Shown: piece by piece, positions 1-64,000 of the stretch
Numbering within the stretch: position 1 is the stretch's first letter
How the letters are laid out: the number at the start of each line of letters is the position of its first letter
Source of the DNA: Macrostomum lignano
Lineage: Eukaryota
Direction of reading: 5' to 3'
Assembly: GCA_002269645.1 (NCBI GenBank)
Contig: NIVC01002229.1
Location: 57,927-121,926 of the forward strand
Length of the DNA stretch: 64,000 nt
The notes under the pieces: model-generated
Told to the model about the DNA's origin: nothing
Seen by the model: the letters and a program-made list of their open reading frames with translations, nothing else
Database searches by the model: none
Position numbers and translations under genes: made by a program

Positions 1-1209
1 ATTAAGCTCTTATCTCTTAGTATCACTCCGTGTGTCATACCAGTTATTAAGCTCTTATCTCTTAGTGTCACTCCGTGTGTCATACCAGATATTAAGCTCC
101 CATATTCAGGCGTCATTCCGTGTGTCACTAGTTATTAATCACCCATATCCAAGTGTCACTCCGTGTGTCACTAGTTATTAAGCTCCCATCTAATGTGTCA
201 CTCCGTGTGTCACACCAGTTATTAAGCTCCGATCTCCAGGTGACACTCCGTGTGTCACACCAGTTATTAAGCTCCGATCTCAAGATGACACTCCGTGTGT
301 CACACCAGTTATTAAGCTCCGATCTCCAGGTGACACTCCGTGTGTCACACCAGTTATTAAGCTCCGATCTCCAGGTGACACTCCGTGTGTCACACCAGTT
401 ATTTAGCTCCCATCTCCATGTGACACTCCGTGTGTCACACCAGTTATTAAGCTCCGATCTCCAGGTGACACTCCGTGTGTCACACCAGTTATTAAGCTCC
501 AATCTCCAGGTGACACTCCGTGTGTCACACCAGTTATTAAGCTCCAATCTCCAGGTGACACTCCGTGTGTCACACCAGTTATTAAGCTCCAATCTCCAGG
601 TGACACTCCGTGTGTCACACCAGCTATTAAGCTCCGATCTCCAAGTGTCACTCCGTGTGTCACACCAGTTATTAAGCTCCAATCTCCAGGTGACACTCCG
701 TGTGTCACACCAGTTATTAAGCTCCGATCTCCAGGTGACACTCCGTGTGTCACACCAGTTATTAAGCTCCGATCTCCAGGTGACACTCCGTGTGTCACAC
801 CAGTTATTTAGCTCCCATCTCCATGTGACACTCCGTGTGTCACACCAGTTATTAAGCTCCAATCTCCAGGTGACACTCCGTGTGTCACACCAGTTATTAA
901 GCTCCAATCTCCAGGTGACACTCCGTGTGTCACACCAGTTATTAAGCTCCAATCTCCAGGTGACACTCCGTGTGTCACACCAGTTATTAAGCTCCAATCT
1001 CCAGGTGACACTCCGTGTGTCACACCAGTTATTAAGCTCCAATCTCCAGGTGACACTCCGTGTGTCACACCAGTTATTAAGCTCCAATCTCCAGGTGACA
1101 CTCCGTGTGTCACACCAGCTATTAAGCTCCGATCTCCAAGTGTCACTCTGTGTGTCACACCAGTTATTAAGCCCCGATCTCCATGTTTCACTCCGTGTGT
1201 CACACCAGT
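1..1209. repeat. 45-bp minisatellite (~27 copies) in an ACY1 intron
   Basis: Unit CCAGTTATTAAGCTCC(A/G)ATCTCCAGGTGACACTCCGTGTGTCACA. CACACCAG recurs at 841 and 886. The first units are diverged. Confidence 0.97.
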
Positions 1210-1244
1210 CACGCCAGCCCACCTGCATTTGCCTTGCCCGCCAG

Positions 1245-1499
1245 GTGACCGGCAAGCTGGGCATGGGCAAGTTCTGCCAGTCCGACAAGTTCCGCAGCCT
1301 GAACGTCGGCTGCGCCATGGACGAAGGCCTGGCCAACCCCACCGAGGCTTTCACAGTTTACTATGGCGAGCGCTCCGTCTGGTGGCTTCGCTTTGAGATC
1401 CGCGGCCAGCCCGGACACGGCTCCCGGCTGATGGAGGACACGGCAGGGGAGAAGGCGGCCAAGCTGATCCAGCGGCTCTACCGCTTCAGGGACAGTCAG
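1245..1499 (+). CDS. ACY1: Aminoacylase-1 (M20A peptidase), penultimate exon
   Basis: Pyrimidine tract + CCAG acceptor (ends 1244), donor CAG|GTGCGA at 1500, 85 codons, phase 0. VTGKLGM...AMDEGLANPTEAFTVYYGERSVWW...GQPGHGSRLMEDTAGEK matches ACY1 [24 protein letters not shown]...GRPGHASRFMEDTAAEK. Confidence 0.93.
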
Positions 1500-1513
1500 G
1501 TGCGACAGCCACT

Positions 1514-1952
1514 GAGCATTATTGAGTGCCACTTTGAGCATTATTGAGTGCCACTTTGAGCATTGTTGAGTGCCACTTTGAGCATTATTGAGTGTCACTT
1601 TGAGCATTATTGAGTGCCACTTTGAGCATTATTGAGTGCCACTTTGAGCATTATTGAGTGCCACTTTGAGCATTATTGAGTGCCACTTTGAGCATTATTG
1701 AGTGCCACTTTGAGCATTATTGAGTGCCACTTTGAGCATTATTGAGTGCCACTTTGAGCATTATTGAGTGCCACTTTGAGCATTATTGAGTGCCACTTTG
1801 AGCATTATTGAGTGCCACTTTGAGCATTATTGAGTGCCACTTTGAGCATTATTGAGTGCCACTTTGAGCATTATTGAGTGCCACTTTGAGCATTATTGAG
1901 TGCCACTTTGAGCATTATTGAGTGTCACTTTGAGCATTGTTGAGTGCCACTT
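1514..1952. repeat. 22-bp minisatellite filling ACY1 intron 1500-1992
   Basis: GAGCATTATTGAGTGCCACTTT, ~20 near-identical copies (starts at 1624, 1646). Confidence 0.97.
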
Positions 1953-1992
1953 TAAGTAGCTCACTAAGTAGCTCGCATCGCATTCTCTACAG

Positions 1993-2508
1993 GTGGAGCG
2001 CCTGGAGCGCGGCCGCGGCATCCGCCTTGGCGAGGTGACCACGCTGAACCTGACGCAGATGAACGGCGGGGTGCAGACCAACGTGCTGCCGGAGAAGCTC
2101 TGTCTGGACGTGGACTGCCGCATCGCTCCAGACGTCAATCTCGTCCACTTCGAGGCGGAGCTGCGCCGCTGGTGCGAGGAGGCCGGGCCGGGCGTGTCGC
2201 TGGAGTTCACGCAGAAGTTCGACGCCGGCAAGCCGACGGACACGTCGGAGCGGAACCCGTGGTGGTCGGCCTTTGCCGGCTCCTGCCAGCGGCTCGGCAT
2301 GAACATCGAGCCCGAGATCTTCCCGGCCGCCACCGACAGCCGCTACCTGCGCTCCCTGGGCATCAGCGCCATCGGCTTCTCCCCGATGAATCGAACCCCC
2401 GTCCTGCTGCACGACCACAACGAGTTCCTCAACCGGGACGTCTTCCTGCGCGGCGTGGAGCTGTACACCGCCATCATTCCTGACGTTGCCGACTGCCCCG
2501 CTGCCTGA
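1993..2508 (+). CDS. ACY1: Aminoacylase-1, terminal exon
   Basis: Acceptor CTCTACAG (AG 1991-1992). TTLNLTQMNGGVQTNVLP, NPWWSAF, EIFPAATDSRYLR, GFSPMNRTPVLLHDHNEFL are ACY1 C-terminal motifs. Stop TGA 2506-2508. Confidence 0.95.
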   Translation: MERLERGRGIRLGEVTTLNLTQMNGGVQTNVLPEKLCLDVDCRIAPDVNLVHFEAELRRWCEEAGPGVSLEFTQKFDAGKPTDTSERNPWWSAFAGSCQRLGMNIEPEIFPAATDSRYLRSLGISAIGFSPMNRTPVLLHDHNEFLNRDVFLRGVELYTAIIPDVADCPAA

Positions 2509-3286
2509 GAACCCGGCTAGCAACTGCTTAGAAACCACACAAACATAAAAACCGCATAGCAACTGCTTGAAACCCGCATAAATCGGTGAATTTCTGCTCC
2601 TAGTTAAAGCTTGCTGTAGTCGCATATCTGTATGTTATTCTGTCAATAATGCAATAATAAATCATTTGTTCTTGATTTTTGATCCAAATTTCCCCAGAAA
2701 TTCAATGACGTATGGATGATTGATTCACTATTTTGGCAGCCCCCATTCTGACCGAAATTCTTGCATCGCTGGTGCTCAGTACTTTTAGTGCCGTGTATTT
2801 CGTGTCTCTGACTCGTTTTATTTGTCTTCGCTCGCATGATTTTCCATGCTTGTCATTTATCAATTTATTTGTTTATTCCTGGTGACAGCCATCGATTTTC
2901 CAACTGATTTATTGTCGCTCTGGTCTGCTTGCTGTTTGGTTTCTTGGAAATATATTGCTTTGAACGCTATCTCTGACTGCTGGCCTTATTTCATTTGTTG
3001 TGATCGATTTCTATCAGTTTGAGTAGTGCCGGTAGCTTATTTTGCCACTAGGAGTCATAGGAAGTGCCGCGCAATGCACCTGAGTTCAGATGCAGTTTTG
3101 GCAGTTTGTATCTGCAGCGCACCCGGCAGGAAAGAGGGGGAGGGGCAGGCAGGAAGTTCAGTAGGCAAACTTGCGTCTGCATTTCCAGTTTGTTGTTTGC
3201 GCAGCCTGATAAATAACTGGACAGAGCTGGCCTGCAGGCTTAAATGGTGGTGTGGGCTATGGAAAAGTGAAGGAGGGTCAGGGACA

Positions 3287-3455
3287 GACAGGCAGACAGA
3301 CAGACAGGCAGACAGACAGACAGGCAGGCAGACAGGCAGACAGACAGACAGACAGACAGACAGGCAGGCAGGCAGACAGACAGACAGACAGACAGATAGA
3401 CAGACAGACAGGCAGACAGACAGACAGACAGGCAGGCAGACAGGCAGGCAGACAG
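3287..3455. repeat. (GACA)n/(GGCA)n microsatellite
   Basis: Direct inspection; lies ~70 bp upstream of the kinase ATG. Confidence 0.95.
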
Positions 3456-3525
3456 GTAGTCGCGCAAGCTTCTCTCTCCGGCCCGCAGCCTCCCCAGTCG
3501 CCAAGCGCCGCCTCCCGCTAGCTCG

Positions 3526-4246
3526 ATGGGCTGCGCGCAGTCCAGCAGCGGGCAGGCCAGGCGGAAGAGCCGCCAGCTGGACCGGGAGCGCTACGGCTAC
3601 GCGGTGGACAGCGATGAAGAAGACTTGCCAAAGAAGCCGAAAAGCCAGCAGCCGCTGCAGCTGCAGAAGCCGGAGAAGCAGCAGAAGCAGTCGCTGGCAA
3701 ATCAGCAGCCGGAGCCGGAGGCTGACCAGCAGCTTCATCCCGGCCGGACTCGGCGAGTTCAAATTGACAGCGCAATCCGGGTCAAGTACAATGTGAGCAG
3801 CATCCTGCACCGTACTGAGCACTCCAACTCCCTGGTGCTCAAGGCCGTCCACAGGGACACCCACGAGCCCTTCGCGCTGAAGCTCGTGCCGGCGGCCCGC
3901 GCCAGCCGCTTCCGCACGGAGCTGTCGGCCATCCGGCGGGCGCGGCATCCCAACATCGTCCGCTGCGTGACGCACATCGAGACTCCCCGCTTCCTGTGCC
4001 TGGTGCTCGAGCTGGCCACCGGCGACCGCCTGGCGCAGCGGCTGAACGAGCGCGGCCGCCTGCCGGAGCTCCAGGCCGCCGTCTACTCCGCCCAGCTGCT
4101 GGACGGCCTCGCCCACCTGCACAGCTTCGGCTGCGCGCACCGCAACATCCGAACGGAGAACCTGCTGTTCTACCATGTGGGCCCAGACTCCCGCCTCCTC
4201 ATCATTGACTTCGCCTGCGCTTTGCTGCCCGACTCCCCTGATAGCG
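3526..4246 (+). CDS. PSKH1: PSKH-family (CaMK group) kinase-like protein, exon 1; predicted pseudokinase
   Basis: MGC N-terminus; FALK, TEL, RHPNIV, LELATGDRL, HRNIRTENLLFYHVGPDSRLLIIDFA resemble PSKH1 MELATGGEL and [26 protein letters not shown]. Donor G|GTGAGA at 4247, phase 1. Family call is firm; orthology to PSKH1 specifically is not. Confidence 0.8.
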
Positions 4247-4251
4247 GTGAG

Positions 4252-4625
4252 ATGACCAATCTAGTCTATGGCCAATCTGGTCTATGACCAATCTATTCTA
4301 TGACCAATCTATTCTATGACCAATCTATTCTATGACCAATCTATTCTATGACCAATCTATTAGTCTATGACCATTCCAGTAGTCTATGACCAATCCAGTA
4401 GTCTATGACCAACCCAGTAGTCTATGACCAATCTAGTAGTCTATGACCAATCTAGTAGTCTGACTACTCTTTTCTACTACCGCCCTGTTTTATAACCACT
4501 ATTCTTATCAACACTATGCTTTTGACCACTCTAGGATATGACCAGTCTAGGCTCTGACCACTCCAAGCTATGACCAATTCTAAGCTATGACCACTCTAGT
4601 CCAGTAAGACTATTCTATGACCAGT
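4252..4625. repeat. 16-19-bp CTATGACCAATCTA(G)T minisatellite in kinase intron
   Basis: CTATG recurs at 4266, 4282, 4298, 4314 and decays toward 4625. Confidence 0.9.
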
Positions 4626-4685
4626 CTGCCCCTTATTCCACTGCCACAGCTGCCTAACCCATCCACACCGCCCTCCGATTCGCAG

Positions 4686-5164
4686 AGGCCCTGGCGCCCC
4701 ACGGCAGCAGCGCCAGCGAAACTCCTGAAGGCGTCGACGGGCGGCCTTGCGGCCAGCCGGCCGACATTTGGGCCGTTGGCATGGTAACCATTGCCATGCT
4801 GACTGGCCGCAAATCCGCCGCTGTCCGGCCCGGCCAGCCGCCGTTGTTGCCGCAGTCGCTGTCCGAACCGGCGCGGCAGTTCCTGGCCGCCTGCCTCCGC
4901 CCAGACCCCGCCGATCGACCGGCCGCTGCTGAGGCCCGCCGCTGCGCCTGGCTGACCGCAGCGTCTGCGGTGACGGCCCGACGGCCGCCTCTCAGCGCTC
5001 GGCCTCCGGCAGCTCCGAGGCGCGGCGCGCCGCCTCCCAGTCCGGCTCGTCCAGCCGCTGCTCCTCCAGCCGCCTGGGCGACTCCCAGCTGTCCGAGACC
5101 GGCACCGAGCTGCGGTCTAACAGCGACAGCACCTGCAGCTGACCGACTCAGCAACTGCAGCTGA
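4686..5164 (+). CDS. PSKH1: PSKH-family kinase-like protein, exon 2 (C-lobe and tail)
   Basis: Acceptor TTCGCAG|AG matches the phase-1 donor. Encodes ETPE (APE equivalent), ADIWAVGMV (DxWxxG), ARQFLAACLRPDPADRP. Stop at 5164 as written, or 5142 if a 1-nt frameshift near 4992 is real or an error. Confidence 0.75.
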
Positions 5165-5573
5165 CCGACTCAGCAACTGCAGCTGACCGACTCAGCAACT
5201 GCAGCTGACCGACTCAGCAACTGCAGCTGACCGACTCAGCAACTGCAGCTGACCGACTCAGCCACTGCAGCTGACTGACTCAGCAACTGCAGCTGACCGA
5301 CTCAGCCACTGCAGCTGACTGACTCAGCCACTGCAGCTGACCGACTCAGCAACTGCAGCTGACCGACTCAGCCACTGCAGCCGACCGACTCAGCCACTGC
5401 AGCTGACCGACTCAGAAACTGCAGCTGACCGACTCAGAAACTGCAGCTGACCGACTCAGAAACTGCAGCTGACTGACTCAGCCACTGCAGCTGACCGACT
5501 CAGCCACTGCAGCTGACCGACTCAGCAACTGCAGCTGACCGACTCAGCCACTGCAGCTGACTGACTCAGCCAC
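5132..5573. repeat. 22-bp minisatellite overlapping the kinase stop codon
   Basis: CAGCTGACCGACTCAGC(A/C)ACTG, ~20 copies (starts at 5136, 5158). Confidence 0.95.
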
Positions 5574-6169
5574 GGTTAAAAGTTAATAGAAATTTCGTAT
5601 CAAAGCCTATTTATATTTTCAAACTTCACCCGTGTGGTCAGGTGCTGCTCACATCGCAATATTTAGCGACCTTGAAATTGAAAATGAATTTTTTTGAAAT
5701 GAAATTTTGTCTAGCAGATTACAGTTGAAATAGTTGATTTTTTAGCTATTACCGGTATAGCTGTCTGTCTCCTGGTCTCGTGCCTCTGCTGTACTTTTCT
5801 GTAATCTTTAACCTGTATTCACATTTTTTTGTAAACAAAAATGCTTATTCGAATTCAATTTAGGGTGAGATCTCCTGTTCTGCCCAACACTTTTTTACTG
5901 TTGTTATTGTTCAATTTGCCACTCGAATTCTCTGCCCAAGCTGTATTCACGTGATTTATGAATTCATGTATTGACTGTGCGCCCATTCACCTGCTGTAAT
6001 TCGCCTCTGCCATTCATGCGCTCGCCACTGTTTCTGCAACATCTAATTATAAACTGAGCGTCCGCTTGTGGAAAGCTTATTGGCTGCACTGGCTTCATTT
6101 CTACTGATTTTTATTGGCATAGAGTTAGCCATCGGCTATGCCTAATCTAGCTTTTATAGCATATCTAGT

Positions 6170-9100
6170 ACTCTATTGCACACACTGCTATTGCACACTG
6201 TCTATTGCACACACTGTCTATTGCACACTGGCTATTGCACACTGTCTATTGCACACTGTCTATTGCACACTGGCTATTGCACACTGTCTATTGCACACTG
6301 TCTATTGCACACTGTCTATTGCACACTGTCTATTGCACACTGTCTATTGCACACACTGTCTATTGCACACTGGCTATTGCACACTGTCTATTGCACACAC
6401 TGTCTATTGCACACTGGCTATTGCACACTGTCTATTGCACACACTGTCTATTGCACACACTGGCTATTGCACACTGTCTATTGCACACACTGTCTATTGC
6501 ACACTGGCTATTGCACACTGTCTATTGCACACACTGTCTATTGCACACTGGCTATTGCACACTGTCTATTGCACACACTGGCTATTGCACACTGTCTATT
6601 GCACACACTGTCTATTGCACACTGGCTATTGCACACTGTCTATTGCACACTGGCTATTGCACACTGTCTATTGCACACACTGGCTATTGCACACTGTCTA
6701 TTGCACACACTGGCTATTGCACACTGTCTATTGCACACACTGTCTATTGCACACTGTCTATTGCACATACTGTCTATTGCACACTGTCTATTGCACACTG
6801 TCTATTGCACACTGTCTATTGCACACTGTCTATTGCACACACTGTCTATTGCACACCGTCTATTGCACACTGTCTATTGCACACTGTCTATTGCACACAC
6901 TGGCTATTGCACACCGTCTATTGCACACTGTCTATTGCACACACTGTCTATTGCACACTGTCTATTGCACACTGTCTTTTGCACACAGTCTATTGCACAC
7001 ACTGGCTATTGCATACACCGTCTATTGCACACTGTCTATTGCACACTGTCTATTGCACACACTGGCTATTGCACACTGTCTATTGCACACTGTCTATTGC
7101 ACACACTGTCTATTGCACACTGTCTATTGCACACTGTCTATTGCACACACTGTCTATTGCACACTGTCTATTGCACACACTGGCTATTGCATACACCGTC
7201 TATTGCACACACTGTCTATTGCACACTGTCTATTGCACATACTGGCTATTGCATACACCGTCTATTGCACACACTGTCTATTGCACACACTGTCTATTGC
7301 ACACACTGGCTATTGCATACACCGTCTATTGCACACACTGTCTATTGCACACTGTCTATTGCACATACTGTCTATTGCACACTGTCTATTGCACACTGTC
7401 TATTGCACACTGTCTATTGCACACTGTCTATTGCACACTGTCTATTGCACACTGTCTATTGCACACTGTCTATTGCACACTGTCTATTGCACACACTGTC
7501 TATTGCACACACTGTCTATTGCACACTGTCTATTGCACACTGTCTATTGCACACACTGTCTATTGCACATACTGTCTATTGCACACTGTCTATTGCACAC
7601 TGTCTATTGCACATACTGTCTATTGCACATACTGTCTATTGCACACTGTCTATTGCACACTGTCTATTGCACACACTGGCTATTGCACACTGTCTATTGC
7701 ACACTGTCTATTGCACACACTGGCTATTGCACACTGTCTATTGCACACTGGCTATTGCACACTGTCTATTGCACACTGTCTATTGCACACTGGCTATTGC
7801 ACACTGTCTATTGCACACACTGTCTATTGCACACACTGGCTATTGCACACTGTCTATTGCACACTGGCTATTGCACACTGTCTATTGCACATACTGTCTA
7901 TTGCACACTGTCTATTGCACACTGTCTATTGCACACACTGGCTATTGCACACTGTCTATTGCACACACTGTCTATTGCACACACTGGCTATTGCACACTG
8001 TCTATTGCACACTGGCTATTGCATACTGTCTATTGCACACACTGGCTATTGCACACTGTCTATTGCACACTGGCTATTGCACACACTGGCTATTGCACAC
8101 TGTCTATTGCACACACTGGCTATTGCACACACTGGCTATTGCACACACTGTCTATTGCATACTGTCTATTGCACACACTGGCTATTGCACACTGTCTATT
8201 GCACACACTGGCTATTGCACACTGTCTATAGCACACACTGTCTATTGCATACTGTCTATTGCACACACTGGCTATTGCACACTGTCTATTGCACACTGGC
8301 TATTGCACACACTGGCTATTGCACACTGTCTATTGCACACACTGTCTATTGCACACACTGGCTATTGCACACTGTCTATTGCACACTGGCTATTGCACAC
8401 ACTGGCTATTGCACACTGTCTATTGCATACACTGTCTATTGCACACACTGGCTATTGCACACTGTCTATTGCACACTGGCTATTGCACACTGTCTATTGC
8501 ACACTGTCTATTGCACACTGTCTGTTGCACACTGTCTATTGCACACACTGTCTATTGCACACACTGGCTATTGCACACTGTCTATTGCACACACTGTCTA
8601 TTGCACACTGGCTATTGCACACTGTCTATTGCACACACTGTCTATTGCACACTGGCTATTGCACACTGTCTATTGCACACACTGGCTATTGCACACTGTC
8701 TATTGCACACACTGTCTATTGCACACTGGCTATTGCACACTGTCTATTGCACACTGGCTATTGCACACTGTCTATTGCACACACTGGCTATTGCACACTG
8801 TCTATTGCACACACTGGCTATTGCACACTGTCTATTGCACACACTGTCTATTGCACACTGTCTATTGCACATACTGTCTATTGCACACTGTCTATTGCAC
8901 ACTGTCTATTGCACACTGTCTATTGCACACTGTCTATTGCACACACTGTCTATTGCACACCGTCTATTGCACACTGTCTATTGCACACTGTCTATTGCAC
9001 ACACTGGCTATTGCACACTGTCTATTGCACACTGTCTATTGCACACACTGTCTATTGCACACTGTCTATTGCACACTGTCTTTTGCACACAGTCTATTGC

Positions 9101-10648
9101 ACACACTGGCTATTGCATACACCGTCTATTGCACACTGTCTATTGCACACTGTCTATTGCACACACTGGCTATTGCACACTGTCTATTGCACACTGTCTA
9201 TTGCACACACTGTCTATTGCACACTGTCTATTGCACACTGTCTATTGCACACACTGTCTATTGCACACTGTCTATTGCACATACTGGCTATTGCATACAC
9301 CGTCTATTGCACACACTGTCTATTGCACACTGTCTATTGCACACACTGTCTATTGCACACACTGTCTATTGCACACACTGTCTATTGCACACACTGTCTA
9401 TTGCACACACTGGCTATTGCATACACCGTCTATTGCACACACTGTCTATTGCACACTGTCTATTGCACATACTGTCTATTGCACACTGTCTATTGCACAC
9501 TGTCTATTGCACACTGTCTATTGCACACTGTCTATTGCACACTGTCTATTGCACACTGTCTATTGCACACTGTCTATTGCACACTGTCTATTGCACACAC
9601 TGTCTATTGCACACACTGTCTATTGCACACTGTCTATTGCACACTGTCTATTGCACACACTGTCTATTGCACATACTGTCTATTGCACACTGTCTATTGC
9701 ACACTGTCTATTGCACATACTGTCTATTGCACATACTGTCTATTGCACACTGTCTATTGCACACTGTCTATTGCACACACTGGCTATTGCACACTGTCTA
9801 TTGCACACTGTCTATTGCACACACTGGCTATTGCACACTGTCTATTGCACACTGGCTATTGCACACTGTCTATTGCACACTGTCTATTGCACACTGGCTA
9901 TTGCACACTGTCTATTGCACACACTGTCTATTGCACACACTGGCTATTGCACACTGTCTATTGCACACTGGCTATTGCACACTGTCTATTGCACATACTG
10001 TCTATTGCACACTGTCTATTGCACACTGTCTATTGCACACACTGGCTATTGCACACTGTCTATTGCACACACTGTCTATTGCACACACTGGCTATTGCAC
10101 ACTGTCTATTGCACACTGGCTATTGCATACTGTCTATTGCACACACTGGCTATTGCACACTGTCTATTGCACACTGGCTATTGCACACACTGGCTATTGC
10201 ACACTGTCTATTGCACACACTGGCTATTGCACACACTGGCTATTGCACACACTGTCTATTGCATACTGTCTATTGCACACACTGGCTATTGCACACTGTC
10301 TATTGCACACACTGGCTATTGCACACTGTCTATAGCACACACTGTCTATTGCATACTGTCTATTGCACACACTGGCTATTGCACACTGTCTATTGCACAC
10401 TGGCTATTGCACACACTGGCTATTGCACACTGTCTATTGCACACACTGTCTATTGCACACACTGGCTATTGCACACTGTCTATTGCACACTGGCTATTGC
10501 ACACACTGGCTATTGCACACTGTCTATTGCATACACTGTCTATTGCACACACTGGCTATTGCACACTGTCTATTGCACACTGGCTATTGCACACTGTCTA
10601 TTGCACACTGTCTATTGCACACTGTCTGTTGCACACTGTCTATTGCAC
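6170..10648. repeat. 14/16-bp TATTGCACAC(AC)TG(T/G)C satellite, ~4.5 kb, with a 2104-bp higher-order duplication
   Basis: Rare variants recur 2104 bp apart: TCTTTT 6975/9079, TCTATA 8225/10329, TCTGTT 8521/10625. Confidence 0.97.
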
Positions 10649-10788
10649 ATCTGTCCCACCTGACAGTCTCATATCTGACCCAGTCTCCCCCAGCTCTCAA
10701 GCCTCAACTCCTGGGCCTTACACGCAAACCCGCAAGCATCCTGAACCCGGACGCAGCCTGTCAGACCCCCCCCACGCCTCCGCTGCAG

Positions 10789-11229
10789 TCGGCCGTCCGT
10801 CTCGTCCAGTCCTCGGTGGGCGCCGGGCTGCACGGCTTCCGGCACGTGCGCTCCGCCCAGGTGCCCACCTTCCGCCTGACCCTGGAGGAGCTGGTGCACG
10901 AGGCCACCGGCTGCCGCCTGGTGCACCTGGCTCGCCAGGACGCCAACAACGCCTTCGCCATCCAGCTGCGGACCACCCCGACTGACAGCACCGGGGCGCC
11001 GCACATCCTTGAGCACAGCGTGCTCTGCGGCTCCGCCAAGTACCCGGTGCGGGATCCGTTCTTCAAGATGCTCACCCGCAGCCAGGCCACCTTCATGAAC
11101 GCCATGACTGCGCCCGACTTCACCATCTACCCCTGCTCTACTCAGAACCCCACCGACTTCTACAACCTCTTCTCTGTTTACCTGGACGCCGTGTTTCACC
11201 CGCTGCTCAGCAGGATGGACTTTCTGCAG
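10789..11229 (+). CDS. PITRM1: Presequence protease (pitrilysin metallopeptidase 1, M16C), N-terminal catalytic exon
   Basis: LHGF...LVHLARQDANNAFAIQLRTTPTDSTGAPHILEHSVLCGSAKYPVRDPFFKML...FMNAMT, with the inverzincin HxxEH motif. Donor CAG|GTGAGC at 11230. Acceptor CCGCTGCAG at 10788 is inferred. The start-codon exon and downstream exons were not found. Confidence 0.9.
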
Positions 11230-11317
11230 GTGAGCGCTGGCTGCCCGTGGTTTAGGGATTTCAACTGCTTGAGATTTGGGATCTGATTATGAGCTGTTGG
11301 GATTTTAGAGCATCTGA

Positions 11318-14300
11318 CTAGCAATCTACGCCCCCCGTTGGGGAGCCAAAGAAATGCAATACACGTTTTTTTAATAAGCTACATGTATCCTTGAAATCTT
11401 AAAAAATCTCCTATCAAACCTTGTAAGCCTTGACATGTCAGTAATTCCCCCCCACAAGCTTTAACATATCAACTTCCCCCCTTGACATCTCAGCCATGCC
11501 CCAATAAGCCTTGGAAATCTAAAAATATCTGTCAACCTTCTAACCCTAACCCTAACCTAACCCTAAAGCATTGAAATTTCAGTAATTCTCTTTAAGAGTC
11601 ATTATAGCACTACTACAGCATTATAGCGATTCCCTGCAAGCCTCGACATCGTAGGGATTCCCAAATGAATATCTTAACTTCGACATGAAGCTTCTTTTAT
11701 TTTTTACATTACGCTTTTTTAATCAGCGATCCCTCCCCTGAGGAGGCATCAAATAATGTAATAAAAATTTTTCAATAAACTACATGTAGCTTCTGACTTT
11801 AGCCTTGAAATCTCATTTATACCCCCGTGAGCCTTGACATCTCAGCTATTCCCCCCGTAAGCCTTAACATGTCAGCGATGGCGCCCATAAACCTTGAAAT
11901 CTGAAAAATCCCCTGCTAACCTTGAAACTCGATAAAATATAACCCTCAACCCACACCTGACCTAAACCTAACTTTAACCCAACATAAAGCCTTGAAATCT
12001 CAGCAATTCTTCTCCCTAAGCCTTGACATTTTAGTGATTCCTTCTTTAAGAATCACAGCACTATAACGATTTCCACCTAGCTTTGACATCGTAGCAATTC
12101 CCAAATGAATCTTTTAACTTCGACATGACTTTTCTTTTATGTATACATAGTGCTACTTTTATTTTTTACATGACTCTTCTTCTATCAGCGCCTCCCGTGG
12201 CGAGCCAACAAAGAATGCAATAAAAAAAATTGAGTAAAGTGCATGAACTTTGAATTAGCTTCTGACTTTTGCTTTGACATCTCAGAAACCCCCCCCCCGT
12301 AATCTCAGTTATTCTCTGAGAGCCTTGACGTCTCAGTTTTTCTCCCCAGCACAGCATTATAGCTGCATTTAATTTTTCCATGACACCTTTCATGTCTGAC
12401 ATGACGCTTCTTTTATTCTACTATGATGCTTCTTAATTTTTTAAATGACACTTTCATTAGTTTTTAAATGACGCTTCTATGATTTTTTCATGACGATTCT
12501 ATGATTTTTTACATGACGCTTCTATGATTTTTAGATGACGCTTCGATGATTGTTTACATGACGCTTATATGATTTTTAACATGACGCTTCTATGATTGTT
12601 TACATGACGCTTCTATGATTGTTTACATGACGCTTCTATGATTTTTTACATGACGCTTCTATGATTTTTAACATGACGCTTCTATGATTGTTTACATGAC
12701 GCTTCTATGATTGTTTACATGACGCTTCTATGATTTTTTAAATGACGCTTCTATGATTTTTATATTACGCTCTTACGATTTTTTACATGACGCTTCTATG
12801 ATTGTTTACACGATGCTTCTATGATTTTTACATGGCGCTTCTATGATTGTTTACATGGCGCTTCTATGATTGTTTATATGACGCTTCTATGATTTTTTAA
12901 ATGACGCTTCTACGATTTTTTACATGACGCTTTTATGATGTTTTAGATGACGCTTCTATGATTTTTTACATGACGCTTCTATGATTTTTACATGACGCTT
13001 CTATGATTGTTTACACGATGCTTCTATGATTTTTTACATGACGCTTCTATGATTTTTTACATGACGCTTCTATGATTTTTACATGACGCTTCTATGATTT
13101 TTACATGACGCTTCTATGATTTTTTACATGACGCTTCTATGATTGTTTACATGACGCTTCTATGATTGTTTACATGACGCTTCTATGATTGTTTACATGA
13201 CGCTTCTATGATTTTTTAAATGACGCTTCTATGATTGTTTACATGACGCTTCTATGATTGTTTACATGGCGCTTCTATGATTGTTTACATGGCGCTTCTA
13301 TGATTGTTTACATGACGCTTCTATGATTTTTTAAATGACGCTTCTACGATTTTTTACATGACGCTTTTATGATGTTTTAGATGACGCTTCTATGATTTTT
13401 TACATGACGCTTCTATGATTTTTACATGACGCTTCTATGATTGTTTACACGACGCTTCTATGATTTTTTACATGACGCTTCTATGATTTTTACATGACGC
13501 TTCTATGATTGTTTACATGACGCTTCTATGATTGTTTATATGACGCTTCTATGATTTTTTACATGACGCTTCTATGATTTTTTACATGACGCTTCTATGA
13601 TTGTTTACACGATGCTTCTATGATTTTTTACATGACGCTTCTATGATTTTTTACATGACGCTTCTATGATTTTTTACATGACGCTTCTATGATTATTTCA
13701 TGACGCTTCTACGATTTCTGCAGGACGCTTCAATGATTTTTACATGACACCTCTATGATTTTTACATGACGCTTCTATGATTTTTACATGACGCTTCTAT
13801 GATTTTTTATATGACGCTTCTATGATTGTTTATATGACGCTTCTATGCTTTTTACATGACGCTTCTATGATTTTTTACATGACTCTTCTATGATTGTTTA
13901 CATGACGCTTCATGATTGTTTACATGACGCTTCTATGATTTTTTACATGACGCTTCTATGATTGTTTACATGACGCTTCTATGATTGTTTACATGACGCT
14001 TCTATGATTTTTTAAATGACGTTTTTTTGATTTTTATATGACGCCTCTATGATTTTTTAAATGACGCTTCTATGATTTTTATATTACGCTCTACGATTTT
14101 TTACATGACGCTTCTAAGATTGTTTACACGATGCTTTTATGATTTTTTACATGACTCTTCTATGATTTTTACATGACGCTTTAATGATTTTTTCATGACG
14201 CTTCTACGATTTTTTACATGAGCTTCTATGATTGTTTACATGACGCTTCTATGATTGTTTACATGACGCTTCTATGATTGTTTACATGACGCTTCTATGA

Positions 14301-17300
14301 TTTTTTACATGACACTTCTATGCTTTTTACATGATGCTTCCACGATTTTTTACATGACACTTCTACGATTTTTTACATGACGCTTCTATGATTTTTACAT
14401 GACGCTTCTATGATTGTTTACATGACGCTTCTATGATTGTTTACATGACGCTTCTATGATTGTTTACATGACGCTTCTATGATTTTTAAATGACGCTTCT
14501 ATGATTTTTATATGACGCTTCTACGATTTTTTACATGACTCTTTTATGATTTTTTACATGACGCTTCTCTGATTGTTTACATGACGCTTCTATGATTGTT
14601 TACACGATGCTTCTATGATTTTTTACATGACGCTTCTATGATTTTTTACATGACGCTTCTATGATTTTTTACATGACGCTTCTATGATTATTTCATGACG
14701 CTTCTACGATTTCTGCAGGACGCTTCAATGATTTTTACATGACACCTCTATGATTTTTACATGACGCTTCTATGATTTTTACATGACGCTTCTATGATTT
14801 TTTATATGACGCTTCTATGATTGTTTACATGACGCTTCTATGATTGTTTATATGACGCTTCTATGCTTTTTACATGACGCTTCTATGATTGTTTATATGA
14901 CGCTTCTATGCTTTTTACATGGCGCTTCTATGATTGTTTATATGACGCTTCTATGCTTTTTACATGACGCTTCTATGATTTTTTACATGACTCTTCTATG
15001 ATTGTTTACATGACGCTTCCATGATTGTTTACATGACGCTTCTATGATTTTTTACATGACGCTTCTATGATTGTTTACATGACGCTTCTATGATTGTTTA
15101 CATGACGCTTCTATGATTTTTTAATGACGTTTTTTTGATTTTTATATGACGCCTCTATGATTTTTTAAATGACGCTTCTATGATTTTTATATTACGCTCT
15201 TACGATTTTTTACATGACGCTTCTAAGATTGTTTACACGATGCTTTTATGATTTTTTACATGACTCTTCTATGATTTTTACATGACGCTTTAATGATTTT
15301 TTCATGACGCTTCTACGATTTTTTACATGACGCTTCTATGATTGTTTACATGACGCTTCTATGATTGTTTACATGACGCTTCTATGATTGTTTACATGAC
15401 GCTTCTCTGATTTTTTACATGACACTTCTATGCTTTTTACATGATGCTTCCACGATTTTTTACATGACACTTCTACGATTTTTTACATGACGCTTCTATG
15501 ATTTCTTACATGACGCTTCCATGATTGTTTACATGACGCTTCTATGATTGTTTACATGACGCTTCTATGATTGTTTACATGACGCTTCTATGATTTTTTA
15601 AATGACGCTTCTATGATTTTTATATTACGCTCTTACGATTTTTTACATGACGCTTCTAAGATTGTTTACACGATGCTTTTATGATTTTTTACATGACTCT
15701 TCTATGATTTTTACATGACGCTTTAATGATTTTTTCATGACGCTTCTATGATTTTTTACATGACGCTTCTATGATTGTTTACATGACGCTTCTATGATTG
15801 TTTACATGACGCTTCTATGATTGTTTACATGACGCTTCTATGATTTTTTACATGACACTTCTATGCTTTTTACATGATGCTTCCACGATTTTTTACATGA
15901 CACTTCTACGATTTTTTACATGACGCTTCTATGATTTCTTACATGACGCTTCCATGATTGTTTACATGACGCTTCTATGATTGTTTACATGACGCTTCTA
16001 TGATTGTTTACATGACGCTTCTATGATTTTTTAAATGACGCTTCTATGATTTTTATATGACGCTTCTACGATTTTTTACATGACTTTTATGATTTTTTAC
16101 ATGACGCTTCTCTGATTGTTTACATGACGCTTCTATGATTGTTTACACGACGCTTCTTTATTTTTTACATGACACTTCTATGCTTTTTACATGATGCTTC
16201 CACGATTTTTTACATGACACTTCTACGATTTTTTACATGACGCTTCTATGATTTCTTACATGACGCTTCCATGATTGTTTACATGACGCTTCTATGATTG
16301 TTTACATGACGCTTCTATGATTTTTTAATGACGCTTCTATGATTTTTATATGACGCTTCTACGATTTTTTACATGACTCTTTATGATTTTTTACATGACG
16401 CTTCTCTGATTGTTTACATGACGCTTCTATGATTGTTTACACGACGCTTCTATATTTTTTACATGACGCTTCTATGATTTTTTACATGACTCTTCTATGA
16501 TTGTTTACATGACGCTTCTATGATTGTTTACATGAAGCTTCTATGATTGTTTACATGGCGCTTCTATGATTGTTTACATGGCGCTTCTATGATTGTTTAC
16601 ATGACGCTTCTATGATTGTTTACATGACGCTTCTATGATTTTTTACATGACACTTCTATGCTTTTTACATGATGCTTCCACGATTTTTTACATGACACTT
16701 CTACGATTTTTTACATGACGCTTCTATGATTTCTTACATGACGCTTCCATGATTGTTTACATGACGCTTCTATGATTGTTTACATGACGCTTCTATGATT
16801 GTTTACATGACGCTTCTATGATTTTTTAAATGACGCTTCTATGATTTTTATATGACGCTTCTACGATTTTTTACATGACTCTTTTATGATTTTTTACATG
16901 ACGCTTCTCTGATTGTTTACATGACGCTTCTATGATTGTTTACACGACGCTTCTATTATTTTTTACATGACACTTCTATGCTTTTTACATGATGCTTCAC
17001 GATTTTTACATGACACTTCTACGATTTTTTACATGACGCTTCTATGATTTTTACATGACGCTCTCCATGATTGTTTACATGACGCTTCTATGATTGTTTA
17101 CATGACGCTTCTATGATTTTTAATTGACGCTTCTATGATTTTTATATGACGCTTCTACGATTTTTACATGACTCTTTTATGATTTTTACATGACGCTTCT
17201 CTGATTGTTTACATGACGCTTCTATGATTGTTTACACGACGCTTCTATATTTTTTACATGACGCTTCTATGATTTTTTACATGACTCTTCTATGATTGTT

Positions 17301-20300
17301 TACATGACGCTTCTATGATTGTTTACATGACGCTTCTATGATTGTTTACATGCGCTTCCATGATTGTTTACATGACGCTTCTATGATTGTTTACATGACG
17401 CTTCTATGATTTTTTAATTGACGCTTCTATGATTTTTATATGACGCTTCTACGATTTTTTACATGACTCTTTTATGATTTTTTACATGACGCTTCTCTGA
17501 TTGTTTACATGACGCTTCTATGATTGTTTACACGACGCTTCTATTATTTTTTACATGACGCTTCTATGATTTTTTACATGACGCTTCTATGATTGTTTAC
17601 ATGACGCTTCTATGATTGTTTACATGACGCTTCTATGCTTTTTACATGACGCTTCTATGATTTTTTACATGACGCTACTATGATTTTTAAATTACGCTTC
17701 TATGATTGTTTACATGACGCTTCCATGATTGTTTACATGACGCTTCTATGATTTTTTACATGACGCTTCTATGATTTTTTACATGACGCTTCTATGATTT
17801 TTACATGACGCTTCTATGATTTTTTAAATGACGTTTTTTTTTTGATTTTTATATGACGCTCTATGATTTTTTAAATGACGCTTCTATGATTTTTATATTA
17901 CGCTCTTACGATTTTTTACATGACGCTTCTATGATTGTTTACACGATGCTTCTATGATTTTTTACATGACTCTTCTATGATTTTTACATGACGCTTTAAT
18001 GATTTTTTCATGACGCTTCTACGATTTTTTACATGACGCTTCTATGATTGTTTACATGACGCTTCTATGATTGTTTACATGACGCTTCTATGATTTTTTA
18101 AATGACGCTTCTATGATTTTTATATGACGCTTCTACGATTTTTTACATGACTCTTTTATGATTTTTTACATGACGCTTCTCTGATTGTTTACATGACGCT
18201 TCTATGATTGTTTACACGACGCTTCTATTATTTTTTACATGACACTTCTATGCTTTTTACATGATGCTTCACGATTTTTTACATGACACTTCTACGATTT
18301 TTTACATGACGCTTCTATGATTTTTACATGACGCTTCCATGATTGTTTACATGACGCTTCTATGATTGTTTACATGACGCTTCTATGATTTTTTAATTGA
18401 CGCTTCTATGATTTTTATATGACGCTTCTACGATTTTTTACATGACTTTTTATGATTTTTTACATGACGCTTCTCTGATTGTTTACATGACGCTTCTATG
18501 ATTGTTTACACGACGCTTCTATTATTTTTTACATGACGCTTCTATGATTTTTTACATGACTCTTCTATGATTGTTTACATGACGCTTCTATGATTGTTTA
18601 CATGAGCTTCTATGATTGTTTACATGGACGCTTCTATGATTGTTTACATGCGCTTCTATGATTGTTTACATGACGCTTCTATGATTGTTTACATGACGCT
18701 TCTATGATTTTTTACATGACACTTCTATGCTTTTTACATGATGCTTCCACGATTTTTTACATGACACTTCTACGATTTTTACATGACGCTTCTTGATTTT
18801 TACATGACGCTTCATGATTGTTTACATGACGCTTCTATGATTGTTTACATGACGCTTCTATGATTGTTTACATGACGCTTCTATGATTTTTAAATGACGC
18901 TTCTATGATTTTTATATGACGCTTCTACGATTTTTTACATGACTCTTTTATGATTTTTTACATGACGCTTCTCTGATTGTTTACATGACGCTTCTATGAT
19001 TGTTTACACGACGCTTCTATTATTTTTTACATGACACTTCTATGCTTTTTACATGATGCTTCCACGATTTTTTTACATGACACTTCTATGATTGTTTACA
19101 TGACGCTTCTATGATTTCTTACATGACGCTTCCATGATTGTTTACATGACGCTTCTATGATTGTTTACATGACGCTTCTATGATTTTTTAATTGACGCTT
19201 CTATGATTTTTATATGACGCTTCTACGATTTTTTACATGACTCTTTTATGATTTTTTACATGACGCTTCTCTGATTGTTTACATGACGCTTCTATGATTG
19301 TTTACACGACGCTTCTATTATTTTTTACATGACGCTTCTATGATTTTTTACATGACTCTTCTATGATTGTTTACATGACGCTTCTATGATTGTTTACATG
19401 AAGCTTCTATGATTGTTTACATGGCGCTTCTATGATTGTTTACATGGCGCTTCTATGATTGTTTACATGACGCTTCTATGATTGTTTATATGACGCTTCT
19501 ATGATTTTTTAAATGACGCTTCTATGATTGTTTACATGACGCTTCTATGATTGTTTATATGACGCTTCTATGATTTTTTACATGACTCTTCTATGATTGT
19601 TTACATGACGCTTCTATGATTGTTTACATGAAGCTTCTATGATTGTTTACATGGCGCTTCTATGATTGTTTACATGGCGCTTCTATGATTGTTTACATGA
19701 CGCTTCTATGATTGTTTATATGACGCTTCTATGATTTTTTAAATGACGCTTCTACGATTTTTTACATGACGCTTTTATGATGTTTTAGATGACGCTTCTA
19801 TGATTTTTTACATGACGCTTCTATGATTTTTTACATGACGCTTCTATGATTGTTTACACGATGCTTCTATGATTTTTACATGACGCTTCTATGATTTTTT
19901 ACATGACGCTTCTATGATTTTTACATGACGCTTCTATGATTTTTACATGACGCTTCTATGATTGTTTACATGACGCTTCTATGATTGTTTATATGACGCT
20001 TCTATGATTTTTTACATGACGCTTCTATAATTTTTTACATGACGCTTCTATGATTGTTTACACGATGCTTCTATGATTTTTTACATGACGCTTCTATGAT
20101 TTTTTACATGACGTCTTTGATTTTTACATGACGCTTCTATGATTATTTCATGACGCTTCTACGATTTCTAGGACGCTTCATGATTTTTACATGACACTCT
20201 ATGATTTTTACATGACGCTTCTATGATTTTTTACATGACGCTTCTATGATTGTTTACATGACGCTTCCATGATTGTTTACATGACGCTTCTATGATTTTT

Positions 20301-22825
20301 TACATGACGCTACTATGATTTTTACATTACGCTTCTATGATTGTTTACATGACGCTTCCATGATTGTTTACATGACGCTTCTATGATTTTTTACATGACG
20401 CTTCTATGATTGTTTACATGACGCTTCTATGATTGTTTACATGACGCTTCTATGATTTTTTAAATGACGTTTTGATTTTTATATGACGCCTCTATGATTT
20501 TTTAAATGACGCTTCTATGATTTTTATATTACGCTCTTACGATTTTTTACATGACGCTTCTATGATTGTTTACACGATGCTTCTATGATTTTTTACATGA
20601 CTCTTCTATGATTTTTACATGACGCTTTAATGATTTTTTCATGACGCTTCTACGATTTTTTACATGACTCTTTTATGATTTTTTACATGACGCTTCTCTG
20701 ATTGTTTACATGACGCTTCTATGATTGTTTACACGACGCTTCTATTATTTTTTACATGACACTTCTATGCTTTTTACATGATGCTTCACGATTTTTTACA
20801 TGACACTTCTCGATTTTTTACATGACGCTTCTATTATTTTTACATGACGCTTCATGATTGTTTACATGACGCTTCTATGATTGTTTACATGACGCTTCTA
20901 TGATTTTTTTAATGACGCTTCTATGATTTTTATATGACGCTTCTACGATTTTTTACATGACTTCTATGATTTTTTACATGCGCTTCTCTGATTGTTTACA
21001 TGACGCTTCTATGATTGTTTACATGACGCTTCTATTGATTTTTTACATGACGCTTCTATGATTTTTACATGACTCTTCTATGATTGTTTTACATGACGAC
21101 TTCTATGATTGTTTACATGACGCTTCTATGATTGTTTACATGCGCTTCTATGATTGTTTACATGACGCTTCTATTGATTGTTTACATGACGCTTCTATGA
21201 TTTTTTAATGACGTTTCTATGATTTTTATTTATGACGCTTCTACGATTTTTTACATGACTCTTCATGATTTTTTACATGACGCTTCTCTGATTGTTTACA
21301 TGACGCTTCTATGATTGTTTACACGACGCTTCTATTATTTTTTACATGACGCTTCTATGATTTTTTACATGACGCTTCTATGATTGTTACATGACGCTTC
21401 TATGATTGTTTACATGACGCTTCTATGCTTTTTACATGACGCTTCTATGATTTTTTACATGACGCTATATGATTTTTTACATTACGCTTCTATGATTGTT
21501 TACATGACGCTTCATGATTTTTATATGACGCTTCTATGATTTTTTACATGACGCTTTCTATGATTGTTACATGACGCTTCTATGATTTTTACATGACGCT
21601 TCTATGATTTTTACATGACGTTTTTTTGATTTTTTATATTACGCCTTCTATGATTTTTACATGACGCTTCTATGATTGTTTATATTGACGCTCTTCTATG
21701 ATTTTTTACATGACGCTTCTATGATTGTTTACACGATGCTTCTATGATTTTTTACATGACTCTTCTATGATTTTTACATGACGCTTTAATGATTTTTTCA
21801 TGACGCTTCTACGATTTTTACATGACGCTTCTATGATTGTTTACATGACGCTTCTATGATTGTTTACATGACGCTTCTATGATTGTTTACATTGACGCTT
21901 CTATGATTTTTTACATGACACTTCTATGATTTTTTTACATGATGCTTCACGATTTTTTACATGACACTTCTACGATTTTTTACATGACGCTTCTATGATT
22001 TTACATGACGCTTCCATGATTGTTTACATGACGCTTCTATGATTGTTTACATGACGCTTCTATGATTGTTTACATGACGCTTCTATGATTTTTTACATGA
22101 CGCTACTATGATTTTTACATACGCTTCTTTATGATTGTTTACATGACGCTTCATGATTGTTTACATGACGCTTCTATGATTTTTTACATGACGCTTCTAT
22201 GATTGTTTACATGACGCTTCTATGATTGTTTACATGACGCTTCTATGATTTTTTAAATGACGTTTTTTGATTTTTATATGACGCCTCTATGATTTTTTAA
22301 TGACGCTTCTATGATTTTTATATATTACGCTCTTACGATTTTTACATGACGCTTCTATGATTGTTTACACGATGCTTCTATTGATTTTTTTTACATGACT
22401 CTTCTATGATTTTTACATGACGCTTTAATGATTTTTTCATGACGCCTTCTAGATTTTTACATGACTCTGTTTATGATTTTTTACATGACGCTTCTCTGAT
22501 TGTTTACATGACGCTTCTTATTGATTGTTTACACTGACGCTTCTATTATTTTTACATGCACACTTCTATGCTTTTTACATGATTGCTTCCTACGATTTTT
22601 TACATGACACTTCTTACGATTTTTTACATGACGCTTCTATTATTCTTACATGACGCTTCATGATTGTTTTACATGACGCTTCTATGATTGTTTACATGAC
22701 GCTTCTATGATTTTTTACATGACGCTTCTATGATTTTATATGACGCTTCTTGACGATTTTTTACATGACTTCTATGATTTTTACCATGCGCTTTCTCTGA
22801 TTGTTTTACATGACGCTTCTATGAT
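11318..22825 (-). mobile_element. Non-autonomous Helitron copy (3' end at 11318) with a hugely expanded internal satellite; 5' end lost in the gap
   Basis: 11318-12440 is the reverse complement of 34780-35980. The minus strand ends GCTCCCC-AAC-GGGGGGC hairpin + GTAGATTG + CTAG|T. Confidence 0.72.
12440..22825. repeat. 23-bp satellite CATGACGCTTCTATGATT(G/T)TTTA, ~10.4 kb, roughly 450 copies
   Basis: CATG period of 23 (12557, 12580). The array runs into the N gap. Confidence 0.98.
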
Positions 22826-23777
22826 NNNNNNNNNNNNNNNNNNNNNNNNNNNNNNNNNNNNNNNNNNNNNNNNNNNNNNNNNNNNNNNNNNNNNNNNNNN
22901 NNNNNNNNNNNNNNNNNNNNNNNNNNNNNNNNNNNNNNNNNNNNNNNNNNNNNNNNNNNNNNNNNNNNNNNNNNNNNNNNNNNNNNNNNNNNNNNNNNNN
23001 NNNNNNNNNNNNNNNNNNNNNNNNNNNNNNNNNNNNNNNNNNNNNNNNNNNNNNNNNNNNNNNNNNNNNNNNNNNNNNNNNNNNNNNNNNNNNNNNNNNN
23101 NNNNNNNNNNNNNNNNNNNNNNNNNNNNNNNNNNNNNNNNNNNNNNNNNNNNNNNNNNNNNNNNNNNNNNNNNNNNNNNNNNNNNNNNNNNNNNNNNNNN
23201 NNNNNNNNNNNNNNNNNNNNNNNNNNNNNNNNNNNNNNNNNNNNNNNNNNNNNNNNNNNNNNNNNNNNNNNNNNNNNNNNNNNNNNNNNNNNNNNNNNNN
23301 NNNNNNNNNNNNNNNNNNNNNNNNNNNNNNNNNNNNNNNNNNNNNNNNNNNNNNNNNNNNNNNNNNNNNNNNNNNNNNNNNNNNNNNNNNNNNNNNNNNN
23401 NNNNNNNNNNNNNNNNNNNNNNNNNNNNNNNNNNNNNNNNNNNNNNNNNNNNNNNNNNNNNNNNNNNNNNNNNNNNNNNNNNNNNNNNNNNNNNNNNNNN
23501 NNNNNNNNNNNNNNNNNNNNNNNNNNNNNNNNNNNNNNNNNNNNNNNNNNNNNNNNNNNNNNNNNNNNNNNNNNNNNNNNNNNNNNNNNNNNNNNNNNNN
23601 NNNNNNNNNNNNNNNNNNNNNNNNNNNNNNNNNNNNNNNNNNNNNNNNNNNNNNNNNNNNNNNNNNNNNNNNNNNNNNNNNNNNNNNNNNNNNNNNNNNN
23701 NNNNNNNNNNNNNNNNNNNNNNNNNNNNNNNNNNNNNNNNNNNNNNNNNNNNNNNNNNNNNNNNNNNNNNNNNNNNN
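22826..23777. other. Assembly gap (952 N)
   Basis: Run of N. Confidence 1.
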
Positions 23778-23865
23778 TCGGCCCGAGCTAGAACCGCCGT
23801 CAACCGCCGAGCTCGGCCCGATCTCGGCGGACCGAGCTCGGGCCGACGTCGCCACTCGGCATCCG

Positions 23866-26800
23866 CCCAGTGGCAAAGCCGAGCTCGGTCCGAGCTCGGG
23901 CCGACGTCGGCCACTCGGCATTCGATCGGCCATACTAAAGTCGGCCAGCCGACGTCGGCCCGAACTCGGTAGAACCTCGGGGTGCCGCGCCGTTAACCGA
24001 TTAAAAGTTTTAATCATTAGCAGAATTTACCTACGCTAATGAATTCGATATGATTAAAAAAGAACACCGCATAAATATAGATGAATAATTTACACTGAAA
24101 AAGTGACTCTTTTGCAATAAACAAAAACAACGCAATAATACAGCACTTTTGAAGCCACCAAAGTGGTGTAATGTGCTTTTTACACATACTAATTGTGTTT
24201 TTACTGAATTAGTTTCCTCGTTGAGTAGGTGATTTGACTTTTATGGATTTATTCTCCTTCGAGACGACCATGAAGTGCATGCGTTATAGGTACGGAAAAT
24301 TCGAAGTACTGGATTTTAACAATTATATATATGAGTAATTTACCAGATAAAAAGAACATAGCTTCGTTAGTAAAAATATAAATAAATAATTAACTGCTTT
24401 AGAATTTACTTAAGGCGTAATTATTGCTCATTTTTTGCCATTCATTTGAATATATTGCTCCGTGCAGGTCAAGTCAATTGTAAACAGTGTTTGGCTCTTT
24501 TTAACGTGGCAATTCATTTAGCTTCTTAGTTATTATTTTTATTACACGTTCTTTGGAAGCATTTAGATGTTTCGGCAAAAATTCCAGAGACATACTTAGT
24601 CTTACAGTTAAGCCGTAACTAATTGAACTATAGCTACACTGTAATGCAATGTAAACTTGTTTTTTTTGGTTTAATGAAGATTTGCTTACAATTTATGAAT
24701 AGGCGTATGAAATATGTTTTCATTAATGATAATTAGACATATTACGATGGCAATTCACCAGCTATTTTCAGAATGGCCATCAAATAGTTATCTAGGAGTT
24801 AAAAGTGAATAAATATCTACAAAAAGCACATTTTCATGATAAAATGTTGAAAAGTATAGGATTGCAATAGGAGTTACCATAACTTAACTGTAGGAATGAT
24901 ATCTAGCTTAGGTCATAAATCCTGTGATTTGAAAAGTCTAAAATGGCCTAAATAAAGCCAGATTTTTAGGCTCCTATGATATTTTTATCCCTACTATATT
25001 AGGTCTAGCTTCTTATTTTTTATTTGTCTATGGCAATGCCATCATGAATTATATACAATCAGTTAATTTAAGACATTGTTTATGTACTATAGGCCAGGAT
25101 ATAATGCCAATTGTGCATTTTATGGCAGGCAATTTAATGTAATTTTGCTATATATGCCAATTTTTTACTCTTTTGAATAGATTCATAGTATTCAGTTTAT
25201 ACTATATTGTTTTTCTAATGACTTTTTAGTATAACTATAGTATACTTATTTTACTATTATAGGTTTTTACTTTATTTTTGCACCATAGACTAGATATTGA
25301 TGCTATTTTTATATACTAGGGCCCTATGCCATATTTGGCATCAGTTTTGCACTGCAAAGTTTTGCACATCAATTTTTTTACTTTTTCATCATATGGCTTC
25401 AATTCTAACCCCCTTGATGTTCTAGATACAACACTTTGAGAAAATGGGGCGAGATTCTAAGCCTCCCCACGAGCGATCCAGAAGCAGCAGCACGACACCC
25501 ATGCCCATGACCACCACATTGAGATGGGAACGCAGTCGTTGCGAGGGACTTTGCTGCTGATGGCAGCTGGAAGCCTGCTGTTCTGACCGACTGCTCCAGG
25601 GCTGTGTCTCTCTTGCCAGTTTGACGAGTGGTCGAGAGGTCCATCGGCAGATCAATCAAGTGCCTGCGCGGCGCCTTCCAAAGTTGAGCAACCGCTATGT
25701 GCCGAGGTGCCTGACGATCAACCAGAGGCCCTGCGGAGACGCCTGGCCAGGCGCCAGAGTTGAGCTCTGCGGCGCCACTTTGACGTTCGACCAGGGCAAG
25801 AGCTTAACCTGACCGGCTGCGCTACCAGTGACTATGGACTGTTCCTCTATGGACTGTAAACTGATTTGCGTCTTTTATTCCCGTTTTTATCTAACGCTTA
25901 ATCTTTGTGGGGGAGGTGTGGTGACTTGACTGAGCAAATTGTTGTTTGTTTTGTTAGCTTGTTTTTACTCCGTGTTTTGAGGTGGTGTTTTACCAGTTTG
26001 CTGCGTGCTCCCTTCTGCGATATTTCGCTGTACATTCTTATGTGCGCTCTGCATTCTGGCCGCTCTTGCTTTCCACCCTTAAGCCTCTTACACCCAATGT
26101 ATCGTGCTCAATATTTACAATATAAATTGCAGTCGCTTTCCTCGTATCAAGCGTCTCGTTCTACAATCTAAAGTGAAGTCTTACAGTTTATAATGTTAAT
26201 AAATGCTCAACCAAATCCGTATCACAACCCTTAACTCAACCTCTGTTTTCAGCTGTTTAGCTACTTTTTCTCTGTTTTCTTGCTTATTGGTTTGAAAGTT
26301 AATCTTGTATCATTATTAGCATTTGATAATACACTAGTGTGCTTGTGGTGGATTTACTGTTGCGGTTTTCTTTTAATTCAATTATTTTAACTTCTAAATC
26401 GTTGTCTTATTTCACAATCATTTAATCCTGAACATGGTTGTTGGTTGTATATTTGTTGGGTCAGAGAACTGAGTCTGGTGGATATGTATCTAATTCCGAG
26501 GGGAAATCAATTAACTAGTTATACTAGAGGCTCACCATAACTAGGCTCATATACGAGCGTACATTAACACTGCAATGCACTAACATGCTAGGAATGACAT
26601 GGGATCTTTAACTCGATGGTTTCAATTCGTGTCATGTCATTTTCCCATTCACCTTTTCTTTTTCATGTAATACCGAATTGTACATGTACAGTAAAATTAT
26701 ATAGAAAGTGAAAGTGGCACCTACATGTAGTCAATCTGTAAGAAGCAATATAAGCTTTATAATAAGCTAAATAAAGTATAGTGCAAAGCTACTCGCATTA

Positions 26801-26918
26801 CCGCGGTCAGCCGACCTCGGCCCGAGGTCGTCGGCCCGAGCTAGAACCGCCGTCAACCCGCCGAGCTCGGCCCGATCTCGGCGGACCGAGCTCGGGCCGA
26901 GCTCGCTTTGCCACTGGG
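23866..26918. mobile_element. Non-autonomous TIR DNA transposon, CMC/EnSpm-like (family X, copy 1, 3053 bp)
   Basis: Ends CCCAGTGGCAAAGC...GCTTTGCCACTGGG, with palindromic subterminal motifs (CCGAGCTCGG, CCGACGTCGG) and a 2-bp flank duplication CG/CG. The superfamily is inferred from the CCCAG ends and 2-bp TSD. Confidence 0.75.
25400..26226 (+). mobile_element. Gypsy 3' fragment (decayed integrase tail, PPT, ~310-bp LTR 25917-26226) inside X copy 1
   Basis: Homologous to 58540-59366. PPT GGGGGAGG precedes TGTGGTGAC; AATAAA near 26198; ends ATCACA. Confidence 0.65.
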
Positions 26919-28356
26919 CGATCGGCCATGCTAAAGTCGACCAGCCGACGTCGGCCCGAACTCGGAGAACCTCGGGGTGCCGCGTCGTTAACCAATTACC
27001 CAGTGGCAAAGCCGAGCTCGGTCCGAGCTCGGGCCGACGTCGGCCACTCGGCATCCGATCGGCCATGCTAAAGTCGGCCAGCCGACGTCGGCCCGAACTT
27101 GGGAGAACCTCGGGTGCCGCGCCGTTAACCGATTAAAATTTTTAATCAATTAAGCAGAATTTACCTACGATAATCAATTCGATATAATTAAATAAGAACA
27201 CCGCATAAATATAGATGAATAATTTACACTGAAAAAGTGACTCTTTGCAATAAACAAAAACAACGCAATCATACAGCACTTTTGATCCACCATAAAAGTG
27301 AAATTTGCTTTTTACACATAAAAATTGTGTTTTGGCTCAATTAGTTTGCTCGTTGAGCAAGGCAATTTGAGTTTTATGGATTATTCTCCTTCGAGACGAC
27401 CATGACGTGCATGCGTAATAGGTACGGAAAATTCGAAGTACTAAATTTTAATAAATATATATTTGAGCAATTAACCAGATGGAAGAACATAGCTTCGTTC
27501 GTAAAAATATAAATGAATAAATAACTTTTTTAAAATTTACCTAATGCATAGTTATTGCTCATTTTTTCCCATCTCTACATATAAAAATCAAAACTCTGTG
27601 TGTGTGTGTGTCTGTGTGTGGACAATTTTGATCGCTATGGACTCCCAAACCGCTCAACCAAATTACACCAAACTTTTCACCCACCTAAACTTACTACGGA
27701 GAATGTCTTAGGCTACCTTTTAACTTCCTAGACTCAAGTCTTCCTACCTAAAAGTACAAAAAACTGCTCAAAATGCGCGATTTTTTCACTAAATCCTCCA
27801 TAGCGCCGCTCCACTTCTACAGACCCTCTTCAAATTTGACATGAACAATTTTCAACTATTTTGACACAATCGTGTAAAATTTCGAGTCTCAAAGTCAATC
27901 CTGAACGGCGCTATGCACTTTTAAAGTTAGTCTGCTTTTTTCAGCGAGGCAGCCACCCCAACCTCCGCCCGCCTGCCTCTCTTTCCCGATCTGGGCAAAG
28001 GGTGTGAATAGGTTTTAAAATGCCTAACTTTCGGCTGCCATAGTTTTGCTCCACGTGAAGCGATTGACTTCAAATTTGACACAATTCTTCATTGACTCAT
28101 TCTCTATCTAAATGTAAAGTTTCAACTCTGTAACTCAACCGAAAAAGAAACTGTAAGCATGTGAAGTTTGTCTGCTTTTTCTGTTGTTTGTGCCACTCAC
28201 TCACTCATTCCCCCAGAGCCAGACGAAGGGTCAGGCGATAGGGCTCAATGTACATAGCGAATGTACAGTGTTTTGGAATAGCCTTCTCTGTACCCCCGCG
28301 AGTGGAGAGGCGTGGAGAGGAGAGAGTTTAGCGAGAGATTCAACCACTGTCCTCAA

Positions 28357-28846
28357 GGGGACGCTTTCATAAGACCTAAATTTCACAACGCCTAAAACCA
28401 CCACACTTCACAACGCCTAAATTTCATATCGCCTAAATTTCACAACGCCTAAAATTTTTGCACGCTCTTTCACATCGCCTAAATTTCATATCGTCTAAAT
28501 TTCACAATGCCTAAAATCAATAGTGCAGCCTTCTTCACATCGCCTAAATTTCATATCGCCTAAATTTCACAATGCCTAAAATATATGCAGACTCCTTCAC
28601 AAGTCACAACGCCTAAATTTTATATCGCCTAAATTTCACAACGCTTAAAACCGAAAATGCAGCATCCTTCACATCGCCTAAATTTCATATCGCCTAAATT
28701 TCACAACGCCTAAAATCTTTGCTTCTCTCCTTCACATTCAGTTTTAGGTGTTGTGAAATTTAGGCGATGTGAAATTTAGGCGTTGTGAAGGAGGCTGCAT
28801 TTTTGATTTTAGGCGTTGTGAAATTTAGGCGTTATGAAGCGCCCCC
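28357..28846. mobile_element. Small foldback/MITE whose arms are 16-bp repeats (CGCCTAAATTTCACAA)
   Basis: GGGGACGCTTTCATAAGACCTAAATTT at left is inverted by AAATTTAGGCGTTATGAAGCGCCCCC at right. No clear TSD. Confidence 0.6.
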
Positions 28847-29269
28847 CTCACTCCTGTATAAGACAAGTCTGCAGGAGTTAAACAAGGATGGCAAATCAAG
28901 GCGATGTGGGATGGTTTGTAAAATAGCGAAAAAATAATGAATAACTGATTGTAAAATGCAATCTTACTAAATTGCTTACACCATGAAAATTTTAACATTA
29001 AGATACGAATAAGGTACTTGAAAATTTAAATAACCTCCTAAGAAATGCGTATTTCCTTGGTTGTTAGACTGCTGCAGACTGTGGTGGTGGAGCTAGAGAA
29101 TGGAGATACACAAATTCCTCTCAGGACTGCTAATTGGTCAGAAAGAGCACGAGAAATTATAACAACCATGATAGTACTACGTCCCACAAACTGGCTTTCG
29201 AAGCAGGGATCGGCAGATTTTTATCTCAAAGGCCAGATAAAGAATCAAGCTTATGGCTGCGGGCCAGAT

Positions 29270-30900
29270 GAGAGTGAAAAGGAAAAGGAATAGACTATTA
29301 GAAAGGGAGGAGGGGCGAGAGGGGATAAGAGAATAGATAGAAGATCAGGAGAGACGAGGGGGTCGAGGGCAGAGCAGAGAATATGGGAGTCGGGAGGAAG
29401 AAGCGAGAGGAGGGAAGAGAGAAGGGAGATGGAATAGTAGAGGTGAGAAGATGGAGAGAGAAGAGGGGAGAGATGAGACAGAGGATCAATGAGAGAGGAG
29501 AGTAGAGAAGAGTGAGAAGAGATGAGAGATGAGAGAACAGAGAGGCAGATGAGAGAGGATCGAGAGGAGAGATTAGAAAGGATAGAGAAGAGAGGAGATA
29601 AGAGGGGGATAGAGGGGAGAGAGAGGAGTGAGAAGAGGAGATAAGAGATAAGAGAGGGAAGAGTGAGAAGATGAGATAAGATATAAGAGATAAGAGAGAG
29701 AGAGAGAGAGTTGAGAAAGAAGAGAGGAGAAAGGAGAGATGATAGAGTAAAGGGAAGAGGAGGAGAGAGGAAAGAGATGAGATCGTGGAGATGAGAGAGA
29801 TGAAAAAAAGATGATCGAGAGAGTAGAGATGAGAGATGAAGGAAGAGAGAGCAGAGTGCAGAGAGACGAGAGAAGAGAATAGAGGGGAGAGAGTATAGAA
29901 GAGGGAAGAGAAGAGAGGAGTAAGGAAAGAGAGGTGTCAGAAGAGGGGAAAGAGAAGAGTACACAGTAGAGAGGAGAGTAGAGATGACAGAAGAGAGGGG
30001 AATGAGAGAGCGAAGATGAGAGTGAACAGACGATATAAGAGAGGAGAGAGGAGAGTGAGAAAGAAGAGAGAAGACAAGAGAGGGAGAGAGTATAGAAGAG
30101 AGAAGTGAAGAGACAAGAAGAAAGAAGAAAGGATCGAGTCCTCCTGAGTCAAAAAAGGGGAAAGAGAGGAGTACAAGTGGAGAGAGGTGAGAGAACATAT
30201 GAGAGTAAAGATGACAGATAAGAGAGGGGAGATGAGAGATCAGAACAGACGAGAGATGGGAGAGTAGAGAGAAAAGAGGAGAGATAAGAAACAAGAGATG
30301 AGAGGTGCAGACAAGGGAGAGATGAGAAGTGAGTGAGGAGAGAGGAGGGGAAGGGAGAGAATCGAGAAGACAGGGGAAATTGGTGAAAAATACGAGAGAG
30401 GAGAGGAAAGAGGGGAGAGATTAGAGAGAAGAGAGATAGGACAGGAGATAGTAGAGAGATGAGAGGAGAGAGAGGGGAGAGGAGAGAGAAGATAAAATAA
30501 TAGAAATGAGAGATAAGATAGCAAAGACGAGAGAGAAGGGAGGTGAGGGAAGAGACGATAGAAGACATGAGAGGAGAGAGTTGAGAGAAGAGAGGAAAAA
30601 GGAGAGAGTAGAGATAAGGAAAGTGTTAAGAGAGGGTATAGTAAGGAGTGAGAAGAGAGGTGAGGGAAGAGAGAGCAGAGAGCAGAGGGAAACGAGAAGA
30701 GATAAAAGAGGAGAAAGGAGATATGAGAGACCAGAGACCAGAGAGAAAAGAGGAGAGGAGAGAGAAAAGAATAGAGGGGAGAGGGAAGAGACGAGAGAAG
30801 AGACGAGAGAGGAGAGAGGACAGAGGAGAGAAGAAAGAAGAGATAAGAGGAGAGAGAGAAGAGACAAGAGAGAAGATAGGAAACAGAAAAGAAGATGGAA
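29270..30900. repeat. ~1.6-kb GA-rich polypurine tract within the Helitron
   Basis: Almost only A/G on the + strand. The mirror-strand counterpart is at 44990-45075 and 46045-46500. Confidence 0.95.
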
Positions 30901-31374
30901 GTTTCAAAGGATGCAAAGGACATAGGAAGAGGCAGAGGTAGAGGCCAGAGTTTGCCTGACATTCTGCGCAGCACCCCAGCCAACAATAGCAATGTTTGCC
31001 TCCAATCCTAATTTTACACGAATGTGCTCCATTTTATGTCTACCTCTATCCTACCTCTATCTTATCTCTATCTCTATCTCTACCTCCATCTTATCTTCTC
31101 TTTAAATTCATTTGTTTGTGTATGGCCTTAGATTTCAGAATACATGCAAAAGTAGTTCCGGGGATTGGAATTCCCCGGGCTCAAAATCCGCGGGTTTCAA
31201 CAGCTTGTTGATTTGAATATTATTGCTCTCGTGTGGGCCGCGCGGCTCGCCAGGTGATCGTGTCAGACTTGGTTTTATTAATTATTAGCTAATAGTAAAT
31301 TGTAGTCACTGCACGGCTGCTTTTAATGTTAAAATTCATTTAGCTTAGTATTTGTTTTGTTTCAAACCATGTAA

Positions 31375-32610
31375 AACATTAAAGGGCCACCAGGTCAAAC
31401 ATGAAAGTGCCACCATGCCAAACATTAAAGAGCCACCATGCCAAACATAAAAGAGCCACCATGTCGAACATAAAAGAGCCACCATGTCAAACATAAAAGA
31501 GCCACCATGTCGAACATTATTGAGCCACCATGTCGAACATAAAAGAGCCGCCATGTCAAACATAAAAAAGCCACCATGTCAACCATAAAAGAACCACCAC
31601 GTCAAGCATATACATTACTCCATGTCAAACATAAAAGAGCCACCATGTCAAACATTAAAGAGCCACCATGCCAAACATTAAAGAGCCACCATGTCAAACA
31701 TTAAAGAGCCAGCATGTCAAACACTAAAGAGCCAGCATGTCAAACATAAAAGAGCCACCATGTCGAACATTATTGAGCCACCATGTCAGACATTAAAGAG
31801 CCACCATGCCAAACATTAAAGAGCCACCATGTCAAACATTAAAGAGCCAGCATGTCAAACACTAAAGAGCCAGCATGTCAAACATAAAAGAGCCACCATG
31901 TCGAACATTATTGAGCCACCATGTCAGACATTAAAGAGCCACCATGCCAAACATAAAAGAGCCACCATGTCGAACATAAAAGAGCCACCATGTCAAACAT
32001 AAAAGAGCCACCATGTCGAACATTATTGAGCCACCATGTCGAACATAAAAGAGCCACCATGCCAAACATAAAAGAGCCGCCATGTCAAACATAAAAAAGC
32101 CACCATGTCAACCATAAAAGAACCACTACGTCAAGCATATACATTACTCCATGTCAAACATTAAAGAGCCACCATGTCGAAGATTAAAGTGCTACCATGT
32201 CAAACATAAAAGAGCCACCATGTCAAACATTAAAGAGCCACAATGTCAAACACAAAAGAGCACCATGTCAAACATAGAAGAGACACCATGTCGAACAACT
32301 GAGCCACCATGTCAAACATAACAGAGACACCATGTCAAACAACTGAGCCACCATGTCAAACAACTGAGCCACCATGTCAAACATAACAGAGACACCATGT
32401 CAAACATTAAAGAGCCACCATGTCAAACATTAAAGAACCACGATGTCAATCATTAAAGAGCCACTATGTCAAACATATACGTGACTCCATGTCAAACATT
32501 AAAGAGCCACCATGTCAAACATAGAAGAGCCACCATGTCAAACATAGAAGAGACACCATGTGTCCATGTCAAACATAAAAAGAAGTGTCATGCCAAACAA
32601 AATGGAGCCA
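31375..32610. repeat. 23-bp minisatellite (T/A)AAAGAGCCACCATGTCAAACA(T)
   Basis: GAGCCACC at 31453 and 31476. Confidence 0.95.
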
Positions 32611-32644
32611 CTATAAAGCTAAGGAAATTATTGCACTAGATACT

Positions 32645-33195
32645 TGATGTCTGGTGGATGCTTGCTATTTAAGGATGGATACTTGCTATCAGGGGGATGC
32701 TTGCTATCTGAGTGATGCTTGCTATTGGGGGGAGGGATGCTTGCTATCGGAAGAATGCTTGCTATCTGGGGTAACTTGCTATTGGGGAGTGGAGGGTACT
32801 TGCTATCTGAGAGGGGGTTGCTAGCTATCTATAAGAATTCTTCGTATCCAGGGATGCTTGCTATCTGGGGATGGTTGCATGCTGTCTGGGGATGCTTGCA
32901 TGCTGTCTGGGGATGCTTGCATGCTGTCTGGGGATGCTTGCATGCTGTCTGGGGATGCTTGCATGCTGTCTGGGGATGCTTGCTATCTGGAAGATGCTTG
33001 CTATCTGGGGGATGCTTGCGTGCTGTCTGGGGATGCTTACTATATCTGGGGGATTCGTGCTATCTGGAAGATGCTTGCATGCTGTCTGGGGATGCTTGCT
33101 ATCTGGGGGACTCTTGCTATTTGGGGGATGCTTGCTATCTGGGAGATGCTTGCATGCTATCTGGGAGATGCTTGCATGCTGTCTGGGGATGTTTT
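32645..33195. repeat. 17/21-bp minisatellite GGGGATGCTTGC(ATGC)T(A/G)TCT
   Basis: GCTGTCT at 32881 and 32902. Confidence 0.93.
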
Positions 33196-33279
33196 CTTTA
33201 CAGATGGAATGTCTGTTGTCTTTGTGAAAGCTTTATTTCGCTGTCTTTTTGTTACTTTTAGAGAACAGATATTCTATTT

Positions 33280-33311
33280 AGATGTCCCCCATCGGGGGCG
33301 AAGATTGCTAG
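33280..33311 (+). mobile_element. Helitron 3' terminus; its 5' boundary was not identified
   Basis: CCCCC-ATC-GGGGG hairpin + CGAAGATTG + CTAG (33308-33311). Confidence 0.65.
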
Positions 33312-33929
33312 TCCTATATACTAAAAATGAAAATCTTGTATGTTTGTACGCAATCGATTATCTCCAGAATGGCTTAACCGATTTTCATGAGACTTGCACT
33401 GTTCGATCAGAAATTTTCCTGTGACGGTACATGTGTCTTGGCTAACAAATTGCTCGATGCTAAAGGCATTAAATATTCGAAAAACATGCTTTTTTGCAAA
33501 GGTCAAGCAAACTTTTCGACTTGAAATGCATTGTAAGAATGGTAGAGAAAAAACTGACTGGTTGAATTCAGATTCTGAAACAGATTGCATCATAACTGAA
33601 TTGTAACTCCGACTTGAATTGCGTCACAGTATTGAAAATGCAGTGTGGAAGCGTAGCACCAGACTTGATTTAAATTGCGTAACCATATTGTTAACTGATA
33701 CTGACTGACTGAGAAATTGATTATGTCATAACTGCCTCGTGTGATTTACTCTTATGCTTAGAGTTTTGAAACTTATAATTATAAGTGCTAAAATTCATGT
33801 TATCAAAACGATGAGAGCTAGCCTAGAGGTAAACAGACTGAACTGCTAAATGCAGGGACGATGGTTCAAATTTTTAGAGAGTGGAGTTTTTTTAGTTAAA
33901 GCTTTTTACCGCCAAGAAAACTAAAAAAT

Positions 33930-34780
33930 CGTGGAAGCGTCATGAAAAAAAAATCATAAAAGCGTCATGTAAACAATCATAAATGCGTCATATAAACAAT
34001 CATAGAAGTGTCATATAAACAATCATAGAAGCGTCATGTGAAAAGCATAGAAGCGTCATATAAACAATCATAGAAGCGTCATATAAACAATCATAGAAGC
34101 GTCATGTAAAAAATCATAGAAGCGTCATGTAAAAATCATAGAAGCGTCCTGTAAACAATCATAGAAGCGTTATGTAAAAATCATAGAAGCGTCATGTAAA
34201 CATTCATAGAAGCGTCATGTAAAAAGCATAGAAGCGTCATGTAAACAATCATAGAAGCGTCATGTAAAAATCATAAAAGCGTCATGTAAAAATCATAGAA
34301 GCGTCCTGCAGAAATCGTAGAAGCGTCATGATATAATCATAGAAGCGTCATGTAAAAAGCATAGAAGCGTCATGTAAAAATCATAGAAGCGTCATGTAAA
34401 CAATCATAGAAGCGTCATGTAAAAAATCATAGAAGCGTCATGTAAAAAATCATAGAAGCGTCATGTAAACAATCATCGAAGCGTCATCTAAAAAGTCATA
34501 GAAGCGTCATGAAAAAATCATAAGAGCGTCATGAAAAAATCATAGAAGCGTCATGTAAACAATCATAGAAGCGTCATGTAAAAAGCATAGAAGCGTCATG
34601 TAAAAAGCATAGAAGCGTCATGAAAAAATCATAGAAGCGTCATGAAAAAAATCATAGGAGCGTCATGAAAAAATCATAGAAGTGTCATGTAAACAATCAT
34701 AGAAGCGTATGTAAAAAATCATGGAAGCGTCATGTAAAAAATCATGAAAGCGTCATGTAAAAAATTAAGAAGCATCATGG
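33930..34780. repeat. Short array (~0.85 kb) of the same 23-bp satellite, opposite strand
   Basis: ATCATAGAAGCGTCATGTAAA(A/C)A is the reverse complement of the 12440-22825 unit. Confidence 0.95.
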
Positions 34781-35636
34781 TAGAATAAAAGAAGCGTCAT
34801 GTCAGACATGAAGGGTGTCATGTAAAAATTAAATGCAGCTATAATGCTGTGCTGGGGAGAAAAACTGAGACGTAAAGGCTCTCAGAGAATAACTAAGATT
34901 ACGGGGGGGGGGTTTCTGAGATGTCAAAGCAAAATTCAGAAGCTACTTCAAAGTTCATGTACTTTACTCAATTTTTTTATTGCATTCTTTGTTGGCTCGC
35001 CACGGGGGGGGGCGCTGATAGAAGAAGAGTCATGTAAAAAAGAAAAGAAGCACTATGTATACATAAAAGAAAAGTCATGGCGAAGTTAAAAGATTCATTT
35101 GGGAATTGCTACGATGTCAAAGCTTGGTGGAAATCGTTATAGTGCTGTGATTCTTAAAGAAGGAATCACTAAAATGTCAAGGCTTAGGGGAGAAGAATTG
35201 CTGAGATTTCAAGGTTTTAGGTTGGGTTAAAGTTAGGTTTAAGTCAGGTTTGGGTTGAGGGTTAGATTTTAGCGGGTTTCAAGGTTAACAGGGGATTTTT
35301 TAGATTTCAAGGTTTATGGGGGCCATTGCTGACATGTCAAGGCTTACGGGGGGAATAGCTGAGATGTCAAGGCTCACGGGGGTATAAATGAGATTTCAAG
35401 GCTAAAGTCAGAAGCTACATGTAGTTTATTGAAAACTTTTTATTACATTATTTGATGCCTCCTCAGGGGAGGGATCGCTGATAAAAAAGCGTAATGTAAA
35501 AAATAAAAGAAGCTTCATGTCGAAGTTAAGAGATTCATTTGGGAATCCCTACGATGTCGAGGCTTGCAGGGAATCGCTATAATGCTGTAGTAGTGCTATA
35601 ATGACTCTTAGAGAGAATTACTGAAATTTCAATGCT

Positions 35637-35756
35637 TTAGGGTTAGGTTAGGGTTAGGGTTAGGGTTAGGGTTAGGGTTAGGGTTAGGCTAGGGTTAGGG
35701 TTAGGGTTAGGGTTAGGCTAGGGTTAGGGTTAGGGTTAGGCTAGGGTTAGGGTTAG
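35637..35756 (+). repeat. Interstitial telomeric-type (TTAGGG)n, ~19-20 units with variants
   Basis: Direct inspection; the paralogous site 11540-11566 has only ~4 units. Confidence 0.95.
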
Positions 35757-35981
35757 AAGGTTGACAGGTATTTTTAGATTTCCAAGGCTTATTGGGGGCA
35801 TTGCTGAGATGTCAAGGGGGGAAGTTGATATGTTAAAGCTTGTGGGGGGGAATTACTGACATGTCAAGGCTTACAAGGTTTGACAGGAGATTTTTTAAGA
35901 TTTCAAGGATACATGTAGCTTATTAAAAAAAACGTGTATTGCATTTCTTTGGCTCCCCAACGGGGGGCGTAGATTGCTAGT

Positions 35982-36205
35982 TGGAACTCAATGTGGTGTG
36001 ATTGTCAATTGGAACTCAATATGGGGTGATTGTCAATTGGAACTCAATGTGCGGTGATTGTCAATTGGAGCTCAATGTGGTGTGATTGTCAATTGGAACT
36101 CAATGCTGGGTGATTGTCAATTGGAACTCAATGTGGTGTGATTGTCAATTGGAACTCAATGTGGTGTGATTGTCAATTGGAACTCAATGTGGGGTGATTG
36201 TCATT
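35982..36205. repeat. 28-bp minisatellite, ~8 copies
   Basis: GGAACTCAATGTGGTGTGATTGTCAATT, starting at 35983 and 36011. Confidence 0.93.
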
Positions 36206-36315
36206 TCTTAAATGCCCTGCATTATATCCCGGCGGCTCAGGTATTGTATGTATTCAATTATTTTAGTATGCATATAATTGCATGATATAATATTTGATAC
36301 ATTCTCAGCTCTCAC

Positions 36316-36761
36316 CAGCTTATTCATTTTCTCCGTGATGTCCACTGTGCTGAGATCGGGAAACGGGGTGGTCAAGTTCTCCACATTGAACCAGCTCTGG
36401 GCCCACATGTTGCCCAGCAGATGAGCCGGTATATGCCCGGTCTCAGGGAACAGCTCTGCGCCGTACTTGTCCCTCAGCTTCCGACGGACGTAGGCGTGCA
36501 GCTGCTGATAGAAGGGCAGCGCCACGTCCCCACAGCTTGGCCATCATATTCATGAAGTTCTGTCCGGGCCGTGGCTCGTACCAGGACTGCCAGTACTGGG
36601 CGATGTTGCTTATCCGGCCTCGCGGATCATCAAGTTTCCCATGGTCACAAAGTCCGTGTAGTTCTGGCGCATTCGCTTGCCGGAGGCGTCCCGCCAGCCC
36701 TGCCAGAGGGCACGCTTCACCCGCTCCGACTCGTTCGGATCAGCCAGGGCGTCTGTGATGT
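36316..36761 (-). CDS. ACE: Angiotensin-converting enzyme (peptidase M2) family exon, with two compensating 1-nt frameshifts
   Basis: DITDALA...ALWQGWRDASGKRMRQNYTDFV...YWQSWYE...PFYQQLHAYVRRKL...GHIPAHLLGNMWAQSW...PFP. Acceptor CACAG at 36762, donor CTG|GTGAG at 36315. Confidence 0.85.
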
Positions 36762-36914
36762 CTGTGGCGGGCGGGCGGCGGTTCATGGACTGCTAACTGC
36801 ACTGTAGGTGGATTCCTGTCAATTGACTCATCACGGATTTTTTCATAGAAGGAGGAGCGTCTTCGGGGGTGAACGCACGGTATCGCAAACTAGCAAATAA
36901 ACAATCGGTCTCAC

Positions 36915-37005
36915 CTGGATCCAGCTGCATCATTTTGCCAGTGTCTGGGTGGGGCACTTGAGCGGTGCTGTAGATTCCCGACATCTGCGTAGACAGCTGG
37001 CCGTA
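36915..37005 (-). CDS. ACE: ACE-family upstream exon (91 nt)
   Basis: CCGCAG|YGQLSTQMSGIYSTAQVPHPDTGKMMQLDP G|GTGAGA. Resembles ACE [29 protein letters not shown], and phase 1 fits the next exon. Confidence 0.85.
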
Positions 37006-37204
37006 CTGCGGTGCGGGGTTCGGGCGGCAACAGAGAGCTACAGTGAATTAATTACAGTCTAATTTTTATTTTAACCGTCCACTACGAGCTGGTTTTCAAA
37101 TTGCGTTTGTGGGTTTCAAACTTTTCTACGCATCGCGTTGGTCTACAAGGCTGGTTAAATCGTTTTTTTTATAATATGGTACGTATGTCCCCACAATATT
37201 GTTA

Positions 37205-37244
37205 CAAGGACCACTATTACCGTTGTAACTTCTAGTGGTCCTTG
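37205..37244. mobile_element. 40-bp internally deleted TIR element (P-like)
   Basis: TIR CAAGGACCACTA/TAGTGGTCCTTG; flanks TATTGTTA and TATTGTTT (7/8 match). Confidence 0.55.
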
Positions 37245-37323
37245 TATTGTTTTTGTTTTCAAAATCTTAACGACGAAAACGCAGTGCTGGTGCTTTGATT
37301 TCTAATATTTTATTGCACGCTGT

Positions 37324-37560
37324 AATAATAATAAATAATAATTTACGCAATAGCGCAACTATTGCGCGGCGAGTCTGAAGGCTGCGTACGGCTGTTCAGT
37401 CCAAGGACTGGGGGGGGGTCACCACATCCCCTCAATTACCCCAGCTAATGCTGGCACCCATTTTACAGCTGGGTGAACTGAAGCAATGCAGAGTTAAGTG
37501 TCTTGCTCAAGGACACAAATTGTTCCGAGTGATATCGGGAATCGAACCCCCTCGAACGAA
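37324..37560 (-). mobile_element. tRNA-derived CORE-type SINE
   Basis: B-box GGTTCGATTCCCG on the minus strand (37536-37548). CCCATTTTACAGCTGGGTGAACTGAAGCAATGCAGAGTTAAGTGTCTTGCTCAAGGACACA resembles the MIR CORE antisense strand. (ATT)n 3' tail at 37324-37342. Confidence 0.65.
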
Positions 37561-38036
37561 CTCTGTACAATGTGCTAAACTTGCTAATTAGGCTAGATTT
37601 GTTTTACCACCTACAAAGCAGCGGTTTTAACCCGTATCTAAACCGATACCATTCCCTTATGGCAATGTCACTAGAGGTAGACATGCATATATAGCTCTTA
37701 ATTCGTACTCTGAGAACGGGTGTACCTTAAATGGCGCTTATCCACGATAATTACACTAGACATCAGCTAAATCTATTTACATCATCTGTGTAGCATGCGC
37801 AGGCAGGCAGTTCGGGTACCTAGTTTGCACTCCGTGACCCCCACCCAGCCTATCCACTTCCCTCTGCTCGAGCACATCCCAACGCGCACTCAATGAACCG
37901 GAAATCTGTGTTCTACCAGACAATAAATATACAGGCACAGCCACATTCTATTTCTTCACCTTTTTGAGTGGCTAACTAACACTCGCAACAAACAGCTAGA
38001 GTTGCTCGCTACATTGGCGTCACAAGCCAGAACCCA

Positions 38037-41000
38037 ATGGCGCTACTACAGCTACAGCCGCCATCCGCATTCAGCATTAGCGCGGACCCCCCACACCGTC
38101 AGCAAGCGCTGGCAGCATCAGGAATCTCGGACGACGCCCAGAAGCAGGAAATCCTCCTGTATACCGCGGGAAAAGAGGTTGCAGACATCTTTAAAGAGAT
38201 CTCACAGACGCGTCCCGCCACTGACCAGCCGGAGCAGCAAACGCTTGACTCACTCATAGCGGCGCTAACTCAGCACTTTCAAGGACGCGACAATGTGGTG
38301 TTCACCCGGTACCAATTCCGCCAGTGCACGCAGCTAGACGGCGAAGGTATCGACAGCTGGTACAACCGACTGTGCAACGCGGCTGAGGCCTGCCAGTTCG
38401 GAGAGCTGCGCCAGTCCCTCATCCGCGACCAGATCGTCGCCTGCTGCCGCAATGAATCCCTCCGAAAGCGGCTGCTCAACGTGCCCAACATCAGCCTCCC
38501 CGATGCCCTCCAGCTGGCGAGAACAAACGAAGCAGCCAGCCAGCAAGCGGCAATCATGGAGCGCTCGGCAGCCGGACCAGCTGAAGAAGTACATGCGGCA
38601 CGCGACAAGCGCCCCACCAGGCGCCCGCCAGCCAGCCCGGCCGACAAATGCCTGCGGTGCGGAGAGCCCGGCCACCGCACTTGCAACCGGGCCCAAGGCA
38701 AGCGCTGCAGTAACTGCGGCAAGCTGCACCACCTGGCGAAGGCCTGCCTAAGCGGCCGCGCACGCATTAACATGGCAGAGCCTGAGCCAGAGGAACCAGC
38801 AGTGGCGCACCTGGCGGAGGCGGTATTCTCCAGCCTCGACTCCAGCCGCAAAAGCGCCACCTTCAAAGCGGTCATCAACGGCGCGAACGTACCCGTCCTG
38901 ATCGACAGCGGTGCGAGCTGCAACGTGCTCAGCCAGCGGACCCTTCATCTAACGGGAGCACCCGAGCGGGCGCTTCAGCCCACGCACACGAGGGTCTATC
39001 CTCTCGGAGCAGCGAGGCCCCTGACACCCGCTGGCCAGATCACTCTTCACACGAAGATCAACGGCAACTCGGAGAGAGTGCGCTTCATCGTCATCAGAGA
39101 GGACTGCATCACCATCCTAGGCCGCGAGACAAGCACGCAGGTGGGGATGCTGAGGGTCGGACCGCAGGCCGAGACAGCTCTCACCGCCGGACTGACACCA
39201 ACGGTTAACGACCTGTACCTTCCGCAAGACTTGCGACTGTCATCGATCATGAAGGAGTTCAGCGACAGGTTTCAAGGAATCGGTTGCATCAAGGGCGTCT
39301 CAGTCAGCATCCAGCTGAAGGAAGAAGCGGTGCCAGTCTGCCACCCTCCGTCTCGAGTTCCAGTGCATCTTCGAACCGCCGTGGAAAAGGAGCTGAAGGG
39401 CCAGCTAGCAGCCGGCATCCTGGAGCGAGTGACGGGGCCCAGCGCTTGGAGTTCACGCATGGTGGTCGTTCCAAAGGCCTCGCCAGGCGAAATCCGCATC
39501 ACGCAGGACCTGAGGGACGTCAATAAGTACGTCATTCCAGAAAAGCAGCCAATACCGACATTCGAAGAAGTCACCGACGAGATGGCCGGCTCCACCTATT
39601 TCTCCGAACTAGACGTTGCCAAGGCCTTCCACCAGATCGAGGTCAGCGAGGAGTCCCGGCAGCTGCTCACTTTCTCAACGCCTCTGGGCCTGCTCCGCCT
39701 CAAGCGCCTTTGCATGGGATTTACCTCAGCATCTGAAATCCTAGAGCGCGTCATGACATCTATCCTGAGCGGTTTGAGAGGCGTGCGGTGGGTCCATGAC
39801 GATATCATTATCTTCGCCAGCACCATAAAGGAGCACAACGAGAGGCTGCGCAACTGCCTTGACAGGCTGCGCCAACACAACGTGACTCTGAACCCCCGCA
39901 AATGCCGCATTGCAACCCAGCAGGCCGACTTCCTGGCCATGCGCCTCTCGGCGGCCGGAATCCAACCGACCGAGGAAAAGCTGGAAGCTGTGGCCAACTT
40001 CAAGCGACCAGAAAATGCAACGGAGGTGCGGTCCTTTCTCGGACTCGTCACATTCGTAGCCTGCTTCATCCCAAACCTCGCCGACAAAGCGAGGCCACTT
40101 CGAGAGCTGACCAAGAAGAACGTGAAATGGTCGTGGGGTCCACAGCAAGCCTCAGCCTTTCAGACAATCAAGCAGTCGATCGCTCACAGCACCACGCTTG
40201 CCTTCTTCAGCAAGAACTGCGAGACCAGGCTGATCGTCGACGCCAGCCCGACCGGCCTCGGGGCGATCCTCGCCCAGGTGCAACCTGGCGGCCTCACCAG
40301 GCCAATCGCCTACGCCAGCCGCAGCCTCAGTGACACCGAGCAGCGCTACTCGCAAACAGAGAGGGAGGCGCTGGCCGTCAAATTCGGGTGCCTCAAGTTC
40401 CACCACTACCTCAGCGGCTGCCCAAAGTTCAAGGTCATCACCGACCACAAGCCGCTGGTCAGCCTGCTCAGCCCCGGCTCGCGGCCCCCGCCACGGATCG
40501 AGCGCATGGCACTTCGGCTGCAGGATCTCCACTTCGAAGTCACCTACCAGCCGGGCGCAGACAACCCGGCAGATGTCCTGAGCCGCCAGCCACGTCCAAC
40601 ACAGCCGAACAACCAGGGTGAGGATCTCGACACGGCTTACATCGCAATGACAGCACAGGCAGCAGCACCGAACAGCATCAGCCTCGAAACGATCAAGGTT
40701 GCCGCCGCAGGCGACAAGGCGATCCAAGCCGCCGTATCCGGGCTCCGGTCCCGTCGGTGGCAACTCGATAGCCACGACACGCGCAGCCTGCACGGCCTGC
40801 GGCACGAGCTCTCACAACACGACGGACTCCTGCTCAAAGGGCACCAAATCGTCGTTCCTGCTATTATGCGCTACCGCTGCCTGCAGCTGGCGCACCAAGG
40901 CCACCTGGGTGTCCAGAAAACATTGGCACGCCTCCAGACAAAGGTCTGGTGGCCCTCAATGCGGGCCTCCGTCGAGAACTTCGTAAACTCCTGCCTCAGC

Positions 41001-41567
41001 TGCAAGGCCTGCACGAACACAGCCGAATTGAAGGCAGCCCCACTTCAGCCGACTGAGCTGCCGCAGGGGCCGTGGCTAGAGCTGGGCCTGGACTTCCTGG
41101 GACCGATCAGAGGCCACATGCTGCTGGTGTGCACCGACTATTTTTCACGTTTCCCACTGGTACAGACGATGTCGGGGTCGACAGCGGCAGCTCCGGTCAT
41201 CCGAACCCTCCGCCAGTGGTTCAGCACGTTCGGCCAGCCAGTCAAGATCACCACCGACAACGGCCCGCCATTCTCGTCCGCAGAATTCAACGCCTTCCTG
41301 CGCAGCCAGGGCGTCCACCACCATCGGACTACGCCGCTGCATCCCCAAGCCAACGGACTCGTAGAGCGATGCAACCGAGGCCTCAATAAGGCAATCAGAG
41401 CGGCGATTCTGGAAGGCAGCGACTGGCAGGCGGCACTGGACGACTACCTGGCTGCATACCGGCGAACACCGCACGCAGAAACCGGCATGGCCCCAGCCGA
41501 CCTGCTATTCGGCCGACAGCTCAACGACACGATCCCCAGCTTGCTTGCGCCACTCCCGGCCGGTTGA
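38037..41567 (+). CDS. Gag-Pol polyprotein (Zn knuckles, protease, RT, RNase H, integrase)
   Basis: CLRCGEPGH...CSNCGKLHHLAKAC; LIDSGAS; VHDD; VDASPTGLGA, YASRSL, YSQTEREAL, TDHKPL; HQGH...CLSC; LDF, TDNGPPF, NGLVER. Confidence 0.95.
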   Translation: MALLQLQPPSAFSISADPPHRQQALAASGISDDAQKQEILLYTAGKEVADIFKEISQTRPATDQPEQQTLDSLIAALTQHFQGRDNVVFTRYQFRQCTQLDGEGIDSWYNRLCNAAEACQFGELRQSLIRDQIVACCRNESLRKRLLNVPNISLPDALQLARTNEAASQQAAIMERSAAGPAEEVHAARDKRPTRRPPASPADKCLRCGEPGHRTCNRAQGKRCSNCGKLHHLAKACLSGRARINMAEPEPEEPAVAHLAEAVFSSLDSSRKSATFKAVINGANVPVLIDSGASCNVLSQRTLHLTGAPERALQPTHTRVYPLGAARPLTPAGQITLHTKINGNSERVRFIVIREDCITILGRETSTQVGMLRVGPQAETALTAGLTPTVNDLYLPQDLRLSSIMKEFSDRFQGIGCIKGVSVSIQLKEEAVPVCHPPSRVPVHLRTAVEKELKGQLAAGILERVTGPSAWSSRMVVVPKASPGEIRITQDLRDVNKYVIPEKQPIPTFEEVTDEMAGSTYFSELDVAKAFHQIEVSEESRQLLTFSTPLGLLRLKRLCMGFTSASEILERVMTSILSGLRGVRWVHDDIIIFASTIKEHNERLRNCLDRLRQHNVTLNPRKCRIATQQADFLAMRLSAAGIQPTEEKLEAVANFKRPENATEVRSFLGLVTFVACFIPNLADKARPLRELTKKNVKWSWGPQQASAFQTIKQSIAHSTTLAFFSKNCETRLIVDASPTGLGAILAQVQPGGLTRPIAYASRSLSDTEQRYSQTEREALAVKFGCLKFHHYLSGCPKFKVITDHKPLVSLLSPGSRPPPRIERMALRLQDLHFEVTYQPGADNPADVLSRQPRPTQPNNQGEDLDTAYIAMTAQAAAPNSISLETIKVAAAGDKAIQAAVSGLRSRRWQLDSHDTRSLHGLRHELSQHDGLLLKGHQIVVPAIMRYRCLQLAHQGHLGVQKTLARLQTKVWWPSMRASVENFVNSCLSCKACTNTAELKAAPLQPTELPQGPWLELGLDFLGPIRGHMLLVCTDYFSRFPLVQTMSGSTAAAPVIRTLRQWFSTFGQPVKITTDNGPPFSSAEFNAFLRSQGVHHHRTTPLHPQANGLVERCNRGLNKAIRAAILEGSDWQAALDDYLAAYRRTPHAETGMAPADLLFGRQLNDTIPSLLAPLPAG

Positions 41568-42027
41568 CGCCAGGCGACAGACCGTCCGCGGCCACGACTC
41601 CAGGGCGAAGGAGCGGATGAAGGCCTTCGCCGACAGCAAGAGGGGCGCCACCGACCACCAGATCACCGTAGGCGACCTCGTACTCCGCCGGCTCACCAAC
41701 CGCAGCAAGACCGACCCCTTCTTCGAGGCCTCGCCATGGACCGTGACAGAAGTCCGCGGCAACACCCTGCAGCTCCAACGGGCCGGCCAGAGGTGCTCCA
41801 GGCACGCCAGCCACGTCAAGCGAGTCTCCCAGACAGCCGACGAGTGGCCGGGTGACCCCGGAGAACGCGACAGCGAACAGGACAGCCGGCCGGATGAACC
41901 AACCGGCCCGCCCGAGCCAACCGGCAACCAGGACGTCCCACTCGCCAACAGGCCGCATCCCCGACAGGCCAAGGAGACGCCGAAACGCTACGAAGAGGGA
42001 GACCGGCGAAAGGCTCTGGACATCTGA
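41545..42027 (+). CDS. Integrase C-terminal tail, in the +1 frame relative to the main ORF
   Basis: AKERMKAFADSKRGA...ITVGDLVL...PWTVTEVRGN...RHASHVKR, typical of a gypsy integrase tail. Confidence 0.75.
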   Translation: MRHSRPVDARRQTVRGHDSRAKERMKAFADSKRGATDHQITVGDLVLRRLTNRSKTDPFFEASPWTVTEVRGNTLQLQRAGQRCSRHASHVKRVSQTADEWPGDPGERDSEQDSRPDEPTGPPEPTGNQDVPLANRPHPRQAKETPKRYEEGDRRKALDI

Positions 42028-42804
42028 CAGCTGGCGGAACAGCAGCAAGGACTGATCATTGACTCTAATGACTGATACTGATTGCTCGATCGCGCGTAAC
42101 ATGAACCCAACGTTGTACCCAACCCCACCCCGGGTTCCAATCCACCAGACGAGGGATGTAGCATGCGCAGGCAGGCAGTTCGGGTACCTAGTTTGCACTC
42201 CGTGACCCCCACCCAGCCTATCCACTTCCCTCTGCTCGAGCACATCCCAACGCGCACTCAATGAACCGGAAATCTGTGTTCTACCAGACAATAAATATAC
42301 AGGCACAGCCACATTCTATTTCTTCACCTTTTTGAGTGGCTAACTAACACTCGCAACAACCAGCTAGAGTTGCTCGCTACAATCTGTTCCTTTTGTCATT
42401 AGCATTTATTTCGTAATTAAGACATCATGTTCTCTACAAGTTTTACATCTACAAGTTTTCCCGTAATTTTAAAAAAGATAGAGTAATACCAAGTTACCAT
42501 AAAATAAAAGCAACAGTTTTACAGAAAAAAAGAAAATAAATTAAATATATTCCAAAAATGCTGAATACAGGAAAAATGTAGTTAAGGAATTCGAAAAATA
42601 AATTTAAATACATTTTTTACTCAAAATTCATTTTAGATAAATTCCTATTTCCTAAACCTAACCTTAAATTTTCAAAAAAAAAATTAAATTAGCAGAAAAA
42701 TTTGATCCACTAAAATTTTTTTATTCGATAGTTCTACGTGGTAGTATCAATGTGAAACTATTCCAAGTGACGCAAATTAATATCAAGAATTTGCATTCGA
42801 ACTC

Positions 42805-42811
42805 TATAAAA
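42805..42811 (+). promoter_or_regulatory. Putative TATA box
   Basis: TATAAAA ~95 bp upstream of the signal-peptide ATG at 42902. Confidence 0.4.
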
Positions 42812-42901
42812 GAAAGAGAGGTTCAAGGCTGCCGAATCAAATAATTTTCAACGATCACAGATAAGTCTAGTAAAACAAATTCTTGAAGCAAAAAAGCAAC
42901 C

Positions 42902-43548
42902 ATGCAATTCTCAACTCTTGCTCTGCTCCTTCTCGTTGCTGTTTCGAGCGTCGTCGGACGTAAGTCTCTAATCTCTAGATTAGTATGAACCAAATTTTAT
43001 ATGTGTATTTGCATAAAATTTATACCGGGCTTTGCCTTTAGCTACTTTCAATCTACGTCAGTGAGTGCCTACTCGTATTTCCAATGCAAAATTGATATTG
43101 ATTGATAGATTAACTAGTAAACTACTAGGTTAAAGACTTTAGCAAATTATTAACTTTTTACGCAATCATTTACCGTTCGCTTTATAACTTCGCTGTATTT
43201 TGCAAGTACAAACAATAACACAGAGTTCCCATCTTAGTTTAATCTATTTATCTAATAATTCTTTACACCTAGACCGCTATGTTGAATAGGTGTGTGCATT
43301 TATAAAGCAAGCATTCTCCAGCTACTTAGATAGAATGCATCTTAATTTGGTCCGTTATACCAGGTGACAGTTTGACTCGACTCGCTGGCTTAACGCGCAC
43401 TGGTGATCTAGGCGTTGCTGAATTTAGCACACTCGCGCCCCCACCATTAGTGCCGGGTAAGTGGTTATCCTTTTCTACGAAACATGCAAATTAGCTGCCT
43501 AAAAATACACCGAGTCACACTTTTTTGTTCTTTCAGCGCCGTCAGGGG
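42902..43548 (+). CDS. Candidate small secreted-protein gene with micro-exons, truncated by transposon X copy 3
   Basis: Exon 42902-42959 encodes MQFSTLALLLLVAVSSVVG (signal-peptide-like) with a GTAAGT donor. Further candidate exons: 43042-43056/43060, 43273-43289, 43364-43456 (open in phase 1, GTAAGT donor) and 43537 onward. Introns are 82, 74 and 80 nt with pyrimidine-rich acceptors. Confidence 0.55.
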
Positions 43549-44187
43549 CCCAGTGGCAAAGCCGTCGAGGGCCGAGGTCGGCCACTCGGCATCCGATCGG
43601 CCATGCTAAAGTCGGCCAGCCGACGTCGGCCCGAACTCGGGAGAACCGCGCGTACGGTCCAAAATGAATCAATTAAGCAAAATTTTCATACGATAATCAA
43701 TTCGATATGATTAGAAATGAACACTGAATAAATATAAATAAATAATTTACACTGAAAAAGTGACTCTTTGCAATAAACAAAAACAACGCAATCATACAGC
43801 ACTTTTGATCCACCATAAAAGTGAAATTTGCTTTTTACACATAAAAATTGTGTTTTGGCTCAAATAGTTTGCTCATTGAGTTAGGAAGTTTGAGTTTTAT
43901 GGATTATTCTCCTTCGAGACGATCAAGAAGTGCATGCGTAACAGATACGGAAAGTTCAAAGTACTATATTTTAATAAATATATATTTGAGCAATTAACCA
44001 GATGGAAGAACATAGCTTAGTTCGTAAAAATATAAATGAATAAATAACTTTTTTTAAAATTTACGTAGTGCATAGTTATTGCTCATTTTTCCCCTTTGAT
44101 TTGAATATTATTGCTCTCGTGTGGGCCGCGGCCCTCGCCAGGTGGTCAAGTCGGACGTGGTTTTATTAGCTAATAGTAAATTGTAGT
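43549..44187. mobile_element. Family X copy 3, left half
   Basis: Starts CCCAGTGGCAAAGCC, is collinear with copies 1 and 2, and stops at AATTGTAGT. Confidence 0.75.
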
Positions 44188-44713
44188 GGGTGCACGACAA
44201 TTGACTGCCACAATTTGACTGCCACAATTTGACTGCGGACAATTTGACTGCCGAGCAATTTGACTGCCGACAAAATGACTGCGAACAAAATGACTGCGGA
44301 CAAAATGACTGCGGACAAAATGACTGCCGACAAAATGACTGCCGACAATTTGACTGCCGACAAAATGACTGCCAACAAAATGACTGCCGACAAAATGACT
44401 GCGGAAATTTGACTGCCGACAAAATGACTGCCAACAAAATGACTGCCGACAAAATGACTGCGGAAATTTGACTGCCGACAAAATGACTGCGGAAATTTGA
44501 CTGCCGACAAAATGACTGCGGAAATTTGACTGCCGACAAAATGACTGCGGCAATTTGACTGCCGAGCAATTTGACTGCCAGCGAAATGACTGCCGGAAAA
44601 ATGATGCTCCTAAAGTTTAGCACTCTGTCAACCCTTTTAAGTCTATGCATGTAGTGAAATATTGTATTTACGAGCTAGAATGATGCAGAACAGAACACAT
44701 AACTTTTATACAA

Positions 44714-46500
44714 CAAGCTGTAACAGCTGTTGAAACCCGCGGATTTTGAACAGTGGGAAATGGGAATTCCAATCTTAGGAACTATTTTGCATATATTCTA
44801 AAATCTGAAGTTAAACTCAAGCAAAAACTTTTATTATTAGAGTTAAACATAACATAGATTACATTCGTGTAAAATTAGGATTGGAGGCAAACTATTGATA
44901 TTGTTGGCTGGGGTGCGGCGCAGAATGTCAGAAAAACTCTGGCCTCTACTTCTGCCTCTCGATCCCTATGTTCCTTGCATCCTTTGAACCTTCTATCTTC
45001 TCTTCTGTTTTCTCACTTCTCTCTCGTCTCTGCTCTCTCATCTCCCCTCTCTCATCTGTCATCTTTACTCTCTTATACTGGTGTTGTGGCCTGCGCCACA
45101 ATGACCTTCTCATCAACATGCGAACCGCCCGGTCTGGCCTAGCTCAGCGGCTTTGGTTTTAGGCAGCCGGCGTGTGCTCTGATTGGCTGGCTGGGCCGGC
45201 AGACCCTCGCTTTTCTACCCCCCGTTCGTAAAGCCTTACCCAGCGCATGCTTTGATTGGCTGGGCTAGGGTGGGGTGCTCGCGGTTTCTGTTGTGTGAGT
45301 ATTTGCGCTCAGGCCGGTTTGGCCCACTCCCCCATTTTTTAGCATACTATTTATTAGCTGGCTTGGAGCCGGCCGGTGACACGCGGCTTGGTTTTTGCGG
45401 TTAGAGCTACACCAGCAACTGAGTAAGAAAACTATCATAAAAGTACAAAACTGCACGAGCCCAGTAAACTATCGGAACACTTCGTAGCAAGCTAATCCGT
45501 GCCACCCGGCGTCTCCAAGCTGCCAGAACAGTTACTACGGCCAAATAAACTGCGTTGCATGAGTCGGTTTGACCCCGCCCGGTGAGCTTAAATTACGTTT
45601 ATTCGGGTTGCGTTCGCGTTTTTTGGGGCTCTCTGCACGTGTCTTCCCTCCATCCTCGCCGCCTCATCGCTTCACCTACTCACCCCCTAGCTCACCTGCA
45701 CTCTTCGATTGGCTTGGAGTGTCTGTACGCCCCGGCCAATCCTTCACATTCACCTCGTTTCACATTCACCTCGGTGACTCCCGGGCCGGCTCTGAGTGGC
45801 TATCCGCTCCGCTGACCGCGGCAGTACCCCGAGCCTTCCGTGACCGAGGAGTGCCTGTGCGCCCCGGGTCGCATCTCTCCCTCTTCCCCTCGGAGTGGCC
45901 ATCCGCCTCGAGGAGCGCCAGTCGTTCGCCTTCTGTCCATCCCTCCGCCGCGCCCCGGGGCAGTCCCGCACCGAACCCGCTACCCGGGGAAAACAAAACG
46001 ACCGGGCTAGACGAGATCGCAGCCCGCGAGTACAACACTGGTATGTTCTCTCACCTCTCTCCTCTGTACTCTTCTCTTTCCCCTCTTTTGACTCCTCTCT
46101 TTCCTTTCTCCTTTCTTGCCTTTTCTTTTCTTTTCTTCTTTCTTCTATACTCTCTCCCTCTCTTGTCTTTTCTCTTCTCTCTCTGCGCTCTCCTCTCTCC
46201 TCTCATATATCGCGTTCACTCTCTGACTCTCATCTTTGCTCTCTCACCCCCTCTCATCTTTACTCTTCACTCCTGTGTACCTGTCACTTCACTCTTTCCT
46301 TCTGACTCCTCTCTTTCCTTAGTCCTCTTCTTTTCCCTCTTCTATACTCTCTCCCCTTTATTCACTTCTCTGGTCTCTCTGCACTCTGCTCTCTCCGCCT
46401 TCATCTCTCATCTCTCATCTCTCCTTTTATCTCTCTCATCTCTACAATCTCTCCTTTCCCCTGTCTTCTTTTTCAACTTCTCTCTCATCTCTCTCTCCTC
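44714..46500 (-). mobile_element. 3' fragment of the 27572-31207 Helitron family, inside Z
   Basis: 44714-45060 is the reverse complement of 30870-31207, including CAACAGC...CTTG|T, followed by a CT-rich tract. Confidence 0.7.
45082..46037. mobile_element. Solo LTR (956 bp)
   Basis: TGTTGT...ACAACA termini, 4-bp TSD CTGG/CTGG, internal AATAAA near 45543. It interrupts the CT-rich tract. Confidence 0.8.
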
Positions 46501-47353
46501 TTTTGCATAACGAGAATGCGCCTAGCAAGCTTTGCCTCAGTCATTTTGTCGGCAGTCAAATTGCTCGGCAGTCAAATTGCCGCAGTCATTTCGCTGGCAG
46601 TCAAATTGCTCGGCAGTCAAATTGCCGCAGTCATTTTGCTGGCAGTCAAATTGCCGCAGTCATATTGTCGGCAGTCAAATTTCCGCAGTCATTTTGTCGG
46701 CAGTCATTTTGTTGGCAGTCATTTTGTCGGCAGTCAAATTGTCGGCAGTCATTTTGTCCGCAGTCATATTGTCGGCAGTCATTTTGTTGGCAGTCATTTT
46801 GTCGGCAGTCAAATTGCTCGGCAGTCAAATTGTCCGCAGTCAAATTGACCGCAGTAAAATTGTGGCAGTCAAATTGTGGCAGTCAATTGTCGTAGACCCA
46901 ATTGTCACCCGACGGCAGTAGGCTAGGCTGGGAAAAAGATCAAAAAATCTCCAGGCTAGCCTGGGAAAAGATCTTCTGTTGATCTTTCTTGTATACGTTG
47001 CCTGGAAAAAGATCATCTTTGCCTAAATGAATTAAATATATAAGAGCCAATGCAGAAAGAAGCGAAACGCATATTTGCTTGATATTCGCTTAAAATGACA
47101 GAAGTTTAAATCGAATTTTTCTCCTAATTTGAATTGTATATTTCTACGAAACTCTGTTTCGAAAATGTTTGCCAACCCACGCTGGCATGCTATATAGCAA
47201 ATTCTATTATATTGCAAATAGAAGTTGGATTGTACTTTGTGTAGAAGTGAACTATATACTAAGCATACAAAATGTTTCCAAAAAACTATTATTTTAATTG
47301 TTTTGCATAGCAAGCTTAGTAAAAACTATAAAAAACAATTAGAAAGCACTAAC

Positions 47354-48051
47354 CAAGGACGACTTAAGTAGAAGGACGGGAAACCTCGTTTCTTAGAAAG
47401 TTTTTGAAGGCACTTTTTCCCGAAAAAATACACTGCGGAGATAGGAAATTTTCATTTTTTCAGCACAAAAATTGCTATAACTTTTGATAGGAGGCAGATC
47501 CAGTGTTCATCTTTTGATATGTTGTGCCTTTTTTATTGCTCTATCGATATTGATAAAGCTTTTCGTTCAGAAAATCAGGATTCTATGTTAATTTTTTATT
47601 CTACGTATATTTCCTGTATCTAAAAATCACAAAAATGCATGACACAGCTCCAATATTTGGTTTTATGAACCTATTTTATCATCTCTGTTACAAATATTTG
47701 CTACACAGTCAGTTAAGAATGATAAAATAGACTCATAAAACCAAAGAGCCGAGCCGTGGCATTCTAATGTATTTCAAGCACAAGACACGCGAAAATATAC
47801 GTAGAATAAAAAATTAACATAGAATCCTAATTTTCTGAACGAAAAGCTTTATAAATATCGATAGAGCAATAAAAAAGGCACAACATATCAAAAGATGAAC
47901 ACTGGATCTGCCTCCTATCAAACGCAATAACAATTTTTGTGCTGAAAAAATGAAAACTTCCTATCTCCGTAGTGTATTTTTTCGGGAAAAAGTGCCTTCA
48001 AAACTTTTCTAAGAAACGAGGTTTCCCGTCCTTCTACTTAAGTCGTCCTTG
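47354..48051. mobile_element. 698-bp almost fully palindromic MITE (P-like)
   Basis: CAAGGACGACTTAAGTAG...CTACTTAAGTCGTCCTTG; 8-bp TSD GCACTAAC (47346-47353 and 48052-48059); arms ~320 bp. Confidence 0.85.
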
Positions 48052-48469
48052 GCACTAACATTAACAAGCTAGCTACTGACTCTATAAATTGATGCTATCG
48101 TCAATATCAGATATAAATGGCTATATAGTATTTAATTAGTAGCATGCTAGCAATAGACCATATGTCTGGCACTGTGCCACTGTACAACATTCTAAATCCA
48201 GTGCTTTAATGTAAAGAGAGCTATATATAGAGTATTACAATTATAAAGCTATACTATTAATAAATTCTAAAGCCCTGTAGTAGTATAAAGCTATACTACC
48301 ATACATAATAGCTGGATACAGTATTGGAATAGCATAGCTGGATAGGCTGTTAATTTATTTGGGCTTTTATAGCTACAGTTTCTATTATTAAAAAAATGTT
48401 TAGGTGTATAGAAACTACAAGCTATTATATATAGTTGCGGCCCTATATCTCTAAAAACTATATCATAAG

Positions 48470-49530
48470 CCTAGCCCCATCCCTAGTCCTGACCCTAGCC
48501 CTAGATCTACTTAGCCCAGCCTTAACTTTACCAGCCGTAGCCATAGCATTAGACAAAACTCTAACAATAGTCTTGGCCTTGGCACTAGCTTGGCTATAGC
48601 CCTAGCCTAGCCCTACCCTAGCAATAGCCCCAGCTTAGCCCTAGCTTGAGCTCAAGCCCTAGCCTAGCCCCAGCTCAAGCTCTAGCTACACCACAGCCCC
48701 AACAGCCAGTTAGTGTGGTAGCTCAAGCACCAGCCCAGCCCAGCCCTAGCCCTAGCCTACTCTATCCTAGCCCCTACTCTAGCCCTAACCCTAGCCCCAG
48801 CCCTAGCTCCTCCCCTAGCCCTGGTCTTAGCCCTAGTGCTTGCTATCCCTGCCCCAGCTCTGGCCCTATCACTATCCTAGCTACAGCCCCTAGGCCTAGC
48901 CCCAACCCTATGCCCTAGCCCTAGCCCCAGCCCTAGCCCCTGCCCTAGCCCTAGCCCTAGCCCCAGCGCCAGCCCTACCCACCCCTAGCCCCGGCCCTTG
49001 CCCCTGCCCTAGCCCTAGCCCTAGCCCTACCCCACCCCAGCGCCAGCCCTACCCCATCTCAGCGCCAGCCCTACCCCATCCCAGCCCCTGCTCTAGCCCC
49101 AGCCCTACCCCACCCCAGCCCCAGCCCTACCCCACCCTAGCCCCAGCCCTACCCCACTCCAGCCCCAGCCCTACCCCACCCCAGCGCCAGCCCTACCCCA
49201 TTTCAGCCCCAGCCCTAACCCATCTCAGCGCCAGCCCTACCCCACTCCAGCCCCAGCCCTACCCCATCTCAGCGCCAGCCCTACCCCATCTCAGCGCCAG
49301 CCCTACCCCGCCCCAGCCCCAGCCCTACCCCACCCCAGCCCCAGCCCTAACCCATCTCAGCGCCAGCCCTACCCCGCCCCAGCCCCAGCCCTACCCCATC
49401 TCAGCGCCAGCCCTACCCCATCCCAGCCCCTGCTCTAGCCCCTGCCCTAGCCCCAACCCTAGCTCCTGCCCTAGCCTTGGCCCTAGACCCCCCCCCAGCA
49501 CTGGCCCTTTCACTATCCTAGCCCCAACCC
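48470..49530. repeat. C-rich degenerate hexamer (AGCCCT/AGCCCC) array grading into ~22-bp units
   Basis: Direct inspection. Confidence 0.9.
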
Positions 49531-49659
49531 CAGCAGAATTCTACTTCTTTGACTCCTGCACACCTGCACCCCTACACTCCCTGCACCCCGTGCGCTCCAC
49601 ATGTACTGTTTGTATTTTTATGAATGCTTTTTACTTGTTGCTTTAATCATTAATTCCTC

Positions 49660-50280
49660 CCAGGCAGTCCTTCTAGGCTATCCTTCCCAGGCAGCATTCC
49701 CAGGCTATCCTTCCGATTCAACCTCTCCTAGGCTGCTACCCTTGCCAGACAGCCCTACTAGGCTACACCCTCCTATTTAACCCCTCAGGCTTCCTCCTTT
49801 TCTAATTTCTACCCCTCCCAGGCTACCCTTCCCAGGCTACCCTTCCCAGGCTACCCTTCCCAGGCTACCCTTCCCAGGCTACCCTTCCCAGGCTACCCTT
49901 CCCAGGCTACCTTTCCCAGGCTACCCTTCCCAGGCTACCCTTCCCAGGCTACCTTTCCCAGGCTACCCTTCCCAGGCTACCTTTCCCAGGCTACCCTTCC
50001 CAGGCTCTCTCTCAGGCAATCCTTCCTGGCTACCCTTCCCAGGCAGCCCTCCCATTCTACCCCTCCCAGGCTACCCTTCCCAGGCTACCTTTCCTACTCT
50101 ACCCCTCCCAGGCTACCTTTCCTACTCTACCCCTCCCAGGCAGCCCTTCCAGTCTACCCCTCCCAGGCAGCCCTTCCAGTCTACCCCTCCCAGGCAGCCC
50201 TTCCAGGCTACTCCTTCCAGTCTACCCCTCCTAGGCAGCCCTTCCAGGCTACCCCTTTCATGGCAACCACTTCCAGGCTA
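49660..50280. repeat. 14-bp minisatellite CAGGCTACCCTTCC
   Basis: GGCTAC at 49821 and 49835. Confidence 0.93.
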
Positions 50281-50546
50281 TCTCCCACTTTGCCCCTGCG
50301 TACTGTCTTTATTATGTTCGAAATTGAGAAGATTGTTTCACTTCGGTATTATTTAAAAATATAATGCATCATTTTTTACTTCAGACGCTTCACTCTCATC
50401 ATTTCAGGTGCGTACATGCGAGCCAGCTAATGCTGACGCCGAACTTTGTATTCGGCTTTCCAACGGGGAACTGTGCGTTTATGAAAGCCAATAGGGATTT
50501 GGGATGCCAGAAAAGATATTCTATTTTGCTAGGATCCGATAAATGC

Positions 50547-50907
50547 TGCCGCTTCGGCTGCAGTGACCGCCGGCTCAAGCGGAGGACGATCGCAGGACTG
50601 CTTGCTGCCTGCCGCTTCGGCTGCAGTGACCACTGGCTCAAGCGGAGGACGATCGCAGGACTGCTTGCTGCCTGCCGCTTCGGCTGCAGTGACCGCCGGC
50701 TCAAGCGGAGGACGATCGCAGGACTGCTTGCTGCCTGCCGCTTCGGCTGCAGTGACCACTGGCTCAAGCGGAGGACGATCGCAGGACTGCTTGCTGCCTG
50801 CCGCTTCGGCTGCAGTGACTACTGGCTCAAGCGGAGGACGATCGCAGGACTGCTTGCTGCCTGCCGCTTCGGCTGCAGTGACTACTGGCTCAAGCGGAGG
50901 ACGATCG
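50547..50907. repeat. 63-bp GC-rich tandem repeat, ~5.7 copies
   Basis: GGAGGACGAT at 50581 and 50644. Confidence 0.95.
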
Positions 50908-53900
50908 CTGCTCCGCGTGCTACCATCTACGAGTGCTGCGAGTGCTAAGGGCGAACGAAGGACTAATGAAGGAGCATATTATCCGATTTTCTTCAGAGGA
51001 GATCTTTGCCATTTATTTATCTTCGCGTCGAATTAGCAGTGAGTAAAGAATATGAGTATTTTATGCTGCCGCTTATGCACTCTACAATATCATCAGCAGA
51101 ATACGTAAAATGAGGTCGTTTGAAACAAAAGAGTACGTAGATTTTCTGCATGTATTTAGCTTCTTCCTAGTGAAATCAGTGAATTGTTTTGGTCGCGTAC
51201 ATAACCTATTCAGCTTCTCCGCTCATAGTCACTCCAGCATCAAGTGCTAACAATGCAGATTAGCTATGAACTGTATTGGAATGCTTTGCATCATGCATTT
51301 GCATTTTAAATAAAAGGACTTTTTCTCTCGTTCATTGGCAGGTGTCGAGATGAGACTAAGCAATGTGCATTATGCTGCTGCCGATGCACAGGACGCAAGA
51401 GTGCACGCAGGATCCTCGTGAGGTGAAAGAAGACGACGGTGACGACTACGGCATGGATGACTATTCAGCCACATTAGACAGAAATTAGCTGTTAGCCGAC
51501 GTAGCCGTATAAATATGTTTGGTCACACTTCTCTGTGCCCGTGGCGTATGCAACATTTAATCCATGACCTCTTTGCAATATTGCACTACCATCAAACGCT
51601 GACGCTCTCTCTGTCGCTCTGTAATGCTGTGATCAGTTTTTTGTCCCCCCCCCTGTCGAGCTTTGCTAACCAAACTGAGAGAACTATGCAGCGCATTTTT
51701 TTGACAAGCGTTGGCTATTTATATATTTTTCATTTTCTTTTGTTAATGTACAGTTTTACGAGTATATACTTAACTGTATATTATAAACATGTGACTTTGA
51801 AATAAAACAGACTGCACTGCTTTTACCTATGCTTTTTACGATAATTCACTCTGTCCTGTCCTGAAACATTCCTGTTTTATCGAATTCTCTTTTGATGACA
51901 CAAATATGGTCACACGACGGTCACAAAGAATAGTGGGAGGTAGAGCCATAGGCGAGAGGTATAAAGTATGTGATTTTACGACAAATGTATGGGAAGGAGT
52001 CTCAATAGTTTATCTGCCCCTCTTGGCCTCCCCTTCTCCTTCTCGCCCTCTGTCTCTGCAGCACCTGTTGGTTAAAAATGAGAGGAAAGCTCGGCGAGAA
52101 AAGCCTCTGTGTAAAAGTCTCGTGCTCCCATAGCCTTACATCCTGTCACTTTCTAAATAGCCATATGACTTTCCTGGTACATGGACATTTACATTTGTAA
52201 GTTGTTTCGATCCGATTGAGACAAATGATCTATAATTAGTATAGGTGGATATTAGTAGAAAAAAATTCAGTCAGTCTTATCGTGTACGAGCAATGGCGGA
52301 TCTAGAATTTCTTTTTGGGAGGGGCGGTCCAAGTTTGGGAGGCCAACATGAGTATGAGGGGCACCAATTATGACGGGGCGCAAAAATGCTGGTAATGCTG
52401 AAGATAAATTGACCGGGAAACACGGATTGCATGTTATTAATTTCTTAAATACGTATTTAAATTGAGAAGCACAATATCGGGGAGAAGTTTTGCCTTCTCT
52501 CTGCTTGGCAAGTGCACATGCACTATCTACATGTACATGTAGTTATTGCGCAGATTTGAGAGTTGTTTACAGGCTACCTTAAACAGGTAGAGGGTTACTT
52601 GACTTGGCTGCAGGGGTTCCGGGCATCCGGATGCAGCGAGGAGGCGTTGCCTCTTTAACTTCACGACTACAACTTCAAGCTTCGCCACCAGATCACTCGC
52701 CATCCGCATGTTGTCAGCATGATGTCACCGATGAATTGAAGAGAATGTCAGTTTTGACGAGCTAACATATAAGTTTTATCCGTTGCTCGAATTTCTACCG
52801 AGGAAAAAGCCTCTATTTACTACATTAGTGGTTGTGTTCACACAAATAAAATTTGTCCGATCGTACGTCAAACCATTGAAACAAACTTGCCTGGTCATAC
52901 TTCCACTTCCACTGAGAATTCACTACTATAGAGAGTTCTTTGCAGCTGCTTCTGTCATGCCCATTCTCTTGATTCTGGGCAGCGTTACGCTAACAGTTCT
53001 CTGCTTGCGTTTGAGAAGATCCTTGAAAAAAATTCTACGCTCAACTGCATGGACCCATGCAGATCTGCTGCGTCGAGTGTCTCGAAGGCTGGCCAACTTC
53101 ATCTACATGTATAAAGGCATGGTGAGATTCCGAGACATCCAGGCAATCAACCCCCGTTTGCTCTCACCGACTTCGCAAACTGAAGCCTTAGCAGCTTAGC
53201 TGAATGTTTCTTTCAAACACCTGGGCGATGCTATAACTTTGTTATAGCCATCTATGTTTGCTTTTTACAGTTATGCGATAAATAGGCAATTAGATAATAG
53301 CATGCACGGTAAGCAATTATTTAGGCCCTAGACAAACCTACTTGGAGCGTTCGGAGATTTTAAAGCTATTAATCCTAATCGCCTATCGCCGGTCGGCGAG
53401 TTCTACCAGTCTTCTCCAATAGCCGCAGGTACAGTACAAGAAAAGAAAGAACACGAGGGAACACAAACCGAAAGATTTGGAGAGTGATAATCCTATTTCA
53501 AGAATAACTAACTTGATTGACGGTTTAATTTGATTAGCTGAGTTACAAGATTCAAACAAACGGCGCAGATAACTAGAGTTGACAAAACGACAATAACGGT
53601 TAATAATAATTATTAGATTACACAACTGGCAAGCAGATCTCCACTGAAGAAGAAGAAGGAGGCACCGAACACAGGACCACGGAGAAGACTCCTAACCCCT
53701 GGCCTAAGCCAGAACCTACTCTCAAACGAGAGCCCTGCCGAACCGACCGTTCAACGGAGTACCGACTAAGTTCTATCGGCACTGCCCTTCAGTGTAACAC
53801 TGAGGCCCTCGGGGTCGAGGCCGCGTACTTGATCAGATCCGACAGTCTCTATCTAAACCGCGCTTGATAGCGACGACGTCAGACAAGGATGCCGAATCGT

Positions 53901-54344
53901 TACGCTACAAGGCTGAAGCGGTTGGGCGGGGGACAAAGCACGGACCGGGGTGAAGAATTCAGGCGCCTCAAAGCGCGAACCAAAGGGAAACAGCTAGGCC
54001 ACCGGCCGGGAAGCAAGGCAAGACAAAACCGGGGAAGAGAGGAGAGAAGTGAGATCCGATTGCCAGATACACTTTCATATATAGTCAGAGTCACAACCCC
54101 TCAAAACCCCCCTCAAGCCGGGTGGTGGTCGTCTGGCCGGCCGCTTGCTTAAGCCGAATTGAACTGTGCCCGCGGCGCCGGGTAGAACTGAAACTTGCCG
54201 CGTGCCAGGGTCCAGGCCGGTTCTGATTGGCTGGCCGCGCAAAGCTGGGGTTCGCAGACAAACTCAACCCTCCGCTGAGTCACAAAATTGGCGTCTAACT
54301 CTAACCTGTTTACAATTTTAGATTTCAACCAACTAGAAAAAGTA

Positions 54345-57107
54345 GGGTGTGTATAAAAGCTGGCACTGGCACATTGGACACATTGGACACCCCTTTTTAT
54401 AACAAAATTAGATATGAAAATGCAGAATAAACTTGCGGAGTTACTTTTAAATAATTTAAAAAAAATGATAATATTAGAAATGACATCCTTGCTTTCGTGA
54501 TAGATGATTTGTTAAATATTCTTTGTATTATCGTTTTTTGTACATGTTTAATTTGGCATTCGATTTTTTAAAATAATCGCACATGTATGCAAAAACTGCA
54601 GCTTGCAATGCTATTACACTGTGATTTTACTACCCGAAGGTTCTGTACTACAGGCGTACCGATTTAATGCTAAATATGCCTGATATATAAAATGATCAAA
54701 CTAATAGTCAGAACTCAATTTTCCATAAAATGATGAAGCATTCTGCTCTTATCAAAAAACCACAACTTATTTTATTAGGATTACTTCATGAAGAACGAAC
54801 TTTGGATATTCCAAGTTGCAAGTATTTCTATATTAAAAAAGTTAATACATTGGCTGATTATTTGATGAAAAAATTGCACCCAAAAAGTTTTTTTACTTTG
54901 TAAGATGATGATTAAATTGATAATTTCCAAGCTTCTTCTTTTATTAGTTCAATTACTTTTTCTATGATTTCAACCAACAAAAAAGGAATAGCTACTCAGT
55001 GAAAGTTCAAATTACAGTCTCTTCTTTATATACAATCCTTGTAAGAAAACATTATTATGAATAATTTGCCAAGTCATGATATTTAAGAAATTGTGCTAAT
55101 CATTTAAATTATGAGTTAAAAAATTCAAGCATTTAAGTAAAAAATCTACCTTACAGACCAAGAAGTCTTTTTACTGAAAAGTTATGTGACGCTTTGAATA
55201 AACAACATATAAACCATCTTCACATAACATTTATTGTCATTTATTTCAGGCCTAAATCCTTTAGCACATAAATATTCTGCACGTATGTTGCAGGGTATAC
55301 TTCCTTCTTCTAAAATCCTACAAATGCCACAAAGTTTTAATAGGCAGATTTATTAGTATTGTTTATATTAATATTTCTATATTTATGAGAAGTGTCCCAA
55401 TAAGAACAAGTTCCCAATCAGTAAAACACTATTTTTTAATTCTAATGTCCAAAATTATGGCATTCTAAGGGACCAAGTGATAGGTTTTAAGCTACTATTA
55501 GCACCTGCATGATTTATTTATTTAATACCTACACATTCCTTAATGTCTATAGTTCGCCTAATTGCCTAATTGCTAACCCTAATTCTAGCCTTCTTGGCTT
55601 ACAATTTTGCGTCTTCACAGCATATTATTCAATTCAAGCCCTACTAATTTTATTAATTTTATTTGCCTCTCTTAATTTTATAAAATAATAATTTTCTTTA
55701 GTGTAACTGCTCCAAACATTTAAGTGGTGTGCCGAAACACCACTTGCACCATTACAGCCCTGTCTATAATTTTTTTGTGCTAATTGGTTGACCACTTTCA
55801 ATAATTTTCTTGGGTCAAAAGTGTGATATATGCATATTGCAGCATGAATTTTTTAAAGAATCCCTAATTTTATACAAGGAATCATATATATTTATAGAAA
55901 GTTAGCTCTTAGAGTAGAGATAAAGTACATAAGACTATTAATAGCAACTTTTCATACAATTGCTTATGGTAATGACTTCTATTGTTATAAAGTTACAAAT
56001 AAATAAAAAGTTACATTGCATTTAAACTGTACTTTATGAGTTGTAAGCCTTTCAACTCAGAGTGCACTTCAATTGCTTTAATATACATTGCTAGATGTTA
56101 TTTAGCATTTCTTTGTTATTTATCATTTAACTCATTGCATTATTTAATTGCTAATTTCATTTGCTCAGCTGCAATATTTATAACTTTTTTATTAATGCCA
56201 ATGTTTGTTATACTTTTTCTCCCCATTTTTAGTGTTTGTGGTATTCTTTTGTCAAATTTTAATTTTTCAGCTGTATCTATCTTTACAAAAAATTGTACCT
56301 GTAAACTTATGGTTTTTTGCTTACAATGGTACTGTACTAAATTATATTTATTTCCTTGTTAGATTCTCTAAATTGAAAAAGTAATGCACTGCTTTATTAT
56401 CATCCATATTGAATATTAAGGAGTTAGTATTCCTTCCTTGAAAAAGATTCTAGAGTTGGATTCTATTTGATAAGAGAATAAATAATTTATTGAGTTTTAA
56501 TGTTTTTAAAACATTAATTAATTGCATTTTGATGGACATCATAACTTAAAAAATTATTCGTTTTTTATTTAAGACACGGGGGATTTTAAAAGTCCATATT
56601 AACAACAAATCAAACATTAACATTATGGGAGAGAGAGAGAGAGAGAGAAAGATTAGATTCACTTTCACCATTGCTGTTGATTTATGGAAAGGCAGTAAAC
56701 AAGCCAGAGCAGCTGCAAATTGTCAAATATGCCATGTCCGGCTATAAAATTCTGCAACTAGTCTGCTGCTCACTTTTTCCAACGTTTATTGAGAACAAGA
56801 AACGGCATTTAATGTTTCTATGTTTTCTGTAAGTGCACCAACTAGGTAAATGAAAATGACGTACCGAAAGTAGTTCGACAATAAAGCAAGATAAGAAATG
56901 AATTTAAATGTAGAATAAAACTTGCTGATACTACCAATCTCATGGTTGTTAAAAGTATATAAAAAAGTGCAATTATAAATAAATATTTACATTTTCATTC
57001 GAAAGCCAAAGTAGATTTATTTAAGCAAAAAAACGATCAAAACTCGATTTTTGTTAACATAAGGGGTGTCCAATGTGCCAAGTGGTGCCCTGCTTTTATA
57101 CAGACCC
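54345..57107. mobile_element. MULE-like non-autonomous DNA transposon (2763 bp)
   Basis: TIR GGGT(G/C)TGTATAAAAGC...CATTGGACACCCCTT; exact 9-bp TSD GAAAAAGTA (54336-54344 and 57108-57116). Confidence 0.85.
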
Positions 57108-57556
57108 GAAAAAGTACACAAAAAAACGCATGACTAAACTAAAGCAAAATAACAATTCAATAACAATATAGAAACTAATGCAGTCAATTTACAACAAAAT
57201 ACACGCAAAGATGCTCACACTACAGTTATATACGGAGTTTTCCGATAGTAGCATATCGTACTTTTCAATTGTATTGTACTTTTTGTACTGACTATGTACT
57301 GTATTTGTACTGTACTGTTTTGTACTGTATTTATTATTTGTATATAATTCTCACCGCCAGTAAGCTGTGGTAGATTTAGACTGCCATTATCTGCCCCTAA
57401 ATCAGTTATGCCAGCCTCGTGTGAGCTAGCGGCCTGAGTGTCAAGACACCTAACGGCTCCTGACTACTAGTCGGATGTCCACTACAGAAAAATTACCCGA
57501 CTAGTCAAGTGGATCCACAGGCAGCCGTGGAGTGGATTGAGCTGGACTACAGAACC

Positions 57557-60057
57557 AATTGTAGTCACTGCACGGCTGTTTTTTTAACGTTAAAATTAAT
57601 TTAGCTTAGTAGTTGTTTTTTTACACCTTCTTTTGAAGAATTTAAATGTTCTGACGAAATTCCAGAGACATAATTTAGTCTTATACAGTTAAGCCTAAAC
57701 TAACTGAACTATATAACTACTTGGATTACTACACTGTATTGCAATGTAAACTTGCTGTTTTGGGTTTAATGGTTTCTGCTTACAATTTTTAAACAGGCGT
57801 ATGAATATGTTTTAATAATAATAATTAGACATTGCGGTTGCGATGGCAATTCACCAACTATTTTCAAAATGGCAATCAAGTAGTTATCTATCCCTAGGAG
57901 TTGAAAGTGGATAAATATCTACAAAAATCATGTTTTCATAATAAAATGTTGAAAAGTATAGGATTGCAATATGAGCTACCATAGGCCTAACTTAACTGTA
58001 GGAATGATATCTAGATTAGGTCATAAATCATGTGATTTTGGAAAGTCTAGGGCCTAAAATGGCCTAAAGCTAGGATTTTTGTTTCTTATGATATTATGAT
58101 CCCTACTATATTATTTAGTAGCTCCTTATTTTTTAAGAATTTGTTAATGGCAGTTTCATGCCATCTATGAGTTATATTCTATCAGTTAATTTAGGGCAGC
58201 ATTTATCTTTAGCCAGGATATAATGCCAATTTTGCATACCATAGCAAGCAGTTTAATGAAATTTTGCTATATAGACTAGATTTTTTACTTTTTTAGATAG
58301 ATTCATAGTATTCATATTATACTATGTTATGTTTCTTATGACTTTTTTGTATAACTATAGTAAACTTATTTAAATGTTATAGGTTTTACTTTATTTTTGC
58401 ACTATAGATTAGATCTTCATGCTATTTTTATATACTAGGGCCCTATGCCACATTTGGCATCAGTTTTACACTATAGGCCAGATTTGTGTATCATTTTGTG
58501 TTTTCCATCTATGAATTTGACTCCATTTGACCCAAACCCCCTTGATGTTCTAGATACAACACTCTGAGAAAATGGGATGAGATTCTCCCAAGATTACAAG
58601 CAATGCAGAAGCAGCAGCACGATGCCTATGCCCATGACTGTCGCATTGAGATGGGTGACGCAGTCGTCAAGAGGGACTTTGCTGCTGACGGCAGCTGGAA
58701 GCCTGCTGTTGTGACCGACTGCTGTGGGGCTGCGTCTTTCTTTTGCCAGTTTGAGGATGGTCGAGAGGTCCATTGGCACATTGATCAAGTGTGCAAGCCG
58801 CTGGAGCCTGCGACGCCTTCGAAAGTCGAGCAGCCGCCATGTGCCGAGGTGCCTGACAATCAACCGGAGGCCCCTGCGGAGACGCCTGGCCAGGCGCCAG
58901 AGTTGAGCTGCTCCGCGGCGCCACTTCGACATTCGACCAGGGCGAGAGCTGAACCTGACCAGCTGCGCTACCAGTGACTATGGACTGTTCCTCTATGGAC
59001 TGTGAACGTCTTTTATTCTCGTTTTTATCCAACGCTTAATCAATTTGTGGGGAGTGTGGTGACTTGGCTGGGCAAATTGTTGTTTGTTTTGTTAGCTTGT
59101 TTTTACTCCGTGTTTTGAGGTGGTTTTTTACCAGTTTCGCTGCGTGCTCCCTTCTGCGATATTTCGCTGTACATTCTTATGTGCGCTCTGCATTCTGGCC
59201 GCTCTTGCTTTCCACCCTTAAGCCTCTTACACCCAATGTATCGTGCTCAATATTTACAATATAAATTGCAGTCGCTTTCCTCGTATCAAGCGTCTCGTTC
59301 TACAATCTAAAGTGAAGTCTTTACAGTTTATAATGTTAAATAATGCTCAACCAAATCCGTATCACAACCCTTAACCCAACCTCTGTTTTCAACTGTTTAG
59401 CAACTTTTTCTCTTTGTTTTCTTGCTTATTGGTTGAAAAGTTAATCTTGTATCATTAATAGCATTTGATAATACACTAGTGTGCTTGTGGTGGATTTACT
59501 GTTGCGGTTTTCTTTTAATTCAATTATTTTAAGTTCTTCTAAATCGTTCTTATTTCACAATCATTTAATCCTGGACATGGTTGGTTGTTGGTTGTGTATA
59601 TTTGTGCAGAGCTATAGATCGAGGAACTGAGTCTGGTGGATATCTAATATATCTTACGTATCTAATTCCGAGGGGAAATCAATTAAAATAGTTAAACTAG
59701 GCTCATATACATTACCACTGCAATACACTAACATATGCTAGGAATGACTTGGGACTTTTAAATCGATTCGTGTCATGTCGTTTTCCCATTCACCTTTTCT
59801 TTTTCATGTAATACCGAATTGTACAGAACAACAAGTGATAGAAAGTGAAAGTGGCACTACATGTAGTCAATCTGTAAGAAGCAATATAAGCTTTATAAAA
59901 GCTGAATACAAAGTATAGTGCAAAGCTACTCGGCATTACCGCGGTCAGCCGACCTCGGCCCGAGGTCGTCGGCCCGAGCTAGAACCGCCGTCAACCCGCC
60001 GAGCTCGGCCCGATCTCGGCGGGCCGAGCTCGGGCCGAGCGCGGCTTTGCCACTGGG
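57557..60057. mobile_element. Family X right half (includes gypsy 3' fragment)
   Basis: Collinear with 24490-26918; ends GCTTTGCCACTGGG at 60057. Confidence 0.8.
58603..58977 (+). pseudogene. Captured gypsy integrase C-terminal fragment (124-aa ORF), followed by PPT and LTR 59055-59366
   Basis: QKQQHD...IEMGDAVVKRDF...WKPAVV...GAAS...WHIDQ...LRHSTRARAEPDQL resembles gypsy/Mag integrase tails. Confidence 0.7.
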
Positions 60058-62062
60058 CGATCGGCCATGCTAAAGTCGACCAGCCGACGTCGGCCCGAAC
60101 TCGGGAGAACCTCGGGGTGCCGCGTCGTTAACCAATTGTTGCTTGGGGGCAGTGTCCCTTATCATCGGCAGCCCGATTTCGAAAGTTCCGGTTTGGTGAG
60201 CCAGAACGCACGGGCTGGTGGCAGCGGGTTAGTTAATCTGCGGATTAGCTATTCTCTACCTTAGAAATTCTCGCTGCTTAATTGTCTCTCGCTGTCTTCT
60301 CCTAGCTATAGGACCTAGACTGCTCGCCACAGATCAAGCTACCATGGGGCTGACCAATCTGACTGGAGTGGAGGGCCAGGACTCTAATTGATTTATTTCT
60401 GAGACCTGGGGCCTGAAGGCTTCCCTTAAGGAGCCGAAAAGGCCGAAACCCATCATGTATTTACATATTGGAAATTCTGCAATAAATACCACTATACAGT
60501 GTTAGCAGCCCATGCCTATGCTTTGGATCAGACGTGCATGTGCTGATCAATGTGTGGATACAGTTGTAGTTGTGTGAAAATAGCTTATAAGGTTATTGTT
60601 TTTATAGTGATTAAGGTTAAATTTCTTTCATAGTGACGGGTTTTTATGGTTTACAGTACAGCGATTATTATATTTTTGCCGGACTAGAAAATAGCCAAAA
60701 TTACAAAAAAAATAAAAACAATATTTTAATTTATTAAATTCATATTTTTTAAGCAATAAATTGTTAAAGCGATTATTTAATATTGTTATACCCAATCTTA
60801 GATTGACTTTAAAGTGGAAGAATAAGTATTTCTTAGAAAAATGACAAGGAATTGTCCGTACCGTACGTTGATGTTAAGTAAAGTGTAAAGTAACGCTTTG
60901 GTAGGCAGTTAGTAAGCTCTCTGCTCTGAGGATGTAGTGGTCACCGGAATTGGATTGTCTGCGTTTTTTAAACTAATACTTCAAAGTGGATTTCAGTCAT
61001 ACTCATACCGAAATGCAACAGTTATTGAAACAGAAAGGTTTTCTGCAACGGACTTTTTTATTATTTTTAAGTGACGAACGAAAATTTCAGTTTGGCCAAA
61101 CTGTAGCTGTAGGCTTAGATTTTAGTTTGATGTGTCCACTGATGCTCAAGTAAAGTCTTCGAATGTAAAAAATATGTTCATAATTTATTTTAAAAGAATC
61201 AAAACCTTTTACTTTGGTTTGTTTGTTTCATTCTCATTCACTGTTCTTTGACTATGCCTATCTATAACTATAAGCAATGATATATTTAGATCATTTTGCA
61301 ATTTTTTTAGTGCTTGAAATTCTCAAGAGCATATTATGAGTATGACCATGGATGGGCTCAGCCTAATTTGTTTTGCATATCAGTTAGTTCTATCACTATC
61401 AGAAATCTCAGTATTATTCCTGTTATTTTTAATAAATTGGCCTATCTATGTAAGTATTTATTAAGTTATTAATTATAATTTATATGATTTTCTTTGGTAT
61501 GAAGCCAAAGGGATAAAGGGTTGTCATATCTCTAAGTGTGGCATTTTAATTAAAGTACTTATGAGGGTGTGCAGCCATTTTGTCTGCTGGTTTTGTTTGC
61601 CAGCAGACAAAATGACTTGTTCAACAGAAAAAAATGAAAATTTAGTTACATAGCTTATAAAGCTAATTTTTCAAATTTAGATATTACAAGTCATGCAAAA
61701 CCAAAAATAGTTATTATACAATATAATTTTTTGCAGGCGTAATTTGTTTATTAATTATTGTAATCTTTCTAAGTATTAAAATTTAAATTTCTGTTGAGAA
61801 AAAAAAGTTATAAGCTGTGGTTACAAATATTAAAGGTAGGAGTTAGCAGTTAAATACAATTAGTTGGCTGTTATAAGCCTTATCTAATGATGATAATGTA
61901 TTTGCTATCCCTGTTGTAATGCTTACTTGTTATAAACAAAAAGTTACAATTATAGCCTATAGGTCAATGTTTGGGTCACTTGGAAAAAATCAATTTTTTA
62001 GATACATATACACTCATGCTTCTAACATAATGAGTTCTTTATCTTCACTACCACTATAAGTA

Positions 62063-63602
62063 TGAGGGGTATTGCAATTTCCTATAGGTGCATTTCTCAA
62101 TGCAATGATAGCAAGGGAAATTTCTAGGTAATATTCTAAAACAATTTGTCAAAAACAGTAAAGGAACACATTATTATGCTTTATTAGTGTCAAATGGAAC
62201 AAAAAGCAACAATTTAAAACATGTCGCAATCAATCAGTGTCCTTTCACTATAAATCACTGTACCAAAGTTCTAGCTGCCATTGATCCCTACCAATCACTG
62301 TCACTGATGTCATTCTTTGTTTGGCCCAGCACTGTTGCGTTCCATATATTCATCATTAAATGCTATACACTTCTGATAGTGTTCAATCAGATTGTTAAAC
62401 CCAGCCTTCCAGAAGCTGGAGTCCAGCTGGTGCAGCAATGCATTAGCGGCATCAATAACCTGACGTGTTGTGAAAACTTGCCTACACATCGGCAACTTCA
62501 TTGGACCAAAGAGATGGAAGTCGGCAATCGCAATGTCGGGACTGTAGGCTGGGTGACTTAGCTGACAAAAGCCCAGCTCTTCCACCTTGGCAAAAGTGCA
62601 AGCAATGGCATGCAGATATGTGTTGTCCCAAAGGATGAATGGCTTCTGATATATGATTCGGCACTTGGATAGAATGGTAGCACGCAGTTGCTCAAGCTGG
62701 TTAATCACATAGTTGGCATTGATTGTCTAGCCCTGGGTAGGTAGTCAACAAGTAGCACGCCGTGTGCATTGCACCACACTCTGCACATGATGTTCTGGGT
62801 CTAGGCTGACTTCATGGCCTTTGTGTGTGGGTGCTATCCCTTTGGCCCCATTGTATCAAGTGCTGCTTTGTCAGTGGATTAAACATTGGCAGCGGTGTCT
62901 CATCCATTGTGATTACAAGCTCCTTGAACTTCTCATCACCAAGCTCATTCCATATAGCCCAGTTGTCTGCCAAACATTGCACCCATGCTTTTTTGTGTTC
63001 TTCTGTCAGCTCTTGTGGCACCCACTTAGCACAAATCTTCAACCAGCCATGGTGTTGGAGAATGTGACTCACAGACGAGTAGTGAACGCTGCACACACTC
63101 TCCACTTCATGCATATGTGCAGATGGGTTTGCCTCCGAATATTAGAACATGGTAGCCACATTTTTGTCATCTGTGCTGGAACGTGGATAGCCAGAGTGAG
63201 CAGCATCAGCAACACTTGTTTGACCATTAGCAGCAAGTCGGTGGTGGGCAAGCACTTGTGTGTGACCCAACGCATGACCACCAAAAGCAGTGCAAACTTC
63301 ATTAAAAGTCTGCATTGGTGTCTTACCCATGTGCTGATATGCCATAATGAAGTGACGTTGACTTTCTTTTGAACCAAAATCTGAGTGGTTTTTGTCGGCT
63401 CATTCTCCGAGTGAAATAGTGTAAAATAACATAGACCCTTAGGCTTAACTTGCTCTAATGTAGGTGTGTTTATCCTAGTCATGCAAAATTTTAGCCTGCT
63501 ACTTATTAATAACCAAATAGTTTATGGATGAAAGCTCATCCAAATCTGATAAGAATTGTGCTTTAGCAAACACTAGTCCAGAAAATTTTGCAACACCCCT
63601 TA
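62063..63602 (-). mobile_element. Decayed mariner element (1540 bp)
   Basis: TIRs TGAGGGGTATTGCAA and TTGCAACACCCCTTA, flanked by TA at 62061-62062 and 63603-63604. Confidence 0.8.
62310..63403 (-). pseudogene. Mariner DD34D-type transposase pseudogene
   Basis: WVPQEL, TMDET, WDN, HPAYSPDIAIADFHLF motifs spread over several frames, with stops. Confidence 0.9.
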
Positions 63603-64000
63603 TATTTTTTAGGACATACAGATATTTATTTTCAATATTATATATATTTGCATCATACCTTAGTCTTAATATTCTGTGATAGACAAAATGACTGCATTAT
63701 ATTTTGAAGACAAAAAAATGGCAAACAAGCAGACAAAACAACCATTAACCCTTATAAAGATTCTATTTTATTCACCTACTGATAGTTTGCTAGTAGACAA
63801 AAAGCCTTACTAAAATGATTCATCTGCCTGCTAGGAAATAGAGGTAGGAATAGAAGTGGAAGGGAGGCCAAGGGAGCTGCTTAATTCTAGCAAAATTTTG
63901 GGATTTTATCCTAGGATTAAAATTTGTTAGAACTTACTAGGTTTGATAAATGATAGGCCTAGGATTATTGCTAGGATTCAAAATCCTAAGATATAAAAAA

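Follow-up and report, generated by a model that had tools for sequence, protein, structure and literature searches.

A candidate small secreted-peptide gene, possibly interrupted by a repeat element, in repeat-rich DNA

Does a short unique stretch of DNA, lying between a retrotransposon and another repeat, hold the beginning of a gene that automatic annotation has missed, or does it just resemble one? A sequence-only reading of the window, by which we mean the whole 64,000-nt stretch of DNA analysed here, had proposed at 42805-43560 an unannotated micro-exon gene for a small secreted protein that was cut by a transposon. Our own best explanation is a tentative one, to which we give a probability of about 0.45: the locus may hold the 5' part of a gene, live or recently dead, that codes for a small secreted peptide, is restricted to its lineage and was interrupted by the repeat element we call X. 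The candidate lies within 1167 bp (42382-43548) that are single-copy in the window. All positions of the proposed gene, from the TATA box and the ATG to the donors, the acceptors, the micro-exon of 15 or 19 nt and the 93-nt exon, are present in the sequence. The features of the locus are the following.

42805-42812, + strand: TATA box TATAAAAG, 97 nt upstream of the ATG
42837-42839, + strand: TCA, a possible start site, presumed from its position about 33 nt downstream of the TATA box
42902-42959, + strand: putative exon 1 of 58 nt, with the ATG at 42902; 19 signal-peptide-like codons (MQFSTLALLLLVAVSSVVG) plus 1 nt, so that it ends in phase 1
42960, + strand: donor of exon 1, GAC/GTAAGT
42960-43363, + strand: intron 1 of the best-supported model, 404 nt, GC about 0.32; the alternative to it, also on the + strand, would be an 82-nt intron, the micro-exon and a 307-nt intron
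43041, + strand: acceptor cctttag, the next one after the donor of exon 1
43042-43056, + strand: doubtful symmetric micro-exon of 15 nt, which would encode PTFNL; donor GTCAGT
43042-43060, + strand: longer variant of the micro-exon, 19 nt; donor GTGAGT
43273-43289, + strand: 17-nt piece
43364-43456, + strand: putative 93-nt exon, phase 1-1, encoding RDSLTRLAGLTRTGDLGVAEFSTLAPPPLVP; acceptor at 43363, donor CGG/GTAAGT
43457-43536, + strand: putative last intron, 80 nt; acceptor ttttttgttctttcag (ttctttcag) at 43536
43537-43548, + strand: possible start of exon 4, 12 nt (…APSG), ahead of repeat X
43549-44184, + strand: repeat element X, with the 5' terminus CCCAGTGGCAAAGC

The model that we regard as best supported by these signals joins exon 1 to the 93-nt exon across the 404-nt intron and then, across the 80-nt intron, to the beginning of a further exon. 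Transcription would be driven by the TATA promoter at 42805, one of ten matches to TATAWAAR on the + strand of the window and the sole one within 42000-44000, and would start near 42839. Exon 1 would then provide a cleavable signal peptide and end in phase 1, the 93-nt exon and the 80-nt intron would follow, and a further exon would begin at 43537. If the micro-exon is skipped, exon 1 and the 93-nt exon are in frame with each other (...VVG-RDSLTRL...), and the phases agree across all junctions. The frame used is the only one of the + strand that is open through the 93-nt exon, an openness with a chance probability of roughly one third. All proposed introns are of phase 1, the first one placed directly after the signal peptide; a phase-1 intron right behind the signal peptide is usual in secreted-protein genes. 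The locus has what any coding gene needs at its start, namely a promoter, a start codon and a frame that stays open over consensus splice junctions, and the gene-like 5' structure that had been described (TATA box, signal-peptide exon, phase-1 introns and strong sites at the larger exons) is borne out. The translations given for it are reproduced exactly as well, including the ...QPLC* that ends the path through the 19-nt and 17-nt pieces. A different acceptor at 43330, giving a 127-nt exon, was dropped because it is out of phase with exon 1 in every combination tried.

We scanned both strands of the window for first exons, defined as an ATG with a signal-peptide-like open reading frame of 15-35 codons, a strong donor and a subsequent acceptor. 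Exon 1 is the sole exon in the window that combines an ATG, a signal-peptide-like sequence and a strong donor. The hydropathy of its peptide (Kyte-Doolittle mean over nine residues) peaks at 2.9, and by a crude hydrophobicity rule it qualifies as a signal peptide, with the nine-residue core LALLLLVAV, G at -1 and V at -3. The predicted peptides from the locus include some of the RDSLTRLAGLTR type, and the segment encoded by the 93-nt exon is predicted to be cysteine-free and proline-rich and is probably disordered. From such signals we infer a candidate gene that would be transcribed and spliced, whose product would be secreted and whose 3' part would have been disrupted.

The composition of the DNA sets the two larger exons apart. 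GC is 0.52 in exon 1 and 0.57 in the 93-nt exon, against 0.30-0.36 in the proposed introns and 0.29-0.31 in the flanks of exon 1. The hexamer GTAAGT occurs seven times in 128 kb of strand (both strands of the window). The 1.17-kb unique stretch has only two GC islands, and each of them carries one of the seven hexamers precisely at its 3' edge. An arrangement of this kind might also have come about by chance: an ATG, a hydrophobic stretch, GTAAGT hexamers and pyrimidine-rich AG sites could have fallen together in two GC-richer patches of AT-rich spacer, with nothing transcribed or spliced. We consider this a possible reading, at odds well short of even, and the placement of the two hexamers and the mutually consistent phases of the junctions argue against it. 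To put figures on it, the pattern was sought in 1500 shuffled windows in which composition was kept in 100-nt blocks, with each further element added to those before it.

First exon and acceptor: 22.5% of shuffles
In addition, a strong donor closing an in-phase exon of 60 nt or more: 1.3%
In addition, an acceptor 50-150 nt further on: 0.87%
In addition, a TATA box 40-150 nt upstream: 0 of 1500

A first exon is cheap, being found in more than a fifth of the shuffles, and even with a second exon the pattern turns up in about 1%. If many windows were scanned, some such patterns would be expected. The full combination appears in none of the 1500, which speaks against chance. These figures overstate the case, shuffles being an imperfect proxy for natural spacer DNA, and since the criteria were set after the locus had been seen, the true significance is lower than they suggest. 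The arrangement is clearly unusual. Codon composition leans the other way: GC at third codon positions of the candidate is 43-50% (codons counted by hand) and thus not raised, which favours chance, and the exons of a nearby gene relic look GC-richer at third positions, judged by eye and without a count.

The splice sites differ in quality along the locus. They were scored with a rough donor/acceptor weight matrix drawn from general knowledge, and the scores below are approximate, the matrix not being trained on this species.

Donor 42960: 3.6 bits
Acceptor 43364: 3.5 bits
Donor 43457: 7.4 bits, a level reached by three GT sites in the window
Acceptor 43537: 4.8 bits, within the top 2% of the window's AG sites
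Micro-exon acceptor 43042: 1.25 bits
Micro-exon donor 43057 (GTCAGT): -1.3 bits
Micro-exon donor 43061 (GTGAGT): 1.1 bits
Acceptor of the 17-nt piece, 43273: -0.45 bits

Scores are good at all four sites of the larger exons and poor at the sites of the micro-exon, as they are at the acceptor of the 17-nt piece. The strong splice sites claimed for the locus are therefore real at the larger exons (3.5-7.4 bits) and missing at the micro-exon (1.25, -1.3 and 1.1 bits), a weakness that fits the chance reading. The micro-exon also has a GC content of 0.33, which is intron-like. At 15 nt it would be optional, the frame being kept whether it was included or not. The 19-nt variant shifts the frame and runs into an immediate stop with either downstream acceptor. 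Judged on this single exon, the 15-nt length is symmetric, and the 19-nt and 17-nt lengths are not and lead to stops.

The micro-exon was the reason for comparing the locus with the micro-exon genes (MEGs) of schistosomes. In these genes 10-20 micro-exons, separated by long introns, form the bulk of the coding sequence, and the genes belong to paralogous families; the micro-exons measure 6-81 bp, and mostly 15 bp, the commonest length (bioRxiv 10.1101/2023.06.21.545858). The candidate shares with them a predicted N-terminal signal peptide, a single possible exon of 15 nt, a length divisible by three, and the absence of homology outside the lineage. In contrast to MEGs, its coding sequence would lie mostly in the 58-nt and 93-nt exons, and it has neither paralogues in the window nor similarity to MEG proteins; in protein searches and in the window we found no sequence relatives and no paralogous family. 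At most one 15-nt and one 17-nt candidate micro-exon are available, where MEGs have 10-20. A true micro-exon gene system like that of schistosomes, generating variable secreted proteins or a regulated premature stop by the skipping of micro-exons or a change of donor at them, would be in keeping with the 15-nt symmetric piece and its tandem donors 4 nt apart, and with a signal peptide combined with a lack of homologues, as in MEGs. It is nevertheless highly improbable here, given that only one or two micro-exons are possible, that of the 166 or more coding nt they would contribute 15, that their splice sites are weak, that a paralogue array is absent, and that the 19-nt variant merely runs into stops. 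The candidate falls outside the schistosome MEG family, and the locus provides no example of micro-exon genes beyond schistosomes.

The label "micro-exon gene" consequently has to be given up: there is room for only a single symmetric micro-exon of 15 nt, which has weak splice sites, carries no GC signal and can be dispensed with by the frame. The same holds for the likeness to schistosome MEGs, in which 10-20 micro-exons stand against one doubtful one here (bioRxiv 10.1101/2023.06.21.545858). The accompanying idea of a splice switch, or of NMD, is pure conjecture. We regard it as improbable that the locus is a live orphan gene of a non-schistosome invertebrate, coding for a small secreted peptide, with an optional 15-nt micro-exon and a premature-stop switch based on the tandem donors, the C-terminus and 3' UTR of which were recently replaced by a transposon.

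If the locus is the 5' part of a secreted-peptide gene, its other end has to be sought at the border with X. The claim that the repeat begins exactly at 43549, 12 nt past a strong acceptor, proved correct. Copies of X at 26999-27570 (88% identity) and about 23865-24464 (81%) begin with the same CCCAGTGGCAAAGC as at 43549, so that three copies share a precise terminus next to unrelated left flanks, as transposable elements do. Inverted copies of this terminus are found at 26905 and 60044. The right side of X is overlain by a foldback-like element (~44185-46900), behind which 46901-47353 matches nothing else in the window; an attempt to recover the gene's original 3' end by removing X and the foldback-like element failed, with neither a clear 3' end of X nor a clear target-site duplication.

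With X in place the open reading frame continues for 39 codons into the repeat and reaches a TGA at 43665-43667, which gives a predicted product of 93 or 98 aa, and AATAAA signals lie inside X at 43727 and 43737. If the last intron is retained, the predicted product has 62 aa. According to our best explanation, the further exon would be interrupted by X after 12 nt, and two products at best could now arise: the chimera of 93 or 98 aa, ending at the TGA at 43665 within X and using the poly(A) signals of X, or the 62-aa intron-retention product. The original C-terminus would most likely have been lost. The locus resembles transposon-terminated genes in that a repeat terminus lies 12 nt into a putative exon, the frame is open for 39 codons into X, and X supplies a stop and AATAAA; set against these genes, the insertion in the candidate could equally be intronic.

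This last point bears on another reading, which accepts the exons as real and does not see in them a small gene that was cut. They might be a duplicated 5' relic, with an intact copy of the gene elsewhere in the genome, or the start of a larger gene, in which case later exons would lie beyond the transposons, X would be intronic and the acceptor at 43536 would be a coincidence. Only 12 nt separate that acceptor from X, and an exon or an intron is compatible with them. Genes in repeat-rich regions often have transposon-filled introns, which suits the larger-gene version, and an adjacent sequence related to ACE (peptidase M2) is just such a relic as the other version postulates. Even so we find this reading unlikely: with 4.8 bits the acceptor at 43536 is a strong one, its distance of 80 nt is typical, and no in-phase downstream exon with coding similarity was found in the window.

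Among known kinds of gene, the cut secreted-peptide gene that we favour would be closest to the orphan secreted-peptide genes of invertebrates. Like these, the candidate has a TATA promoter, a short first exon that is little more than the signal peptide and a phase-1 intron directly after it, and the predicted product is short, cysteine-free, of low complexity and without detectable homologues. It departs from them in that it lacks its 3' end or has a repeat in place of it, and in its location amid satellites and transposons.

Relatives of the locus were sought at the protein and the DNA level. Among 5.8 billion proteins, none had a word set in common with the conceptual product of 59 aa, and all six frames of 42382-43560 gave no protein match at E <= 0.01. 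An exhaustive phmmer search of 1.84 billion representatives with the exon-3 read-through peptide returned only two marginal matches; one was a repeat protein aligned to the intronic tail only, the other a bacterial repeat protein, and both were rejected as spurious. Paralogues of the locus were absent from the window (tblastn and blastn), exact-pattern scans of metagenome and genome collections with exon 3 and the X core gave no DNA match, and Rfam and tRNA scans returned nothing. We found no literature on the peptide. A homologue or an allele with an empty site was likewise not found in the protein and DNA collections. That homologues, paralogues and related DNA all failed to appear in these collections and in the window is what the chance reading predicts. 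The negative results are weak in both directions, however, because the collections seem not to include this organism: relatives of the ACE fragment reach at most 62% identity in alignments over most of the query, and the open reading frame of the neighbouring retrotransposon has no exact record.

Were the candidate transcribed, it would be one more lineage-specific small secreted-peptide gene missed by automatic annotation and a clean case of a transposon replacing the 3' end of a gene, which would be useful for annotating the genome and would not introduce a new principle. Were it not, the locus would demonstrate how convincing a gene-like pattern can be in repeat-rich spacer DNA. And if the live orphan gene described above were true after all, a young gene would have been caught while being remodelled by mobile DNA.

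The surroundings of the locus weigh on all of these readings. The main features of the window outside the candidate are as follows.

24-1209, 6172-10655, 12399-22825, 31366-32561, 33922-34802 and 48730-50280: satellites
22826-23777: assembly gap of 952 N
~36256-37003, - strand: fragment of an ACE-like (peptidase M2) gene, Pfam E = 7.9e-28
37789-42381, + strand: Ty3/gypsy LTR retrotransposon, 520 bp upstream of the ATG
~44185-46900: foldback-like element with inverted arms at 44187-44604 and 46538-46900
~47355-48053: MITE about 700 bp long, whose terminal inverted repeats exceed 200 nt and are 96% complementary

The window is eukaryotic DNA, probably that of an invertebrate animal, and is dominated by repeats. 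The region is heterochromatin-like, which is in favour of chance; such surroundings of satellites, transposons and a decayed gene are a poor place for a live gene and count against our best explanation. The gypsy element has one gag-pol-type open reading frame of 1176 codons with Pfam protease, reverse transcriptase, RNase H and integrase domains. Its two 225-bp LTRs (TG...CA) are 100% identical and it is flanked by the target-site duplication ATCTG, from which its insertion appears to be recent. Once this insertion is discounted, the ACE fragment lies about 1.3 kb upstream of the candidate, head-to-head with it on the opposite strand. The fragment has kept an intron of about 147 nt, so short introns do occur in this genome, and it carries an in-frame stop and two 1-nt frameshifts; judged from these lesions, it is a decaying gene relic. 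Its 5' exons were not detectable in 36880-37800 or 42382-43560. Since gene remnants accumulate here, as the ACE relic illustrates, the candidate could be a relic too. We also considered the candidate as the missing signal-peptide end of the ACE relic and rejected this, given the opposite strand and the lack of ACE similarity in 42382-43560 and 36880-37800.

Several minor observations concern the repeats themselves. The satellite units measure 45 nt (24-1209), 14 nt (6172-10655) and 23 nt (12399-22825); the 23-nt array extends over 10.4 kb up to the assembly gap, and an inverted copy of its unit is present at 33922-34802. The 5' region of the X family is complex (23780-24560, 26800-27570 and 59840-60135), the CCCAGTGGCAAAGC terminus being found in both orientations beside the same CGATCGGCCATGCTAAAG... 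segment, an arrangement suggestive of self-insertions nested in one another or of an end that can invert or form a hairpin. The arms of the foldback-like element are composed of 15-nt subrepeats (TGACTGCCGACAAAA), with a possible 5-bp duplication, ATTGT, at its flanks. The MITE has an 8-bp target-site duplication, GCACTAAC, and is hAT-like in the length of this duplication.

A tRNA-derived, SINE-like sequence occupies ~37440-37640 on the minus strand; in it the core gtccttgagcaagacacttaac comes after a GGTTCGATTCCC box, and a literature search on this core found nothing. The core gtccttgagcaagacacttaac also occurs in three contigs of bacterial assemblies, which are perhaps contaminating animal DNA, and BLAST of the window against these loci gave one weak match (L003), 79% over 70 nt. 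Finally, open reading frames at 62310-63114 on the minus strand contain a ...HPAYSPDIAIADFHLF... motif, for which Pfam reports only a weak HTH_33, and which, reading it by eye, we take to be the remnant of a Tc1/mariner-type transposase.
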